A stretch of DNA of 48,430 bases, from the IMG/VR virus record IMGVR_UViG_3300005655_000001. One strand, 5' to 3'. How positions within the stretch are numbered: position 1 is the first letter of the stretch; each line of letters opens with the position of its first letter. Source of the stretch: a virus. Shown here piece after piece: positions 1 to 48,430 of the stretch. Position numbers and translations under genes: made by a program. Below the pieces are notes generated by a model. It did not search any database. It was not told the DNA's origin and was given only the letters and a program-made list of their open reading frames with translations.

Positions 1-120
1 GCTGGCGCGAATGAAAAGCGGCCTCGACGGCCTGGCCGACGTGCTGGGCGTGGATGACAAGCACTGGAGCCTGAGCATTGCCCGGGCCGAAGAAATCGGC
101 GGCATGGTGAAGGTGGAGGT
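1..120. repeat. Terminal redundancy: bases 1-120 are identical to 48311-48430 (circular-assembly overlap)
   Basis: Direct comparison of the first two and last two sequence lines. The repeat lies inside one continuous reading frame (RusA). Confidence 0.95.
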
Positions 121-133
121 GACGAATGTCTGA
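1..133 (+). CDS. rusA: RusA-family Holliday junction resolvase, 3' portion (continues from 48102..48430 across the circular junction)
   Basis: The frame from ATG 48102 stays open to the window end and continues in phase to TGA 131-133. The tail reads ...DLDNMLARMKSGLDGLADVLGVDDKHWSLSIARAEEIGGMVKVEVTNV. Confidence 0.8.
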   Translation, partial: LARMKSGLDGLADVLGVDDKHWSLSIARAEEIGGMVKVEVTNV

Positions 134-587
134 GCGCCTTGTCCTGCGCCTCGTAAACGCGCAACAGGGCCATCAGGCCATCAAACACGCATGGGAGTTC
201 GCCAAGGGCTGGATCATGGGCAGCGGTGGCGCCATGGTGCTGGAGGTGCGCCCAGAAACCCGCAGCGACCGGCAAAACAAGCTCTTGCACGCCCTGTTCG
301 GTGACGTTTCAAAGCAGGCCGAATGGATGGGCAAGAAGCGCAGCCCGGAGGAATGGAAGCTGCTGTTTGTGTCCGGCCACTCAGTCGCCACAAAGCAGGG
401 TGCCGACCTGGTGCCAGGGCTGGAGGGCGAATTCCTTAATTTGCGCGAAAGCACGGCACGCATGGGCAAAGCGCGCATGGCGTCGCTTTTGGAATATGTG
501 ATGGCCTGGTGCGCAGAGCACGGTGTAGAGCTGCGCGACGCCCGGCAGTGGGTGGATCCGGAAACAGGCGAGGTGATGCATGCATAG
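126..587 (+). CDS. ninB: NinB/Orf-family recombination mediator
   Basis: 153 aa. ATG 126 overlaps the RusA stop. The motif 'RSDRQNKLLHALFGDV' and the size fit the NinB family, and it sits in a nin-like region next to RusA. Confidence 0.65.
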   Translation: MSERLVLRLVNAQQGHQAIKHAWEFAKGWIMGSGGAMVLEVRPETRSDRQNKLLHALFGDVSKQAEWMGKKRSPEEWKLLFVSGHSVATKQGADLVPGLEGEFLNLRESTARMGKARMASLLEYVMAWCAEHGVELRDARQWVDPETGEVMHA

Positions 588-846
588 CAAAAACAAACCA
601 AAGCCCACCGCAGCAGAGCGCCGCCACATAGAGCGCGTAGCGGCCCTTGCATGCGTGGTGTGCGACGCGCCAGGGCCCAGCCATGTCCATGAGCCAGAGC
701 AGGGGCTGTGGCACGTTTCCGTAGCGCTGTGCCCAGCCTGTCACACAGGACATGACGGATGGCACGGCACCCGCCTGCGCTGGAAGCTTCGCCGCATGAA
801 CGAGCTGCAGGCCATCAATCGCACCGTGGCGCAGGTTTTGAACTGA
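580..846 (+). CDS. Small Cys/His-rich protein, Ref/HNH-like recombination-associated nuclease candidate
   Basis: 88 aa with GAGG RBS. The pattern 'ERRHIERVAALACVVCDAPGPSHVHEP...ALCPACH' recalls the Ref-family layout from memory. Not verified. Confidence 0.35.
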   Translation: MHSKNKPKPTAAERRHIERVAALACVVCDAPGPSHVHEPEQGLWHVSVALCPACHTGHDGWHGTRLRWKLRRMNELQAINRTVAQVLN

Positions 847-858
847 AATGGAGAACAG

Positions 859-1362
859 ATGATTACTGAAAGCCAACTGGCGCGCCGATACCACGCGCTT
901 TCCGTCAACTGCAAAAAAGTCTATGACGCGGTGCCCATCTCGGAGCCGTGGTCAACGTCTTACATCCTTTCAGAAATTCAAAGACTGTGCAGCTACACGT
1001 CAAACATGCGGGTTTTGACGGGAAGCCTTCAAGCCCTCAAGGCATCCGGCCTTGTGCAAGAGCCACAAAAGGGCCTTTTTTTGAGGACGCCAATCAAGCC
1101 AGGCAAGGACGAATCAGAAGCCGAGCCGCTTGAGGCCGCAAAGCAGTCAGAACTAACCACCAAGGAAGAAGCCCCTATGCCAACAGCCCAAAAGCCCCCC
1201 CGCAACCCCATGACGATCTTGTCCGAGTTGGCAACCCGCTGCAAAGCGCTGGCCGACGAAATCGAGACTGCCGCGCTGGAGATTGACGAATACGTGACAG
1301 CAAAGGATGTTGACGCCGGGAAGTTGAAGCAATTGCAGGCGCTGCTGAAAGGGCTTGCTTGA
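859..1362 (+). CDS. Hypothetical protein (N-terminal winged-helix-like region, C-terminal coiled coil)
   Basis: 167 aa with GGAG RBS 7 nt upstream and high third-position GC. Confidence 0.6.
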   Translation: MITESQLARRYHALSVNCKKVYDAVPISEPWSTSYILSEIQRLCSYTSNMRVLTGSLQALKASGLVQEPQKGLFLRTPIKPGKDESEAEPLEAAKQSELTTKEEAPMPTAQKPPRNPMTILSELATRCKALADEIETAALEIDEYVTAKDVDAGKLKQLQALLKGLA

Positions 1363-1625
1363 TGGACGCCGGGAGGATGTTGATTGAAGCGCAGATGCAC
1401 CTGGAGTGCATGAACGAGGCGTTACTCGAAATTGAGTTCGCCAAGCCTAGCAAAGAGCGCAAGCGCGTCATCAACGCCGAATTGAGCGCGCGTCTTTGGG
1501 CCGCCATTCACATCACCCAGAGCGTGCGGCTAGGCCGGGAAGACAAAGAGCTGATCGATACGTTGCGTGAGGCGCGCCGATTCAACAACGTAGATGACGC
1601 ACCGGGCCAAGAAGGCTTGCACTGA
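1362..1625 (+). CDS. Hypothetical protein
   Basis: The first true ATG is at 1362, overlapping the upstream TGA (TGATG). The track start at 1359 is TTG. Confidence 0.5.
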   Translation: MDAGRMLIEAQMHLECMNEALLEIEFAKPSKERKRVINAELSARLWAAIHITQSVRLGREDKELIDTLREARRFNNVDDAPGQEGLH

Positions 1626-1636
1626 CAAGGGGAAAC

Positions 1637-2044
1637 ATGCTGATGCGCGTACAAGAAGCCGTCGATTACAGCCACGTTAACGAAATGCACGCCGATATCC
1701 ATTCGCGCCTTGAGAACTGGCGCCGCTGGGTGATAGTGCGCCCCCATGGCTGGTGCACCCATCCCATGTTCAAAAACTTTCGCGCCTCAAGGCAGTGGGA
1801 GGCATCCCCGCACATCAGCACCCCTGTTGATACGCTTGACGCAGCTCTAATCGAAAAAGCAGTCTATGCGCTACCAGACAAGCACCGCGATGCGATCCGC
1901 TGGTGGTATGTGCACGCGGGCAATCCGGTAGCGATGGCGCGCAGACTTGGAGTGAGCAAGCAGGGGCTAGCTGATCTCGTCTGTGTTGGCCGGACGATGC
2001 TGAAAAACCTGATTGGTACGTCCCAAAAATCCCACTACAGGTAG
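1637..2044 (+). CDS. Q-type late-gene antiterminator candidate (P22 gp23-like)
   Basis: 135 aa. It has 'LENWRRW' near the N-terminus and a C-terminal HTH-like 'AIRWWYVHAGNPVAMARRLGVSKQGLADLV'. It is the last gene of the rightward nin-like operon. Confidence 0.55.
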   Translation: MLMRVQEAVDYSHVNEMHADIHSRLENWRRWVIVRPHGWCTHPMFKNFRASRQWEASPHISTPVDTLDAALIEKAVYALPDKHRDAIRWWYVHAGNPVAMARRLGVSKQGLADLVCVGRTMLKNLIGTSQKSHYR

Positions 2045-2091
2045 CCCAAAAATTCCGCTACACCTGTTCCAAAAATTCCGCTACAGGTGGT
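2023..2091. repeat. Three direct repeats at exact 23-bp spacing (core CCAAAAAT(T)CC(C/G)(A/C)CTACA)
   Basis: CCAAAAAT cores start at 2023, 2046 and 2069. A 7-bp inverted repeat CACCTGT/ACAGGTG (2061-2067 / 2083-2089) lies within the array. The array spans the stop codons of two convergent genes. Confidence 0.9.
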
Positions 2092-2300
2092 GCGGCATCC
2101 CCTATAGGGCGCAGGCCAGCCTCCAGCGCGGCGCAGGCCAGGGCCACGGCACGCCCTGCCTCGATTGGCTTGCCAGTGGTGCGACTGATGCCGCGCCTCC
2201 AGTCTTTATAGGCGGCATAGGACACCCCTAGCAGCTCAGCGGCAGCCAGCCCGGTGATTTTCATACGCGCCTGCCATGCGCGCAGGTCTGTTGGGGTCAT
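2058..2300 (-). CDS. XRE/Cro-type helix-turn-helix protein (gene F of the accessory operon)
   Basis: 80 aa from the internal ATG at 2300 (ATGA overlap with the upstream gene). 'LRAWQARMKITGLAAAELLGVSYAAYKDWRRG' is a typical HTH. Confidence 0.65.
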   Translation of the reverse strand: MTPTDLRAWQARMKITGLAAAELLGVSYAAYKDWRRGISRTTGKPIEAGRAVALACAALEAGLRPIGDAAPPVAEFLEQV

Positions 2301-2470
2301 GCGCTGCCCTTTTCGATTCGCTGTAGTAGCCAGTCCGTCAACTTCATGCCGCATGCGCGGCTTTCCCGCACCCATTGGGCTTTGATTGCCATAGGCACGC
2401 GCAAATGCACCTGGGCATCAGGTGGATGCTCAGGTGCTGGCGCGGGTTGTTTTTTATGCTGTGACGTCAT
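2297..2470 (-). CDS. Ribbon-helix-helix (CopG/Arc-like) protein candidate (gene E)
   Basis: 57 aa ORF below the track cutoff, translated by hand. 'VHLRVPMAIKAQWVRESRACGMKLTDWLLQRIEK' has beta-strand plus two-helix RHH character. Confidence 0.5.
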   Translation of the reverse strand: MTSQHKKQPAPAPEHPPDAQVHLRVPMAIKAQWVRESRACGMKLTDWLLQRIEKGSA

Positions 2471-2630
2471 TTAGTCGGGCCAGGATGGATCCCATGTCGC
2501 CGGTAATTCCCCAGTCCTGGGGGTTTTTGTCCATGTGCTGCGCGCTGCGCTCTATGACGGACTTGATGTGCTCAATCTGGGCCAGCGCTGCGGCTGTCAG
2601 CTCTTGATGCTGTTTTTGGGCTTGGGTCAT
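2454..2630 (-). CDS. Hypothetical small protein (gene D)
   Basis: 58 aa ORF translated by hand (MTQAQKQHQELTAAALAQIEHIKSVIERSAQHMDKNPQDWGITGDMGSILARLNDVTA). It has a GAGGGG RBS and an ATGA overlap with gene C. Confidence 0.5.
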   Translation of the reverse strand: MTQAQKQHQELTAAALAQIEHIKSVIERSAQHMDKNPQDWGITGDMGSILARLNDVTA

Positions 2631-2875
2631 GATGGCATCCCCTCGATGATTGTCGAGTGGGTCACGCGGCCCATGAATTCACTGCTGCTCTCCGTAATTT
2701 TCCCGTCGCGCAAAAACATCAGCAGATCACGCGCAACGGCTGCGCGTTTGGCGCCCTGCACCACATAACAGATATCTTCATGGCCAAAAGCTGGAGATCG
2801 GGCAAGCGACAACACTATATCGTTGCCATGACGGCTCTTTACAAGGTTGTTCAGGTCGTTGATTGTTTGTCTCAT
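2627..2875 (-). CDS. Hypothetical protein (gene C)
   Basis: 82 aa from ATG 2875, preceded by AGGAG. The longer track ORF (to 3031) would run through gene B. Confidence 0.6.
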   Translation of the reverse strand: MRQTINDLNNLVKSRHGNDIVLSLARSPAFGHEDICYVVQGAKRAAVARDLLMFLRDGKITESSSEFMGRVTHSTIIEGMPS

Positions 2876-2919
2876 GATGTTTGCTCCTATCAGGATTCCC
2901 GGATCCGCCGGGCCGGTGC
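2872..2919 (-). repeat. 48-nt conserved translation-initiation leader, copy 1 (upstream of gene C)
   Basis: Minus-sense GCACCGGCCCGGCGGATCCGGGAATCCTGATAGGAGCAAACATCATGA. It matches the copy at 3260-3307 at 44 of 48 positions and contains a CCCGG/CCGGG stem-loop. Confidence 0.9.
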
Positions 2920-3087
2920 CATGTACTTTGAAAAAGCGGCATCCTCGATGCGGCTGTATGTGCTTTTGACGCCAGCAGTGTCGATCACCAGCAGGTATGT
3001 GCTCTTGTCGGTGTAGCGGGCGCGTGCCCACTCCACGACGCGCCGGTACTTCTCGATGCGCCGGTATTTCTCGATGCGGGGGTTCAT
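2890..3087 (-). CDS. Hypothetical protein with tandem RIEKYRR duplication (gene B)
   Basis: 65 aa with an ATGA overlap with gene A. An 18-bp tandem repeat at 3040-3078 encodes RIEKYR-RIEKYR. Confidence 0.5.
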   Translation of the reverse strand: MNPRIEKYRRIEKYRRVVEWARARYTDKSTYLLVIDTAGVKSTYSRIEDAAFSKYMAPARRIRES

Positions 3088-3263
3088 GGCTTTGTCCCCT
3101 TGTCGTTCAGCGCTGCGATGATGATGCGGCCTGCGTCCACGGCCAGCAGCCCGGTGTTGCGACGTGCCTCCATGAATTCGTTTGCCTGGGCCATGCCCTC
3201 GGCGGTGTCGGGGTACTCGGCCACGATGGCGAAGTCCAGTCCCCAGAGTCGGTAGGTGTTCAT
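3084..3263 (-). CDS. Hypothetical small protein (gene A)
   Basis: 59 aa from ATG 3263, preceded by AGGAG (MNTYRLWGLDFAIVAEYPDTAEGMAQANEFMEARRNTGLLAVDAGRIIIAALNDKGTKP). Confidence 0.55.
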   Translation of the reverse strand: MNTYRLWGLDFAIVAEYPDTAEGMAQANEFMEARRNTGLLAVDAGRIIIAALNDKGTKP

Positions 3264-3307
3264 GATGTTTTCTCCTATCAGGACTCCCGGAGCCGCCGGG
3301 CCAGTGC
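3260..3307 (-). repeat. 48-nt conserved translation-initiation leader, copy 2 (upstream of gene A)
   Basis: Minus-sense GCACTGGCCCGGCGGCTCCGGGAGTCCTGATAGGAGAAAACATCATGA. Confidence 0.9.
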
Positions 3308-3329
3308 GCCAGGTGTAGCGCATGGGTAG

Positions 3330-3359
3330 ATTATAAGCTCAAAAAGCGCCAGAACGCAA
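3330..3359 (-). promoter_or_regulatory. Sigma70-type promoter for the minus-strand accessory operon
   Basis: Minus-sense TTGCGT, 18-bp spacer, TATAAT (perfect -10 at 3330-3335). The spacer contains the 15-bp box. Confidence 0.6.
3337..3351. promoter_or_regulatory. Operator-like box GCTCAAAAAGCGCCA, copy 1 (in the spacer of the minus promoter)
   Basis: Exact 15-mer repeated at 3402-3416. A degenerate third copy (ACTCAAAAGAGCGCA) lies at 3433-3447. Confidence 0.6.
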
Positions 3360-3393
3360 GCAAAAAGAATAGAAAAGTTTTTGCATAAAATAC

Positions 3394-3422
3394 TTGCATT
3401 GGCTCAAAAAGCGCCATACAAT
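3394..3422 (+). promoter_or_regulatory. Sigma70-type promoter for the 3487..4833 gene
   Basis: TTGCAT (3394-3399), 17-bp spacer, TACAAT (3417-3422). The spacer contains the 15-bp box. Confidence 0.65.
3402..3416. promoter_or_regulatory. Operator-like box GCTCAAAAAGCGCCA, copy 2 (in the spacer of the plus promoter)
   Basis: Exact repeat of 3337-3351. Confidence 0.6.
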
Positions 3423-3486
3423 ACACACATGCACTCAAAAGAGCGCACCGCCCAGGCGGCACCTGGCACCTTTGAAGGATCACATC

Positions 3487-4833
3487 ATGAGCAAAGCCAA
3501 AACCCTCGACCTCTTCGCCAAACTTGAGGCAGCGCCTACCTATAACAGCACCGTTACTGTGCGCAGCGGTCGGGCCATGTTGAAAATCAACACAAAGAAC
3601 TTGGCAGCTCGTGCCCGTTCCCTGAAAAACTGCCATCGCAAGCCAGCTCAGAAAGCAGTCGTTCGGACATACCCTAAATTTTCCCCTGGCATGAGCACTG
3701 CCGAATATGTATTAAAGTTTTCCGCCGCAAATGGCGTATCCGCGGACGTTCTCCCGTTCGATCTTTCTCAATACGCCGCCCCGTGTGCTCTGTACGAAAA
3801 CGGCGCGCTGGATTTTGACGTTATCGAAGAGCAGATCGAAGAATCGCAAGAACTGCCGCAAATTGACGCCATCCCTGAATCTGCCGAAGGTGCGGCGCCG
3901 TGGGCCGATGTGCTTGCATCCTCTGTCGAATCCATCGGTGCCATGGAAGAGGGCGCGTTTTCCCTCATGGTTGGGGCGTTCGAGGATATCAACTACCACA
4001 GCGAATCACTGATGGTGCGCTGCTTGAGGGCTGGCCGTGAAGACTTGGCGTCAGCAGTTGCGCACCTGTTGCGCTTGCAAAATTCACCAGAATACAGAGG
4101 CTTGAACGGCGCGCAGTGCGACGCGCGGGCGGCTGTCTCGGCCATGCTTGCAGGCGAATCTGTCGCACACATCAGCGATGCAGCGGCGTCAATTCTTGCC
4201 TCGTGGGGGCTTGTTATTCGTAAGCCTCAAGCGTCTGAAGCATTTGCAGCCATGATTCGAGCCGCGCGCGAAGCAAAGCGCATCGCTCGCAAGGCCATCG
4301 CCCAGGCCAGCGCGTCAAGTGCTCAGTCAGTCCCGGACGATGCAGACGGAAACCCGTACCCGTACCTGCAGCCCATTTCAGACACACACAGCGGCGGAGT
4401 CGCTGCAGCAAAAAATATCCGGCTCGTCCTTAAAAATCAGTTCCCAGGCGTGAAATTCAAGGTCACCAGCGATTACAGCTCAGTCAACGTGCGCTGGATT
4501 GATGGCCCCACATGCGGCGCAGTTGATGATGCGCTGTCGCCTTTCGATATCGGCCACAGCGACAGCCAATCAGACTACTTTTACACCGAGCGCACGCGGT
4601 TTAGCGAACAATTCGGCGGAGTGCAATACCTTTTCACACATCGCGAACTGAGCGAATCGAAGATTACCGCAAGCCTCAATGCAGTCTTCGGGGAAGATGG
4701 CCCGACTCTTGCAGAGTGGAAAGCCGGGACGCCGTGGGCGCAGGTCGCCCGCAAAGGCTCATACCGTGACGCGCAGATGTGGGACCAATACGAATGGCTT
4801 TCCATGGTTCGGCGCCACGCGAACGAAAAATAA
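3487..4833 (+). CDS. 448-aa protein of unknown function; the C-terminal domain resembles an LPD29-type polyvalent-protein domain
   Basis: ATG 3487 follows a GAAGGA RBS, downstream of the predicted TSS. The C-terminus reads 'NIRLVLKNQFPGVKFKVTSDYSSVNVRWIDGPT...DIGHSDSQSDYFYTERTRF'. The family assignment is from memory only. Confidence 0.6.
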   Translation: MSKAKTLDLFAKLEAAPTYNSTVTVRSGRAMLKINTKNLAARARSLKNCHRKPAQKAVVRTYPKFSPGMSTAEYVLKFSAANGVSADVLPFDLSQYAAPCALYENGALDFDVIEEQIEESQELPQIDAIPESAEGAAPWADVLASSVESIGAMEEGAFSLMVGAFEDINYHSESLMVRCLRAGREDLASAVAHLLRLQNSPEYRGLNGAQCDARAAVSAMLAGESVAHISDAAASILASWGLVIRKPQASEAFAAMIRAAREAKRIARKAIAQASASSAQSVPDDADGNPYPYLQPISDTHSGGVAAAKNIRLVLKNQFPGVKFKVTSDYSSVNVRWIDGPTCGAVDDALSPFDIGHSDSQSDYFYTERTRFSEQFGGVQYLFTHRELSESKITASLNAVFGEDGPTLAEWKAGTPWAQVARKGSYRDAQMWDQYEWLSMVRRHANEK

Positions 4834-4845
4834 ACTTCGAATCAC

Positions 4846-4874
4846 TTGCACAGCCAGAAAATATATGGCATAGT
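4846..4874 (+). promoter_or_regulatory. Sigma70-like promoter (candidate late promoter PR' or sRNA promoter)
   Basis: TTGCAC (4846-4851), 17-bp spacer, CATAGT (4869-4874). A -10-like CATTAGT follows at 4881-4887. Confidence 0.4.
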
Positions 4875-4954
4875 CGCCGCCATTAGTCAGCATCAGCATT
4901 AGGACTTGCCCTGCTTGCGCAGGGCGACCCGCCTGAAAACAAAGCTGACCACAA

Positions 4955-4985
4955 GCCCGCCCAGAGAAATCGCGGCGGGTTTTTG
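4955..4985 (+). terminator. Rho-independent terminator
   Basis: CCCGCC ... GGCGGG stem followed by TTTTT (4980-4984). Confidence 0.65.
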
Positions 4986-5063
4986 CGTTTGCAAACAAAC
5001 GAGCCCACAAAGCGCTACGAACGCGATGCGGGCTCTGACCAATCGGACTGAAAAGGAGTCATC

Positions 5064-5537
5064 ATGGCTAAGCAAATTCTAACGCTAGAGCGTCTCAAAG
5101 AACTATTTCATTACGATCCGTTGATTGGTCGTTTTACCACGCTGAAGGCCAGGTCTGCTGGCTGGGTGGAGCATGATGGTTACCTCCGGGTGTCTATTGA
5201 CGGGCGAAATTACAGCTGCCATAGATTGGCCTGGCTTTATGTGTTTGGTGTTCACCCCAGCGGCGAGATAGATCACATAGACGGCTGCAAGACGAACAAC
5301 AGCATTGCCAACTTGCGCGATGTACCGCGAAAGACAAATTCGGAGAATGCTCGGGCAGCGCATCGGCACAACAAGTCCGGTTTGCTAGGTGTTCAAGCCA
5401 AAAAGACAGGCCAGTTTGAGGCGTGGATTCAAGCTGCTGGCATGCGCCACTATCTTGGATCATTCCGCAATGCGGATGCCGCACACCAAGCATACGTAGA
5501 GGCAAAACGCAGGCTGCATGAAGGCTGCACCATTTAA
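5064..5537 (+). CDS. HNH (HNH_3-type) plus AP2-domain homing endonuclease, copy 1
   Basis: 157 aa. It has 'CHRLAWLYVFG...IDHIDGCKTNNSIANLR' followed by AP2-like 'SGLLGVQAKKTGQFEAWIQAAGMRHYLGSFRNADAAHQAY'. A paralogue lies at 42556..43044. Confidence 0.8.
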   Translation: MAKQILTLERLKELFHYDPLIGRFTTLKARSAGWVEHDGYLRVSIDGRNYSCHRLAWLYVFGVHPSGEIDHIDGCKTNNSIANLRDVPRKTNSENARAAHRHNKSGLLGVQAKKTGQFEAWIQAAGMRHYLGSFRNADAAHQAYVEAKRRLHEGCTI

Positions 5538-5543
5538 CACAAG

Positions 5544-5573
5544 CCCCGCCCGGTTCGCCGCGTGGGGTTTTTT
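5544..5573 (+). terminator. Rho-independent terminator with UUCG tetraloop
   Basis: CCCCGCCCGG-TTCG-CCGCGTGGGG (one mismatch, one G-U pair) followed by T6. Confidence 0.7.
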
Positions 5574-5754
5574 CGTTCGTGGGCCGCAGCGTCACCATCT
5601 ATGGCTTTGTCCACTGGCTGCGCGCCCACACCCATCACCTCCCCCGGAAGCTGAACGGGTCTCCTGCGGCTGCCCAGCCGTCATCAGCAGAGTGGCGACG
5701 GCAGCAGCCAGCCCGCAAGGGTAGTCCTATGGCGGGCAGAACACAAGGAAGTCC

Positions 5755-6000
5755 ATGGTCTACACATCTGACAACGTAATGCTCGGTACTCGCGTCTATG
5801 ACGTGGGCGCCAATGCAGAGATCGGCAAGGTGATGGAGGTCAACACGTCGGCTGGATGGATCAAGGTGGTTGATGAGCCTGTGCGCGCAAACCGGCATGA
5901 CCATCTGGTCACACGGCGAATTCGATTCGAGCGCATCTACCCCATCAAGGGGCTTGAGGTGTTTCCGTGCCTGTTCCACTGCTACGGGCGGAAGGCGTGA
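5755..6000 (+). CDS. Hypothetical protein
   Basis: 81 aa with AAGGAAG RBS. Confidence 0.55.
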   Translation: MVYTSDNVMLGTRVYDVGANAEIGKVMEVNTSAGWIKVVDEPVRANRHDHLVTRRIRFERIYPIKGLEVFPCLFHCYGRKA

Positions 6001-6002
6001 CC

Positions 6003-6275
6003 ATGGCCCCCGAGACCTACCCAAAGCGCGAAGTGTGGATGGAGTACGACTGCCCCAACGGAGCAGACAACGACCTGCACGACGACAGCCTGGTTTACAA
6101 GGGCCAGCGCTTCACCTGCGCCATCTGTGGCAATGAGCACACCGCAGGCGTTGACGTGCAGATCGGCGTCGGGGTAGATGTCCTGATCGCCCCGTGCGAG
6201 TACGACTACAGCCAGCGCCAGTTTGTTGACTTACCCGAGTCGGCTGAGGCTTTGCGCAAGCTGGTGGAGGGATGA
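6003..6275 (+). CDS. Hypothetical protein with a CxxC...CxxC zinc-ribbon-like motif
   Basis: 90 aa from ATG 6003 (GGAAGG RBS, 2 nt after the upstream stop). It contains 'CPNG...CAICG'. Confidence 0.5.
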   Translation: MAPETYPKREVWMEYDCPNGADNDLHDDSLVYKGQRFTCAICGNEHTAGVDVQIGVGVDVLIAPCEYDYSQRQFVDLPESAEALRKLVEG

Positions 6276-6318
6276 CCATGGGAGGCGACGCAAGCATTGA
6301 AGGCTTGGACGATTGACC

Positions 6319-6465
6319 ATGGCATCCATGACCATCAAAGTTCGCATTGCATGGTGGGTGCGCTGGTATATCTCCGGCGTGGCGCTGCGCGCATTCATCA
6401 CGGGTGCACATCCCGACATGGAGAAGATCACGGCCACGGTCATGAAGGGCGTCAGGATCACATGA
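6319..6465 (+). CDS. Hypothetical 48-aa protein
   Basis: Hand-translated MASMTIKVRIAWWVRWYISGVALRAFITGAHPDMEKITATVMKGVRIT. Third-position GC is about 77%. I prefer it to the His-rich track ORF 6297..6500. Confidence 0.35.
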   Translation: MASMTIKVRIAWWVRWYISGVALRAFITGAHPDMEKITATVMKGVRIT

Positions 6466-6501
6466 CCCTAGCTCGCCTCCCCAACAGGCTGGCTCCATAG
6501 C

Positions 6502-6810
6502 ATGTCATACGACAACACCGACGGGCGGCTAAGAGGCAGGAAGCTCCAGGCCGCACGACTGCGGATATGGAGCAACAACCCGCACTGCGCGCGCTGCGGA
6601 AAGCTGGTCGCATACCCGCACGGCTTCGAGCTGGATCACATCAAGGCGCTGCACAAGGATGGCAGCACCAACGACGACGACAACATGCAGGTGTTGTGCA
6701 TCGAGGTCAAGGACGGCGTGAAGGTCGGATGCCACATCGACAAGACCGCAGAGGACATGGGCTACGCCAAGCGGGCTCGGTTCGATGCGAGTGGGCGCGT
6801 GGTGTGGTGA
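6502..6810 (+). CDS. HNH endonuclease (terminase-associated type)
   Basis: 102 aa with 'CARCG...ELDHIKALHKDGSTNDDDNMQVLC...CH'. It sits upstream of the packaging genes, as in HK97-like cos phages. Confidence 0.8.
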   Translation: MSYDNTDGRLRGRKLQAARLRIWSNNPHCARCGKLVAYPHGFELDHIKALHKDGSTNDDDNMQVLCIEVKDGVKVGCHIDKTAEDMGYAKRARFDASGRVVW

Positions 6811-6993
6811 CACTGGGGTGGACGTGCTGCCAATCAATCGCGCGTCCTGAGCGCATCTAGTGGGCTTGCAGTGGCAGGCAACTGGGCAGGGGGGGGCATC
6901 AGGTCTTTGGCGCCTTTTGCCTGGAAACCGGCCTGTACTTGCTTTGCGCACACCCGCGAAATGGCAATAGGGGGTTGAACCCCCGAGGAATAA

Positions 6994-8247
6994 ATGAAAA
7001 CGCACCCTGTCATCGTCAGCCGCAAGGTTGAGGATTTAATACCCTACGCGCGCAACAGCCGCACGCACAGCGATGCGCAGGTAGCGCAGATCGCGGCCAG
7101 CGTGCGCGAGTTCGGCTGGACGAACCCCGTGCTGGTGGACGGCGAGAACGGAATTATTGCGGGCCATGGCCGCATCCTTGCCGCGCGCAAGCTGGGTATG
7201 GACGAAGTGCCGTGCATTGAGCTGGCTGGGCTGACCGACACGCAGCGGCGCGCTTACATCATTGCGGATAACAAGCTGGCGCTGAATGCGGGATGGGACG
7301 ATGAGCTGCTGGCGATTGAGTTTGCCGAGCTGGCTGATGCTGGTTTCGACAACCTGCTGACCGGTTTCACGCAAGACGAGATTGACGCGCTGACGCCCGA
7401 GCAAATTCCCGAAGGCTTGACGGACGAGGACGCTGTGCCCGAGTTGCAGGCCGAGCCGGTGAGCAAGCTGGGCGACGTTTGGCTGCTTGGTAGGCATCGG
7501 GTGATGTGCGGGGATTCGACCAGCATTGATGCGTTCGGCGCGCTCATGGGCGGACAGTCGGCAGACATGGTTTTCACAGACCCTCCTTATGGCATGAGCT
7601 ACGAGGGCGGTCGTGGAAAGAAGAATTTCGGGATGATTAAGGGAGACGACGCACAAGGCGACAGCCTGATTGCGCTAGTTCAGGAGGCATTGGCTACAGC
7701 CAAGTCCCGAAGCAAAGATGGATCTGCCTTCTATGTGTGTTTCCCGTGGCGGACTTATGCGGAATTCGAGGGCGCACTTAAATCCTGCGGGGTTGAGGTG
7801 AGTGCCTGCATCGTGTGGGACAAGAAGAGCATTGGCCTTGGGCATCAGCACTACCGGCCACAGCATGAGTTCATTTTCTACAGCAAGGGCGGCAACTTCC
7901 ATGGCGACCGCAGCGAATCGGACGTCTGGTACATGGGGCGCGGCAACACAGGCGCGTATGTGCACCCGACGCAAAAGCCGGTCGAACTGGTCGAGAGAGC
8001 CGTTGGCAACAGCAGCAAGGCCGGCGATATCGTCGTGGATTGCTTCGGCGGATCAGGCTCGACGCTCATTGCCTGCGAGAAAACCGGCCGCCACGCCCGC
8101 CTGATGGAGCTTGACCCAAAGTATGTGGACGTGATCGTTCGCCGCTGGTGCGAATTCACTGGCAAGCAGGCCACACACGAAGCCACGGGCGCGACGTTTG
8201 CCGAGGTCGAGGCCGATAGCGCGCTGGCGATTCCCGAGGACGTATGA
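6994..8247 (+). CDS. ParB-like nuclease domain fused to an N6A/N4C DNA methyltransferase
   Basis: 417 aa. The N-terminal ParB-N-like region reads 'IPYARNSRTHSDAQVAQIAASVREFGWTNPVLV...GHGR'. The catalytic motif is 'TDPPYG' and the SAM motif is 'VVDCFGGSGST'. Confidence 0.85.
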   Translation: MKTHPVIVSRKVEDLIPYARNSRTHSDAQVAQIAASVREFGWTNPVLVDGENGIIAGHGRILAARKLGMDEVPCIELAGLTDTQRRAYIIADNKLALNAGWDDELLAIEFAELADAGFDNLLTGFTQDEIDALTPEQIPEGLTDEDAVPELQAEPVSKLGDVWLLGRHRVMCGDSTSIDAFGALMGGQSADMVFTDPPYGMSYEGGRGKKNFGMIKGDDAQGDSLIALVQEALATAKSRSKDGSAFYVCFPWRTYAEFEGALKSCGVEVSACIVWDKKSIGLGHQHYRPQHEFIFYSKGGNFHGDRSESDVWYMGRGNTGAYVHPTQKPVELVERAVGNSSKAGDIVVDCFGGSGSTLIACEKTGRHARLMELDPKYVDVIVRRWCEFTGKQATHEATGATFAEVEADSALAIPEDV

Positions 8248-8726
8248 CAGTCGGACGTAAGCCTACGCCGACAGCGCTCAAACTTGTCACTGGCAACAGA
8301 GGCAAGCGCGCCGTCAACAAGGCCGAGGCCGTGGTCGCCCTGGCCGAGCCGACACCGCCCGCGTTCCTGTGCGACGACGCCAAGGTCGAATGGGGCCGCG
8401 TGTGCAGCGCCCTGTACGCCGCTGGCCTGATGACGGAGCTAGACCGCGCCGCGCTGGCCGCCTACGCCGCCGCCTATGGGCGCTGGGCGCAAGCAGAGCG
8501 GGCGCTGAATCGGATGGCCGCCAAGGATGAATTAAACGCGGCGCTGATGATTAAGACCGTCAGCGGCAACGCCATACAAAACCCGCTCGTCGGGATCGCA
8601 AACAAGGCCAAGGCCGACATGGTGCGCTATGCCGCCGAGTTCGGCATGACCCCTTCGGCGCGCTCCCGCGTCACTGCGACCCCTGATGACAAGAAGCAAG
8701 AAGACAAAGCCGCCCGCTATTTCTGA
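8244..8726 (+). CDS. Terminase small subunit (P27 family-like)
   Basis: 160 aa with 'GRKPTPTALKLVTGNRGKR', '...QNPLVGIANKA...' and 'FGMTPSARSRV'. It is immediately upstream of TerL. Confidence 0.8.
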   Translation: MTVGRKPTPTALKLVTGNRGKRAVNKAEAVVALAEPTPPAFLCDDAKVEWGRVCSALYAAGLMTELDRAALAAYAAAYGRWAQAERALNRMAAKDELNAALMIKTVSGNAIQNPLVGIANKAKADMVRYAAEFGMTPSARSRVTATPDDKKQEDKAARYF

Positions 8727-10401
8727 CGCGGCTACGCAGTACGCGCTGGAAGTCGTGGCGGGCGAGCGGATTGCTGGGCCTCATGTGCGCGGCCAGTGCG
8801 CGCGGCACCTTCGGGATATGGCCGAGGGGCACAAGCGCGGGATGGTGTGGAATGTAGAGGCGGCGGAAAAGGCGCAAGGTTTTTTCGAGGACGTGCTGAA
8901 ACTCAACGGCGGCGACTTCGAGGGCAAGCCGTTTGCCTTGCTGCCCTGGCAGCGGTTTGTTATCGGTTCGCTTTTCGGGTGGACGGGGCCGGACGGGCAC
9001 CGCCGGTTCCGCAACGCTTACATCGAAACCGCGAAGGGTTCCGGCAAATCCCCCCTGGCCGCTGGCGTGGGCATGTTGGGGCTGGTGGCTGACAACGAGC
9101 CACGCGCGGAAATCTACAGCGCCGCCACGAAAAAGGATCAAGCCATGATCCTGTTCCGTGACGCCGTTGCGATGGTGGATCAATCGCCTGAGCTATCCAA
9201 GCGCCTGCAAAAGAGCGGCACGGGTGAGCGGTGCTGGAATCTTGCTTACATGGCGCAGGGCGCGTTCTTCAGGCCAATCAGTAGCGACGATGGGCAAAGC
9301 GGCCCACGGCCCCACATCGGCCTGATTGACGAGCTGCACGAGCACAAGACGAACACTGTGGTCGAAATGATGCGGGCCGGTACGAAGTCGCGCAGGCAGG
9401 CCATGATTTTCATGATTACGAATGCGGGCCACAACCGAATGGGGCCGTGCTGGGGGTATCACGAGTACGGCGCGAAGGTGGCAGCGGGTGAGGTGGAAGA
9501 CGATGCGTTTTTCCCTTTTGTCTGCGGGCTAGACGAAAGCGATGACCCGTTTGCCGACGAAACGTGCTGGCCGAAAGCGAACCCGTCACTGCAAGACGCC
9601 GATCTGCCGGGGATGAAATACATCCGGGAGCAGGTGGTTGAAGCGAAGGGCATGCCGTCCAAGGAGGCCATTGTCCGGCGCTTGAATTTCTGCCAGTGGA
9701 CGGACGCCGAGAGCCCATGGATCAGCGGCGAAGTGTGGCGCGGCGCGCAGCGTGACTTCGACTGGCAAGACTTGCGCGGGCGCCGTGCGGTTGCGGGGCT
9801 GGACCTATCCAGCACCACCGACCTGACAGGCATGGTTTTCCTTGTCGAACCTATCGAGGCTGGAGAACCGTGGCTGCTGGTGCCGTTCGCCTGGCTGCCC
9901 GATGTGGAACTGCAGCGCAAGGCCGACACCGACCGCGTGCCTTACCTGCAGTGGCGCGCCGAGGGCTACCTGGACACGACGCCTGGCCGCGCGATCAGCA
10001 AGCGCGTGATCCTGCAAAAGCTGTCGGCCATGTGCGACTTCTTCGAGATCGTGGCGTGTGGTTATGACCGCTGGCGCATCGAGGATCTGATGGCCATGGC
10101 GGCGGATGACGGCATCTCGCTGCCGGAAATGAGGCCGGTCGGACAGGGATACAAGGACTTCAGCCCGGCGCTAGAGACGTTCGAGCGAATGCTGCTGAAC
10201 GGCGAGATTGCGCACTCGGGCCACAAGGTGCTCGACTGGTGCATGAGCAATTCGGTGATCGAGCAGGATGGCGCGGAAAACCGCAAGCTGTCCAAGGAAA
10301 AAGCGACGGGCCGGATTGACTTGGCTGTCGCTGCAGTTATGGCCGCTGGCCTGATCAACACAACCCTCTCTACAGAGAAGTCCTTCTGGGAAACCGCATG
10401 A
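8686..10401 (+). CDS. Terminase large subunit
   Basis: 571 aa with Walker-A-like 'ETAKGSGKS', a nuclease half and the typical 'LLPWQRFVIGSLFGW'. Confidence 0.9.
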   Translation: MTRSKKTKPPAISDAATQYALEVVAGERIAGPHVRGQCARHLRDMAEGHKRGMVWNVEAAEKAQGFFEDVLKLNGGDFEGKPFALLPWQRFVIGSLFGWTGPDGHRRFRNAYIETAKGSGKSPLAAGVGMLGLVADNEPRAEIYSAATKKDQAMILFRDAVAMVDQSPELSKRLQKSGTGERCWNLAYMAQGAFFRPISSDDGQSGPRPHIGLIDELHEHKTNTVVEMMRAGTKSRRQAMIFMITNAGHNRMGPCWGYHEYGAKVAAGEVEDDAFFPFVCGLDESDDPFADETCWPKANPSLQDADLPGMKYIREQVVEAKGMPSKEAIVRRLNFCQWTDAESPWISGEVWRGAQRDFDWQDLRGRRAVAGLDLSSTTDLTGMVFLVEPIEAGEPWLLVPFAWLPDVELQRKADTDRVPYLQWRAEGYLDTTPGRAISKRVILQKLSAMCDFFEIVACGYDRWRIEDLMAMAADDGISLPEMRPVGQGYKDFSPALETFERMLLNGEIAHSGHKVLDWCMSNSVIEQDGAENRKLSKEKATGRIDLAVAAVMAAGLINTTLSTEKSFWETA

Positions 10402-12044
10402 AACTATGGCCTTTCAGCCGAAAGTCGAACGAGGACGGCTCGGTTCGTCACTCGCTCGATTTGTTCCGGCTGTTGGCCGGGTGGATGGGGACGAAAAGCG
10501 GCGCGTCGGTGTCGCACAAGTCCGCCCTAGAGGTGCCCGCTGTGCTGTCGTGCGTGCGCGTCATTTCCGAAGGCGTGGCGCAGGTGCCGTTTAAGGTTTA
10601 CCGGCAGGTGGGCGACAAGATCATGCCCGCCGCAGATCACCCGCTTTATCGCGTGCTGCACCGCAAGCCGAATGGATGGATGACCAGCTTCGAGCTGCGC
10701 GAAACCATGACCATTCATTGCGTGATGACCGGCGATGCTTATGCCTTCATCAACCGCGTGCGCGGTGAAGTCCGCGAGCTGATCCCATTCCCGCCTGGTG
10801 CTGTGTCCTGCAAGCAAAAGGACGACTACAGCCTGGAATACCAGATCACCGCCCCCAGCGGCAAGACTATGACAGTCCCGCAAGAGGCTGTCTGGCACTG
10901 GCGCGGCCCCAGCTGGGACGCCGTGAGCGGCTTGGATGTGGTCAAGATGGCCCGCGAAGCCATCGGGCTTGCCATGTCTGCCGAAGAGTCGCAGGCCCGA
11001 ATGCAAAAGAACGGTGCTGCGATTTCCGGCACCTACTCGGTCGAGGGGACGCTGAACGCGGAGCAATACAAGGCCATGCGCGCCTGGCTGGAGAAGGAAT
11101 TCGACGGCGCAGCGAACATGGGAAAAACCAAGCTGCTGGACAGAAACGCGAAGTTCCACCCGCAGAGCATGACCGGCATTGACGCGCAACTTCTGGAGAC
11201 GCGAAAGCACCAGATCGAGGAAATCTGCCGCGCCTTTCGCGTCATGCCGATCATGGCAGGGTACAGCGACAAGGCCGCAACCTACGCCAGCGCAGAGCAG
11301 ATGTTTCTCGCGCATGTGGTGCACACCCTCAGCCCCTGGTATGAGCGCATCGAGCAGTCTGCCGAGTTCCACCTTCTGACTGATGCCGAGGTGGAGGCAG
11401 GCTACTTCGTGAAATTCAACGCCGCCGGGCTCATGCGCGGCTCGCACAAGGACCGCAGCGAGTATTTCGCCAAGGCTCTCGGCTCTGGCGGATCGCCAGC
11501 GTGGATGACACAAGACGAAGTGCGCGCCCTGGAAGAACTGAACCCCATGGGCGGCGACGCAGCGCTGTTACCCCTTGGAAGCACGGCCGCGCCTGAGCCG
11601 GTAGACACATCCGCTCAGGATGCGCAAAACGCAAAGCAAGAGGCCCAGGTAGAAAGGGCAATTCAAGACATTTCAGAGGTGAAAACCCTGGTAAATATGT
11701 CCCTTTTGGCCCCAAAACAGCCTGTTTTACCCCCAAATACAGAGGTAAAAACAGGCGATACGCACATCCATCTGCCTGAAAACTTGGTCAAGATTTACAA
11801 CGAAGCGGCCAAACAAGAGCCATCACAAGTGACCGTCAACCTGCCAGAAGTGCAGCCCCCGGTCATAAACGTGGCCCCGGCAGAGGTGAAGGTTGATATT
11901 GCAGCGCCAAACGTGAGTTTTGAGGCTGTTATGCCTACCCCGAACATCATTGTTAGCCTACCGACCCGCAAGACAGACACGACAGTCACCCGCGACCGCG
12001 ACGGGAACATCCTTACCGCGACACAAATCGAACAGGACGCCTAA
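10398..12044 (+). CDS. Portal protein (HK97 family) with a C-terminal extension of about 150 aa at lower GC
   Basis: 548 aa. Position and portal-like core support the call. The tail (about 11580-12040) is rich in P/V/N and has visibly lower GC. Confidence 0.85.
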   Translation: MKLWPFSRKSNEDGSVRHSLDLFRLLAGWMGTKSGASVSHKSALEVPAVLSCVRVISEGVAQVPFKVYRQVGDKIMPAADHPLYRVLHRKPNGWMTSFELRETMTIHCVMTGDAYAFINRVRGEVRELIPFPPGAVSCKQKDDYSLEYQITAPSGKTMTVPQEAVWHWRGPSWDAVSGLDVVKMAREAIGLAMSAEESQARMQKNGAAISGTYSVEGTLNAEQYKAMRAWLEKEFDGAANMGKTKLLDRNAKFHPQSMTGIDAQLLETRKHQIEEICRAFRVMPIMAGYSDKAATYASAEQMFLAHVVHTLSPWYERIEQSAEFHLLTDAEVEAGYFVKFNAAGLMRGSHKDRSEYFAKALGSGGSPAWMTQDEVRALEELNPMGGDAALLPLGSTAAPEPVDTSAQDAQNAKQEAQVERAIQDISEVKTLVNMSLLAPKQPVLPPNTEVKTGDTHIHLPENLVKIYNEAAKQEPSQVTVNLPEVQPPVINVAPAEVKVDIAAPNVSFEAVMPTPNIIVSLPTRKTDTTVTRDRDGNILTATQIEQDA

Positions 12045-12448
12045 TGTCTCTATCCAACATCACCGAAGCCGCAGCACTTGACGTGTTCCTGCGCGGCATC
12101 GACCCTGCATACCGTGCGGGCGCTACCCAGTACCTCGCGCTGTTCACGGCTGACCCAGGCGAGCCCGGAAGCCTGGCAGCCGAGGCCAGCTATACCGGGT
12201 ATGCCCGCGTGGCGCTGACCAAGGCGACCGCCTGGACGGGAACATCGAGCCCGTTCACTAATGCCGCCCTGATTCAGTTCGGCGCGTGTACGGCGGGCAC
12301 CAACGCCTTGACGCACTTCGCTGTCGTGGACACCGCTTCTGGCGCTGTGGCCATGATGATTTCCGGGGCCTTGTCTGCGACGCTGAATGTGAGTTCTGGC
12401 ATCCAGCCGCAGTTTGCCCCTGGCGCTTTGAGTATCTCTGCTGAATGA
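12044..12448 (+). CDS. Unassigned virion-module protein (small family often seen next to tail fibre genes)
   Basis: 134 aa. The ATG overlaps the portal TAA. The pattern 'LDVFLRG...YLALFTADPG...YTGYARVAL...FGAC...THFAVVD...GALSISAE' recalls, from memory, a widespread phage family of unknown function. Confidence 0.6.
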   Translation: MSLSNITEAAALDVFLRGIDPAYRAGATQYLALFTADPGEPGSLAAEASYTGYARVALTKATAWTGTSSPFTNAALIQFGACTAGTNALTHFAVVDTASGAVAMMISGALSATLNVSSGIQPQFAPGALSISAE

Positions 12449-13326
12449 CCATGCCCGGCTTTCGCAACCTTCGTGAGCTGTCCGACGCGCAAGACGCGGG
12501 CCGCTACCTGTACGCGAGTTTTCGCAAGCAGGCCACGCAGACCACGGCGGCTGGGGTGTGGTTCGATCTCTCCATGAGCCCTGGCAACCCGGCCCCCAAT
12601 TACTACATTGGCTCGCCTGGCGTGTTCGTGCCCTTGAAGCAGAGCACGGACGGCGGCATTCGCCACGGTGGGAATGTCAACGCGCAAGGCCAAAAGAAGT
12701 TCTTGCGCAAGCTGATGGCGATGACGCCCACGGCGACGGCAACACCATTGAGCTGCAAGCTGCTGGACTACATCGGCTTCTACGGCTTCATTGACGAGAG
12801 CGTGCTGGATGAGCAGTTCATGGACAACACCACCGCGCCGACACGGTATGCCGATGGCGCAGGCGTGCAACTGATGCCCGTGGTTGTTGCCGGGCAGACG
12901 GGCGGGCAGCCGTTCACAGTGAATTACACCAACCAGGACGGTGTGGCAGGGCGCATATCGCGGAGCCATGTCATGTCCACGCAGTTCGTCAACGGCACGA
13001 TTTTGCACAGCATGCAGGCCAACGCCAGCTACCCCAACAACGGGCCATTCCTGAGCCTGCAAGCGGGGGATAGCGGGGTTCGCTCGGTGGAGTCCGTGAC
13101 AATCGGAGGTGCGGGTGATGTGGGCTTGTTCGCTCTGGTGCTGGTCAAGCCGCTGGCGACGTTCGCCCTGTTCGGCATCGACGCACCGACCGAAGTGGAC
13201 TACTTCACTGACATGGCCTTGATGCCCGAGATCAAAGACGACGCCTACCTCAACCTGATCGCCTTGCCGAACGGGACGCTATCGGGCGCGCCGGTCCACG
13301 GCGTCATCGAAACAACCTGGAACTGA
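12445..13326 (+). CDS. Unassigned protein, paralogue 1 of a tandem pair
   Basis: 293 aa. It shares ordered motifs with 13328..14221: HGGNV, LLDY/LLGFY, TRYADGAGVQ/PRYTDGAGVQ, GDSGVRSV/GDAGIRSV and LVKPL/LCKPL. Confidence 0.7.
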   Translation: MTMPGFRNLRELSDAQDAGRYLYASFRKQATQTTAAGVWFDLSMSPGNPAPNYYIGSPGVFVPLKQSTDGGIRHGGNVNAQGQKKFLRKLMAMTPTATATPLSCKLLDYIGFYGFIDESVLDEQFMDNTTAPTRYADGAGVQLMPVVVAGQTGGQPFTVNYTNQDGVAGRISRSHVMSTQFVNGTILHSMQANASYPNNGPFLSLQAGDSGVRSVESVTIGGAGDVGLFALVLVKPLATFALFGIDAPTEVDYFTDMALMPEIKDDAYLNLIALPNGTLSGAPVHGVIETTWN

Positions 13327-13327
13327 C

Positions 13328-14221
13328 ATGGCTGGCTTTACCTCGCAAGACGACATCATCAACAGCCTGACCGTCTCAGGCCGTGGCTACCGCGCCGACT
13401 GGCAAAAATCCACGTTCACCCCCACAGCCCACACAGCAGGTATGTGGTACAGCCTGTTTCGCGGCGGCGGCAACCCCGGTGCTGACACCATCCTGGGTAC
13501 GGGCACCAACCTGGCATTTCAGGCCCTGACAGATGCCACCACCAACGCCACGGGCATCCCGCACGGCGGCAATGTGGGCGGCTTTAAGGTGCTGCTGAAC
13601 GCTGCCGCGCAGACCGCAGCCGCGACCACTGCGCCCTGTGTGCTGATGCTGGTGGATTTGCTGGGCTTCTACCCCATCACCACCGTCACCGCCACGGGCG
13701 ACCAGGCGCTTAACAACACCGTCACCCTGCCGCGCTACACCGACGGCGCGGGGGTGCAGGCATTCTTGACGCCTTCAACTGTCATGGGCGCGGGCACGCC
13801 AAACATTCGCCTCACCTACACCGACAGCGGCGGAACTGCGGGCAATCTGACGCCAGCAACCCTACCCATTGGCAACACCGCCGCACCTGTGACGCAGATC
13901 GTTTACAGCGGCACGGGCGCTGGCAAGTTCGGCCCATTCGTTCCGCTGGCTACGGGCGACGCGGGCATACGCTCTGTGCAGCAGTTCAGCCTGTCGGCCA
14001 GCTATGTGTCAGGCGTGCTGAACCTGGTGCTGTGCAAGCCATTGATGACGCTGCCTATCACTACGCTGGGCGTGACTGCTGAACGCGACCTGGTGAACCA
14101 GTTTGCCAGCATGCCCAAGGTGTACGACGGCGCGTGCCTGGCCTGGCTGATGCTGGCTGGGGCCGCGACTCCGGTGGCATCACCTATCAGTGGCCACCTC
14201 GAATTTGGATGGGGGGCATAA
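13328..14221 (+). CDS. Unassigned protein, paralogue 2 of a tandem pair
   Basis: 297 aa. See the shared motifs listed for 12445..13326. Confidence 0.7.
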   Translation: MAGFTSQDDIINSLTVSGRGYRADWQKSTFTPTAHTAGMWYSLFRGGGNPGADTILGTGTNLAFQALTDATTNATGIPHGGNVGGFKVLLNAAAQTAAATTAPCVLMLVDLLGFYPITTVTATGDQALNNTVTLPRYTDGAGVQAFLTPSTVMGAGTPNIRLTYTDSGGTAGNLTPATLPIGNTAAPVTQIVYSGTGAGKFGPFVPLATGDAGIRSVQQFSLSASYVSGVLNLVLCKPLMTLPITTLGVTAERDLVNQFASMPKVYDGACLAWLMLAGAATPVASPISGHLEFGWGA

Positions 14222-14905
14222 ATGGCCCTGATTGGTAACGGCTCCGTCCTGCACAAGTCGCCCGGTCGTTTTCTGAACGGCTACGGGACGACGGGCGGCG
14301 GCATTGCGTCCATGCGCTGTGGTCTTAACAAGCACGGGATGCGGCGCAACGCTTACCAATCGTTCCACGCCAAGAGCGCCACACCTGATGGGCACTTGAG
14401 CCCCAGCGCTTGGGTGCTGCCCAAGACATCAGGCGGCATGAGCAGCCGCAACGTGACCGCGCTGAGCCTGTCGCCGACTGCAAGCATGGTGGGAGGTGTT
14501 ACCACGACAGGCACCAGCACCCTGACGTTCACGGTGTCGGATGCGGCGGGGCAGCTTATTTCGTCCGGCTCGGGCGTTGCATCGCTGGCTTTCACGTTCG
14601 CCAATGCGCTGCTGACGGCTTCGCTCAATGGCATCGGCGAAGCATCGTTCACGCTGAGCACGAACACGCCACCGCTGGGCGCAGAGGCCAGCGGCACGGG
14701 TGCGGCCAGCTTCACGATTACGGGGGCGCTGGTGCCGTATGCGATTGGCTCAATGTCTGGATCGACTGTGGACACGGCCACCTTGACCACTGCCGCCATC
14801 TTGGCCGCGATGAACGCCAGCCCACCGGGGGTGAACATCAAGTTGGTCAATGACGTAGCGGTAACGGGAGACGGCCAACCAGGCACGGAATGGGGGCCGC
14901 AGTGA
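14222..14905 (+). CDS. Unassigned Ala/Gly/Ser/Thr-rich protein with about four internal repeats of roughly 21 aa
   Basis: 227 aa. The repeated segments are GTSTLTFTVSDAAGQL, GSGVASLAFTFANALL, GIGEASFTLSTNTPPL and GTGAASFTITGALVPY. Confidence 0.6.
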   Translation: MALIGNGSVLHKSPGRFLNGYGTTGGGIASMRCGLNKHGMRRNAYQSFHAKSATPDGHLSPSAWVLPKTSGGMSSRNVTALSLSPTASMVGGVTTTGTSTLTFTVSDAAGQLISSGSGVASLAFTFANALLTASLNGIGEASFTLSTNTPPLGAEASGTGAASFTITGALVPYAIGSMSGSTVDTATLTTAAILAAMNASPPGVNIKLVNDVAVTGDGQPGTEWGPQ

Positions 14906-15141
14906 CATCAAGTTTCAACGGCTGGGGCAACAGTTGGGCGCAAACATGGGATCGAATCAGCGACCCCAATGCAATGTATGGCAGCGCCAGCATGACTTTT
15001 ATAGCGCTTGGCAGCTTGACCTCGACCAGCGCCGCAGGAAAACCAGTCGGTAAGCCGCGCTTTTACGCACAGCCTATCCCAATGGCAGACAACAGCAGGC
15101 AGCTACGCGAAGACGACAGCCTGCTACTACTTCTACTGTAA
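14890..15141 (+). CDS. Unassigned small protein (Trp-rich N-terminus, acidic/Leu-rich C-terminus)
   Basis: 83 aa with 'FNGWGNSWAQTWD' and C-terminal 'REDDSLLLLLL'. The start is uncertain. Confidence 0.45.
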   Translation: MGAAVTSSFNGWGNSWAQTWDRISDPNAMYGSASMTFIALGSLTSTSAAGKPVGKPRFYAQPIPMADNSRQLREDDSLLLLLL

Positions 15142-15149
15142 GGAGCCAT

Positions 15150-15791
15150 ATGGCAACCATTGACTTTTCCTTTGAGCTGAAAGCCTCAAAAGACGATGGC
15201 ACTTTCGAGGGTTACGGCTCGGTTTTCAACATCAAGGACGGCGGCAACGACATCATCGTTCCCGGTGCATTCACAGAAACCTTGAGCAGCCAAAAAGCCA
15301 TCGGACGCATGCCCGCGATGCTTTGGCAGCACCGCCGTGATGAGCCGATTGGTGTCTATACAGACATGAAAGAGGACAACGTAGGGCTAAAATTCTCCGG
15401 CAAGCTGGCGCTTAAAACAGCACGCGGGGCAGAGGCTTACGAGCTGATGAAGATGGGCGCATTGTCTGGCATGAGCATCGGATACCGCGCCAAGGAAGAC
15501 AGCTACGACCGCATCACCGGCATTCGCACGTTGAAGCGGCTCGACCTGCTGGAACTGAGCCTCGTTACCTTCCCGATGAATGACGCAAGCCGCATCAGTT
15601 CAGTCAAAAGCTCGATTGAAGAGCTTGAAACCATTCGTGATGCCGAGAGATTCCTGAGAGATAACGGAATGTCTCGCACCGAAGCCGTGGCCTTTATCAG
15701 CCGCGTGAAAAGTCTTGGGCCGCGTGATGCGGGTGAAGACGATATGCAAAGCCTGATCACTGCCATCAAGCAGCGAAAAGCCCCCGTATAG
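15150..15791 (+). CDS. Prohead maturation protease (HK97 family, S78)
   Basis: 213 aa with AAGGAG RBS, 'FEGYGSVFN..D..GDII.PGAF', 'WQH' and 'SIGY'. Confidence 0.9.
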   Translation: MATIDFSFELKASKDDGTFEGYGSVFNIKDGGNDIIVPGAFTETLSSQKAIGRMPAMLWQHRRDEPIGVYTDMKEDNVGLKFSGKLALKTARGAEAYELMKMGALSGMSIGYRAKEDSYDRITGIRTLKRLDLLELSLVTFPMNDASRISSVKSSIEELETIRDAERFLRDNGMSRTEAVAFISRVKSLGPRDAGEDDMQSLITAIKQRKAPV

Positions 15792-15812
15792 GCGCCCGCC
15801 ACCAAGAACCAG

Positions 15813-15835
15813 ACCGCCCTAGAGGCGGTTTTTTT
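15813..15835 (+). terminator. Rho-independent terminator between protease and capsid genes
   Basis: ACCGCC-CTAGA-GGCGGT followed by T7. Confidence 0.7.
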
Positions 15836-15856
15836 ACGCCCAAAGAAAGGCAAACC

Positions 15857-17170
15857 ATGTCCGACATCCTCGAAATCAAGACTCTTATTGAAGCCCAAGG
15901 CAAAGCCTGGGAAGAGCACAAGAAAACCAACGACGAACTGATCAAAGCCAAGGCCGAAGGCAAGGCCGTGGCAGACCTCGAAGTCAAGCTGTCAAAAGTC
16001 AGTGACGAAATGGACAAGTTGGCCGACCTGAAGGCCGATTTTGACAAGTTCATCCTTGAATCGCAGCGCCCCGGCGCGGGTGCCAAGGGCGATGGCAGCG
16101 TGGAGGCCGAATGCAAGAGCTGGAACGCCATGCTCCGCGCCGACTTCCAATCCAAGGGCCGCAGCATCCCCGCTGAAGTGTCCGTTGACACCTACACGGA
16201 ATACAAGAGCGCCTTTTACTCGCTGGTGCGCCATGGCGACATCGAGCGCCTGAACCCAGCCGAGCGCAAGGCTCTGTCTGCCGGTTCTGATCCTGATGGC
16301 GGCTACCTGCTGCCTACGCCCACCGTTGGCCGCATGATCAAGAAGGTGTATGAGCAATCCACCATGCGCCAACTGGCCAACGTGCTGACCATCAGCACCG
16401 ACGCCCTGGAAGGCATCGTTGACAACGACGAAGCCGACGCCGGGTGGGTGTCCGAAATGGGAGCACGCAACGACACCGATACGCCGCAGCTTGGCAAGTA
16501 TCGGATCGAAGCGCACGAAATGTACGCACAGCCCAAGGTGACTCAGAAGCTGATCGACGACGCCGCCACCGATGTGGAAGCCTGGCTTGCTGAAAAGGTG
16601 GGCGGCAAGTTCGCTCGCGTTGAAGGCGCTGCTTTCTGGACTGGCGACGGCGTGGGCAAGCCCCGTGGCCTGGCCGCATACGCCACGGCGGCGACCGGCG
16701 ACGGCAGCCGCGCATGGGGCACCTTTGAGCACGTCATTACCGGCGCCAATGGTGCATTCCACACGACCAAGGCTGATCCGCTGCAAGACCTGCTGGGCGC
16801 GTTCAAAGACCAGTACCTGCAAAACGCAGCGTTCGTCATGCGCCGCGAAGTGCGCACCCTGATTCGCAAGATGAAGGAAGCCACCAGCGACCGCTATCTG
16901 TGGGAGCCATCCCTGCAAGCCGGTCAGCCCGACCGCCTGCTGGGCTACCCGGTGCGTATTGACCAGTACATCCCAACGATTGCTACTGGATCGCTGTCGC
17001 TGGCGTTTGGTGACTTCAAAGAGGCTTACACCATCGTGGATCGCATCGGCGTTCGCACCCTGCGCGACCCCTACACGGCCAAGCCTTATATCCGCTTCTA
17101 CAGCACGAAGCGCACAGGCGGGGGTGCTATCAACACCGAAGCCGTGAAGTTCCTCAAGTTCTCTGCCTAA
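15857..17170 (+). CDS. Major capsid protein (HK97 fold) with N-terminal delta domain
   Basis: 437 aa with a coiled-coil N-terminus of about 100 aa followed by a capsid core. Position after the protease supports the call. Confidence 0.9.
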   Translation: MSDILEIKTLIEAQGKAWEEHKKTNDELIKAKAEGKAVADLEVKLSKVSDEMDKLADLKADFDKFILESQRPGAGAKGDGSVEAECKSWNAMLRADFQSKGRSIPAEVSVDTYTEYKSAFYSLVRHGDIERLNPAERKALSAGSDPDGGYLLPTPTVGRMIKKVYEQSTMRQLANVLTISTDALEGIVDNDEADAGWVSEMGARNDTDTPQLGKYRIEAHEMYAQPKVTQKLIDDAATDVEAWLAEKVGGKFARVEGAAFWTGDGVGKPRGLAAYATAATGDGSRAWGTFEHVITGANGAFHTTKADPLQDLLGAFKDQYLQNAAFVMRREVRTLIRKMKEATSDRYLWEPSLQAGQPDRLLGYPVRIDQYIPTIATGSLSLAFGDFKEAYTIVDRIGVRTLRDPYTAKPYIRFYSTKRTGGGAINTEAVKFLKFSA

Positions 17171-17225
17171 GCCAACCGGGCCGGGCAATGTCCCGGCCCA
17201 TTCCCAATTCTGAAAGGTCAAAACC

Positions 17226-17615
17226 ATGTCCGAACTCAAAAACAACATTGCGGCGGTTCTCGCCCTCTCGCCTGTGGTGCACTCTGCCACCAAGGCCGAC
17301 GCCCCAATCATCGACTTGCAAGGCGCGGGCTCTGCCACGGTCGTCATCAACACCGGCGCCATCGTCTCTTCTGGCGACTACACCGTAAGCCTGCGCCACG
17401 GCGACGCATCCGACCTGACCGGCGACGCTGCCGCAAGCGGTGATGAGCTGTTGGGCACGTTCCCCGCAACGCTCGCTGCTGATTCCGCCTACTCGGTGGG
17501 CTATCGCGGCGGCAAACGCTATGTGCGCGTTGTCATCACCAAAAACAGCGGCACCTCGATTGCTGCTGGTGCTGTGATCGTCAAGGGCCACCTGTCCCTG
17601 ACTGGCACGGTTTGA
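17226..17615 (+). CDS. Hypothetical head-associated protein (possible decoration/accessory)
   Basis: 129 aa, directly after the MCP and flanked by GC-rich stem-loops (17178-17199, 17622-17645). Confidence 0.5.
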   Translation: MSELKNNIAAVLALSPVVHSATKADAPIIDLQGAGSATVVINTGAIVSSGDYTVSLRHGDASDLTGDAAASGDELLGTFPATLAADSAYSVGYRGGKRYVRVVITKNSGTSIAAGAVIVKGHLSLTGTV

Positions 17616-17664
17616 TGCGTGAAGCGCCTGCCCACGCGGGCGCTTTGCAGATCACAAGGACACC

Positions 17665-18240
17665 ATGATCGTCACCCAAACCACCCCGCCGGCCTACCTG
17701 CCGTTGACGCTTGCAGAGACAAAGCTGCACCTGCGCGTTGACGGCACGGACGAAGACACGCTGATTCCGGCGCTGATCGCCGCAGCCGTGGACACATGCC
17801 AGCAACTGACAGGCCGCAGCCTCATGGCCCAGGCGTGGAAGCTGACGCTTGACGACTTTGCAGACGCAATCAAGCTGCCATGGCCGACCATCCAAGCCGT
17901 GCAATCGGTGCAGTACAAAGATGCAGACGGAGCCACGCAGACATTGGCGACGTCGGTTTATGAGCTGGTGGGCGCCACGGTGTGCCTGATTCCAGATCAA
18001 GAATGGCCCGAAGTGCGCGGCGGCGCCGGTTCCGTGTGGGTGAACTACACAGCCGGGTACAGCGCGGGCAACGAAGCGGCGCAGCAAGCCGCAATCCCCG
18101 CAGGCATCAAGGCTTGGCTGCTGCTGACCATTGGCACCCTCTACGCGAACCGCGAGAGCCTCCAAACGGGCGTGTCCGTTGCCGCTCTGCCCGAGCGCTT
18201 CACCGACTCGTTGCTCGACCGGTTCAAGGTGTACGCATGA
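17665..18240 (+). CDS. Head-tail connector (gp6-like, DNA-packaging QLRG family)
   Basis: 191 aa with 'LTLAETKLHLRVDGTDEDTLIPALIAAAVDTCQQLTGRSL'. Confidence 0.75.
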   Translation: MIVTQTTPPAYLPLTLAETKLHLRVDGTDEDTLIPALIAAAVDTCQQLTGRSLMAQAWKLTLDDFADAIKLPWPTIQAVQSVQYKDADGATQTLATSVYELVGATVCLIPDQEWPEVRGGAGSVWVNYTAGYSAGNEAAQQAAIPAGIKAWLLLTIGTLYANRESLQTGVSVAALPERFTDSLLDRFKVYA

Positions 18241-18560
18241 TGCAAGCCGGACGCCTCTCAACCCGCTGCGTAATCCAGCGCCGCACAGGTGGCACCAACG
18301 ACTGGGGCGAACCATTGCCCGAAGGCTGGGAAACGCACGCGACCGTGTGGGCGAACGTCAAGCACCTATCTGGTAGCGAAGCCATCAAAGCAGACGCGGA
18401 AGTTTCAACCGTGCGCGCCAGCATTCGTATCCGATTTCGCAGCGACATCACGGCAGGAATGCGCGTGCTGATTGGGCTGGCGGTGTACCAGATTGAGGCG
18501 GTGATGCCTGACATGGGACGGCGCGAATTTGTGGACTTGGCGTGTAAGGCGGTGCAGTAA
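18237..18560 (+). CDS. Head-tail adaptor / head closure protein (SPP1 gp16-like)
   Basis: 107 aa from ATG 18237 (ATGA overlap) with 'RCVIQRRTGGTNDWGEP...WANVKHLSGSEAI...YQIEAV'. Confidence 0.75.
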   Translation: MMQAGRLSTRCVIQRRTGGTNDWGEPLPEGWETHATVWANVKHLSGSEAIKADAEVSTVRASIRIRFRSDITAGMRVLIGLAVYQIEAVMPDMGRREFVDLACKAVQ

Positions 18561-19105
18561 TGGCAAACGGGCGCAGCGGATCGCGCAGGCGCAGACAACC
18601 ACTGACCGGCCCGTCATCTGAGGCGTTCTTCTGTGATGCCTCGGAAATCGACGGCATCGCGGCCCTCATGGACAAGATGGGCGAAGCAGTGCGCGACGCC
18701 ATCCGGCCTGTTGCCCAGGCTGGTGCACAGGTGCTATATGACCGCGTGAAGCTGAACGTTGCAGGCATGGGCACCAAGACTGGAAACCTGCAAAGCGCCA
18801 TCTATCAGGCGTACATGAAAGAGTCTTCCCAAGAAGGCAAATCAGCGCTGTATCGCATCTCGTGGAACGTCACCAAGGCACCGCATGGGCGGCTGTTGGA
18901 GCACGGCTGGATTCAGCGCTACAAGGTTTACATGGGCAAAAACGGCAAGTGGTACACGCTCAAGAAGTCGCCACTGCAAACCCCTATCCAGCACCCAGGT
19001 AAGGCGTTCATTCGCCGGGCTGGCGCGGCTGAAGGCGAAGCAATCGACGCCATGAAGGCAGAGCTGCAAAAGCGCCTTGATGGCCTTTACTACGGCGGGG
19101 CATAA
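18560..19105 (+). CDS. HK97 gp10-like neck/tail component
   Basis: 181 aa. Position and the 'HGRLLEHGW' motif support the call. Confidence 0.6.
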   Translation: MANGRSGSRRRRQPLTGPSSEAFFCDASEIDGIAALMDKMGEAVRDAIRPVAQAGAQVLYDRVKLNVAGMGTKTGNLQSAIYQAYMKESSQEGKSALYRISWNVTKAPHGRLLEHGWIQRYKVYMGKNGKWYTLKKSPLQTPIQHPGKAFIRRAGAAEGEAIDAMKAELQKRLDGLYYGGA

Positions 19106-19489
19106 ATGGCACTGGAAGACGAACTACTCGCACGCATGCGCCTGCACTGCCCCCGCGTGCTGTCGCCTACGGCGCCCTACGGCACGGCTCGGCCCTACCT
19201 GACGTGGCAGCACATCGGCGGCACGGCCTTTCGATTCCTGGACAACAGCGCGCCCGACAAGCGCAACGCATTCATTCAGATCAACGCATGGGCCGATAGC
19301 AAGAAAGCCGCGTTTGACCTGTTGCGCGCCGTGGAAGCCGAACTGTGCGCCATCGCGCCCGGTGTTGGGTTTGTTGCGGCGCCGATTGAAGAGCCATCAG
19401 ACGCCTATGTAGAAGGCGACGAAGGGCAATCGCCCGGCGAACTCAAAGGCGCATTACAGACATTCAAGGTGTGGGGCGCAAGAGCCTGA
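19106..19489 (+). CDS. Tail completion/terminator protein (DUF3168-like)
   Basis: 127 aa with 'RVLSPTAPYGTARPYLTWQHIGG'. It is the last gene before the tail tube gene. Confidence 0.6.
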   Translation: MALEDELLARMRLHCPRVLSPTAPYGTARPYLTWQHIGGTAFRFLDNSAPDKRNAFIQINAWADSKKAAFDLLRAVEAELCAIAPGVGFVAAPIEEPSDAYVEGDEGQSPGELKGALQTFKVWGARA

Positions 19490-19516
19490 CACCGCACTGA
19501 TTCAGGGCTGAAAAGC

Positions 19517-19564
19517 CCACCCCAGCAAAGCCCCACCGGAGCAATTCGGCGGGGCTTTTTCGTT
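19517..19564 (+). terminator. 48-bp repeat copy 1, containing a rho-independent terminator (hairpin 19529-19556 plus T5)
   Basis: CCACCCCAGCAAAGCCCCACCGGAGCAATTCGGCGGGGCTTTTTCGTT, identical to 20273-20320. Confidence 0.85.
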
Positions 19565-19629
19565 GCCCGATGAGGGCGCAACCGGCCGCAGCAATGCGGT
19601 TTTTTTTCGTCCAAAGAAAGGGCCAAATC

Positions 19630-20271
19630 ATGGCGCTGTATTTCCCCGAGGGTTCATCCCAGCAGTTCTCGCAGACGTTCGCGTCTGCAAAGACCATCAC
19701 CGCGATCACCAACGCCAACCCGGCAGTGGCAACCAGCGTAGCCCACGGCTACACCACGGGCGATGAAATCCTGATCACTTCCGGCTGGGAAGACATCACC
19801 GATAGCGTGGTGAAGATCACGGTGCTGACCGCTGACACGTTCAGCCTCACCGGCGTGGACGCCAGCAACACAGGCTTCTACCCTGCTGGCACCGGCACCG
19901 GCACGGCCCAGAAGATCAGCGGCTGGACGGCTATTCCCCAAGTGCTGACGATCAGCGGCTCGGGTGGCGACGCCCGGTTTACCGACGTGCAACTGCTGGC
20001 ACGCCGCAACAGCCTGAAGATTCCGACTGGCTTCAACGCTACCAGCATCACCATGTCGCTGGCCCACGATGCCGCGCAGCCCGGTTACCAGACCATGCTG
20101 CAAATCTCGCGCAACCTGTCCAAAGTGGCCTTCAAACAGGTTATCTCTGGCGGTGCTGTGACCTACGGTTACGGCTACCTCAACGTGTCTGAGCTGCCCA
20201 AGCTCAACAGCAATTCCGTGAACACGGTCGATGCAGCCCTGACGGTTATTGGCCGCAGCGTTTCTTACTAA
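19630..20271 (+). CDS. Major tail (tube) protein
   Basis: 213 aa from ATG 19630, downstream of the terminator. The track start at 19570 lies inside the terminator. Position and size fit a siphovirus tube protein. Confidence 0.75.
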   Translation: MALYFPEGSSQQFSQTFASAKTITAITNANPAVATSVAHGYTTGDEILITSGWEDITDSVVKITVLTADTFSLTGVDASNTGFYPAGTGTGTAQKISGWTAIPQVLTISGSGGDARFTDVQLLARRNSLKIPTGFNATSITMSLAHDAAQPGYQTMLQISRNLSKVAFKQVISGGAVTYGYGYLNVSELPKLNSNSVNTVDAALTVIGRSVSY

Positions 20272-20272
20272 G

Positions 20273-20320
20273 CCACCCCAGCAAAGCCCCACCGGAGCAA
20301 TTCGGCGGGGCTTTTTCGTT
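20273..20320 (+). terminator. 48-bp repeat copy 2, containing a rho-independent terminator
   Basis: Perfect copy of 19517-19564, 756 bp downstream. Confidence 0.85.
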
Positions 20321-20422
20321 TCCGGCGCAAGCCGCCCCAGCACCGACGCAGGCCGCTGTCTTCCTTTCGCAGGGAAGCGGCGGCTTGCGCACGGGCGTTT
20401 TTAACCCTGCGAAAGAACCATC

Positions 20423-20809
20423 ATGGCAAGCAAAATCAAACTCGGCAACCGCCCCAAGAACTTCAAGCGCATCGTCACATTCGACATGCTGGAAGGCGGC
20501 AAAGGCTCTATCGAGTGCATGTTCAAGTACCGCACCCGCTCTGAATTTGGCGTATTCATCGACAAGCTCATTGAGGCCGCAGGCGCGAAAGACAAGCCCG
20601 AAGGCGACAAGTTCAGCATGGCCGAACTGATGGAAAAGACGGCAGGCCAAAACGCCGAATACATCCTCGACGTTCTGGAAAGCTGGAACCTCGATGAAGA
20701 CCTTACCAAGCCCAACGCACAGCAACTGGCCGACGAGCTGCCAGCCGCAGCCGCCGCGATCATGGAAACCTACCGCACCGCAGTGACGGAAGGCCGCTTG
20801 GGAAACTGA
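20423..20809 (+). CDS. Tail assembly chaperone (gpG analogue)
   Basis: 128 aa between the tube and tape measure genes. It ends with the slippery site. Confidence 0.75.
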   Translation: MASKIKLGNRPKNFKRIVTFDMLEGGKGSIECMFKYRTRSEFGVFIDKLIEAAGAKDKPEGDKFSMAELMEKTAGQNAEYILDVLESWNLDEDLTKPNAQQLADELPAAAAAIMETYRTAVTEGRLGN

Positions 20810-21129
20810 GGGAAGCCGGGGCCGCGCTCTACGCAAAAGAAGAGGCGGCACCGGCAAATGCGTTTCTCGCTGCGCTGGCAGCGCGCCAGGCCGATAAAGA
20901 AGTCCATGTGTTTCCTGAGAACTGGAGCGCCTTTGTCCTGTTCTCTCGCGTGCAAACGCAGTGGAATGTGTCAATGGGCGGGCCTACGGGCTTGCGGTAT
21001 GAGGCAATCTACCCGCTTCTAGACCGAGAGACAGACACCAAAGATGAGTGGCTGGAGCTGTTCCAAGACGTGCAAGTTTTGGAGGGCGCTGCACTAAAAC
21101 AGATGGCCGAAAACCGGGCCGAAACCTAA
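20423..21129 (+). CDS. Tail assembly chaperone G-T fusion made by -1 programmed frameshift
   Basis: Slippery G GGA AAC at 20800-20806 in the zero frame. The -1 frame stays open to 21129 and encodes a DUF1799-like 'FPENWSAFVLFSRVQTQWNV...GLRYEAIYPLL'. Confidence 0.75.
20800..20806 (+). promoter_or_regulatory. -1 ribosomal frameshift slippery heptamer GGGAAAC
   Basis: X XXY YYZ pattern in the correct phase, 3 nt before the gpG-like stop. Confidence 0.7.
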
Positions 21130-21149
21130 GCCGCCTACGGGCGGTTTTT
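21130..21149 (+). terminator. Rho-independent terminator upstream of the tape measure gene
   Basis: CCGCC-TACG-GGCGG followed by T5. Confidence 0.6.
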
Positions 21150-21162
21150 CAATGGGCAAGAC

Positions 21163-24100
21163 ATGGCTGAAAGAACCAATCCGCACGCGAATCTGATCAT
21201 CGGCGCGCAGGATGAAGCCTCGCCCGTTTTTGAGCAGGTAGGCGCCAGTGCCAAGCGCATGGCGGACGCCGTAAAGGGCGCCAACGAACAGGCGGGAAAA
21301 TCATCCAAGCAGTTCAACGAAGAACTCAAAGGCTCAAAAAATGAAATGCAGGGGCTGTCCGACCCCGCAGTCCCTGCTGCGCAAACGTTCGACAAGGCCA
21401 CCAGCTCCATGATCCGGCAGGTTCAGCGCCTGAATGCTGAACTCGAAGCTGGCGGAGCGCGCAATGCCGCCTATTTTGAAAAAATGGCATCCGTCAAGGG
21501 GGCCGACCTGTCTGCCATGGCTCCCTACCTGGCAGACCTCAAGAAAGCCGAAGCCGCCCAGCGCGTTGCCACGACCGGCCTGGATCACATGGGCATGTCT
21601 GCAAAGCAAACCGCGGCAGCGTTGCGCCAAGTTCCAATGCAGTTCACAGACATTGTTGTCAGCCTGCAAGGCGGGCAATCAGCAATGCAAGTGTTCTTGC
21701 AGCAGGGCGGGCAGCTTAAAGATATGTTTGGCGGCGCAGGTAACGCGGCCCGCGCACTGGGTGGCTATGTGCTGGGGCTGGTTAACCCGTTCACCATTGC
21801 AGCCGCCGCAGTGGCAGGTATTGCCGTGGCCTACAACCAGGGCGCAAAAGAGGCAGACGGCTACCGCATGGCGCTGGTGATGACGGGAAACGCCGCAGGC
21901 ACCACCGCCGCGCAAATGCAGCAAATGGCAGGGCGCATCAGCTCTGTCGTGGGCACGCAGGGCGCAGCCGCCGAAGCCCTGGCGCAAATGGCATCCAGCG
22001 GGCGCGTGGCATCGCAGAGCCTGGAATACTTCAGCGAAGTCGCCATCAAGTTCGAGCGCACCACCGGCACGGCCATTTCCGAAACCGTCAAGCGCTTTGC
22101 AGAACTCGGCGCATCGCCGGTTGACGCCTCGCGCAAGCTGAACGAGGAAACCAACTACCTCACAGCGTCAATCTACGAACAGATCAAGGCCCTGAAAGAC
22201 CAAGGGCGCGAAGCAGACGCCGCAGCCCTGGCACAAAACACCTACGCGGACGCACTCAACAACCGCAGCGCACAGATCACCCAGAACCTCGGAGCCATCG
22301 AGGGCGCGTGGAAAGCCATCAAGGACGCAGCCAAGAGCGGATGGGATGCCATGCTGAACGTCGGGCGCGCCGACTCGCTGGGCACGCAAATTGACAACAT
22401 GCGCGCAAAGATCGCGCAGGCCAAAGGGCAGGACAAGAACCGCCCATTCAGCATGCCATGGGATACGTCTCTGGCAGATTTGGAGAAGCAGCTTTCCTTC
22501 CTGACTGAGCAGGAGCGCGTGATTCGTCGCGGAGCAGAAGCACAAGCCCAGCGCACGCAGGCAGAGAAAGAGGCCATTGCGGCTACGGATGCATTGCAAA
22601 AGACGCAGGCCAGCGGGTTGACGAACCAGCAGAAGATGAACAAGGCGCTGGAAGAATACGCCCGCCACATCGAGAAGCTGAAGGCCACAAACCCGGCTTC
22701 TGTTCTGCTGTCGCCGGACGCCATCGCACGCGGCGAAAAGGCCATTCGGGATCAGTTCTCGGACAAGGGCAAAGGATCGGCTGGCATCAAGGCTGTGAAC
22801 AAAGACCTTGCGGATCAGCAGCGCATCTTTGCAGAGCTTGCTGGGGTGTCCAGCACCTACTACAAAGAGTTAGCAGCAGCACAAGAGCAGCGCGCAAAGG
22901 GCAACGTCAGCGAAGCGCAGTACGTCGCCTACGTCAACGATCTTGTCCAAAAGCAGCCATTCGCCGTGGCGCTGGCAAAGGAAGAAGCCAAAGCGCAGCA
23001 AACCCTCTCCAAAGCCAACCTAGACGCCGCTGCATCCCGCGAAAAGTACATCACATCGCTGTCCACCGGCCTCGACAAAATCCAAGCCGATATTGCCGCG
23101 CAGATCGAATCCACCGAGCGCATGGGCCTGAGCAAAGAGGCCATTGCTGAATTGGACGCTGCCAAGCTGGAAATGCTGGCGACGGATCTGGAATTGCAGG
23201 CCGTCAAAGCGATGGACCGCAACCTCGACCAGCAGACCTACGACGCCTTGAAGCAACAGGCGCAGGCGTACCGCGAGCTGGGCATTGCCAAGAAGGGCGG
23301 CGCAGCGAAAGAGGCAGCGCTTGACCTGGAAAAGGCCAATGCCGAAGCAGCAAAGAAGGCGCAGGAGGACTGGGAGCGGGCATCGGAGCAGATCAACAGC
23401 ACCCTCACAGACGCCCTGATGCGCGGCTTCGAGTCCGGGAAAGACTTCGCCAAGAACCTGCGCGACACGGTCGTTAACATGTTCAAAACGATGGTGCTGC
23501 GGCCTGTTATCAGCGCAGTTCTAAGCCCCGTCAGTATGGCCTTGAGCGGGCTTACCGGTGCCGGAAGTGCTGCAGCGAGTCAGGCTGGAGGCTCTGCTTT
23601 GGGAAGCGCCGGAGGGTCTCTGATGGGGTCCGCTTTGGGCGGCATCGGAGCATTCGGCACAGGCGCAAGCTACGGCGCCGCCAGCCTGTTTGCGAATGGC
23701 CTGACGGGCACGCTGGCCGCAGGCGGGCAGATGATCGGCGCCGGGTCGGTCATGTCGGGCCTGGGAACGATCTCCGGGGCACTCGGCCCCATTGCCATCG
23801 GCATTGCGCTGATTGCAAGCCTCATCAAGAAATCCACCCCCCACATGGGCGCCGCATCTACCTACAGCGAAGCGGGCGGGCTGGTGTCAAATGCGGACAT
23901 TTACCGCGATTCGGGCCTGGCCGACGTGCGCACCTACAACGCGGGCGTGGAACAGGTGACGGGCAACGTCGCCAAAGCCATCGGCGACACGCTGAACGCC
24001 ACTGCCAAAAGCTTCGGCAAGACGGCTGGATACGAAATCACCACCGCCTTTGCTGACGACACCAGCAAAGACGGCGCATGGGGTTCGCTCATCATCAAGC

Positions 24101-27100
24101 AGATGGGCGAAGCGGTGATTGATTGGCGCGGCACCCAGACCAGCAAGTGGGCGCCCAAGGAATTCGCTGACGGCGAACAGGGCGGCAAGGAATACCTGGC
24201 CGCCGTTGCCAAGAGCGCCCGTGATGCGCTCGTTACCGCGATTGGCGATGTTGATTGGGCCACCGGCATGCTGCGGGCCCTGGGCGAAGCCCCCACGCTC
24301 GAAGGCCTGGCCGGGGTGGTCGAGAAGATCAACGCAGCCAAAGCGGCCTTCGTCGGCTTCGGCCAATACATGCCCGTCTTCGCTGCGCAGTCTGACGCTG
24401 CCGTGTCCGCGCTGGTCAAGGCATCGGGCGGTGTGGATGCTCTGGCGGGCAACATGGCCGTGTTCGTGGACGGCTTTTACACCGACGCGGAAAAGCTCGC
24501 AATCAACACCGAAAACGTGCGCACCGCCATCGAGGCGCTGGGCCTTGAAATGCCCACCACCCGCGCCGAATACAAAGCGATGGTGCAGGCCCAGATCGCC
24601 CTGGGCGACGCGGGGGCAACGACCACGGCAGGGCTGCTGGCCGTCTCGGGGGCCTTTGCAGCGGTCGTACCGGCTGTGGACGCCATCAGCGAAGCTATGC
24701 GCCGTCTGCAGTCAGAAACCAGCAGTTTGGAGGTGGACCTACTGCGCGCCCAGGGCGACACCACGGGTGCCGATGCAGCCCAGCGGGCAATCGACACCGA
24801 AGGCCTCACCGCAGCAGAGATTGCGGTGTACGACTACAACCAAGCGTTGCGTGCGCAAATTGAAGCACTGGGCCAGGCCTCGGCCGCATCCGTGGCTGCA
24901 GAGTCTGAGCGGGCCGGCCTGCTCGATCGCTGGGACGCCGCTGTGGACGACTCTGTGCGCCTGCGCGACCGCGAGCGCAACGCCATCGCACAGGCCAACC
25001 TCGCGCTGTGGGACCAGGTGACAGCAATGGAAGCCTTGAAAGAGGCAACCCAAGCCAATGCAGCAGGTAAAGACACGTTTGACAAAACGTACACCACGAC
25101 GCAGGAGCAGCGCGATGCCCTGCAAACGGTCATCAATGACACGTTTTCCATGCTCAAGATCGAGGCCCCAGAGTCCGTCGATTCGTACAAGGCGCTCGAA
25201 TCCTACTTTGGTAATTTGGCAAAACAGGCCAAGTTTGCTTTTGAGGCACTGGGCTCCAGTCGCGGAACCGCCATCAGCCTGATCAACACCGGCAAAGCGG
25301 TGGACGAAAAGGGCGTGCTGCAGGACTACGCCTACTGGGACAAGCGCATCACCGAGATGACCGGCGTTACTGCACGCCCCACATCGGTTGAAGGATTCGA
25401 CGCGCTGGTTACCCAGCTGGGCCAGACCGCGAATGATGCGGCGGGCGACTACACAGCCTTGCTCAAGGCCAGCGAAGCCTATGCCGCGCTTAACAAAATC
25501 GCAGACGGCGTGCCAGAGTCTGTGGGCAATGCTGCTGACGCCATCGGCAACCTGAGCAATGCACTTGCCCAGCAAACAGCCGACATGCTGGACCGCATTT
25601 TTGAGCTCGAAAACGCGGGCAACACCAGCGCGCTGCAGGGTCGCGAACTGGGCAAGCTCGACCCCACGCTGCGCCCGCTGCAAGAACGCATCTGGGCGCT
25701 GGAGCGCGAAGCTGTGGTGATGGGCGAGCAAAAGTCCATCCTCGACCAGATCAACCAGCTCACGATGACCAGCGAGCAGCTGCGCAAGCTGGAGCGCAAC
25801 GCGCTGGACGAAAGCAACCGCGCGCTGTTTGATCGCCTGACGGGCCTGCAAGCCGCCGCAGCAGTGGAGCGGGAGCGCGCAGGCCTGCAAGACGAGCTCA
25901 ACCGCATCGTGATGTCAGAGGACCGGCTGCTGGCCCTGCGCCGCGAGACTTTGAACGAGAGCAACCGGGCACTTTTCGACCAGATCCAGGTGGCGACGAA
26001 AGAAAAAGCCCTCGAAGCAGAACGCGCCGGACTTCAAGACCGCATCAACGGGCTCACGCTGGGCACGGCCGCATTGCGCGACCTCGAAGTGTCGAAACTC
26101 GACGCCAGCAACGGCGCGTTGCTGCGCCGCATCTTTGCCCTCGAAGACGAAAAGCGCGTTGCCGATGAACGCGCCGGGCTGCAAGAACAGATCAACCAGC
26201 TCACGCTCAGCACGGTGGAGTTGCGCGCGCTGGAGATTGCCAAACTCGACGCCAGCAACCGCCCGATGCAGGAACGCATCTGGCTGCTCGAAGAAGAAAA
26301 GCGCGTGGCCGAAGAGCGCAACAACCTGATGACCAGCCTGTACCAGGCCGTGGGCAACACCGGTGCGCTGCGAGCCGATCAGCTTAAGCAACTCGACCCT
26401 GCCAACCGCGCGCTGCAAGAGCAGGTGTGGCAGATCGAGGACGCAAAAACAGCGCTGGAGAAGGCATTGCAGGCAGAGCGCACCAGCGCCCAAGCTGCGC
26501 AGCAGGCCGCACAAGAACGCGTCAGCACGCTGAAGAGCATCTTCGACACGCTCAAGTCTAATGTGGACAGCCTGTACGACTCGGTTGAAGCGACGAAGGC
26601 ATGGGGCGCAGCGCAGGCCAATGCGTTTATCGACAACGCATTGGGCAATGCACGCGCAACAGGCTACATGCCCGAAGCGGATGACCTGGCAGACGCCATC
26701 TCAGGCGCCCGTGGTGGGTTGGACAAAGAGTACGCCACCGAGTTTGAAAAGCAGCGCGACACCTTGGTGCTCGCTGGCAAGCTGGCAGAACTGCAGGGTA
26801 TCAGCGGCGAACAATTGTCGGCTGCCGAGCGGCAACTGAAGGCATCGGAAGCACAGGTAGAAGCCCTTGACGGAATGCAGGCGCAGGGCAAGGCGCTGCT
26901 GGAGAGCCTGAGCGGGAACACGGCTGCAACCCTGAGCATTGCCGACGCCATTGCGAACCTGAGTGCTGCGATCACCGGGGTTGACCCTGGCGCTGCGGGT
27001 GGCGTCCTAGATGGCGCATCGGCTTACACCGGATCGCCCGAAGAAGACGAAGCCCGCGGCGTGTTCGGCGGGGTGCGACCCAGCATCATCAATGCAGCCG

Positions 27101-27588
27101 TGGCGGGCGCCGGAATCGACCCGGCTGCGCAGGCATTGGCCGCGCTGAAAGCTGCTTACGGCGGAGGGATGGATGCACGCCTATATGACAAGTACGTCTC
27201 TGGCGCGGGGTTTGAAAACACCCTCGTTGACGTGCCGGGGTATGCCGATTGGCTGCTGGAGACCGGAAAGGTGGATGAAGACTGGCTGCGCCGTGCGGGC
27301 ATCCCCGGCTTTGCCGTGGGCACCAACTACGTGCCACGCGACATGCTGGCGCAAATCCACGAGGGCGAAGCCATCGTTCCCAAAGCCTACAACCCGGCAG
27401 CGGGCGGCGGCACGCAAAGCAACGCCCGGCTTGAGGCGCTGATCGAGGGCCTGACCAGCCGCGTCCAGGCCCTGCAATCCGAACTTGTGGCGATCAAAAC
27501 CAATACCAGCAGCATGGCAGAAAACCTTGATGAAGTGACCGAAGGCGGCAACGCCATGCGCTCGCGGGCCGTAGGAGTGACCGCATGA
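21163..27588 (+). CDS. Tape measure protein (2141 aa)
   Basis: Position after G/G-T, long coiled-coil content, a Gly/Ala-rich hydrophobic segment and the conserved C-terminal 'GFAVGTNYVPRDMLAQIHEGEAIVP'. Confidence 0.9.
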   Translation: MAERTNPHANLIIGAQDEASPVFEQVGASAKRMADAVKGANEQAGKSSKQFNEELKGSKNEMQGLSDPAVPAAQTFDKATSSMIRQVQRLNAELEAGGARNAAYFEKMASVKGADLSAMAPYLADLKKAEAAQRVATTGLDHMGMSAKQTAAALRQVPMQFTDIVVSLQGGQSAMQVFLQQGGQLKDMFGGAGNAARALGGYVLGLVNPFTIAAAAVAGIAVAYNQGAKEADGYRMALVMTGNAAGTTAAQMQQMAGRISSVVGTQGAAAEALAQMASSGRVASQSLEYFSEVAIKFERTTGTAISETVKRFAELGASPVDASRKLNEETNYLTASIYEQIKALKDQGREADAAALAQNTYADALNNRSAQITQNLGAIEGAWKAIKDAAKSGWDAMLNVGRADSLGTQIDNMRAKIAQAKGQDKNRPFSMPWDTSLADLEKQLSFLTEQERVIRRGAEAQAQRTQAEKEAIAATDALQKTQASGLTNQQKMNKALEEYARHIEKLKATNPASVLLSPDAIARGEKAIRDQFSDKGKGSAGIKAVNKDLADQQRIFAELAGVSSTYYKELAAAQEQRAKGNVSEAQYVAYVNDLVQKQPFAVALAKEEAKAQQTLSKANLDAAASREKYITSLSTGLDKIQADIAAQIESTERMGLSKEAIAELDAAKLEMLATDLELQAVKAMDRNLDQQTYDALKQQAQAYRELGIAKKGGAAKEAALDLEKANAEAAKKAQEDWERASEQINSTLTDALMRGFESGKDFAKNLRDTVVNMFKTMVLRPVISAVLSPVSMALSGLTGAGSAAASQAGGSALGSAGGSLMGSALGGIGAFGTGASYGAASLFANGLTGTLAAGGQMIGAGSVMSGLGTISGALGPIAIGIALIASLIKKSTPHMGAASTYSEAGGLVSNADIYRDSGLADVRTYNAGVEQVTGNVAKAIGDTLNATAKSFGKTAGYEITTAFADDTSKDGAWGSLIIKQMGEAVIDWRGTQTSKWAPKEFADGEQGGKEYLAAVAKSARDALVTAIGDVDWATGMLRALGEAPTLEGLAGVVEKINAAKAAFVGFGQYMPVFAAQSDAAVSALVKASGGVDALAGNMAVFVDGFYTDAEKLAINTENVRTAIEALGLEMPTTRAEYKAMVQAQIALGDAGATTTAGLLAVSGAFAAVVPAVDAISEAMRRLQSETSSLEVDLLRAQGDTTGADAAQRAIDTEGLTAAEIAVYDYNQALRAQIEALGQASAASVAAESERAGLLDRWDAAVDDSVRLRDRERNAIAQANLALWDQVTAMEALKEATQANAAGKDTFDKTYTTTQEQRDALQTVINDTFSMLKIEAPESVDSYKALESYFGNLAKQAKFAFEALGSSRGTAISLINTGKAVDEKGVLQDYAYWDKRITEMTGVTARPTSVEGFDALVTQLGQTANDAAGDYTALLKASEAYAALNKIADGVPESVGNAADAIGNLSNALAQQTADMLDRIFELENAGNTSALQGRELGKLDPTLRPLQERIWALEREAVVMGEQKSILDQINQLTMTSEQLRKLERNALDESNRALFDRLTGLQAAAAVERERAGLQDELNRIVMSEDRLLALRRETLNESNRALFDQIQVATKEKALEAERAGLQDRINGLTLGTAALRDLEVSKLDASNGALLRRIFALEDEKRVADERAGLQEQINQLTLSTVELRALEIAKLDASNRPMQERIWLLEEEKRVAEERNNLMTSLYQAVGNTGALRADQLKQLDPANRALQEQVWQIEDAKTALEKALQAERTSAQAAQQAAQERVSTLKSIFDTLKSNVDSLYDSVEATKAWGAAQANAFIDNALGNARATGYMPEADDLADAISGARGGLDKEYATEFEKQRDTLVLAGKLAELQGISGEQLSAAERQLKASEAQVEALDGMQAQGKALLESLSGNTAATLSIADAIANLSAAITGVDPGAAGGVLDGASAYTGSPEEDEARGVFGGVRPSIINAAVAGAGIDPAAQALAALKAAYGGGMDARLYDKYVSGAGFENTLVDVPGYADWLLETGKVDEDWLRRAGIPGFAVGTNYVPRDMLAQIHEGEAIVPKAYNPAAGGGTQSNARLEALIEGLTSRVQALQSELVAIKTNTSSMAENLDEVTEGGNAMRSRAVGVTA
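25630..26493 (+). repeat. Six in-frame tandem repeats of about 147 bp (49 aa) within the tape measure gene
   Basis: Units start at 25630, 25777, 25924, 26071, 26218 and 26365. The consensus is ..L..LE..KLD.SNR.L..RI..LE.EK...ERAGLQ..IN.LT. Confidence 0.85.
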
Positions 27589-28511
27589 CCACAGCACGCA
27601 TCCTCGTGCCCATCAGCGTGACGGCTGCGATGCTGTCCGCAGGCACCAGCATTGCCGAACCCGACACCACACGCGGCGAAGCGGTATGGGCGTCGGGCAC
27701 CGCCTACACCGTAGGCCAGCGCGTCACCCACAGCGGCAGCGTTTGGGAGGCTGTGGCAAGCAGTACCGGCGTGACACCCGGCACAGACGGCAAGAAGTGG
27801 CTTCGCTTCGGCCCGACAAACCGCATGGCTGCGTTTGACGACTACACCACAACGCGCAGCGTCGGCACCACGTCCATCACTTTCGTGATGCGTCCCGGCT
27901 TTATCAACGGATTAAGACTCGATGGACTCGAAGGCATCCAACTTGTCGCAACGCTCAAAGATGCCCCCGGTGGCACAGTGATATGGACTGAATCTGTGGA
28001 ACTTTTTGAACAAGCACTTGGTTTGTATGAGCTGCTTTTCTCGCCACTGATAGCGCTCAAGGCGGTGTCATTTGACAACCTGCCCCTGTCGCCAGACCCG
28101 GAATTGACGATCACGATTACAGCAGCCAGTGGCGCAGCCGTGGGCGTCGGCTCGATCATGCTAGGCGACTGGCGCCCCCTGATAGGCGACGGCAGTTTCG
28201 GCGGTGCGCAGTACGGCGCTCGTATGGTGCGTAAGAGCTACACCTACTGGGACGAAAAAGACGATGGCACCTACAGCCTGATCCGTCGCCCGTCAAAACG
28301 CGATGTGTCTTGCAGCGTGGCGATAGATGCAAATCAAGCCATGTACGCAGATGCGCTACTTGAAGAAATCACCGACCGACTGGTGGCTTTTGAGGCGTCT
28401 GACCTGCCCAGGTACGGCTACCTGAACACCACCGGTTTTGTGTCTGGCGACATCACGGCTGACAACTTTTCAGTAACCACTCTCGACCTCAATATAAAAG
28501 GGAGCATCTAA
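27585..28511 (+). CDS. Distal tail / minor tail protein with an N-terminal CBM5/12-like motif
   Basis: 308 aa, first gene after the TMP (ATGA overlap), with 'AVWASGTAYTVGQRVTHSGSVWEAVASSTGVTPGTDGKKW'. Confidence 0.55.
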   Translation: MTTARILVPISVTAAMLSAGTSIAEPDTTRGEAVWASGTAYTVGQRVTHSGSVWEAVASSTGVTPGTDGKKWLRFGPTNRMAAFDDYTTTRSVGTTSITFVMRPGFINGLRLDGLEGIQLVATLKDAPGGTVIWTESVELFEQALGLYELLFSPLIALKAVSFDNLPLSPDPELTITITAASGAAVGVGSIMLGDWRPLIGDGSFGGAQYGARMVRKSYTYWDEKDDGTYSLIRRPSKRDVSCSVAIDANQAMYADALLEEITDRLVAFEASDLPRYGYLNTTGFVSGDITADNFSVTTLDLNIKGSI

Positions 28512-28514
28512 TTT

Positions 28515-29963
28515 ATGGCAACCACACCCGTCCCACCATTTGCGGCACCTCCGGACTTCCCGGCTCTGTCAGACCGAGCCACTGGCACATACAACTCCAA
28601 AGCATACGCATGGGCAGAGGCCATGCAGGACACAACCGGCCCCAACATTCATGCCATTGCAGTCACGGCAAAAGCCAATGCTGATGATGGTGCCTTGAGT
28701 GCTATCGCTGCCGCTGCTCAGGTGCCGCTTGCTGCGGCACAAGTGGCGCTGGCAACAACCCAAGCCCAGCTCGCCGCAGATGCAGCGAATGCAGCTGCGG
28801 CGACTGCAGGCGCTACACAATGGGTCAGCGGTACGGTTTACACCGCAGGCTACTGTGTTTGGTCGCCATTCGACCAGCAGGTGTACCGACGCAAAACCGC
28901 TGGAGCAGGGACGATAGACCCCAGCGCAGACGCTGCTAACTGGACGTTTGTTAGCGTAAAGCCCACCATCCCGCGCTCCACCCGCACCAGCAACACCATG
29001 ATCGGTGCTGCCGACAACAGCACGTTGATTGACATCACTAGTGGTACTTTTACACAGACGTTCGATGCTGCTGCCACGCTGGGGGGCGGGTGGTTTTGCT
29101 ATGTCAAGAATAGCGGCACGGGCGATATCACGCTCGATCCAGATGCCGCAGAGCAGATCGATGGGCTGGCCAGCTATGTGATGTATCCCAACGAGGTGCG
29201 ACTGGTGCAGTGCGATGGGGTGGCGCTGCGGAGCGTGGTGCTGAATAGCTTTTACAGAGCATTTACTGCCTCTGGATCATTCGCCAGGCCACCCGGGTAC
29301 AGGGCGTTTGGCTGCGACATCATCTCAGGAGGCAGCGGCGGAGGTGCCGAACGCGGCGGTGGGGGCGGAGGCAGGTATTTGGGTTTCGTGCCCAGCTCCG
29401 TCCTCGCGCCCACGGGGACTGTGACTGTCGGATCTGGGGGAACAGGTAGTACAACAAACACTATTAATCCGGGAGGCGCCAGTAGTTTTGCGGGGGTCAT
29501 TGTGGCCGGGGCTAGCCAAAAACACAGCCCAGGTTACGCCGGGGCGGGCGGGAGTGTTGGGGATGTCAGCGTTAGCACTTCAGTGCTAGCGGGTGGCCTT
29601 TTGGGCGGCTTCGGAAACAACAGTGTTGGGGAGGGGGGGAGTGCTGAATATGGTGGAGGGGGTGGTGCCATAGGTTATGACGGAGGTAGTTCACTCTTCG
29701 GCGGTGGTGGCGGAGGTGGCGCATCTGCACCCAACTACGGCATCGGAGGTAAATCCGGTACCAATGCTGGGGGTACGAAAAACCCATCAGGCAATGGCGG
29801 CAATGGCGCAGCTGCACCGGACTCGCGTTTCTCAGGCGGCGGCGGCGGTGGCGGCTCCAATTTTGGGGGTAACGGTGGGCTACCTGGTGGCGCGGGAGGT
29901 GGCGGCGACGTAAAGGGTGGCGCTGGCGCTCGCGGTGAAATTCGCATCTGGGGGATCATCTAA
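28515..29963 (+). CDS. Tail fibre / receptor-binding candidate with a C-terminal glycine-rich domain
   Basis: 482 aa with a second CBM5/12-like motif 'TQWVSGTVYTAGYCVWSPFDQQVYRRKTAGAGTIDPSADAANW'. The C-terminal 200 aa are dominated by GGxGG runs. Confidence 0.6.
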   Translation: MATTPVPPFAAPPDFPALSDRATGTYNSKAYAWAEAMQDTTGPNIHAIAVTAKANADDGALSAIAAAAQVPLAAAQVALATTQAQLAADAANAAAATAGATQWVSGTVYTAGYCVWSPFDQQVYRRKTAGAGTIDPSADAANWTFVSVKPTIPRSTRTSNTMIGAADNSTLIDITSGTFTQTFDAAATLGGGWFCYVKNSGTGDITLDPDAAEQIDGLASYVMYPNEVRLVQCDGVALRSVVLNSFYRAFTASGSFARPPGYRAFGCDIISGGSGGGAERGGGGGGRYLGFVPSSVLAPTGTVTVGSGGTGSTTNTINPGGASSFAGVIVAGASQKHSPGYAGAGGSVGDVSVSTSVLAGGLLGGFGNNSVGEGGSAEYGGGGGAIGYDGGSSLFGGGGGGGASAPNYGIGGKSGTNAGGTKNPSGNGGNGAAAPDSRFSGGGGGGGSNFGGNGGLPGGAGGGGDVKGGAGARGEIRIWGII

Positions 29964-30493
29964 TGGCACGCTTTGCAATCATCGACGCAGGGCGCGTCAT
30001 CAATCACGCTGAAGCCGATTCGGACTTCGCAGCATCACAGGGCTGGATTCCAGCCGGTGAATCGCGCATGGGGGACTTGTGGGATGGTGGGGTGTTCACG
30101 CCTGCACCGCCGGAGCCACTACCAGAGCGCCAAACCGCCGCATGGGAGCGCATCAAGCAAGAGCGCGACCGGCGCAAATACATGGGCGTCAAGGTAGGCG
30201 CCCACTGGTTCCACAGTGACGACCCTTCACGCATTCAGCAAATCGCTCTGGCGATGATGGGTAACGCCATCCCGGCTGGCCTGATGTGGAAGACGCTCAC
30301 GACAACACCTCCGCCTGTGTTTGTCGAAATGACGCCTGCACTTGCGCAGGGTATCTTCCAAGCAACCGCTGCAAGCGATGCAGCCATCTTTGCTACAGCC
30401 GAAGCGCACCGGGTTGCAATGGAAGCCAGCGCAACGCCGGAGAGCTACGACTGCACTACCGGCTGGCCCGCGTCGATTGAGGATGAAGCATGA
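29963..30493 (+). CDS. DUF4376-like protein (tail fibre-associated)
   Basis: 176 aa with 'WERIKQERDRRKYMGVKVGAHWFHSDDPSRIQ'. Confidence 0.5.
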   Translation: MARFAIIDAGRVINHAEADSDFAASQGWIPAGESRMGDLWDGGVFTPAPPEPLPERQTAAWERIKQERDRRKYMGVKVGAHWFHSDDPSRIQQIALAMMGNAIPAGLMWKTLTTTPPPVFVEMTPALAQGIFQATAASDAAIFATAEAHRVAMEASATPESYDCTTGWPASIEDEA

Positions 30494-30810
30494 GATTCTG
30501 GAAACTACTCAAAGCCTACGGTGAGCAAGTGTTTATCGCGCTTGATCAGCTTGCCAATGCGCTGATTCCGCCACTTGAGGGCACGGTGAGCTATGCAGAC
30601 GAAACCCTGTCTGCCCGCTGCTACCGGGCGCACAGAGACGGAAAACGATTCGGCTTGTGGTTCATGCCGCCCATCGACTGGTTCTTCGGACTGTGGCAAG
30701 GGCCCGGTCACTGCAAGAACGCCTACATCAAGGAGTTTGCGCGAAAGAACTACCCCGAGGAGTATCGGGCAGGTGTGCCGATTTTCGAGCCACGGAGGGC
30801 GAAGTCATGA
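30490..30810 (+). CDS. Hypothetical protein
   Basis: 106 aa, translationally coupled on both sides, with no clear TMD. Confidence 0.55.
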   Translation: MRFWKLLKAYGEQVFIALDQLANALIPPLEGTVSYADETLSARCYRAHRDGKRFGLWFMPPIDWFFGLWQGPGHCKNAYIKEFARKNYPEEYRAGVPIFEPRRAKS

Positions 30811-31235
30811 CAGAACAAATAACAAACCGCAGAGCGGAGGACAAAAACGTGCAGGTTCTCGCAACGAAAATCGAGGGCCTTGCCCAGGACATGAACGAAA
30901 TGAAGCACGGCATCGTCAAAATGGCCGATGCCCTGACAAAACTCGCTATCGTCGAGGAGCGTCAAACGCAGACCATCCTGGCCCAGGAGCGGGCGTTCAA
31001 GGCCCTAGAGCGTGTTGAAGAGCGCCAGCGCACGCACGAACTGCTGTGTCGGGACCAAGACAAAGAAGTGCGCCAGCTCATTGCCGACAGCAACGAACGG
31101 CTATCGACCCGCGTGGCAGAGCTGGAGAAGTCCGAGCCGATGCAGGAGCAGACAAGCACCTGGGTGAAGACGGCCGTGTGGGGGGCTGCGGGGCTGCTTG
31201 CCTTGTTTGTCGCGAAGCAGTTGGGGCTGGTGTGA
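30807..31235 (+). CDS. Coiled-coil protein with a single C-terminal TMD; holin or lysis-regulator candidate
   Basis: 142 aa from ATG 30807 (ATGA overlap). The C-terminus is 'TSTWVKTAVWGAAGLLALFVAKQLGLV'. It is directly upstream of the endolysin. Confidence 0.4.
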   Translation: MTEQITNRRAEDKNVQVLATKIEGLAQDMNEMKHGIVKMADALTKLAIVEERQTQTILAQERAFKALERVEERQRTHELLCRDQDKEVRQLIADSNERLSTRVAELEKSEPMQEQTSTWVKTAVWGAAGLLALFVAKQLGLV

Positions 31236-31732
31236 ACAAGCAGCGCACCGCCATCGGCGCCCTGGTGCTCTCTGCGGCTGGCCTGATCGGGCTGGTGTCG
31301 CACGAAGGCTACCGGGACCGGGCCTATGTACCCATCCCCGGTGACCGGCCCACCGTGGGGTTCGGCAGTACGTTCAACCCGGATGGCTCGCCCGTCAAGA
31401 TGGGTGACACCGTGACGCCACAGAAGGCCCTGCGCATGACGCTGGCGCATGTGGGCAAGGACGAGCTGAACCTCAAGCGGTGCGTGACGGGCGAACTGAG
31501 CCAATCGGAATATGACTTGCTGGTGGACTTTGCCTATAACTACGGGTCCGTCGCCGCGTGCAAGTCCAGCATGGTGCGCCACATCAATGCGGGCAACTAC
31601 ACCGCCGCGTGCCAAGCCTACGGGCAATACCGCTTTGCAGCGGGGCGCGATTGTTCGGACCCCGCCAGCCGCTGCCGTGGCGTGTGGCTGCGCTCTCAGG
31701 AGCGCGTGACAAAGTGCATGGAGGCCCAATGA
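31232..31732 (+). CDS. Phage lysozyme (GH24-like) with an N-terminal SAR/signal-anchor segment
   Basis: GTG 31232 (GTGA overlap). It has a weakly hydrophobic 'TAIGALVLSAAGLIGLV' followed by 'HEGYRDRAYVPIPGDRPTVGFG'. Confidence 0.8.
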   Translation: MNKQRTAIGALVLSAAGLIGLVSHEGYRDRAYVPIPGDRPTVGFGSTFNPDGSPVKMGDTVTPQKALRMTLAHVGKDELNLKRCVTGELSQSEYDLLVDFAYNYGSVAACKSSMVRHINAGNYTAACQAYGQYRFAAGRDCSDPASRCRGVWLRSQERVTKCMEAQ

Positions 31733-32241
31733 CCGCACTGTTCGCCCTGATCCCCCGCTGGGTCTATGCCGCCCTTATTGCCATGCTGGCTGCAACGTCC
31801 TGCAAGTTCAAGTGGGACAAAGACGGCCTGGCGCTGGAAGTCGAAAAGCACAAAGTCGCAGCTGCCAAGCTCGAAGCCACCCAGCAAGCCGCACTTGCCC
31901 GGGCCACGGCAAAGGCCCGCGACACAGAACAGGCCCTTGTCGCCAAGGTCGAAACAATTCAGGAAGAATCCCATGCGCAAATCACTGCTCTTGCTGCTCA
32001 GCGTGACGATCTTCGCCGCAGGCTGCGCGCAGCAGCCACGGCAACCGTCACCGCCCGTAGCCTGTCCGGCCCCGCCAGCGTTGCCGCCATTGCAGCGCCT
32101 GCCGCAGGAGGTGACCGGCCCGAATTTTCTTACGAACTTGGAGACCGTCTTATTTCCGAGGCAGAGCGCGGAGAAAAAATAAGGATTTCCCTTTTGGCCT
32201 GCTACAAGCAGTATGAAGCTGCCCGCGAAGCCCTGAAGTGA
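31729..32241 (+). CDS. i-spanin (Rz-like)
   Basis: 170 aa with an N-terminal TMD 'WVYAALIAMLAATS' and a coiled-coil periplasmic domain. Confidence 0.75.
   Translation: MTALFALIPRWVYAALIAMLAATSCKFKWDKDGLALEVEKHKVAAAKLEATQQAALARATAKARDTEQALVAKVETIQEESHAQITALAAQRDDLRRRLRAAATATVTARSLSGPASVAAIAAPAAGGDRPEFSYELGDRLISEAERGEKIRISLLACYKQYEAAREALK
31973..32182 (+). CDS. o-spanin (Rz1-like lipoprotein), embedded in the +1 frame of the i-spanin gene
   Basis: 69 aa with AGGAAG RBS, signal plus lipobox 'LLLLLSVTIFAAGC', and a proline-rich mature part. Confidence 0.75.
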   Translation: MRKSLLLLLSVTIFAAGCAQQPRQPSPPVACPAPPALPPLQRLPQEVTGPNFLTNLETVLFPRQSAEKK

Positions 32242-32272
32242 CCCAGCGGCGCTAACCCCAACACCACGCGGC

Positions 32273-32548
32273 TCATGGCAGCAGTCCTGCCCATGGGCTT
32301 GGCCGCGCCACTGGCTGAGTCCGTTCAAGCAGGGTGCGTGGCCGCGATGGCCTGCGCTGCGGCTTTCTCTCGCGGTACTCCCGAGACAATTCCAGGTATC
32401 GCTCGCTGCTGCCGCTGTACGTCGCTTTGTAGCTACCGTCATAGCTGACCTCCAGCCGCTCATCCAGCGCGGCGCGGCGCAGCAGCTTGGATGCGTCGGC
32501 TTCTTTGATGCGGTAGCGCTCTGCGAATTCGAGGACGGTCAGGCGCAT
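32273..32548 (-). CDS. Hypothetical protein (last gene of the leftward operon)
   Basis: 91 aa, overlapping the stop of the upstream gene. Confidence 0.5.
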   Translation of the reverse strand: MRLTVLEFAERYRIKEADASKLLRRAALDERLEVSYDGSYKATYSGSSERYLELSREYRERKPQRRPSRPRTLLERTQPVARPSPWAGLLP

Positions 32549-32787
32549 GGCTTGCCCTCCAGCCGCGCACGCAGCGCCTCAAACGCCTTGCGTGAGTCTT
32601 CCGGCCAATCCTCCCAGTCATGCCGATCCAACTTGATGGCAGCGACGAAATTGCGGATCAGCGCCTCGTCCTGCTTGCGGACTTCGGCTTCGACGGCTCG
32701 GCACACACGAACTACCCACACCCCTACATCGTGGCCTTCTGGAACTGAATCAATGGCGCGCTTCAGAGCCTGCTTACTCAGCGCCAT
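32539..32787 (-). CDS. Hypothetical protein
   Basis: 82 aa. Confidence 0.55.
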   Translation of the reverse strand: MALSKQALKRAIDSVPEGHDVGVWVVRVCRAVEAEVRKQDEALIRNFVAAIKLDRHDWEDWPEDSRKAFEALRARLEGKPCA

Positions 32788-32992
32788 GCTGGCCTCCTTT
32801 TGTAGCCTGTTCCTTGATGTAGTCCGCTAGCACCAATTTCGCGTAATTGGCAGGAACTTCGTACTCAAAAGAGATGCGACATGTGATTCGATCAGTGCCT
32901 TTGGCAGAAAGAATGACGCCTGCTGTATTCTGGTCTTGCTTTAGGGTTTGAAGAATGGCTTCCTCATATGTATGCTTGTAGAACTCAATCAT
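32774..32992 (-). CDS. Hypothetical protein
   Basis: 72 aa from ATG 32992 with AGGAGG RBS. Confidence 0.55.
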   Translation of the reverse strand: MIEFYKHTYEEAILQTLKQDQNTAGVILSAKGTDRITCRISFEYEVPANYAKLVLADYIKEQATKGGQHGAE

Positions 32993-32994
32993 GC

Positions 32995-33261
32995 CTAGCC
33001 TCCTTTGATGCCGTGGGCGGCTTCTACTTGGTACACCAGATGCAGTGGGTCGTTGCCGTATTTCGACACAAGCGCCTTTGCTTGCGCATGTGTCAGCGGC
33101 TCCACCTCCACAGGGGCGAGAGTGCCCCACTTGGCAAGGACTGCGCGGGCGAAGCTAATCGGAAGGATGTATCCTCCCCGCCCCGGTTCTCCTGTTCGAG
33201 TTTCGTCAGCTAGAGCAATGATTTCCGCATCTGTCGGCGCAAGTTGGGTGTCAGTTATCAT
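32995..33261 (-). CDS. Hypothetical protein sharing the 'PTDAEI...FARAVLAKWG' N-domain with 33658..34119
   Basis: 88 aa from ATG 33261. Confidence 0.55.
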   Translation of the reverse strand: MITDTQLAPTDAEIIALADETRTGEPGRGGYILPISFARAVLAKWGTLAPVEVEPLTHAQAKALVSKYGNDPLHLVYQVEAAHGIKGG

Positions 33262-33550
33262 GGCTCTTGCCCTTGTATTCAGTAAGCAGTCGCGCAACGG
33301 CAGCACGGAACTCTGCAAGTGTTTTCGGCAGTGGCACTTCATCAATCGTGCACAGCGCCCACCGATCAAAGTCGGCATACGCATCACCGCGCTCTAGCGT
33401 CCCATCGCAGTTGACGCGCCAGTAGTGACCCTTGCCCTTGAGATAGAACCATTGCCAGTGGCGTTGGCCGAGCTTTTTGCCGTGGATTTTCAAGCCTTGG
33501 TCTGCGCACCAGTGGCGCCATTGCTTTGGCAGCTTCACTTCATTTACCAT
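33251..33550 (-). CDS. Hypothetical Trp-rich protein
   Basis: 99 aa from ATG 33550 (MVNEVKLPKQWRHWCADQG...). Confidence 0.55.
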   Translation of the reverse strand: MVNEVKLPKQWRHWCADQGLKIHGKKLGQRHWQWFYLKGKGHYWRVNCDGTLERGDAYADFDRWALCTIDEVPLPKTLAEFRAAVARLLTEYKGKSHDN

Positions 33551-33761
33551 GGCTCTTGCCCTCCTGTGCTGCACGGGCTGCGTCGATCTTGGCGTCCCAC
33601 AGCGTGTTGAGCTGCAGACGGATGAATGGCTCCAGATCAGTGTCGCGCCATTCGCCATCACGCAGGAATTGATAACGCGCTGCATCCTCCAGCACGCTGT
33701 CTGCCGCCTGTGCCGATGGGGGCGGGCTGCAACCACGCTTCTGCTGTAGCGTCCCACTCAA
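33540..33761 (-). CDS. 'ARYQFLR...IDAARAAQEGK' domain ORF; either independent (TTG start) or the frameshifted C-terminus of 33658..34119
   Basis: There is no in-frame ATG in the sensible part of this frame. A G5/C5 homopolymer lies at 33718-33722 where the two frames could join. Confidence 0.35.
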   Translation of the reverse strand: MSGTLQQKRGCSPPPSAQAADSVLEDAARYQFLRDGEWRDTDLEPFIRLQLNTLWDAKIDAARAAQEGKSHGK

Positions 33762-34119
33762 AACCAAGCTCCCTAAGTCTTGTTGCTGCGCTATAAGCAA
33801 CCAAACGGTTGGCTGGGGACATGGGCGCTGGTGCTGGCTGCTGGGGAGCCATCTCGCTGGGATCAATGGGGATGGTCGTACCGTCTGGCTGTTCTTCGTG
33901 GTGCGCTTGCTGTAATGCTGGCTGCGTTGAACTTGTGAACGTCATGAGATCGGCCGGAACCGCTGCCTGCGCTACGTGTGAAGGCTGGGGCGCTGGCTGG
34001 CCCCACTTTGCCAAGACTGCGCGGGCGAAGTCGAGCAGAGCAGCAGGGCTGTCGTCCAGGGTGAAACCAGTCTCTTGTGCGTACAGGTCTTTGATTTCCG
34101 CATCTGTCGGTTTATTCAT
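33658..34119 (-). CDS. Hypothetical protein with the 'PTDAEI...FARAVLAKWG' N-domain
   Basis: 153 aa. The last 20 or so aa look non-native (GGRQRAGGCSALSIPA). Confidence 0.5.
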   Translation of the reverse strand: MNKPTDAEIKDLYAQETGFTLDDSPAALLDFARAVLAKWGQPAPQPSHVAQAAVPADLMTFTSSTQPALQQAHHEEQPDGTTIPIDPSEMAPQQPAPAPMSPANRLVAYSAATRLRELGFEWDATAEAWLQPAPIGTGGRQRAGGCSALSIPA

Positions 34120-34288
34120 GGCTCTTGCCCTCCTTCAGTCGGCATTCAAATACTTTATCGCCTACATAAAAGGCGTTCAGTTTCTGGCATTCCGTAGCCA
34201 CTGTTTCGTGGGCGGTGACCCAGCCGAACAGCACGAACATGCATGCCGCGAACACGATGAACATGAAGCCTATAAGTCCATTGGTCAT
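34112..34288 (-). CDS. Small single-TMD protein with an AH...EC.K...C motif (paralogue of 43298..43456)
   Basis: 58 aa, hand-translated: MTNGLIGFMFIVFAACMFVLFGWVTAHETVATECQKLNAFYVGDKVFECRLKEGKSHE. Confidence 0.5.
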   Translation of the reverse strand: MTNGLIGFMFIVFAACMFVLFGWVTAHETVATECQKLNAFYVGDKVFECRLKEGKSHE

Positions 34289-34980
34289 CACTTACCCTCC
34301 TGTGCTGCGCGGGCAGCGTCGATAGCCACGGGGTCGAATAGTGCATGTACGGCGTCGAACTCAATCCAGTTGCCGCTCCTGTCTTCACAGCGACGGAGGT
34401 TGCTACGACTGTCCAGCGCGAACGAATAGCGCGGCAACTTGCACAGGCGCTTGCGCACAGCCTCGAATGCCGCATCCAGCGCATCCCCCTGCGATGCGGG
34501 CGAGGGCTGGGGCGCTGGCTGTGCCGTGGTGGATGGCGCGGCGGCGATCATGCGGACAAACCGCTCCAAGTCCTGCGCCGTCGCCTCCGCACCGCGAGCC
34601 GCCCTGTTCCGCATTTCTGCGATTGCCGCTTTTGCACGACAGGAGCTGTCCATGTTTTCGTGCGGGTGCGAACGCGTGCATCCCGCCACAGCGGCAGGCG
34701 CTGCCTGTGCTGGTGCTTGCCCATGGGATGCGCGCTCTACCAACTGCGCCTTGAGCGATTCAATCTCCAGCCGTGCTGCGGCGTAGCCCATGCGAAGTAG
34801 CTGCACGTCGATCCCGGCGTCGCCAAGGTCTTCGTAGGTCTTGAGCTTCTCGCGCAGGGTTTCGAGTTCGGCGTGTTGACTGCGCAGATAGGCTGCAATC
34901 AAGTGAGCATCCATAGAGTATCTTGTGAGGTTGCTGCATACGTTTGCAAGTCGCAGCGCCTCGGGTTGTTTGTCTGTCAT
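34288..34980 (-). CDS. Hypothetical coiled-coil protein (possibly Ea22-like)
   Basis: 230 aa, ending in IDAARAAQEGK like the 33540 frame. Confidence 0.55.
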   Translation of the reverse strand: MTDKQPEALRLANVCSNLTRYSMDAHLIAAYLRSQHAELETLREKLKTYEDLGDAGIDVQLLRMGYAAARLEIESLKAQLVERASHGQAPAQAAPAAVAGCTRSHPHENMDSSCRAKAAIAEMRNRAARGAEATAQDLERFVRMIAAAPSTTAQPAPQPSPASQGDALDAAFEAVRKRLCKLPRYSFALDSRSNLRRCEDRSGNWIEFDAVHALFDPVAIDAARAAQEGK

Positions 34981-35192
34981 GTCTCAATCCTCATAGGGCA
35001 CTTTCCGTCCACGAATGCTGGCGGCTCCATGTGCGTCTGGTGGTCTGGGTGGCCGGGCTCGCGTCTGCGGCATTTGATGCACTCGCTGTGTCTCACGTTG
35101 TCCGGGAATAGCGCGGCTGCAATTGGCCCGGCTGCCGAAGCGCGGTTTGTGATTCGCCCGTCGCAGCGGGCTATGTCGTATGGGAGGGTCAT
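34977..35192 (-). CDS. Hypothetical Cys-rich small protein
   Basis: 71 aa with an ATGA overlap. Confidence 0.5.
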   Translation of the reverse strand: MTLPYDIARCDGRITNRASAAGPIAAALFPDNVRHSECIKCRRREPGHPDHQTHMEPPAFVDGKCPMRIET

Positions 35193-35452
35193 GGCTTGAC
35201 TCCTGTGGCTTTGGAGATGGCGGCGTTTGCTGCGCGTGCTGGCAACCCGATGTGCTCCTGATACCAGTTGCGCAGTTCTTTCAGTGCCTCCATCAAATCA
35301 GGCGCTGCCGCAATCAGGTGAGCATCACGGGACGAGCACACTGCAACCTTGTCAATGTTTTCTGGCCCGGTGCCAACGCACCAGTCGTCGTCATCCAATG
35401 CGTTAGGGTCTTTGCGCGCAAACCACGGCCCGGGTGTGTGTCCGGCGGTCAC
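35189..35452 (-). CDS. Hypothetical protein ('TPGPW...AHLIAAAPDLMEALK' family)
   Basis: 87 aa. The motif is common in small phage proteins of unknown function (from memory). Confidence 0.55.
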   Translation of the reverse strand: MTAGHTPGPWFARKDPNALDDDDWCVGTGPENIDKVAVCSSRDAHLIAAAPDLMEALKELRNWYQEHIGLPARAANAAISKATGVKP

Positions 35453-36057
35453 GACTCACCCCCCTTCACCTGATCCTCTGCAAGCGCATCCAGCGCGCCC
35501 GTGATCCTGCCTGCCAGCCCGTTCAAGCGTGCATCGCTGTCGTCGTCGCCGGGTATTTGCATCAGCGCATCAATCACCGGCAGGCACTCGCCCAACAAAG
35601 CACACAGCACCATGCGCTGGCCTTTGAGCTTTGCCACTTCCGCTTGTGCTGTAGGTGGGGCGGCTTCGGAATAACTGCCGCTGCCTTCGCATACAAAGCA
35701 CTCTTGATCGGTCCCAATGTCAGGGTCGCGAACCATCCAACCAGTGCCGCCGCAATTGCCGCACGCCACCGGCCCCCCCGCACTTGCCGCGAGAGACGCC
35801 GCCCCATCCCTGAACCCCTGTGCCGCAGCGGTTGCCATGTCTGCGGCCTCGAAGCTGGCCTCTACCAGCCGCACTGCGCGGTGCGGATTGAATTCGGGCC
35901 ACGCGGCATCCGCGTCTTTTGCCTCGAACTCTGCATCCTTTTGATCGGCGCACAGCGTCGCCATGCCGTCTTTGTCTACCATGTACCAGCGGCCTACCAT
36001 GTCGAGGTTATTCTCGGGATGGTGTGCTGCCAGCGCAGCGGTGTTTTTGTCTGTCAT
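35449..36057 (-). CDS. Hypothetical protein with a DnaJ-type zinc finger (CxxCxGxG x2)
   Basis: 202 aa with 'CGNCGGTGWM...CFVCEGSG'. Confidence 0.55.
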   Translation of the reverse strand: MTDKNTAALAAHHPENNLDMVGRWYMVDKDGMATLCADQKDAEFEAKDADAAWPEFNPHRAVRLVEASFEAADMATAAAQGFRDGAASLAASAGGPVACGNCGGTGWMVRDPDIGTDQECFVCEGSGSYSEAAPPTAQAEVAKLKGQRMVLCALLGECLPVIDALMQIPGDDDSDARLNGLAGRITGALDALAEDQVKGGES

Positions 36058-36173
36058 GTTGTCTTTCTCGCTATTTTTATGATAGCTGTCAGCGCTTTAC
36101 TGGTAAGCGTTGCAGCCTGCTTTGATTGGGTGCCTGGTGATGTTATTCCGCAGGTTTTGCGGAATACATTACG

Positions 36174-36584
36174 TTATGCGGCTACAGCGTCCTCAAATTT
36201 CACCAGCAGAAACCGGCCCTCCTGTGTGCATCCGGTTTCCTTCACCTTGTAGCGGGCTGCCGCGTGCTCATAAACCCCGTCGATCACGCCTTGCTTGATC
36301 ACCGCACCAATCGGAAGCGGCGGCTGAATGTCATTCTCGGAAAACCACTTCTTTTCGGCCTCGCTATGCAGTCGCTCAACGATGCTGCTCATGCCGTCCA
36401 GTTCCTCAACGTCGCTCATGGTCAAGTCCCAATAAGCGTTCCGGTCCAACTCTTTGGCAAGCTGGTATCCGTCCATCGGGTGCTCGTAGTATTCGGCAAT
36501 CGTTTCGGCATCGCCTTCGAGGTTTGCGGCTATCTTGGTTGCCGCTTCGAGGATCATTTCCTTGGTTACTTTCGGTCGTTCCAT
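36174..36584 (-). CDS. Hypothetical protein
   Basis: 136 aa from ATG 36584 with GGAGAG RBS. Confidence 0.55.
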   Translation of the reverse strand: MERPKVTKEMILEAATKIAANLEGDAETIAEYYEHPMDGYQLAKELDRNAYWDLTMSDVEELDGMSSIVERLHSEAEKKWFSENDIQPPLPIGAVIKQGVIDGVYEHAAARYKVKETGCTQEGRFLLVKFEDAVAA

Positions 36585-36637
36585 TTTTCTCTCCGTAGTC
36601 AAAAGCCGCATAACATTCCGGTCAAGGCGCGACCGTG

Positions 36638-37090
36638 CTAACGCACGTCGGCCTTACCTACAGCGTTATACGGTTGATTTGCCCATTGCGTGACGGCATC
36701 AATGCCCGCTTGCGCGACGACGTATGCCTGTGCTGTCGTCCAGCCGCGCCCGCTCCAGATTCCAGCGGCTTCAAGGATGGAATTGGCCTGCGCGATGGCG
36801 GCCTGTTGCTTCTTTGTCCACGGTGTCCCGCCTGCAATCGTGAGCTGATTGGCTTTGTGGATCGCCTCTGTCATCGCATGCACGGCCAGCGTCGCAGCGG
36901 CTACCCATCCGGCTGTGTCGGGGGTGACGTTGTAGGCGTAACGGCGCCCGCCGTGGCTGTAGGCGTGCACAAGGCGGAAGCTGCCCACGGGCATCAAGTC
37001 CTTGTCGTAGCTCCACTCGCTCAGGCTGTAGGCCGGGACGTACTTTCGGCCTACCTTGCGGTAGAGCGGTTCTGTTTCGGTGGTGGTCAT
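36638..37090 (-). CDS. Hypothetical protein
   Basis: 150 aa. Confidence 0.55.
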   Translation of the reverse strand: MTTTETEPLYRKVGRKYVPAYSLSEWSYDKDLMPVGSFRLVHAYSHGGRRYAYNVTPDTAGWVAAATLAVHAMTEAIHKANQLTIAGGTPWTKKQQAAIAQANSILEAAGIWSGRGWTTAQAYVVAQAGIDAVTQWANQPYNAVGKADVR

Positions 37091-37569
37091 GCTGTTGCTC
37101 CGCGTAACACCGCCCGCACGTCACCCGTGTGAAAGCTGCGCGTTTCCAGTAGGTCGCCAAGTGCAAGGGCGCCAGCGGCAAGGCTCCATGTGTTCAGGCG
37201 TGGCAACAGACGCTCGCAGGCATCCAGGCCGCTCAGGATGGCGCCGCGCTGGGCATCGAGGCAGCCGGGGCGCTCTACCACGTCGCCCAGAGCGTTGGCT
37301 GTGCCTGCCAGAATGCGGGCCTCGGGGGTGTTTTGCAGGCCGTGCAGGTTGGCAGCGTGGGCCACCACGTAAACGAGGCGCCCGCATTCGTGGGCAAGTA
37401 GCGCTGCGTCTCCACCCATGTAGGCTTGTATGCCAGCGCGTGTGCGCAGTGCGCGCAGCTCCGCTTCCACGCGCTTGCGCGCCACGGCCTGGGCAATGGG
37501 GTTTGTTACCATGAGGTCGTCGCGCTGAGCTGGCCTGCGGCGGTTGGCGTAGGCGCTTGTCTTTCTCAT
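37087..37569 (-). CDS. Hypothetical protein
   Basis: 160 aa from ATG 37569 (ATGA overlap with the upstream gene). Confidence 0.5.
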   Translation of the reverse strand: MRKTSAYANRRRPAQRDDLMVTNPIAQAVARKRVEAELRALRTRAGIQAYMGGDAALLAHECGRLVYVVAHAANLHGLQNTPEARILAGTANALGDVVERPGCLDAQRGAILSGLDACERLLPRLNTWSLAAGALALGDLLETRSFHTGDVRAVLRGATA

Positions 37570-37901
37570 TGCCGCCCCCGGTAGCTCAGTTCGCTGGGCA
37601 CATACCGCTCGCGCACAGACGCATTGCAGACGATGTGCGGCGGCGCCTTTGGCAGAGGGATTCGCGTGATCTTCGCTTGTGAGTAATCTGCTTTCGCTGT
37701 CTTGGAAATTGACAGCACAGCCTTTTGCTTTGCCGGGGAGCGGTTCTTTGGAATGACCGTCATGGCATCGCGGATGATCTTCGCGACGGTGGTGGATGGC
37801 ATGTGCAGATCGCGGGCAATCTGCCGCCCGGACATGCCACGGCCACACATGGCCCGTATCTGTCCGATGGTTTCAGGGGATGTTTTGGATGTGAAGGTCA
37901 T
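37566..37901 (-). CDS. Hin/resolvase-type HTH-containing small protein
   Basis: 111 aa from ATG 37901 with 'GRGMSGRQIARDLHMPSTTVAKIIR'. The start lies 5 nt after the terminator U-tract and has no SD. Confidence 0.5.
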   Translation of the reverse strand: MTFTSKTSPETIGQIRAMCGRGMSGRQIARDLHMPSTTVAKIIRDAMTVIPKNRSPAKQKAVLSISKTAKADYSQAKITRIPLPKAPPHIVCNASVRERYVPSELSYRGRQ

Positions 37902-37906
37902 GGCGT

Positions 37907-37931
37907 AAAAAAGCCACCTCGGCGGGTGGCT
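37907..37931 (-). terminator. Rho-independent terminator after the Dam-type methylase gene
   Basis: Minus-sense AGCCACC-CGCCGA-GGTGGCT followed by T6. Confidence 0.7.
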
Positions 37932-37939
37932 GGTTTGGA

Positions 37940-38935
37940 TTAAGAGATCGCCTCGAAAAGATCTTGCACCACGCAGCGCTCTGGCAAGCAATGCGGGCTG
38001 CACCAGATGGTTTCGCTCAGGCGGTTGGCAATGGCTTCGTCGTTCAGGGCGTAGCCGCTGCCCGCCTTCCATGCGCGGGTAAGCCAGCCTTGCAGCAGCA
38101 GGGCGTCGTGCTCGCCCGCGTGGCCGCACAGCACGATGCGCAATTGCGGGTTGTTGCCATTTTCTGCGCACCAGGCGCGCACGTCGTCTGCAATGCCCTG
38201 CCCCATACCGCCCGCGCTGTAGTCCATGGCGCCTTTGGTGTAGGGCGGGTCGAGAAAGACGGCTGTGAGGCCGTGGCGGGTGGTGATGCTGTCTTTGACC
38301 ACACGACCCCAATCGCCACAGGTGACGCGCACATCACGCAGGCGCTGGTGCAGCTCGCGCATCCATGCGCGGATGAACTCGCCGCGTGGCGTGCCGCCGT
38401 CGGGCAACTGCCGGTTGATGCCTCGGCCTGCGTCGCCCAGGTGCGGCAACTGCCGGTTGATGCCTTGGCCTGCATTGCCCTCTTTGCGCACCAGGCTGGT
38501 GCCATCGTGCACCCAGGGGCCGGTACCGCTGCACCAGCCTGAGCCGATCCAGTTGCAGGCACCCCACACCCACCAGCCCGCGATGCGGGCGTCAAAGTAG
38601 GCTGGGTCTGCGTAGAGCTTTTCGGTCATGTCTGCGCGCTGGCGCACCAGCCACGAATGGCGGGCGAACAGGTCTACCTCGTTCACGGGCCAGTCTGCGG
38701 CATGGGCCACGGCGTCGGGGTCGTGCGCAATGGCGCGCCAGAAGTTGGCCACGAAGCCGTCGAAGTCGTTGATTGTTTCGATGCGGGCAACATCGGGCGG
38801 CGCGGCCAGCAGCATGGCGGAGCTGCCTGAGAATGGCTCGACGTAGTTATCCACCCGTCCGAAGGCGGGCCATACGGTTTCAGCGGCTTTTCTTTTTCCG
38901 CCGAAATAGGGGAATGGAGCTTGCAATGGTTGCAT
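37940..38935 (-). CDS. DNA adenine methyltransferase (Dam / D12 class)
   Basis: 331 aa with 'FPYFGGKRK', 'VEPFSGSSA' and 'DPPY'. An internal 42-bp duplication at 38403-38473 encodes GINRQLP twice. Confidence 0.85.
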   Translation of the reverse strand: MQPLQAPFPYFGGKRKAAETVWPAFGRVDNYVEPFSGSSAMLLAAPPDVARIETINDFDGFVANFWRAIAHDPDAVAHAADWPVNEVDLFARHSWLVRQRADMTEKLYADPAYFDARIAGWWVWGACNWIGSGWCSGTGPWVHDGTSLVRKEGNAGQGINRQLPHLGDAGRGINRQLPDGGTPRGEFIRAWMRELHQRLRDVRVTCGDWGRVVKDSITTRHGLTAVFLDPPYTKGAMDYSAGGMGQGIADDVRAWCAENGNNPQLRIVLCGHAGEHDALLLQGWLTRAWKAGSGYALNDEAIANRLSETIWCSPHCLPERCVVQDLFEAIS

Positions 38936-38943
38936 ATGGCATT

Positions 38944-38965
38944 AAAAAGCCCGCTGGTGCGGGCT
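38944..38965 (-). terminator. Rho-independent terminator upstream of the Dam-type methylase gene
   Basis: Minus-sense AGCCCGC-ACCA-GCGGGCT followed by T5. Confidence 0.7.
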
Positions 38966-38976
38966 GGGGTGTGGGG

Positions 38977-39474
38977 TTAGCTGATCGCCAGCCGGGTGCC
39001 GTGCACCAGCCTTGCGCCTGGCACCTCGTGGCCTTCTTTGATGGCCCTGGCAATCGCGGTTTTGTCTGGCGCTGGCGGTGGCGCTTCGGGTGTGCGCATG
39101 TACTCGGCAGGAATCAACCCGGGTTCGTACACGTCAACGCTGGGAGGCTTGGCTTGGATCGCCAATTTGAAGTAAGGGCATTCGATCTTCTGCACTTCGG
39201 CGGTTTCCATGCAGCCCTGCACGTAGTCGAGAAGATGCCTTGCCCGGTTCTCGATAGCCTTGCGGCGCTTCGCCATTTGCTCTTCGGCGTCCTTAATGGC
39301 CGTGGCCGTGGCTTGCAGGTTGCGGGCGTACATCACCACGTTCTGCGCCTTCACCTCCAGTTCGCCGGACATGGCATCCAAGGTGTCTGTCACGACCTCG
39401 GCGGGTAGGTCAAGGTCTGCCAGACGGTGCGCGTCATTGCGGTACGTGGCCGCGATTTCGTAGAGCGTGGTCAT
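38977..39474 (-). CDS. Siphovirus Gp157-family protein
   Basis: 165 aa with 'LYEIAATYRNDAHRLADLDLPAEVVTDTLDAMSGELEVKAQNV'. It is adjacent to the Sak4/SSB-like genes. Confidence 0.65.
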   Translation of the reverse strand: MTTLYEIAATYRNDAHRLADLDLPAEVVTDTLDAMSGELEVKAQNVVMYARNLQATATAIKDAEEQMAKRRKAIENRARHLLDYVQGCMETAEVQKIECPYFKLAIQAKPPSVDVYEPGLIPAEYMRTPEAPPPAPDKTAIARAIKEGHEVPGARLVHGTRLAIS

Positions 39475-39476
39475 GG

Positions 39477-40130
39477 TCAGAAAGGAATATCGGACCCGTC
39501 ATCCAGGCCGTCGAAACCAGACGATGCAGGATGGCCGGCAGGTGGGCCGCCGAATCCATCATCCTGGCGCGGTGCTGGCTGGCGTGCGCCCTTTAGTGGG
39601 CGATGGCGCAACCCTTCGACCATCTTTGTCAGCAGCTCGGGCTGGGTTTTCTTGTCCAGAATCTCGCTGGCCGTCAGTTCGGTGCTGGGCTGGAATACGT
39701 TTTTCAGCACCATGCGGGTGCCCAGGCTGCCGTCTTTCTTCTCGTAATCCTCCGTCTCCAGCAGAACACCAATGGGCTTGTGCAGGTCTGGAAACACCGT
39801 GCCGTCTTCGACCACTTCTTTCTTCGTGTCGAAGTCGTAGCGCGTGACCTTACCGGGGGCAGGTTTGATGCCGCGCAGTTGCAGGCAGGTCATGATGGCC
39901 ATGAGAGCATCGTAGCCCTGGTAGCGGTCCCCATTGGCCCCGGTGGTGTAGATGGCGAGATTGGCTTTTTGCCCGCCCTGGCTCTTGAAAATGAATTCAA
40001 TGCCGCGCCCGCCTTTCTTGGTCACTACGTCTTTGGCTTGGACGAATTCGCCCACGTATTTGCCGATCTCTTTGATGGTTGCGCCTGCGGTGTCTGCGTG
40101 GCGTGCGGCTTGAACGTCAAGTGTGTACAT
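39477..40130 (-). CDS. ssDNA-binding protein candidate (DUF669/SSB-like) with an acidic C-terminal 'DDGSDIPF' tail
   Basis: 217 aa from ATG 40130. The C-terminal D-I-P-F tip is the SSB protein-interaction motif. Confidence 0.6.
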   Translation of the reverse strand: MYTLDVQAARHADTAGATIKEIGKYVGEFVQAKDVVTKKGGRGIEFIFKSQGGQKANLAIYTTGANGDRYQGYDALMAIMTCLQLRGIKPAPGKVTRYDFDTKKEVVEDGTVFPDLHKPIGVLLETEDYEKKDGSLGTRMVLKNVFQPSTELTASEILDKKTQPELLTKMVEGLRHRPLKGARQPAPRQDDGFGGPPAGHPASSGFDGLDDGSDIPF

Positions 40131-40143
40131 GGTGTGCTTTCTT

Positions 40144-40812
40144 TCAGTTGGTGGTTTGCAAGTCGTAGTAGCTGTAAATGGCCGCATCGGCTGCTGCCAG
40201 ATCGTTTTCAATGTGCTCGTCTTCAAACAAGCCCATCGGCGTTTTCACCGTGTCGGCCCCGCTGTTCCTGGTGCTGAACAGGTATTGACCATTGATGACT
40301 GCGGTGCGCAACACGATGGTCAACAGGCCTTCAATGGTGATCTTTTCGTCCAGCAGCTTGCCGATGGTTTTGGCCTTAATGCGGCCCGCGTCGTCCTCCT
40401 GGGTGTGCCCAAGGATGTAAACGCGCTTGTCATCGGCAAGCTGGCTGGCCGCCATGAGAATCGACCATGCGTTGTGGGCGATCTCGTTGTATTTGGCGAA
40501 CGCTGCATTGCCTTGTTCCTTGTCCAGAACGCGGCGCATGAACTCGTTTGCCAGGATGTATTGGAAGTCGTCCAGCACAATGACGCTGCGCTTCGTGCCC
40601 TTCATCAGCTTGATGATGGTTTGCGCTTGGTCGGTCACAAAGACATTGCCTGTGGGCGTCTTGTCCTTGTCGAAATAGGCCCAGCCGCTAGAACGGAAGG
40701 GCAGCGGCTTCTTCACTGCCTGAATCAGCAGCGTGTGTTCCGGGTCGAGGTTGCGAAGGCTGGCTGTCTTGCCGGTTCCGGACTGCCCGAGGATCATGCA
40801 GGCTATGGACAT
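40144..40812 (-). CDS. Sak4-like RecA-fold ATPase (AAA_24) recombination protein
   Basis: 222 aa with Walker A 'GQSGTGKT' and Walker B 'VIVLDD'. Confidence 0.7.
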   Translation of the reverse strand: MSIACMILGQSGTGKTASLRNLDPEHTLLIQAVKKPLPFRSSGWAYFDKDKTPTGNVFVTDQAQTIIKLMKGTKRSVIVLDDFQYILANEFMRRVLDKEQGNAAFAKYNEIAHNAWSILMAASQLADDKRVYILGHTQEDDAGRIKAKTIGKLLDEKITIEGLLTIVLRTAVINGQYLFSTRNSGADTVKTPMGLFEDEHIENDLAAADAAIYSYYDLQTTN

Positions 40813-40911
40813 TTGTTTTTCCTTGGTCGTTGGTCAGTAGGTGCGATTGGTCGTTTTCGATCTGGGCGCATGCGACGGCTTCGTCGCAGCTTTCTTGGAG
40901 CATTGGGTGCA

Positions 40912-41109
40912 TCACACTCCCCTCACTTGATGGTTGTCGTAAATCGTCTTCACGGGCCGTTTCAGCCCGCTCTTTTGCCCCACATGCCAGCCTCCGCAGT
41001 GGGCGCAGCGGTACGGTGCAAGGGGCGTTTCTGTGCGCCTGCGTGCGCGCTTTGCTGATTCCGTGGCGGTCTTGAGCGTGTGCACTACTTTTCCGCTCGG
41101 GCATTCCAT
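40912..41109 (-). CDS. Small zinc-ribbon protein
   Basis: 65 aa with 'YRCAHCGGWHVG'. Confidence 0.45.
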   Translation of the reverse strand: MECPSGKVVHTLKTATESAKRARRRTETPLAPYRCAHCGGWHVGQKSGLKRPVKTIYDNHQVRGV

Positions 41110-41110
41110 G

Positions 41111-41218
41111 TCAGCCCCTTTTGATGGCCCGCCAGGCCACGCGCAAAGCCACTGGCAGCGGGTTGCACTGGCGATAGAGGCGGTACGTCGCCCAGGCTAT
41201 GGCGATGCGGGTTTTCAT
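41111..41218 (-). CDS. Possible 35-aa ORF filling the gap between coupled genes
   Basis: Hand-translated MKTRIAIAWATYRLYRQCNPLPVALRVAWRAIKRG, with an ATGA overlap upstream. Confidence 0.25.
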   Translation of the reverse strand: MKTRIAIAWATYRLYRQCNPLPVALRVAWRAIKRG

Positions 41219-41460
41219 GCGGCACCTCGCTGGCGTATGGCTGTTGCGGCCCTACTGCCGTAAATCTTTACGCCTGTCGGTATGTGCGTGTCGCACACGG
41301 TGGCATTCGCAGTCAGAGCGCACGACTCGCGCTCTGCTGCTGCGACAAGGGCGGCGAAGCGCTCAAACAAGCCAATCAAATGATCGGAGCCATCCATGTT
41401 CAGGCCCATGTCACCTGAGCCCGCCTCTTTCGCCGTGGCAATGATCTCGTCGCGCGTCAT
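41215..41460 (-). CDS. Hypothetical protein
   Basis: 81 aa from ATG 41460 (ATGA overlap) with 'ERFAALVAAAERESCA'. Confidence 0.5.
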   Translation of the reverse strand: MTRDEIIATAKEAGSGDMGLNMDGSDHLIGLFERFAALVAAAERESCALTANATVCDTHIPTGVKIYGSRAATAIRQRGAA

Positions 41461-41747
41461 TTCGCTGCCACTTCCACGGCGCCTGATTTCTTGCCACGGG
41501 TCGTAAAGCACTGCACGGTGCTGTCCGAGATCCATTCATAGGCGCTGTTCGGCCCGCATGCGTACTGCGCTGCCGTGTCGCGCCTGCGCTGCTGCTCTGC
41601 TTCACTCAGGCGCTGCTCAATCTCTGCGGCCTGCGCGTGCTCTGCGCTGTGGTCTGTCATATCGAGGTGCTGGGCCGCGAAGAATGCAGCGAAGATGGCG
41701 CAGACAAACAGGCCGGTTCCGATGTTGGGGCGGGGGTTTGTTAGCAT
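41457..41747 (-). CDS. Hypothetical membrane protein (one TMD)
   Basis: 96 aa from ATG 41747 with GGAGG RBS and 'GTGLFVCAIFAAFFAAQHL'. Confidence 0.5.
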   Translation of the reverse strand: MLTNPRPNIGTGLFVCAIFAAFFAAQHLDMTDHSAEHAQAAEIEQRLSEAEQQRRRDTAAQYACGPNSAYEWISDSTVQCFTTRGKKSGAVEVAAK

Positions 41748-41941
41748 GCCGCCTCCCTTGCTTTGAGCATGGCGTCTGCCATTGCGTATGACCATGCAGC
41801 GATCTGTTTTGGATCGCCACTGAGGCTGGCCGAATCTTCCCCGAGAAAGTAGAGGCGCATCGCCTTCGCTGCGAAGTAATCGCGCAGGTGCATGCCGTTG
41901 GCGTCGCTACGACTTGTTCCGCCGTTGTTGTGTGTCGTCAT
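41741..41941 (-). CDS. Hypothetical protein
   Basis: 66 aa. Confidence 0.5.
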   Translation of the reverse strand: MTTHNNGGTSRSDANGMHLRDYFAAKAMRLYFLGEDSASLSGDPKQIAAWSYAMADAMLKAREAAC

Positions 41942-42294
41942 GCTGGCTCCTCAATTTCACGCGGCGCTTTGACCGCTGCAAGTTCGATGGCTTCCACTTC
42001 GTCGTCCGTCAGGCGGTCGGCAATGTCCACCCCCCGCAGGTAGGCGCTGTACAGCGTGGCCGTGTCGCGCTGCCCGCTGTCCGGGTCGCCGCGCTCGCCC
42101 TCCAGGTGGCAATCCAGCGGCCCCAATTCAGGGTGCTGGAACGTGTAGGCAAACTGGCCCTTCGGGGGCCGTGGCGCGTCGTACAGCGTCAGCTCGGCGC
42201 GTAGCTGGATGCACATCGCTTGCCAGCGCTTTGCATCTGCTGGCGGGGCAATGCCTGCCAGGGCTTGCTGAAAGATGGGGTGCACGTTCTGCAT
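41938..42294 (-). CDS. Hypothetical protein
   Basis: 118 aa from ATG 42294 with GGAG RBS. Confidence 0.55.
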   Translation of the reverse strand: MQNVHPIFQQALAGIAPPADAKRWQAMCIQLRAELTLYDAPRPPKGQFAYTFQHPELGPLDCHLEGERGDPDSGQRDTATLYSAYLRGVDIADRLTDDEVEAIELAAVKAPREIEEPA

Positions 42295-42314
42295 GGGCTT
42301 CTCCTTCGGAAATG

Positions 42315-42337
42315 AAAAAGCCCCGCATTGCAGGGCT
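42315..42337 (-). terminator. Rho-independent terminator immediately 3' of the tRNA
   Basis: Minus-sense AGCCCTGC-AAT-GCGGGGCT followed by T5. Confidence 0.65.
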
Positions 42338-42342
42338 GTGTG

Positions 42343-42419
42343 TGGTGCGTCTGGAGGGATTCGAACCCCCAACCAGCGATATAGAAGACCGAAGCTCTAT
42401 CCAATTGAGCTACAGACGC
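42343..42419 (-). tRNA. tRNA-Arg (anticodon UCU), CCA encoded
   Basis: Hand-folded cloverleaf: GCGTCTG/TA/GCTC-AATTGGATA-GAGC/T/TCGGT-CTTCTAT-ATCGC/TGGTT/GGGGG-TTCGAAT-CCCTC/CAGACGC/A/CCA. Confidence 0.85.
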
Positions 42420-42555
42420 TGTGTGTGTTTATCTGCTGCCAGATATTTGGGGATAGTTGATAGCCAGCGCGTACCGAAGGCAGAGGCGCTGGGCGAATTG
42501 AAGATGGCGGCGCGGACAAAGCACCGCTTTCGCAAGGGAGGCTTGCGCAGTCTGG

Positions 42556-43044
42556 CTAAAGCGTGCAGAGCGCGTGGTGCTTTCGTTTTGCTGCCACGTA
42601 TGCAGAGTGGGCGTCTTCTGGTGTGCTGAAATAGCCCAGGTGTTTGATTTTTCCATCAACCCTAATTTGAGACTGCCACTTGGAGCCGCTCTTGCTCCAC
42701 GAAGCGCCGATCAGGCCGCTGGAGGTGTTGACCTTGCTGGTTATTCGCATGTTTTGCATGTTTTCTCTTTGTGAACACGCTCTCAAATTTGCCCAGCGGT
42801 TGTCAGAGCGCACTCCATTCGCGTGATCGGTCACGTCGTCGGGCTCCTTGCCCGTCACCATCAAAAACGCGAGCCTGTGGGCAAAATATCTCTTTCGAAA
42901 TATCCGGATCATCCGGTATCCCGCCACGGATATCCCGCCTGCCTCTTTGCCTGCGTATCGCCGGCCTGCGGCGATCTTCCATGTGAACTGACCGTTTTCT
43001 GGGTCGTAGTGGAGGCGCTCCTTGATTCTGCTTACCAAGTCCAT
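42556..43044 (-). CDS. HNH (HNH_3-type) plus AP2-domain homing endonuclease, copy 2
   Basis: 162 aa with 'AHRLAFLMVTG...TDHANGVRSDNRWANLR' and AP2-like 'SGLIGASWSKSGSKWQSQIRVDGKIKHLGYFSTPEDAHSAY'. Confidence 0.8.
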   Translation of the reverse strand: MDLVSRIKERLHYDPENGQFTWKIAAGRRYAGKEAGGISVAGYRMIRIFRKRYFAHRLAFLMVTGKEPDDVTDHANGVRSDNRWANLRACSQRENMQNMRITSKVNTSSGLIGASWSKSGSKWQSQIRVDGKIKHLGYFSTPEDAHSAYVAAKRKHHALCTL

Positions 43045-43210
43045 TTGCTATACCTCTTGAGTAAAGATTGCATTCATCTGGTGGTTTGAAGCCGTGAGAA
43101 AGCAGCCCTGCTACTGGGCCAGTCTGTTCACCGCCGCCGAAGCAACGGAGCAAGGCTGCTATCTCATGGCCCCGGCGCATGGCCGGGACGGGGGGTCATC
43201 GTTCTCCTTG

Positions 43211-43248
43211 AAAACCAGAGCGCCCCCGGTGGCTGGCGCTCTGGTTTT
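43211..43248. terminator. Strong bidirectional rho-independent terminator
   Basis: A4, then a 12-bp perfect stem AACCAGAGCGCC / GGCGCTCTGGTT with a 10-nt loop, flanked by T4. Confidence 0.75.
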
Positions 43249-43297
43249 GTCCGTATTGATTGGCACTCCCGGCCCCTGGTGTAGGGGCGGGGTGGGG

Positions 43298-43456
43298 TTA
43301 TTCAGGTGCCACCCACTTCTTTTCGCATTGTTGGCTTCGCGGCAAATCTTTCTCGCATTCGTTGGCGCCTCGGTAATGCGCGGACATGAACAGCGACGAA
43401 ACAATTAACGCAGCTGCAAGCGCACCAATGGCAACTCCTAAGCCAAAGTCGTCCAT
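43298..43456 (-). CDS. Small single-TMD protein with an AH...EC.K...C motif (paralogue of 34112..34288)
   Basis: 52 aa from ATG 43456 with AAGGAG RBS: MDDFGLGVAIGALAAALIVSSLFMSAHYRGANECEKDLPRSQQCEKKWVAPE. Confidence 0.55.
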   Translation of the reverse strand: MDDFGLGVAIGALAAALIVSSLFMSAHYRGANECEKDLPRSQQCEKKWVAPE

Positions 43457-43529
43457 CTCTATCTCCTTGATTGAAGCAATGCGCCTCACTAGAAGCGCCT
43501 GGGTTGCCCCGTGTGGATGGGGGATGGGG

Positions 43530-43736
43530 TTAGTGAACGCCTGGCAGCAGGTCGAATTGACTCAGTGCTGAGGCGTTGTATCGACCAGATGCCATCCAGA
43601 AAGCAAGCCTGCGCGCACCAGATTTCTCGACGCAGACACCGCGGATTTGGTACATGGCTTCGTCTTCATGGATCTCCACAATCTGAGCTGTGCCGCCTTC
43701 GCGTGTTGGATAAGTCTTGCCGGCTTCTATTTGCAT
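43530..43736 (-). CDS. Hypothetical protein
   Basis: 68 aa with AAGGAG RBS. Confidence 0.6.
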   Translation of the reverse strand: MQIEAGKTYPTREGGTAQIVEIHEDEAMYQIRGVCVEKSGARRLAFWMASGRYNASALSQFDLLPGVH

Positions 43737-43880
43737 GTCTGCTCCTTGAAAACCTCAACCGCCTGTCACGCGGCTCAGGTTTTGCCATTCGTTGGAATGG
43801 CTTGCAGGCATATCCCCGTTGCCGGGTTCCTGCCGCACCGCTGGCCGGTGCTTTGCTGATCTCTATCAGTGCCGTGTCCG

Positions 43881-44075
43881 TCAGTTGTTGCGCCCACCTG
43901 AGCGCCCCTGACGTTTGGCAGATCGCTTTTCTTGGCTCTGCCGCCTCAATTCCCTCTCACGCCGGGAATGCGCGCCTGCTGTCGTCTGTGCGAACCGCAG
44001 GAGGCTGGTTTTTAAGGCGCTGTGTCGGTGGCCTGCTCGATGGCTTGTCACCCTGTGCCGCGTTTTCGTTGGCAT
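43881..44075 (-). CDS. 64-aa highly basic (Arg/His-rich) ORF, first ORF of the leftward early transcript; N-like antiterminator candidate
   Basis: The ATG at 44075 lies at the predicted +1 of PL. The product is MPTKTRHRVTSHRAGHRH...SRRERELRRQSQEKRSAKRQGRSGGRNN. Third-position GC is lower than in neighbouring genes, so coding status is uncertain. Confidence 0.35.
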   Translation of the reverse strand: MPTKTRHRVTSHRAGHRHSALKTSLLRFAQTTAGAHSRRERELRRQSQEKRSAKRQGRSGGRNN

Positions 44076-44081
44076 GGGTGA

Positions 44082-44111
44082 ATTGTCAGGCAAAACTAAC
44101 AAGACAGTCAA
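44082..44111 (-). promoter_or_regulatory. Leftward early promoter PL with an embedded operator
   Basis: Minus-sense TTGACT (44106-44111), 18-bp spacer, GACAAT (44082-44087). The 19 nt GTTAGTTTTGCCTGACAAT are identical to PR. Confidence 0.6.
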
Positions 44112-44118
44112 GCGGTTA

Positions 44119-44135
44119 TTTCAGGTAAAACTAAC
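44119..44135. promoter_or_regulatory. Third, degenerate operator copy (15/18 match) between PL and PR
   Basis: TTTCAGGTAAAACTAAC compared with TTGTCAGGCAAAACTAAC. Confidence 0.5.
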
Positions 44136-44162
44136 ATTTTTTGCTACACCAGTAAACGATGC

Positions 44163-44192
44163 TTGACCTTTGCGTTAGTTTTGCCTGACAAT
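44163..44192 (+). promoter_or_regulatory. Rightward early promoter PR with an embedded operator
   Basis: TTGACC (44163-44168), 18-bp spacer, GACAAT (44187-44192). The operator GTTAGTTTTGCCTGACAA (44174-44191) is the exact inverted copy of 44083-44100. Confidence 0.6.
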
Positions 44193-44199
44193 GGCGGCT

Positions 44200-44421
44200 A
44201 TGAACCCACACGCAACAAAAATCATCGAGGCGCTGGGCGACACCGCCGAGGTGGCGCGCATGTTTGATGTGCGCATGCCCTCTGTCAGCGACTGGAAGAA
44301 GCACGGCATCCCCAGGGCGCGAATGATGTACCTCAAGGTGGCGCACGCGCAGGCCCTTGATGGCATTGACCTGGACGCTGCCACCGCCCCCACCCGCAGC
44401 GAAGCCCAAGAGGCCGCGTAA
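44200..44421 (+). CDS. Cro/YdaS-type HTH early regulator
   Basis: 73 aa from ATG 44200 (the track ATG at 44191 lies inside the -10 element), with 'LGDTAEVARMFDVRMPSVSDWKKHGIPRARMMYLK'. Confidence 0.7.
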   Translation: MNPHATKIIEALGDTAEVARMFDVRMPSVSDWKKHGIPRARMMYLKVAHAQALDGIDLDAATAPTRSEAQEAA

Positions 44422-44424
44422 CCC

Positions 44425-44691
44425 ATGGCCCCGCAAGAAAAGACCGAGCGGCGCGGAATGAACCCCTTCACCTCAGTCCGCCCCCGTGGCGCCGATGCCC
44501 CCGCCAAGCTGCCCACGCAGCGCAAGAAGGCAGCTCCCATCACAACCAAAGGCACCACCCGCGTGCTGAACGTCAACGGCAAGTTGCAGGCGCCGCTGAA
44601 CCCGAATGCGGCATCCATCGTGATCGAGGGCGCAGAGCAGGGCCGGGCCAGTACGGACAAGCGCCGGGCCATTGTGCGGGGGCTGTCGTGA
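44425..44691 (+). CDS. Hypothetical basic protein
   Basis: 88 aa. Confidence 0.5.
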   Translation: MAPQEKTERRGMNPFTSVRPRGADAPAKLPTQRKKAAPITTKGTTRVLNVNGKLQAPLNPNAASIVIEGAEQGRASTDKRRAIVRGLS

Positions 44692-44804
44692 ATTGGCACG
44701 CCTACGAGGCCGCAAAGCGCTCTTGGACATGCGCAAACCCCGGTGCAACAGCAGAGCAGTACGAAGCCGCTATGCGGGCGATTGCAAGGCGCTACGGGGT
44801 ATGA
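44688..44804 (+). CDS. Small conserved phage protein ('YEAAKRSW...ATAEQYEAAMRAIARRYGV' type)
   Basis: 38 aa from GTG 44688 (GTGA overlap), hand-translated. The motif is familiar from small ORFs in phage replication regions (from memory). Confidence 0.45.
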   Translation: MNWHAYEAAKRSWTCANPGATAEQYEAAMRAIARRYGV

Positions 44805-45205
44805 GTTTTGACGCCACGGCTAGGCAAAGGGTAGCTCCCGGAGCCGAAGAGCAGGACATGCCCGCCTGCCTGCCGCTGGTTTCTTCAATGGGCTGTGAAA
44901 GGGCAACCATGCAAAAAGAACACAGGCAAGAAACAGATGCGATGTGGGCAAGGTATCGCGAGTATGACGACATGGTTTGCGATTTCCCGGAAAGAAAGAT
45001 TGGGATGCCATTCCCCGCTGCGTATTGCGTGCTTTTCCCAGTCGAGATTGACAAAGATTTCATCTTCGTTGAATTAGACCTCGACGAAGTGGAACGCTTC
45101 GCCATGGGTCTGCTGGCCGCACTGCCGAAAGCCAGAGCGTTGACAAGTGCAGCAGAGGCTGAATTTGTCACCCACGAAGCCATCAGCAAGGCGAAGGGCG
45201 AGTAA
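44801..45205 (+). CDS. Hypothetical protein (start uncertain: 44801 or 44909)
   Basis: 134 aa from ATG 44801 (ATGA overlap). GC is locally lower. Confidence 0.5.
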   Translation: MSFDATARQRVAPGAEEQDMPACLPLVSSMGCERATMQKEHRQETDAMWARYREYDDMVCDFPERKIGMPFPAAYCVLFPVEIDKDFIFVELDLDEVERFAMGLLAALPKARALTSAAEAEFVTHEAISKAKGE

Positions 45206-45939
45206 TGATCGTTGACCCTGACTTCTTCGACCACTGGCGCACGCGCATGGTGGCCGACATGCTGAAAGACCAGCTCGCGCCGGTTTACATCATGCGGCTG
45301 TGGGCGCATTGCCAAAACCGCAAGGGGGATGTTTTCGACATCCCAGCAGCTGGACTCAAGGCACTCTGCCAGTTTTCTGGCGCAGCGCAGGATTTGGAAG
45401 ATGCCCTTATCGCAGCCGAGTACATCGCCCGCGATGGCCTTACGGTGACGGTTACCGGGTGGGCCGAAAAGAATGCCGCATTGCTTGCCGCATGGGAAAA
45501 CGGGCACAAAGGCGGGCGTCCAAAAAAGAACCAAAACACAACCGATGGGCAACCCACAGAAAACCCATCGGAAACCCATGGGTTACCCATGGCTAACCCA
45601 TCGCTAACCCAAACGAAACCGATAAGAGTAGATAAGAGAAGAGAAGAAGAAAAGACAGAAGAAGCGCCTTCTGCGAAGTCGCCAGCAGGCTCGGCTCTGC
45701 CGAAGAACTGGATTCTTCCGGCGCAATGGGCTGCATGGGCTCAGGGCGAACGACCCGACCTCGACCCGAACAGGGTTGCAGACGAATTCCGGGACTACTG
45801 GATCGCCAAGCCCGGGAAAGAAGGGCGCAAGGCCGATTGGGAGGCGACCTGGCGCAACTGGGTTCGCAACCAGCGCGCTACCACCTATGGCCGCCCAGCC
45901 CACAGCGCTGCGCCGAGAGAGCGGAGGCTGGTGCTATGA
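45205..45939 (+). CDS. Replication initiation / origin-binding protein candidate (lambda O analogue; DUF1376- and DnaT-like ends)
   Basis: 244 aa with C-terminal 'FRDYWIAKPGKEGRKADWEATWRNWVRNQR'. The gene contains the iteron-like array and precedes the primase-helicase. Confidence 0.55.
   Translation: MIVDPDFFDHWRTRMVADMLKDQLAPVYIMRLWAHCQNRKGDVFDIPAAGLKALCQFSGAAQDLEDALIAAEYIARDGLTVTVTGWAEKNAALLAAWENGHKGGRPKKNQNTTDGQPTENPSETHGLPMANPSLTQTKPIRVDKRREEEKTEEAPSAKSPAGSALPKNWILPAQWAAWAQGERPDLDPNRVADEFRDYWIAKPGKEGRKADWEATWRNWVRNQRATTYGRPAHSAAPRERRLVL
45552..45611. repeat. Six ACCCA-core iteron-like repeats at exact 11-bp phasing (putative ori)
   Basis: ACCCA starts at 45552, 45563, 45574, 45585, 45596 and 45607. 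A purine-only A-rich tract GATAAGAGTAGATAAGAGAAGAGAAGAAGAAAAGACAGAAGAAG follows at 45621-45664. Confidence 0.6.
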
Positions 45940-47678
45940 CCGCCAAGACTTTTGCCGAGTTCGGAATTGAGGTGCGCCACGCATCCGGCGAGGAAGACAC
46001 GACTTGTCCGCAGTGCTCCGAGGCCCGGCGCAACAAGCGCGCCCGCTGCCTGTCTGTCAACATCGACAAGGGCGTGTGGACATGCCACCACTGTGGCTGG
46101 TCTGGTGGCCTGGGCACGGGCGAACAGAGCCGACCGGTCATCGTGAAAACGTGGCGCAAGCCGCAGTACCAGCCGGAGAACGTCACCCCGACCGAACAGG
46201 CGTACATCTGGTTTGCTGCGCGTGGGATTACCCGCGAAGTGCTCAAGCGCAATTGCGTCGGGGTGTGCTCTGCCTACTTTCCGCAGCTTGAAGACCGCGC
46301 CAGCGCCGTGACGTTTCCGTACCTGCGTGGCGACGAGGTGGTGAACGTCAAGTACCGCACCAAGGACAAGCATTTCCGCATGGAAGCGGGCGCAGAGCGC
46401 GTTCTGTACGGCCTGAACGATATTGCCGAAACCCTGATCTGGGTCGAAGGCGAAATGGACAAGCTGTCCATGGAAGTGGCGGGGTTCTTGTCATGCGTCA
46501 GCGTGCCCGATGGCGCGCCGACACCGAACACGAAGAACTACGACAGCAAATTCGACTTCATGTCCGCGCCAGAGCTGGAGCGCGCCAAGTTTCACATCAT
46601 CGCAGTGGACAACGACGAGCCGGGTGTGAGGCTGGAGGATGAGCTACTGCGCCGCCTGGGCCGTGATGTTTGCCGCGTGGTGCGCTGGCCAGAGGGGTGC
46701 AAGGATGCCAATGACGTCCTGAAGGCGCACGGCCCCGAGACTTTGGCTCAGTGCATAGACGCCGCCCAATGGGTGCCAGTGGAAGGCGAACACGCTGTCA
46801 GCAGCTATGCCGAAAGCATGGATCGTTTGTACCAGTACGGCATGCCCCGAGGCATGTCCACTGGCTGGGCTTCTGTGGACGACTTTTACACCGTCATGCC
46901 AGGCGAGTGGTCGCTTGTCACGGGGATTCCGGGGCATGGCAAGTCAGAGTGGCTTGATGCGCTCATGGTGCGGCTGGCGCAAAACCATGGCTGGTGCTTT
47001 GCGATCTTTTCGCCAGAGAACCAGCCTACGGAATATCACATCTCCAAGCTGGCCGAGAAGTACATCGGCAAGCCATTTGGCAATGGCCCAAGCGCCCGGA
47101 TGACATTGCAAGAAAAGGACGTGGCTGTCCAGTTCTTGAATGAGCACTTTGTTTTTTTGATGCCAGAGCTGCCAACGGTGGAAGGGCTGATAGAGCGGCT
47201 GCGTTCCATCGTGAAGCGCCGTGGCGTTCGTGGCGTGGTTCTGGATCCATGGAACGAGATTGACCACACACGAACGGGCGGACTGAGCGAAACGGAATAC
47301 ATCAGCCAGAGCCTTTCAAAGTTGCGCGCCTTCGCTCGGTCGTCAGGTGTGCACCTGTGGATCGTTGCGCACCCTACAAAGCTGCAAAAGGAGCAGGACG
47401 GCTCCTACCCGGTGCCAACGCCCTATGACGTTGCCGGGTCTGCCCATTGGCGCAACAAAGCCGACAACTGCATTGCGATCTGGCGTGACACCGCACAAGA
47501 CAACAGAGCAGTTGAGGTGCACATCCAGAAGGTGCGCAAAAAGTCGGTCGGAAAGGTCGGCATGACAACCTTGGTTTATGACCGCGTGACCGGGCAATAC
47601 CACGACATTGCTGCGGCCCCGGCCCGATGGGCGAACGAAGACGTTGACGACACAGAACACGGCGGCGCGCCGTATTAA
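45936..47678 (+). CDS. Bifunctional primase-helicase (zinc finger, TOPRIM and DnaB-like/T7 gp4-like helicase)
   Basis: 580 aa from ATG 45936 (ATGA overlap) with 'CPQCSE...CHHCGWSG', 'WVEGEMDKLS...IIAVDNDEPG' and Walker A 'GIPGHGKSEW'. Confidence 0.85.
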   Translation: MTAKTFAEFGIEVRHASGEEDTTCPQCSEARRNKRARCLSVNIDKGVWTCHHCGWSGGLGTGEQSRPVIVKTWRKPQYQPENVTPTEQAYIWFAARGITREVLKRNCVGVCSAYFPQLEDRASAVTFPYLRGDEVVNVKYRTKDKHFRMEAGAERVLYGLNDIAETLIWVEGEMDKLSMEVAGFLSCVSVPDGAPTPNTKNYDSKFDFMSAPELERAKFHIIAVDNDEPGVRLEDELLRRLGRDVCRVVRWPEGCKDANDVLKAHGPETLAQCIDAAQWVPVEGEHAVSSYAESMDRLYQYGMPRGMSTGWASVDDFYTVMPGEWSLVTGIPGHGKSEWLDALMVRLAQNHGWCFAIFSPENQPTEYHISKLAEKYIGKPFGNGPSARMTLQEKDVAVQFLNEHFVFLMPELPTVEGLIERLRSIVKRRGVRGVVLDPWNEIDHTRTGGLSETEYISQSLSKLRAFARSSGVHLWIVAHPTKLQKEQDGSYPVPTPYDVAGSAHWRNKADNCIAIWRDTAQDNRAVEVHIQKVRKKSVGKVGMTTLVYDRVTGQYHDIAAAPARWANEDVDDTEHGGAPY

Positions 47679-47687
47679 GGAAAAGCC

Positions 47688-47915
47688 ATGGACGAAATCT
47701 ACGCATTGCTTTGGAGCCGTAGTTCCAATTGTTTCCACATCGAACCGCTGGCCGACACAGCGCGCAGTGGGATGAGATTTTTTACCAGAGACGCTCGGAA
47801 CGACTACCTATTGCTTGCCTACGGCCCGTATCAAGCAATTCAAGACCGGGCGGACAGCCTGCGCACTGTCATCACAGAAAGGGCAGAGGTGCGGCGACTG
47901 TATGACGACCAATGA
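47688..47915 (+). CDS. Hypothetical protein
   Basis: 75 aa. Confidence 0.55.
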   Translation: MDEIYALLWSRSSNCFHIEPLADTARSGMRFFTRDARNDYLLLAYGPYQAIQDRADSLRTVITERAEVRRLYDDQ

Positions 47916-48097
47916 CCGCCTACGACAAAGCACTATCCCACCTCATAAAGTTGGCAAAAACACCAGGATTCAAGGAGTACGCATGGCACAGAGCAAAGGA
48001 ACTGGAGAGCTGCAAAACCGGCATGTGGCAGGGCATCGCTGCGGATTTGAAGCAGGCCATGCTGTCATCAGCCGCACCGCGCAAGAGTGGGGGGTGA
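47912..48097 (+). CDS. Hypothetical protein
   Basis: 61 aa with an ATGA overlap. Confidence 0.5.
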   Translation: MTAYDKALSHLIKLAKTPGFKEYAWHRAKELESCKTGMWQGIAADLKQAMLSSAAPRKSGG

Positions 48098-48101
48098 CAG
48101 C

Positions 48102-48430
48102 ATGATTCTGACCCTCCCATGGCCCCCATCGGCCCTGAGCCCGAACCAGCGCCTGCACTGGTCGAAGTTGGCCCGTGCCAAGAAGGCCTACCGGGCAGAG
48201 TGCGCCTGGCAGGCCATTGCGCAGGGCGCCAAGCCCATCACCGCCGAGCGCCTACATGTCTCGCTCGTGTTCTACCCGCCGAACCGCCGCGCCTTCGACC
48301 TGGACAACATGCTGGCGCGAATGAAAAGCGGCCTCGACGGCCTGGCCGACGTGCTGGGCGTGGATGACAAGCACTGGAGCCTGAGCATTGCCCGGGCCGA
48401 AGAAATCGGCGGCATGGTGAAGGTGGAGGT
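48102..48430 (+). CDS. rusA: RusA-family Holliday junction resolvase, 5' portion (runs off the window end and continues at 1..133)
   Basis: From ATG 48102 the product reads MILTLPWPPSALSPNQRLHWSKLARAKKAYRAECAWQAIAQGAKPITAERLHVSLVFYPPNRRAFDLDNMLARMKSGLDG..., which fits the RusA pattern. It is not in the ORF track because there is no stop before the window end. Confidence 0.8.
   Translation, partial: MILTLPWPPSALSPNQRLHWSKLARAKKAYRAECAWQAIAQGAKPITAERLHVSLVFYPPNRRAFDLDNMLARMKSGLDGLADVLGVDDKHWSLSIARAEEIGGMVKVE

Follow-up and report, generated by a model that had tools for sequence, protein, structure and literature searches.

The 48,430-nt window, i.e. the whole stretch of viral DNA analysed here (IMG/VR record IMGVR_UViG_3300005655_000001), carries a self-contained, probably self-regulated accessory cassette, which occupies the slot bounded by the nin/Q region on one side and by the terminase genes on the other. 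Six minus-strand genes, A (3084..3263), B (2890..3087), C (2627..2875), D (2454..2630), E (2297..2470) and F (2058..2300), encode proteins of 59, 65, 82, 58, 57 and 80 aa, and G (3487..4833, plus strand), encoding 448 aa, is transcribed divergently from them. An earlier note on this DNA had described a self-contained unit made up of six chained genes, a 448-aa gene transcribed the other way, a pair of promoters that share a 15-bp box, and a terminator of its own; all of these were borne out, coordinates included. The chaining held for A/B, C/D and E/F, which are joined by ATGA overlaps, and for D/E, which overlap by 17 nt, but not for B/C, which are separated by a 14-nt gap falling inside a repeated leader. 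The intrinsic terminator of G, previously placed at 4955–4985, was found as a plus-strand hairpin plus U-run at about 4953–4990, and a 106-nt stretch of this region gave z = −4.0. The ‘Q’ label of the neighbouring gene rests on a weak PHROG match only (phrog_79, E = 6e-4). Three tandem 23-bp units (2020..2088, no strand assigned) span the convergent ends of this Q-like gene and F, and 3–4 copies are kept at the same place in the loci L007, L008 and L009; that they belong to the cassette is uncertain.

The promoter of G, P(+), lies at 3394..3422 on the plus strand and reads TTGCAT (3394–99), a 17-nt spacer and TACAAT (3417–22), while that of the A–F operon, P(−), lies at 3331..3359 on the minus strand and reads TTGCGT (reverse complement of 3354–59), a 17-nt spacer and TATAAT (reverse complement of 3331–36). 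Their description as near-consensus sigma70 promoters held for the −10 hexamers (5/6 in P(+), 6/6 in P(−)) but not for the −35 hexamers, both of which match TTGACA at TTG only (3/6), and this is why the consensus scanner listed neither of them. As had been claimed, both spacers hold exactly the same 15-mer, GCTCAAAAAGCGCCA, at 3337–3351 in P(−) and at 3402–3416 in P(+). The box is retained at both positions in the relatives L007 and L008, where the A–F promoter shows the same arrangement.

A conserved leader of three hairpins, i.e. P1, P2 (CCCGGCGGNNCCGGG) and the SD-sequestering P3, stands ahead of A, C and G. The leader of the A–F operon (3261..3322, minus strand; P1, P2 CCCGGCGGCTCCGGG and P3 holding the SD) scored 63.7 bits. 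An internal copy ahead of C (2873..2934, minus strand; P2 CCCGGCGGATCCGGG, P3/SD TCCTGATAGGAG; 68.5 bits) lies directly 5′ of the C start and overlaps the last codons of B; it is devoid of P1 and has a degenerate operator box upstream. The conserved leader corresponds to a 48-nt direct repeat (2872–2919 and 3260–3307, 92% identical) that the earlier note had overlooked. The leader of G (3430..3489, plus strand) is a diverged third copy with P2 CCAGG-CGGCA-CCTGG and P3 CCTT/AAGG, matched by the covariance model with 44.4 bits (E = 2.6e-11), and the same match was obtained in L007 and L008. Throughout the 48-kb window, the three copies at the cassette were the only ones detected.

In the leader alignment, 97.9% of cells are paired, and double changes were counted in 5/9 pairs of P2/P3, more than in any of the 500 shuffles or any slid control, the counts being taken from an alignment fitted to the covariance model. 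P1 occurs in 30 different sequences, all of which fold (mean z = −2.1). The promoter inverted repeats differ between loci, and the P2/P3 sequence is nearly invariant; in distant ribbon-helix-helix (RHH) loci P2 becomes CCAAG-CGGGA-CTTGG, diverged RHHs being accompanied by diverged leaders. Such covariation fits an RNA hairpin or a DNA palindrome alike, with the tolerated G-U pairs and the asymmetric, conserved CGG of the loop inclining us towards RNA.

The earlier note could not recognise A–D, and our searches likewise connected none of the four to a known family. The acidic A (pI 4.8) shares ∼47% identity with part of hypothetical proteins of the Pseudomonas phages 8P and vB_PaeM_USP_18/25, and had no match in family or PDB searches. 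The basic B, whose gene contains an 18-nt tandem duplication, is 37% identical (E = 8e-10) to a 68-aa protein of the equivalent operon in a Burkholderiaceae prophage (L016), with no match in family searches. Searches with C were likewise without a match; its protein cluster has a single member, and its AF2 model (pLDDT 67.5) found no Foldseek match. D, predicted to be helical, gave no match in family and PDB searches and has a 64% identical homologue in L029, where the neighbouring genes encode an LPD29 protein on one side and an HTH protein on the other.

Related phages retain E and F but carry other cargo. In L007, A–D give way to one unrelated 163-aa gene, flanked by the same leader and, on its other side, by the same E and F, with a remnant of D retained; in L008 the RHH and this 163-aa domain form a single fusion protein. 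Overall, the first gene behind the leader encodes 40 different proteins, which belong to 30 unrelated families; many of them have a pI of ∼4.1, and one is AcrIC7. Of the conserved linkage at issue in the earlier note, a part was seen: E stays linked to F at many loci, and D occurs together with G in a second arrangement, but A–D are swappable cargo and not a conserved set.

The N-half of G is variable and is followed by a disordered acidic linker and, at the C-terminus, by an LPD29 domain (PF18847, 55.5 bits versus a cut-off of 27); the 62 homologues of G are conserved in the C-half. Its AF2 model has pLDDT > 90 for residues 300–448, and Foldseek matched other LPD proteins only. LPD29 genes also occur in small-gene operons ending in an HTH gene at the same genome slot (L029–L032), and the domain was recently noted in aca4 operons. 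In our searches, which covered databases not specific to Acrs, none of A–D and G matched a validated Acr or anti-defence family, and an anti-defence activity is ascribed to them solely through guilt by association. Conceivably, the cassette is an early accessory (moron-like) operon under the same regulators, with cargo for host takeover or non-immune roles and an acr-aca likeness that reflects a shared mobile expression platform: leader copies elsewhere precede genes for a RadC-like JAB protein and for vWA-like proteins, Aca-associated genes are mostly unannotated, the leader and RHH gene could serve as homology arms for cassette exchange, and L007 retains a D remnant. We consider this improbable, as the tested cargo of this platform is anti-CRISPR (AcrIC7, AcrIC6 and AcrIF25), and LPD domains are predicted to act in anti-defence.

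The RHH-like nature suggested for E, a 57-aa stand-alone protein, was supported by a phmmer match (E = 1.6e-11) to residues 6–45 of AcrIF25 (N-domain, PDB 8jdh), and E is 55% identical to the AcrIC6 N-terminus (E = 3e-12). Its family comprises 190 clusters, and in public annotations E is not on record as a called gene. Family-wide, 83 C-terminal extensions of the RHH fall into 53 unrelated families, and an E-F fusion protein is known (P0255). For F, the proposed HTH assignment is supported by weak Pfam and P22 C2 matches and by profile matches: its family profile (A4) retrieved Aca10 (7xi5, E = 0.0025) and Aca1 (E = 0.04) from the PDB, and hhalign gave 95.8% to Aca10 and 94% to Aca1, while phmmer with F alone found neither. 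Judged from sequence, Aca10 and Aca1 are its nearest solved relatives, related only remotely, and F would be an Aca-type repressor acting on the promoter box. F is the terminal gene in 9 of the F- or RHH-seeded loci.

Operon-end RHH/HTH autorepressors are typical of type II toxin-antitoxin systems as well, and Aca6, Aca9 and Aca10 resemble HigA-type antitoxins (PMC9410906); the earlier note had listed a toxin-antitoxin, abortive-infection or superinfection-exclusion module, in which one of A–D or G would act as toxin or as exclusion factor, the antitoxin-type autorepressors being E and F. We regard such a module as highly unlikely. No toxin or defence component was matched in PADLOC, Pfam, NCBIfam or PDB, with all seven proteins lacking a match in PADLOC or the Pfam/NCBIfam toxin families; the closest characterised relatives of the regulators are Acr/Aca proteins, and a hypervariable, often strongly acidic cargo that includes the validated AcrIC7 is unexpected for toxin partners. 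An anti-defence locus, another option in that list, agrees with the acr-aca reading.

Across ∼90 loci, the leader follows the presence of an RHH domain, not any single HTH family. An RHH gene lies downstream of the leader in 20/21 leader-seeded viral loci, where the HTH is F (11 of the 21, downstream of the RHH), Aca10 (3), Aca4/KorA-like (4) or absent. Conversely, the leader lies upstream of the RHH in 29/31 RHH-seeded viral loci and 11/11 genomic loci, and is absent from all three F-only loci. Two loci, L031 and L050, have a leader and no RHH nearby, so the leader may function without a cis-encoded RHH. These two, as combinations of leader and HTH, also favour the idea that F itself binds the leader, E then being what is left of an RHH-Acr fusion, another protein that binds a DNA operator or, like AcrIC6, a weak Acr. 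Aca2 and Aca1 do bind both a promoter inverted repeat and RNA hairpins of their own 5′UTRs, and an RNA motif predicted for aca10 operons was attributed to Aca10. Yet a nearly invariant leader is found with HTHs from three unrelated families (F, Aca10 and Aca4/KorA-like) or with none, it is missing where F stands alone, and its divergence goes with that of the RHH; moreover, purified Aca10 failed to bind the predicted RNA motif, and Aca10-motif co-evolution was not found (preprint). Leader binding by the HTH is thus a minority possibility, though one to be taken seriously.

Taken together, the homologies, the anatomy of promoters, boxes and leaders, the leader conservation and covariation, the cargo swapping and the co-occurrence observed here indicate that the cassette is probably an Aca-regulated anti-defence (acr-aca type) locus of an uncultivated phage of Comamonadaceae-like bacteria. 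From these data we infer which regulator binds which element, whether the leader is met as RNA or DNA, and the anti-defence activity and targets of A–D and G. Upon DNA entry, the host sigma-70 RNA polymerase would fire two strong back-to-back promoters, one driving A-B-C-D-E-F and the other G. A–D and G would be the effectors and most likely inhibit host immunity, e.g. CRISPR-Cas or restriction, and E and F would be the regulators that end the expression burst. Control would be two-layered: F would bind the quasi-palindromic box GCKC-TTTTT-GAGC in both promoter spacers and block transcription, while E would bind the leader before A, C and G, most probably in its RNA form, stabilising the SD-hiding hairpin and so blocking translation. 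RHH proteins classically bind DNA, and it would be unusual for one of them to bind RNA, which counts against this assignment. So does the report on AcrIC6, which is the RHH protein encoded at the type locus, as a weak Acr and not a regulator (PMC7913775). Switch-off by Aca-type autorepression is better precedented than the silencing by antisense late transcription proposed earlier.

The closest example, L026, is the acrIC7-acrIC6-aca10 operon of Pseudomonas citronellolis, which has been studied by experiment (Leon 2021, PMC7913775; Lee 2022, PMC9410881); the published promoter TTGCAA-N16-TATTCT and IR2 AATACGCTCATTGAGCGTATT (PMC9410881) can be read directly in its sequence. In both loci, a sigma-70 promoter whose spacer holds an inverted repeat is followed by the same three-hairpin leader, by small acidic cargo and by an RHH-domain protein, with a small HTH repressor encoded last, and the half-site GCTCA/TGAGC resembles the cassette box. 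The cassette differs in its 57-aa RHH, which stands alone without the AcrIC6 C-domain, in an HTH only remotely related to Aca10, in a set of four unrelated cargo genes that contains an internal copy of the leader, and in a divergent LPD29 operon with a common box and leader. E is also homologous to the N-terminal RHH domain of AcrIF25 (PDB 8jdh, 8jdi), described as not needed for Acr activity and tentatively regarded as a regulator built into the protein (bioRxiv 10.64898/2026.07.27.740549), the active part being the C-terminal domain (PMC13131331); since this Cas7-mimicking domain is missing from E, E is not predicted to be an Acr. The dual DNA/RNA control by Aca2/Aca1 (Birkholz 2024; bioRxiv 10.64898/2026.07.27.740549) likewise combines a promoter inverted repeat with SD-adjoining 5′UTR hairpins, with motif copies also between genes and ahead of neighbouring operons; there, however, a single HTH does both jobs, whereas the cassette leader goes with an RHH domain that is separate from the HTH, and its HTH partner differs between loci. 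The RHH-type Aca14 (bioRxiv 10.64898/2026.07.27.740549), with which E was compared by description only, occupies the aca position and represses its own and a neighbouring operon, but its binding site is an AT-rich inverted repeat that overlaps the −10, with no RNA motif found. Among LPD29/polyvalent proteins (Iyer 2017, PMC5512222), G has a confident LPD29 domain but stands alone as a protein of 448 aa whose N-half varies between lineages, and is no giant polyvalent protein. As the regulators, operator layout and swappable, variable cargo match those of known acr-aca operons, the cassette is not the undescribed kind of system it had been taken for; new here are the conserved three-hairpin leader and, as far as sequence comparison tells, the cargo.

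The cassette (window ~2045-4990) lies in a phage genome of ~48 kb, near-identical contigs of which were found in several metagenomes, one of them binned in a 'Giesbergeria sp.' MAG; megablast of window 1-8300 against phages gave no match. By Pfam marks the gene order runs from NinB through a weakly Q-like gene (1637-2044; phrog_79, E = 6e-4) and the cassette to two HNH genes, a ParB-methyltransferase fusion, terminase and portal; the HNH endonuclease genes and the fusion of ParB_N with an N6/N4 DNA-methyltransferase between cassette and terminase genes were located at 5064-5537, 6502-6810 and 6994-8247. The anatomy described in the earlier note was largely borne out: six small minus-strand genes, A to F (59, 65, 82, 58, 57 and 80 aa), a divergent plus-strand gene of 448 aa (G), the exact 15-mer GCTCAAAAAGCGCCA in the spacer of each of two promoters, and the unit's own terminator, a hairpin plus U-run 3' of G. 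Two descriptions needed trimming. The operon had been said to be chained by ATGA or overlapping junctions, which holds for the ATGA at A/B, C/D and E/F and for a 17-nt overlap at D/E, but B and C are separated by a 14-nt gap; and the promoters, called near-consensus, do stand back to back (TTGCGT-17-TATAAT and TTGCAT-17-TACAAT), but their -35 hexamers agree with the consensus at TTG only.

Further elements were observed at the cassette edges. A G+C-rich strong hairpin without a U-run (UUGCCCUGC-UUGC-GCAGGGCGA, 4906-4927) lies ~30 nt upstream of the G terminator, and three tandem CCCAAAAATTCCGCTACAGGT-like 23-bp units with phased A-tracts (2020-2088) cover the stop codons at which the Q-like gene and F converge. 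The related loci L007, L008 and L009 keep three to four such units at the same position; as candidate roles, the units may bind protein as an array, bend the DNA or hold up convergent transcription.

In its organization the cassette follows the acr-aca plan of anti-CRISPR genes plus an Aca regulator. Small cargo genes (A-D) precede two small DNA-binding proteins, the ribbon-helix-helix (RHH) protein E and the HTH protein F, in one overlap-chained operon; the quasi-palindromic box, a putative inverted-repeat operator within the core promoter, occupies the 17-bp spacer in each of the two promoters, and L007 and L008 retain it; and in relatives a conserved regulator accompanies variable cargo, as seen in cargo swaps in L007 and L008 and in the 30 unrelated families among first genes. 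The cassette is probably an acr-aca-type anti-defence locus, an ordinary kind of element identified from its regulators, rather than the undescribed system that had been suspected. Among the options which the earlier note listed without choosing, we take the anti-defence locus; toxin-antitoxin, abortive-infection and superinfection-exclusion modules had also been listed, and PADLOC, Pfam and NCBIfam found no component of a type II toxin-antitoxin or known defence system in any of the seven proteins.

Searches of Pfam, PHROGs, NCBIfam, PADLOC and PDB with A-D returned no match, and hence no validated or homologous Acr or anti-defence cargo, and peptide strings searched for in the literature gave no match. 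By tblastn, ~47%-identical relatives of A were detected in three Pseudomonas phages, and B had no match in plasmids. A 37%-identical relative of B occurs in the equivalent operon of L016, and a 64%-identical relative of D lies between the LPD29 gene and the HTH gene of L029; C is unique, its single-sequence structure model (pLDDT 67.5) gave no meaningful match, and close relatives of C and D were not found in IMG/VR. B carries an 18-nt tandem duplication at 3030-3070 that yields RIEKYR twice, and its exact sequence is missing from the public protein collection, which does contain the other genes of this phage. L007 is a related phage whose E and F are 95% and 94% identical; there one unrelated 163-aa gene stands in place of A-D, flanked by the same 5' leader and the same E-F pair, and the RHH of L008 is fused to this same 163-aa domain. 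Of D, the last 11 codons (AILARLNDVTA*) persist as a non-coding scar at L007 3175-3215, between the unrelated cargo gene and E, which marks the right-hand junction of the cargo swap. On a wider scale, 40 distinct first genes behind the leader fell into 30 unrelated families of 49-173 aa, AcrIC7 included, many with a pI of ~4.1. Other cargo on the same platform (L016 2902-3451; L011 2755-3564) includes a RadC-like JAB-domain gene that immediately follows a leader copy and, between RHH and F, vWA-like genes. A-D are new cargo, for which we infer a candidate anti-defence role.

The divergent protein G carries an LPD29 domain (PF18847) at residues 307-388, scoring 55.5 bits against the Pfam gathering cut-off of 27, and among its 62 homologues the C-half is conserved and the N-half variable. 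Its structure model, confident in the LPD29 domain only, had no functional neighbour and no PDB neighbour (best E = 0.2), and in BFVD it matched LPD proteins only. More distant LPD29 genes lie within operons of small genes whose last gene encodes an HTH protein (L029-L032), in the same slot and convergent with NinB/NinG. LPD29 genes have been reported in aca4 operons, with a suggested anti-defence role (bioRxiv 10.64898/2026.07.27.740549), and G may likewise have an anti-defence activity.

F alone gave weak HTH matches only, and phmmer found nothing between it and Aca10 (WP_074980464 / PDB 7xi5). A profile of nine F homologues (A4) placed Aca10 (7xi5, E = 0.0025, 39 residues) and Aca1 (E = 0.04) top among all PDB chains, and hhalign aligned the F family with Aca10 at 95.8% over 45 columns and with JBD30 Aca1 at 94% (E = 1.5e-7, 57 columns; the BLASTP alignment covers only 25 residues). 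Judged by these profiles, F looks like a remote relative of Aca10 rather than a member of the Aca10 family.

E matches residues 6-45 of AcrIF25 (PDB 8jdh, E = 1.6e-11) and is 55% identical to the AcrIC6 N-terminus; at 57 aa it lacks the C-terminal effector domain of both, the alignment being confined to the N-terminal RHH. In AcrIF25 this RHH domain is dispensable for Acr activity (bioRxiv 10.64898/2026.07.27.740549), and the Cas7 mimic is the C-terminal domain (PMC13131331). Three known forms of the RHH module were thereby collected, namely stand-alone E and the N-domains of AcrIC6 and AcrIF25. The family comprises 190 clusters, a size that rests on a full HMMER scan with E, a word-index search having returned only three near-identical proteins; among the best 150 of the 190 clusters, 51 are stand-alone and 80 are an N-terminal RHH plus an extension, and 83 extensions fell into 53 unrelated families. 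One family member is an E-F fusion, and tblastn of E and F against phages gave no match. The commonest C-terminal partner is the ~100-aa AcrIC6 C-domain (...DLRLARD..GDVSFD...PGRA; proteins P0107-P0255), which has no Pfam family and also occurs as a separate gene in L018. The possibility that the 'group-13' C-domain, which many RHHs carry, is AcrIF25-like was rejected, the alignment covering the RHH alone. E itself (2300-2470) is uncalled as a gene in every public copy of the phage because it overlaps D and F, and other small RHH genes of the family have probably been missed in annotation too.

With the RHH as seed, genomes yielded 11 true loci, spread over Burkholderiales, Alcanivorax, Marinobacter, Aquimonas, Denitratimonas and Pseudomonas; among them, L026 is the acrIC7-acrIC6-aca10 operon already published from P. 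citronellolis. The promoter TTGCAA-N16-TATTCT and the Aca10 site AATACGCTCATTGAGCGTATT described for that operon (PMC9410881) are both readable in L026, and its 94-aa acidic, 144-aa RHH and 65-aa HTH products correspond to AcrIC7, AcrIC6 and Aca10. AcrIC6 has been characterized as a weak, broadly distributed Acr, always found beside acrIC7 with aca4 or aca10 (PMC7913775).

A 48-nt repeat proved to be the core of a conserved 5' leader, in which the -10 element is followed after ~6 nt by CCATG, a P1 hairpin of variable sequence, ACCGC, the P2 hairpin CCCGG-CGGNN-CCGGG, two variable nucleotides, the SD-containing P3 hairpin TCCT-GAT-AGGA, GCAACATC and ATG. A covariance model located three copies in the window, before A, C and, diverged, G (P2 CCAGG/CCTGG), and none elsewhere in it. 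Across 42 distinct leader sequences 97.9% of cells were paired, with double changes at 5/9 pairs, in an alignment fitted to the model and hence biased towards structure; the pairing exceeded that of 500/500 shuffles and all slid registers. Every one of the 30 distinct P1 sequences folds (mean z = -2.1). The leader is not remarkable for its stability (z from about -1 to +1); the case for it rests on conservation and covariation. No Rfam 15 covariance model matched 1500-5600 at E <= 1. CsrA-type control was dropped, the GGA lying in a stem rather than a loop. The tolerance of G-U pairs and the CGG of the P2 loop, conserved and asymmetric, speak for an RNA form rather than DNA, short of proof. 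A degenerate box copy, GCCGCTTTTTCAAAG (2925-2939), stands upstream of the internal leader copy, by which A-B and C-F look like two promoter-leader cassettes head to tail; the 3' end of the B coding sequence extends into this old leader. An 'Aca10-associated' 5'UTR RNA motif with covariation has been predicted, which purified Aca10 did not bind and for which no co-evolution with Aca10 was reported (bioRxiv 10.64898/2026.07.27.740549); we assume it to be the same element.

The leader and the RHH were found together by whichever of them the search was seeded. A leader-seeded IMG/VR scan gave 24 contigs, 21 with enough downstream DNA, and in 20/21 an RHH lay 200-950 nt downstream; conversely, a same-strand leader was upstream in 29/31 evaluable RHH-seeded loci (RHH >= 50% identical) and in 11/11 genomic loci, and was absent in 3/3 F-only loci. 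RHHs at 34-41% identity retained the same architecture with diverged leaders (e.g. P2 CCAAG-CGGGA-CTTGG), and the exceptions were L031 and L050, with a leader and no RHH nearby. The HTH in the 21 leader-seeded loci was F-type in 11, Aca10 in 3, Aca4-like in 4 and absent in 3, the third type being KorA/TrfB-like and taken as Aca4-like since Aca4 has been so described; the promoter inverted repeats also vary between loci. The simplest reading of these sequences would pair the variable HTH with the variable promoter operator and the conserved RHH with the conserved leader. We tentatively propose, as a serious possibility though somewhat less likely than not, that a widespread three-hairpin 5' leader of nearly invariant sequence (P1, CCCGGCGGNNCCGGG, SD hairpin), placed ahead of anti-defence genes in phages of beta- and gamma-proteobacteria, has the RHH module as its dedicated trans-factor. 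Translational control would then work independently of at least three HTH Aca families (F-type, Aca10 and Aca4) and be portable between them.

In the proposed mechanism, the two sigma-70 promoters would give an early burst, F would close both through the common box, and E, acting on the leader, would stop A, C and G from being translated, or would block elongation if it bound the leader as DNA. Were the RHH the trans-factor of the leader, it would be an RNA-hairpin binder, and this would explain the failure of purified Aca10 to bind 'its' predicted RNA motif, the ubiquity of AcrIC6 despite its weak Acr activity, and the dozens of unrelated effector domains on one RHH. If the link holds, acr biology gains a second, portable regulator, and the N-domains of AcrIC6 and AcrIF25 are to be reinterpreted. 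As an idea, the association of RHH and leader is specific, testable and a little beyond the current literature. In searches for anti-defence loci, leader plus RHH is also a sharper handle than any one Aca family, having retrieved the 30 unrelated first-gene cargo families among the loci fetched here. From a host group that has been little studied, the cassette adds five uncharacterised candidate immune inhibitors, A-D and the LPD29 protein, flagged by the regulator pair rather than by homology. The one box and one leader common to two divergent operons would make a neat example of multi-operon Aca control, and in architecture the cassette fits Aca14 (WP_005725436.1), an RHH Aca whose repression extends from its own operon to a neighbouring one.

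Follow-up and report, generated by a model that had tools for sequence, protein, structure and literature searches.

The five genes lying between the portal and prohead protease genes of the window (the whole 48,430-nucleotide stretch of viral DNA analysed), hereafter c1 to c5, represent, on sequence comparison, a single copy of a structural cassette of five genes that is widespread, moves horizontally between phages and prefers the slot directly after the portal gene. Specifically, hundreds of phage contigs from metagenomes contain the cassette with its gene order fixed, the order c1-c2-c3-c4 being kept in about 78 of the 102 loci examined, and no earlier description of it was found as far as our searches reach. 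We propose, with about even confidence, that the cassette builds an accessory "beads-on-a-string" fibre or whisker, neck- or capsid-proximal, on the virion exterior close to the portal vertex.

All five reading frames of the original prediction, of 134, 293, 297, 227 and 83 aa, are present between portal and protease (Table 1). Translation of c2 probably begins at the ATG at 12451 and not at that at 12445, because the c2 homologues are nearly all 291 aa long. The tight coupling of the genes is likewise borne out. The ATG of c1 (12044-46) shares a base with the TAA that ends the portal gene (12042-44), c1 and c2 overlap by 4 nt or are 2 nt apart depending on the start chosen, c2 and c3 are separated by 1 nt, c3 and c4 join without a gap, c4 and c5 overlap by 16 nt, and 8 nt separate c5 from the protease gene. 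A scan of the + strand within the block revealed no credible terminator or promoter, a lone weak terminator-like site at 12862 being within chance expectation. By this layout, c1-c5 are co-transcribed with the late head genes.

Table 1. Features of the interrupted head module, in window coordinates.
Feature	Position	Strand	Description
Portal body, HK97-type	residues 1-393, 10398..11576	+	PF04860, E 3.9e-89; backbone, outside the cassette
Portal C-terminal extension	residues 394-548, 11577..12044	+	last ~125 aa (from ~nt 11664) form a mobile tail co-travelling with the cassette
c1	12044..12448	+	134 aa; Gp80-family subunit by sequence (GP4 fibre I / Bas63 whisker type)
c2	12451..13326	+	291 aa; uncharacterised predicted beta-sandwich protein, paralog of c3; alternative ATG 12445 gives 293 aa
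c3	13328..14221	+	297 aa; second paralog, short form
c4	14222..14905	+	227 aa; modular repeat protein, candidate rope
c5	14890..15141	+	83 aa; small, fast-evolving fifth component
S78 prohead protease	15150..15791	+	PF04586, 1.8e-35; backbone, downstream of the cassette
HK97-type major capsid protein	15857..17170	+	PF05065, 7.2e-75; backbone, downstream of the cassette

The window carries the portal, S78 protease and HK97-fold capsid genes of an HK97-type head module, all co-oriented. In Azospirillum phage Cd, the nearest cultured relative, these genes are contiguous and overlapping, in keeping with the expectation that such genes normally adjoin, whereas the run is split in the window and in its close relative L018; relative to phage Cd, the c1-c5 block is an insertion. 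The extent of the block, 12044-15141, is confirmed, but the inserted segment begins earlier than had been thought, within the 3' end of the portal gene (10398-12044). The window portal is 45% identical to the Cd portal over residues 20-393 and has no similarity to it past residue ~393. Its residues 423-548 match, at 34-36% identity, the C-terminal tails of portals from different Pfam families whose genes immediately precede the cassette (L013 and L079, PF05136; L076, PF06381), and the extension belongs to no Pfam or NCBIfam family. Most portals upstream of cassette copies lack this tail. Taken together, these comparisons indicate that in this lineage the last ~125 aa of the portal co-travel with the cassette and that the portal body is backbone.

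Against L018, a 90-93% identical relative, dN/dS is 0.14-0.32 for c1-c4 (0.14 for c1) and 0.13 for the capsid gene; c1-c4 are therefore real genes. The c5 reading frame is intact in L018 and 99.6% identical. The cassette genes are real and under purifying selection, c3 being the most divergent of them between the window and L018 (82% nucleotide identity; c2, 98%).

The backbones that host the cassette are podovirus-like and siphovirus-like and carry HK97-type, P22-type, capsid_3 or capsid_4 capsids; at least five capsid families and seven portal families are represented. In the loci L003-L011, c1-c3 are 78-90% identical, and the window shares no other detectable protein with those backbones. 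Of 70 non-redundant contexts, 21 have a portal gene (from seven Pfam families) and 4 an SU10-type adaptor gene upstream of the cassette; the commonest downstream neighbours are capsid and protease genes. The usual slot is the one behind the portal gene, irrespective of tail type, and many copies do not lie beside a portal.

Sequence comparison identifies c1 as a clear member of the Gp80 family. Its residues 3-131 align with positions 2-127 of the 128-position Pfam model PF23140 (Gp80; E 1.8e-22, 80.5 bits against a cut-off of 27), and it also matches PHROG 240, annotated "head protein" (5e-16). In line with this, a profile of 10 cassette c1 sequences, with GP4 left out, matches chain a of PDB 8JOU over its full length (positions 2-132; E 5.5e-12); this chain, one of 10 in the entry, is the 140-aa gp80 of Ralstonia podophage GP4, to which c1 is 31% identical pairwise. 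Database searches gave more than 4000 c1 matches, the top 120 clusters all being at least 86% identical. The claim that none of the five proteins resembles a known head protein is thus wrong for c1, and it holds for c2-c5 in that none has a decoration or scaffold match in Pfam or PHROG.

Members of the Gp80 family have been solved in fibre I of GP4 and, as structural homologues of gp80, in the neck whiskers of the Escherichia myophage Bas63/Sf14 (Felixounavirus; PMC12609058). In the collar-whisker assembly of Bas63, the whisker dimers are arranged "like beads on a string", a rope completes their incomplete sandwiches, and the whiskers touch both capsid and tail at the neck, where binding of LPS has been suggested; in GP4 the rope is an independent protein (PMC12609058).

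The architecture of c4 looks rope-like. A conserved N-terminal part of ~90 aa is followed by four strand units of ~21 aa (residues ~95-178, nt ~14504-14755), which account for the repetitive character already ascribed to the protein, and a PYAIGSMSGST junction leads into a C-terminal end that can be swapped. Across the family (369 database matches of 203-342 aa), the unit is ~21-25 aa long and variable in number, and the alignment contains repeat blocks of ~25 aa that are gained or lost and three alternative C-terminal modules. c4 belongs to no Pfam or PHROG family, is modelled alone by AF2 with a pLDDT of only 52.7, and always lies in one operon with c1 in the loci examined. The ~21-aa strand repeats, their variable number, the low stand-alone foldability and the operon shared with c1 suggest that c4 could serve as a strand donor. 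Homology to GP4 gp79, a candidate for the GP4 rope, is not detectable (hhalign probability 0.15); gp79 is not among the PDB sequences. Directly after c4, phmmer finds c5-related reading frames in L055 (4e-8), L065 (9e-8), L013 (5e-6) and L006 (1.6e-4). The c5 protein has SFxGWGxSWxxxW as its N-terminal motif, a single strand unit like those of c4 and a C-terminus that is first basic and then acidic, ending in EDDSLLLLLL. Motifs of this protein recur in the alignment of related reading frames and mark c5 as a genuine, fast-evolving fifth member of the cassette.

Together, c2 and c3 make up over half of the cassette. They are paralogs (32% identity, E 1e-31) with no named relative in any library searched: c2 has no match in Pfam, PHROG, NCBIfam or the PDB sequences, its matches in BFVD are uncharacterised Caudovirales proteins only, and its relatives form 1586 clusters at 50% identity. 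In most IMG/VR loci c3 is 373-390 aa long, with an insertion of about 90 aa that is missing from the window c3. The AF2 model of c2 (pLDDT 96.4, pTM 0.93) is mostly beta-strand, and a beta-sandwich fold is confidently predicted for both proteins. In a Foldseek search, a check suggested with the original prediction, the c2 model gave only weak jelly-roll capsid matches in the PDB (best matches: TM 0.12-0.26, rmsd 12-21 Å), led by the single jelly rolls of birnavirus VP2, tetravirus and picornavirus VP1 (E about 1e-4, TM at most 0.2, rmsd about 20 Å, probability <0.5), and none with TM >0.3. An assignment of c2/c3 as viral single-jelly-roll capsid proteins was rejected, as superposition on an eight-stranded capsid jelly roll at TM above ~0.5 was not reached for the c2 model. 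Its likeness to these RNA-virus capsid proteins is a general beta-sandwich/jelly-roll resemblance on the model and not evidence of homology.

In the fibre that we propose, c1 dimers, each monomer an incomplete beta-sandwich, would be threaded as beads on an extended c4 chain, whose ~21-aa repeats, together with the single similar unit of c5, would donate the missing strands, and the number of c4 repeats would set the fibre length. The jelly-roll-like paralogs c2 and c3 may form a hetero-oligomeric globular part, which could be either a head for binding at the distal end or a foot in contact with the capsid; of the two, c3, given its insertion loop and higher variability, would more likely determine specificity. 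Docking to a particular virion, or a role in assembly, may fall to the variable C-terminal modules of c4, to c5 or to both. Such a fibre could mediate reversible adhesion to cell-surface or environmental glycans, brace the head-tail junction, or both, as proposed for GP4 and Bas63.

The closest known system is GP4 fibre I (PDB 8JOU), in which gp80 dimers on a "rope" are anchored to gp77, an Ig-like fibre-tail adaptor. The cassette shares with it a Gp80-family c1 and an adjacent repeat protein in the style of a strand-donating rope. In L014 the cassette also fills the genomic slot of GP4 fibre I, directly following an SU10-type adaptor, at the place taken by gp81-gp80-gp79-gp78-gp77 in GP4, and in L011 a Gp77-like collar reading frame immediately precedes c1. 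On the other hand, the cassette lacks a Gp77 collar, adds the large paralogs c2 and c3 and the small c5, and usually lies right after the portal gene, in the window on an HK97-type siphovirus backbone. No match to Gp77 (PF23148) was found in c1-c5, nor with the Gp77 profile among all window reading frames at E up to 10; among cassette loci, Gp77-like frames occur only in L011, beside c1, and in L019 and L021, at a separate native locus. Because L019 has the cassette in addition to a native GP4-type locus, the two are distinct systems. In Bas63 the rope is an N-terminal extension of the collar protein carrying only two dimers, and c2/c3-like partners are absent. Accessory appendages of dispensable type, with roles in adsorption or assembly, also occur at the head-tail junction or head as the T4 fibritin (wac) whiskers and phi29 gp8.5. 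These are trimeric coiled-coil or beta-helical, single-gene products, unlike the multi-protein cassette, to which they have no sequence or fold relationship.

Several points count against the fibre. Proteins that are 80-90% identical would have to dock on seven portal and at least five capsid families, and such conservation is unusual for receptor-binding proteins. The co-travelling portal tail is expected inside the capsid, since portal C-termini face the capsid interior. Additionally, the lack of detectable homology between c4 and GP4 gp79 weighs against it, the window has no Gp77-type Ig-like collar, and c2 and c3 have no counterpart in GP4 or Bas63.

The cassette might, with rather low probability, serve mainly to stabilise the capsid and not for adhesion, with a c2-c3 hetero-oligomer decorating or cementing the capsid surface and c1 and c4 running along capsid edges. 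GP4 fibre I is reportedly located on capsid edges around the tail vertex, according to the GP4 structure study, and the "head protein" annotation of PHROG 240, the usual position of the cassette between portal and capsid genes, and the weak resemblance of c2 to viral capsid jelly rolls are consistent with decoration. The up-facing Bas63 whiskers, moreover, touch capsid decoration proteins (PMC12609058). Decoration proteins normally co-evolve with the capsid lattice, yet c1-c3 are 80-90% identical across HK97-type, P22-type, capsid_3 and capsid_4 capsids, and no cassette protein matches a known decoration family in Pfam or PHROG. Decoration overlaps with the proposed fibre rather than opposing it.

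It is unlikely that the products are internal head proteins or ejected cargo, recruited via the portal tail, the c5 C-terminal peptide or both and released on infection. This reading of the original prediction draws positive support only from the adjacency to the portal gene in 21/70 contexts and from the homologous tail found with the cassette across three portal families; the conserved acidic-plus-leucine end of c5 could in addition be a targeting peptide, and c4 is largely unstructured alone in AF2. Gp80-family proteins are, however, external in both solved virions, c2, modelled as a compact and well-folded beta-sandwich of 291 aa, does not resemble typical ejection proteins, and Pfam, PHROG and NCBIfam reveal no enzymatic, membrane-active or DNA-binding domain. 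The many copies away from portals and the absence of the tail from most upstream portals also argue against cargo.

Equally improbable is a late-expressed "moron" whose products would stay out of the particles and, for example, act on the host envelope, exclude superinfecting phages or serve as an assembly/chaperone set. The extreme mobility between unrelated phages and the variable insertion sites would suit it, as would the situation in PA-SR01, the sole cultured phage that has both c1 and c2, where the two genes are surrounded by nuclease and recombination genes a long way from the capsid gene. Nevertheless, the cassette invariably lies in structural operons, co-oriented with them, translationally coupled and without a promoter or terminator of its own, c1 is a member of a family whose place in the virion is structurally verified, no signal peptide or obvious membrane segment is seen by eye, and a conserved five-gene order with a fibrous component of variable repeat number is typical of structural assemblies.

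Relocation of tail-tip or baseplate components of this siphovirus, to which the few and poorly annotated genes after the tape measure (27585-30493) had pointed, is very improbable and essentially refuted by the synteny survey of cassette loci, since the same block recurs in unrelated backbones, usually after the portal, including podovirus-like ones with complete tail genes of their own; searches of Pfam, PHROGs and NCBIfam gave c1-c5 no match to a Dit, Tal or baseplate family, and a tail tip is present where expected, since families associated with tails (phrog_2837 "tail protein", DUF4376, CBM_5_12) are found among the genes after the tape measure. What survives of the suggested tail-tip, side-fibre or head-fibre components is, in spirit, the fibre, through the Gp80 membership of c1 (PMC12609058).

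Returning to the proposed fibre, we tentatively suggest, as a possibility less probable than the fibre itself, that the cassette encodes a novel, self-contained plug-in appendage of five proteins, in which Gp80 beads, a repeat rope, a new jelly-roll heterodimer or hetero-oligomer, a small docking/chaperone protein and sometimes a portable portal tail would assemble, after transfer between phages, on unrelated portals, capsids and tails. If so, unrelated phages of one habitat would share an adhesion device, and c2 and c3 would be the founding members of a family of adhesins or decoration proteins new to phages.

The gene content of the window is that of a siphovirus-type genome with connector and lysis genes in addition to the packaging, head and tail genes listed in the table, and its very long tape measure implies an unusually long tail. 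Between the portal and protease genes, five co-oriented ORFs encode proteins of 134, 293 (probably 291), 297, 227 and 83 aa (c1–c5), as the original prediction stated, and the tight junctions that it described hold as well: the portal TAA overlaps the c1 ATG, and the remaining gaps are 0–2 nt or overlapping. No credible internal promoter or terminator was found within the c1–c5 block. Azospirillum phage Cd, the closest relative in culture that was found, has its portal, protease and capsid genes side by side, and the block is therefore an insertion. Moreover, the match between the window and Cd portals ends at residue ~393 of 548, which indicates that the foreign segment starts within the 3′ end of the portal gene. 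Elsewhere in the window, the ORF directly 3′ of the capsid gene, a frequent site of head decoration proteins, is kept in L018, a phage closely related to that of the window. The genes at 27585-30493 that follow the tape measure gave no match to a canonical Dit or Tal family. A ‘carbohydrate-binding family V/XII protein’ is also encoded in the head region of the cassette-bearing podovirus MW202692.

Coordinates of features in the window and in fetched metagenomic loci
Sequence	Coordinates	Feature	Details
Window	6994-8247	ParB-N-like + N6/N4 DNA methylase fusion	417 aa; just upstream of packaging genes
Window	8686-10401	Large terminase	
Window	10398-12044	HK97-type portal	PF04860
Window	11664-12041	Portal C-terminal tail	~125 aa; residues ~423-548
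Window	12044-15141 (+)	c1–c5	
Window	15150-15791	S78 prohead protease	
Window	15857-17170	HK97-fold capsid protein	
Window	17226-17615	ORF directly 3′ of capsid gene	129 aa; sole match phrog_5707 (unknown function)
Window		Tail tube	PF08813
Window	21163-27588	Tape measure	2141 aa; PF06791 at residues 141-342
Window	27585-30493	Genes after tape measure	308 aa, CBM_5_12 carbohydrate-binding module + phrog_6278; 482 aa, weak match to phrog_6278; 176 aa, DUF4376 / ‘tail protein’
L011	9274-9555	Gp77-like ORF (Ig-like fibre-tail adaptor)	Immediately 5′ of c1; mini-profile E 8e-10
L018	1445-1570	ORF between c1 and c2	41-42 aa
L019	18395-19847	Native fibre-I-type locus	After adaptor
L019	10001-13682	Cassette	After portal
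L076	4221-6668	Portal (PF06381) with inorganic pyrophosphatase domain + DUF5661	PF18823, E 8.9e-39

Domain and profile searches identify c1 as a clear Gp80-family protein. It scores 80.5 bits against Pfam PF23140 (cut-off 27) and matches PHROG 240 ‘head protein’, and a c1 profile built without GP4 recovers PDB 8JOU (gp80 of the Ralstonia podophage GP4, 10 chains) over the full length with an E-value of 5.5e-12. PDB sequence searches with c1, c2, c3, c4 and a 109-sequence c2/c3 profile returned nothing except this match, and c2, c3, c4 and c5 have no Pfam, PHROG, NCBIfam or PDB-sequence match. c2 is a paralog of c3 (32% identity, E 1e-31). The model of c2 shows a mostly β-strand domain predicted with very high confidence (pLDDT 96.4, pTM 0.93), for which Foldseek against PDB gave only a weak resemblance to jelly-roll capsid proteins of viruses (TM at most 0.2) and Foldseek against BFVD gave uncharacterised Caudovirales proteins only, so that neither search yielded a named structural relative. 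GP4 gp79, encoded downstream of gp80, was considered as a relative of c2/c3 and rejected, as BLASTP shows no relation. In most loci c3 has 373–390 aa with an insertion of ~90 aa, and the c3 of the window represents the short form.

As judged from its neighbourhoods across metagenomic contigs, the block is a mobile cassette with a fixed gene order. All cassette components fall in large, unnamed metagenomic families: c1 has more than 4000 database matches, the top 120 clusters of which are all at least 86% identical; c2/c3 have 3154 matches in a word-indexed search and, in an exhaustive one, 1586 clusters at 50% identity; and c4 has 369 matches. Additionally, one peptide pattern retrieved at least 560 contigs in a scan of IMG/VR. 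When 16 window proteins were compared by tblastn with the first 13 fetched loci encoding close relatives, only c1–c4 proved common to the window and these loci, with no match for the terminase, portal body, protease, capsid or tail proteins. Specifically, in L003–L011 c1–c3 are 78–90% and c4 is 39–60% identical to the window proteins. The backbones of the fetched loci vary greatly and comprise SU10-like podoviruses whose small terminase is of the Sf6 type (L003–5), phages with P22 portal and P22 coat (L015–17), a lambda-portal siphovirus in which protease and capsid are fused (L013), a GP4-like podovirus (L019–22), contigs with the cassette after large tail-like genes (L006–7) or after an SU10-type adaptor (L014), and L018, a phage genuinely closely related to that of the window, with 90–93% nucleotide identity from portal to adaptor. 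A search for the host by way of genome contigs yielded nothing but MAGs, namely Haliea, a Pseudomonadota bin and a Saccharibacteria contig that is probably mis-binned. We found no description of the cassette in the literature searched. Pseudanabaena phage PA-SR01 is the sole isolate that carries both c1 and c2, and the literature on it contains no virion proteomics of the homologues.

HMMs for c1, c2/c3 and c4 recovered the order c1-c2-c3-c4 in ~78 of 102 loci, the others being mostly cut by contig ends. In a Pfam census of 70 non-redundant genes immediately 5′ of c1, a portal gene lies directly upstream in 21, from seven Pfam families (P22, SU10, lambda, HK97, portal_3, SPP1 and T7-type), and an SU10-type adaptor in four. 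The commonest downstream neighbours are capsid proteins (five families) and S78/S49 proteases, and some copies stand before packaging genes or adjoin lysis genes. This census indicates that the cassette usually sits wedged between portal and head genes and that the window is not peculiar in this. A search for a conserved ‘c0’ gene preceding c1 was negative, the small upstream ORFs forming unrelated clusters.

Comparison of the window with L018 across 12451-17170 reveals patchy nucleotide identity (protease 100%, c5 99.6%, c2 98%, c4 96%, c1 94%, capsid 89% and c3 82%), which indicates ongoing or recent gene-sized recombination in the head region. The dN/dS ratio between the two is 0.14–0.32 for c1–c4 and 0.13 for the capsid gene. 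An ORF of 41–42 aa separates c1 from c2 in many cassettes, including those of L018, L006, L014 and L015; relative to L018, a 124-nt indel located precisely at the c1/c2 junction accounts for its absence from the window.

c4 consists of four parts, namely a conserved N-terminal region of ~90 aa, the repeats, a PYAIGSMSGST junction and a C-terminal module of which there are at least three interchangeable types. The repeats are Gly-x-Gly/strand units of ~21–25 aa in variable number, four of them in the window (residues ~95-178); this variation was read from the family alignment and not from a regex count, which is too strict. AF2 predicts c4 alone poorly (pLDDT 52.7). No homology between the c4 family and GP4 gp79 was detected by hhalign, and gp79 is absent from PDB. 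c5 is conserved in L018, and in several loci phmmer detects a relative of it immediately 3′ of c4. Its family combines an N-terminal SFxGWGxSWGxSWG motif, a DPNAMxGSASF strand similar to the c4 unit, and a basic, then acidic end (...EDDxLLLLL). A frameshift or split gene, by which c5 would supply the C-terminus that longer homologues of c4 possess, was rejected: the similarity is to the repeat unit only, and c4 and c5 are separate, coupled genes in other loci.

In two solved systems, GP4 and the Escherichia myophage Bas63, Gp80-type subunits are incomplete β-sandwiches that form dimers arranged as beads on a string, with an extended ‘rope’ running through the dimer grooves and completing the sandwiches (PMC12609058). 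The GP4 rope is described as a separate protein locked into a gp77 Ig-like collar and carrying five dimers (PMC12609058, PMC11445570). In Bas63, the rope belongs to the collar protein, as its N-terminal arm, and carries two dimers; the whiskers contact capsid and tail, with a suggested role in LPS binding (PMC12609058). The cassette probably follows the same construction principle as GP4 fibre I and the Bas63 whiskers. Its c1 dimers would be threaded on the c4 repeats, and perhaps also on the single c5 unit, in which case the c4 repeat number may set the length of the fibre. In GP4 fibre I, the five dimers reportedly lie along the capsid edges. c2 and c3 may form a globular part of the assembly, with c3, given its insertion loop and higher variability, as the likelier specificity element, and the variable c4 ends and/or c5 could provide docking or assembly help. 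Beyond the family membership of c1 and the genetics of the cassette, we infer this mechanism throughout.

A neck or capsid-proximal location for such a fibre is supported by the portal- or adaptor-adjacent gene position, by the slot in L014, which is equivalent to that in GP4, and by the Gp77-like ORF just before c1 in L011, a Haliea MAG contig whose cassette is alone, among the copies seen, in having an attached collar gene. On the other hand, only c1 is common to the cassette and to GP4 fibre I and the Bas63 whiskers, both of which lack a counterpart of the two large paralogs and the small protein. No Gp77 collar is encoded in the window, and in this the cassette departs from the GP4 system. 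Furthermore, both systems coexist in L019, where the native locus of this GP4-like podovirus encodes Gp80, a 250-aa repetitive protein and then Gp77. The L019 cassette is itself mosaic, as its c1 is 88% identical to that of the window, but its c2/c3-like genes only 32–43%.

The C-terminal tail of the window portal is homologous, at 34–36% identity, to tails of two other Pfam portal families, the lambda-type portals of L013 and L079 and the portal_3-type portal of L076, all of which directly precede the cassette. The tail was rejected as a universal companion of the cassette; it occurs in some contexts only, with HK97-, lambda- and portal_3-type portals. Its sequence includes short xVxVxxP repeats and a final TVTRDRDGNILTATQIEQDA, similar to how C-terminal modules of one c4 class end, and this reflects a recombination junction or else a link in function. 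In L076, the pyrophosphatase and DUF5661 domains sit between the portal body and the shared tail, an unusual enzyme-portal fusion.

A capsid-decoration role overlaps with the fibre reading, yet it is hard to reconcile with cassette proteins that are 80–90% identical across unrelated capsid families. What suggests internal cargo is confined to the adjacency of the cassette to the portal, the co-travelling portal tail and the C-terminal motif of c5, and such a role is at odds with Gp80 proteins being external. Translational coupling within structural operons and the family membership of c1 make a non-virion moron unlikely. Relocated tail-tip components, as originally proposed, are effectively excluded, since the synteny survey contradicts this reading and no tail-tip family match was obtained.

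Taken together, the cassette is a mobile and widespread element that includes three or four uncharacterised families of proteins, and is of relevance to both phage structural biology and annotation. If the fibre reading is true, very common phage genes labelled ‘hypothetical’ would together become readable as one structural module, and the bead-on-a-string principle, discovered recently and known from a few cultured phages (GP4, Bas63), would reach a large share of environmental phage diversity, include HK97-type siphoviruses and gain three or four new protein families. For annotation, the cassette accounts for recurrent ‘split’ head modules, which might otherwise be taken for a misassembly or for a moron. 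Its occurrence with seven portal and several capsid families raises the question of how an accessory appendage docks on unrelated virions, and makes it a natural portable module for phage engineering.
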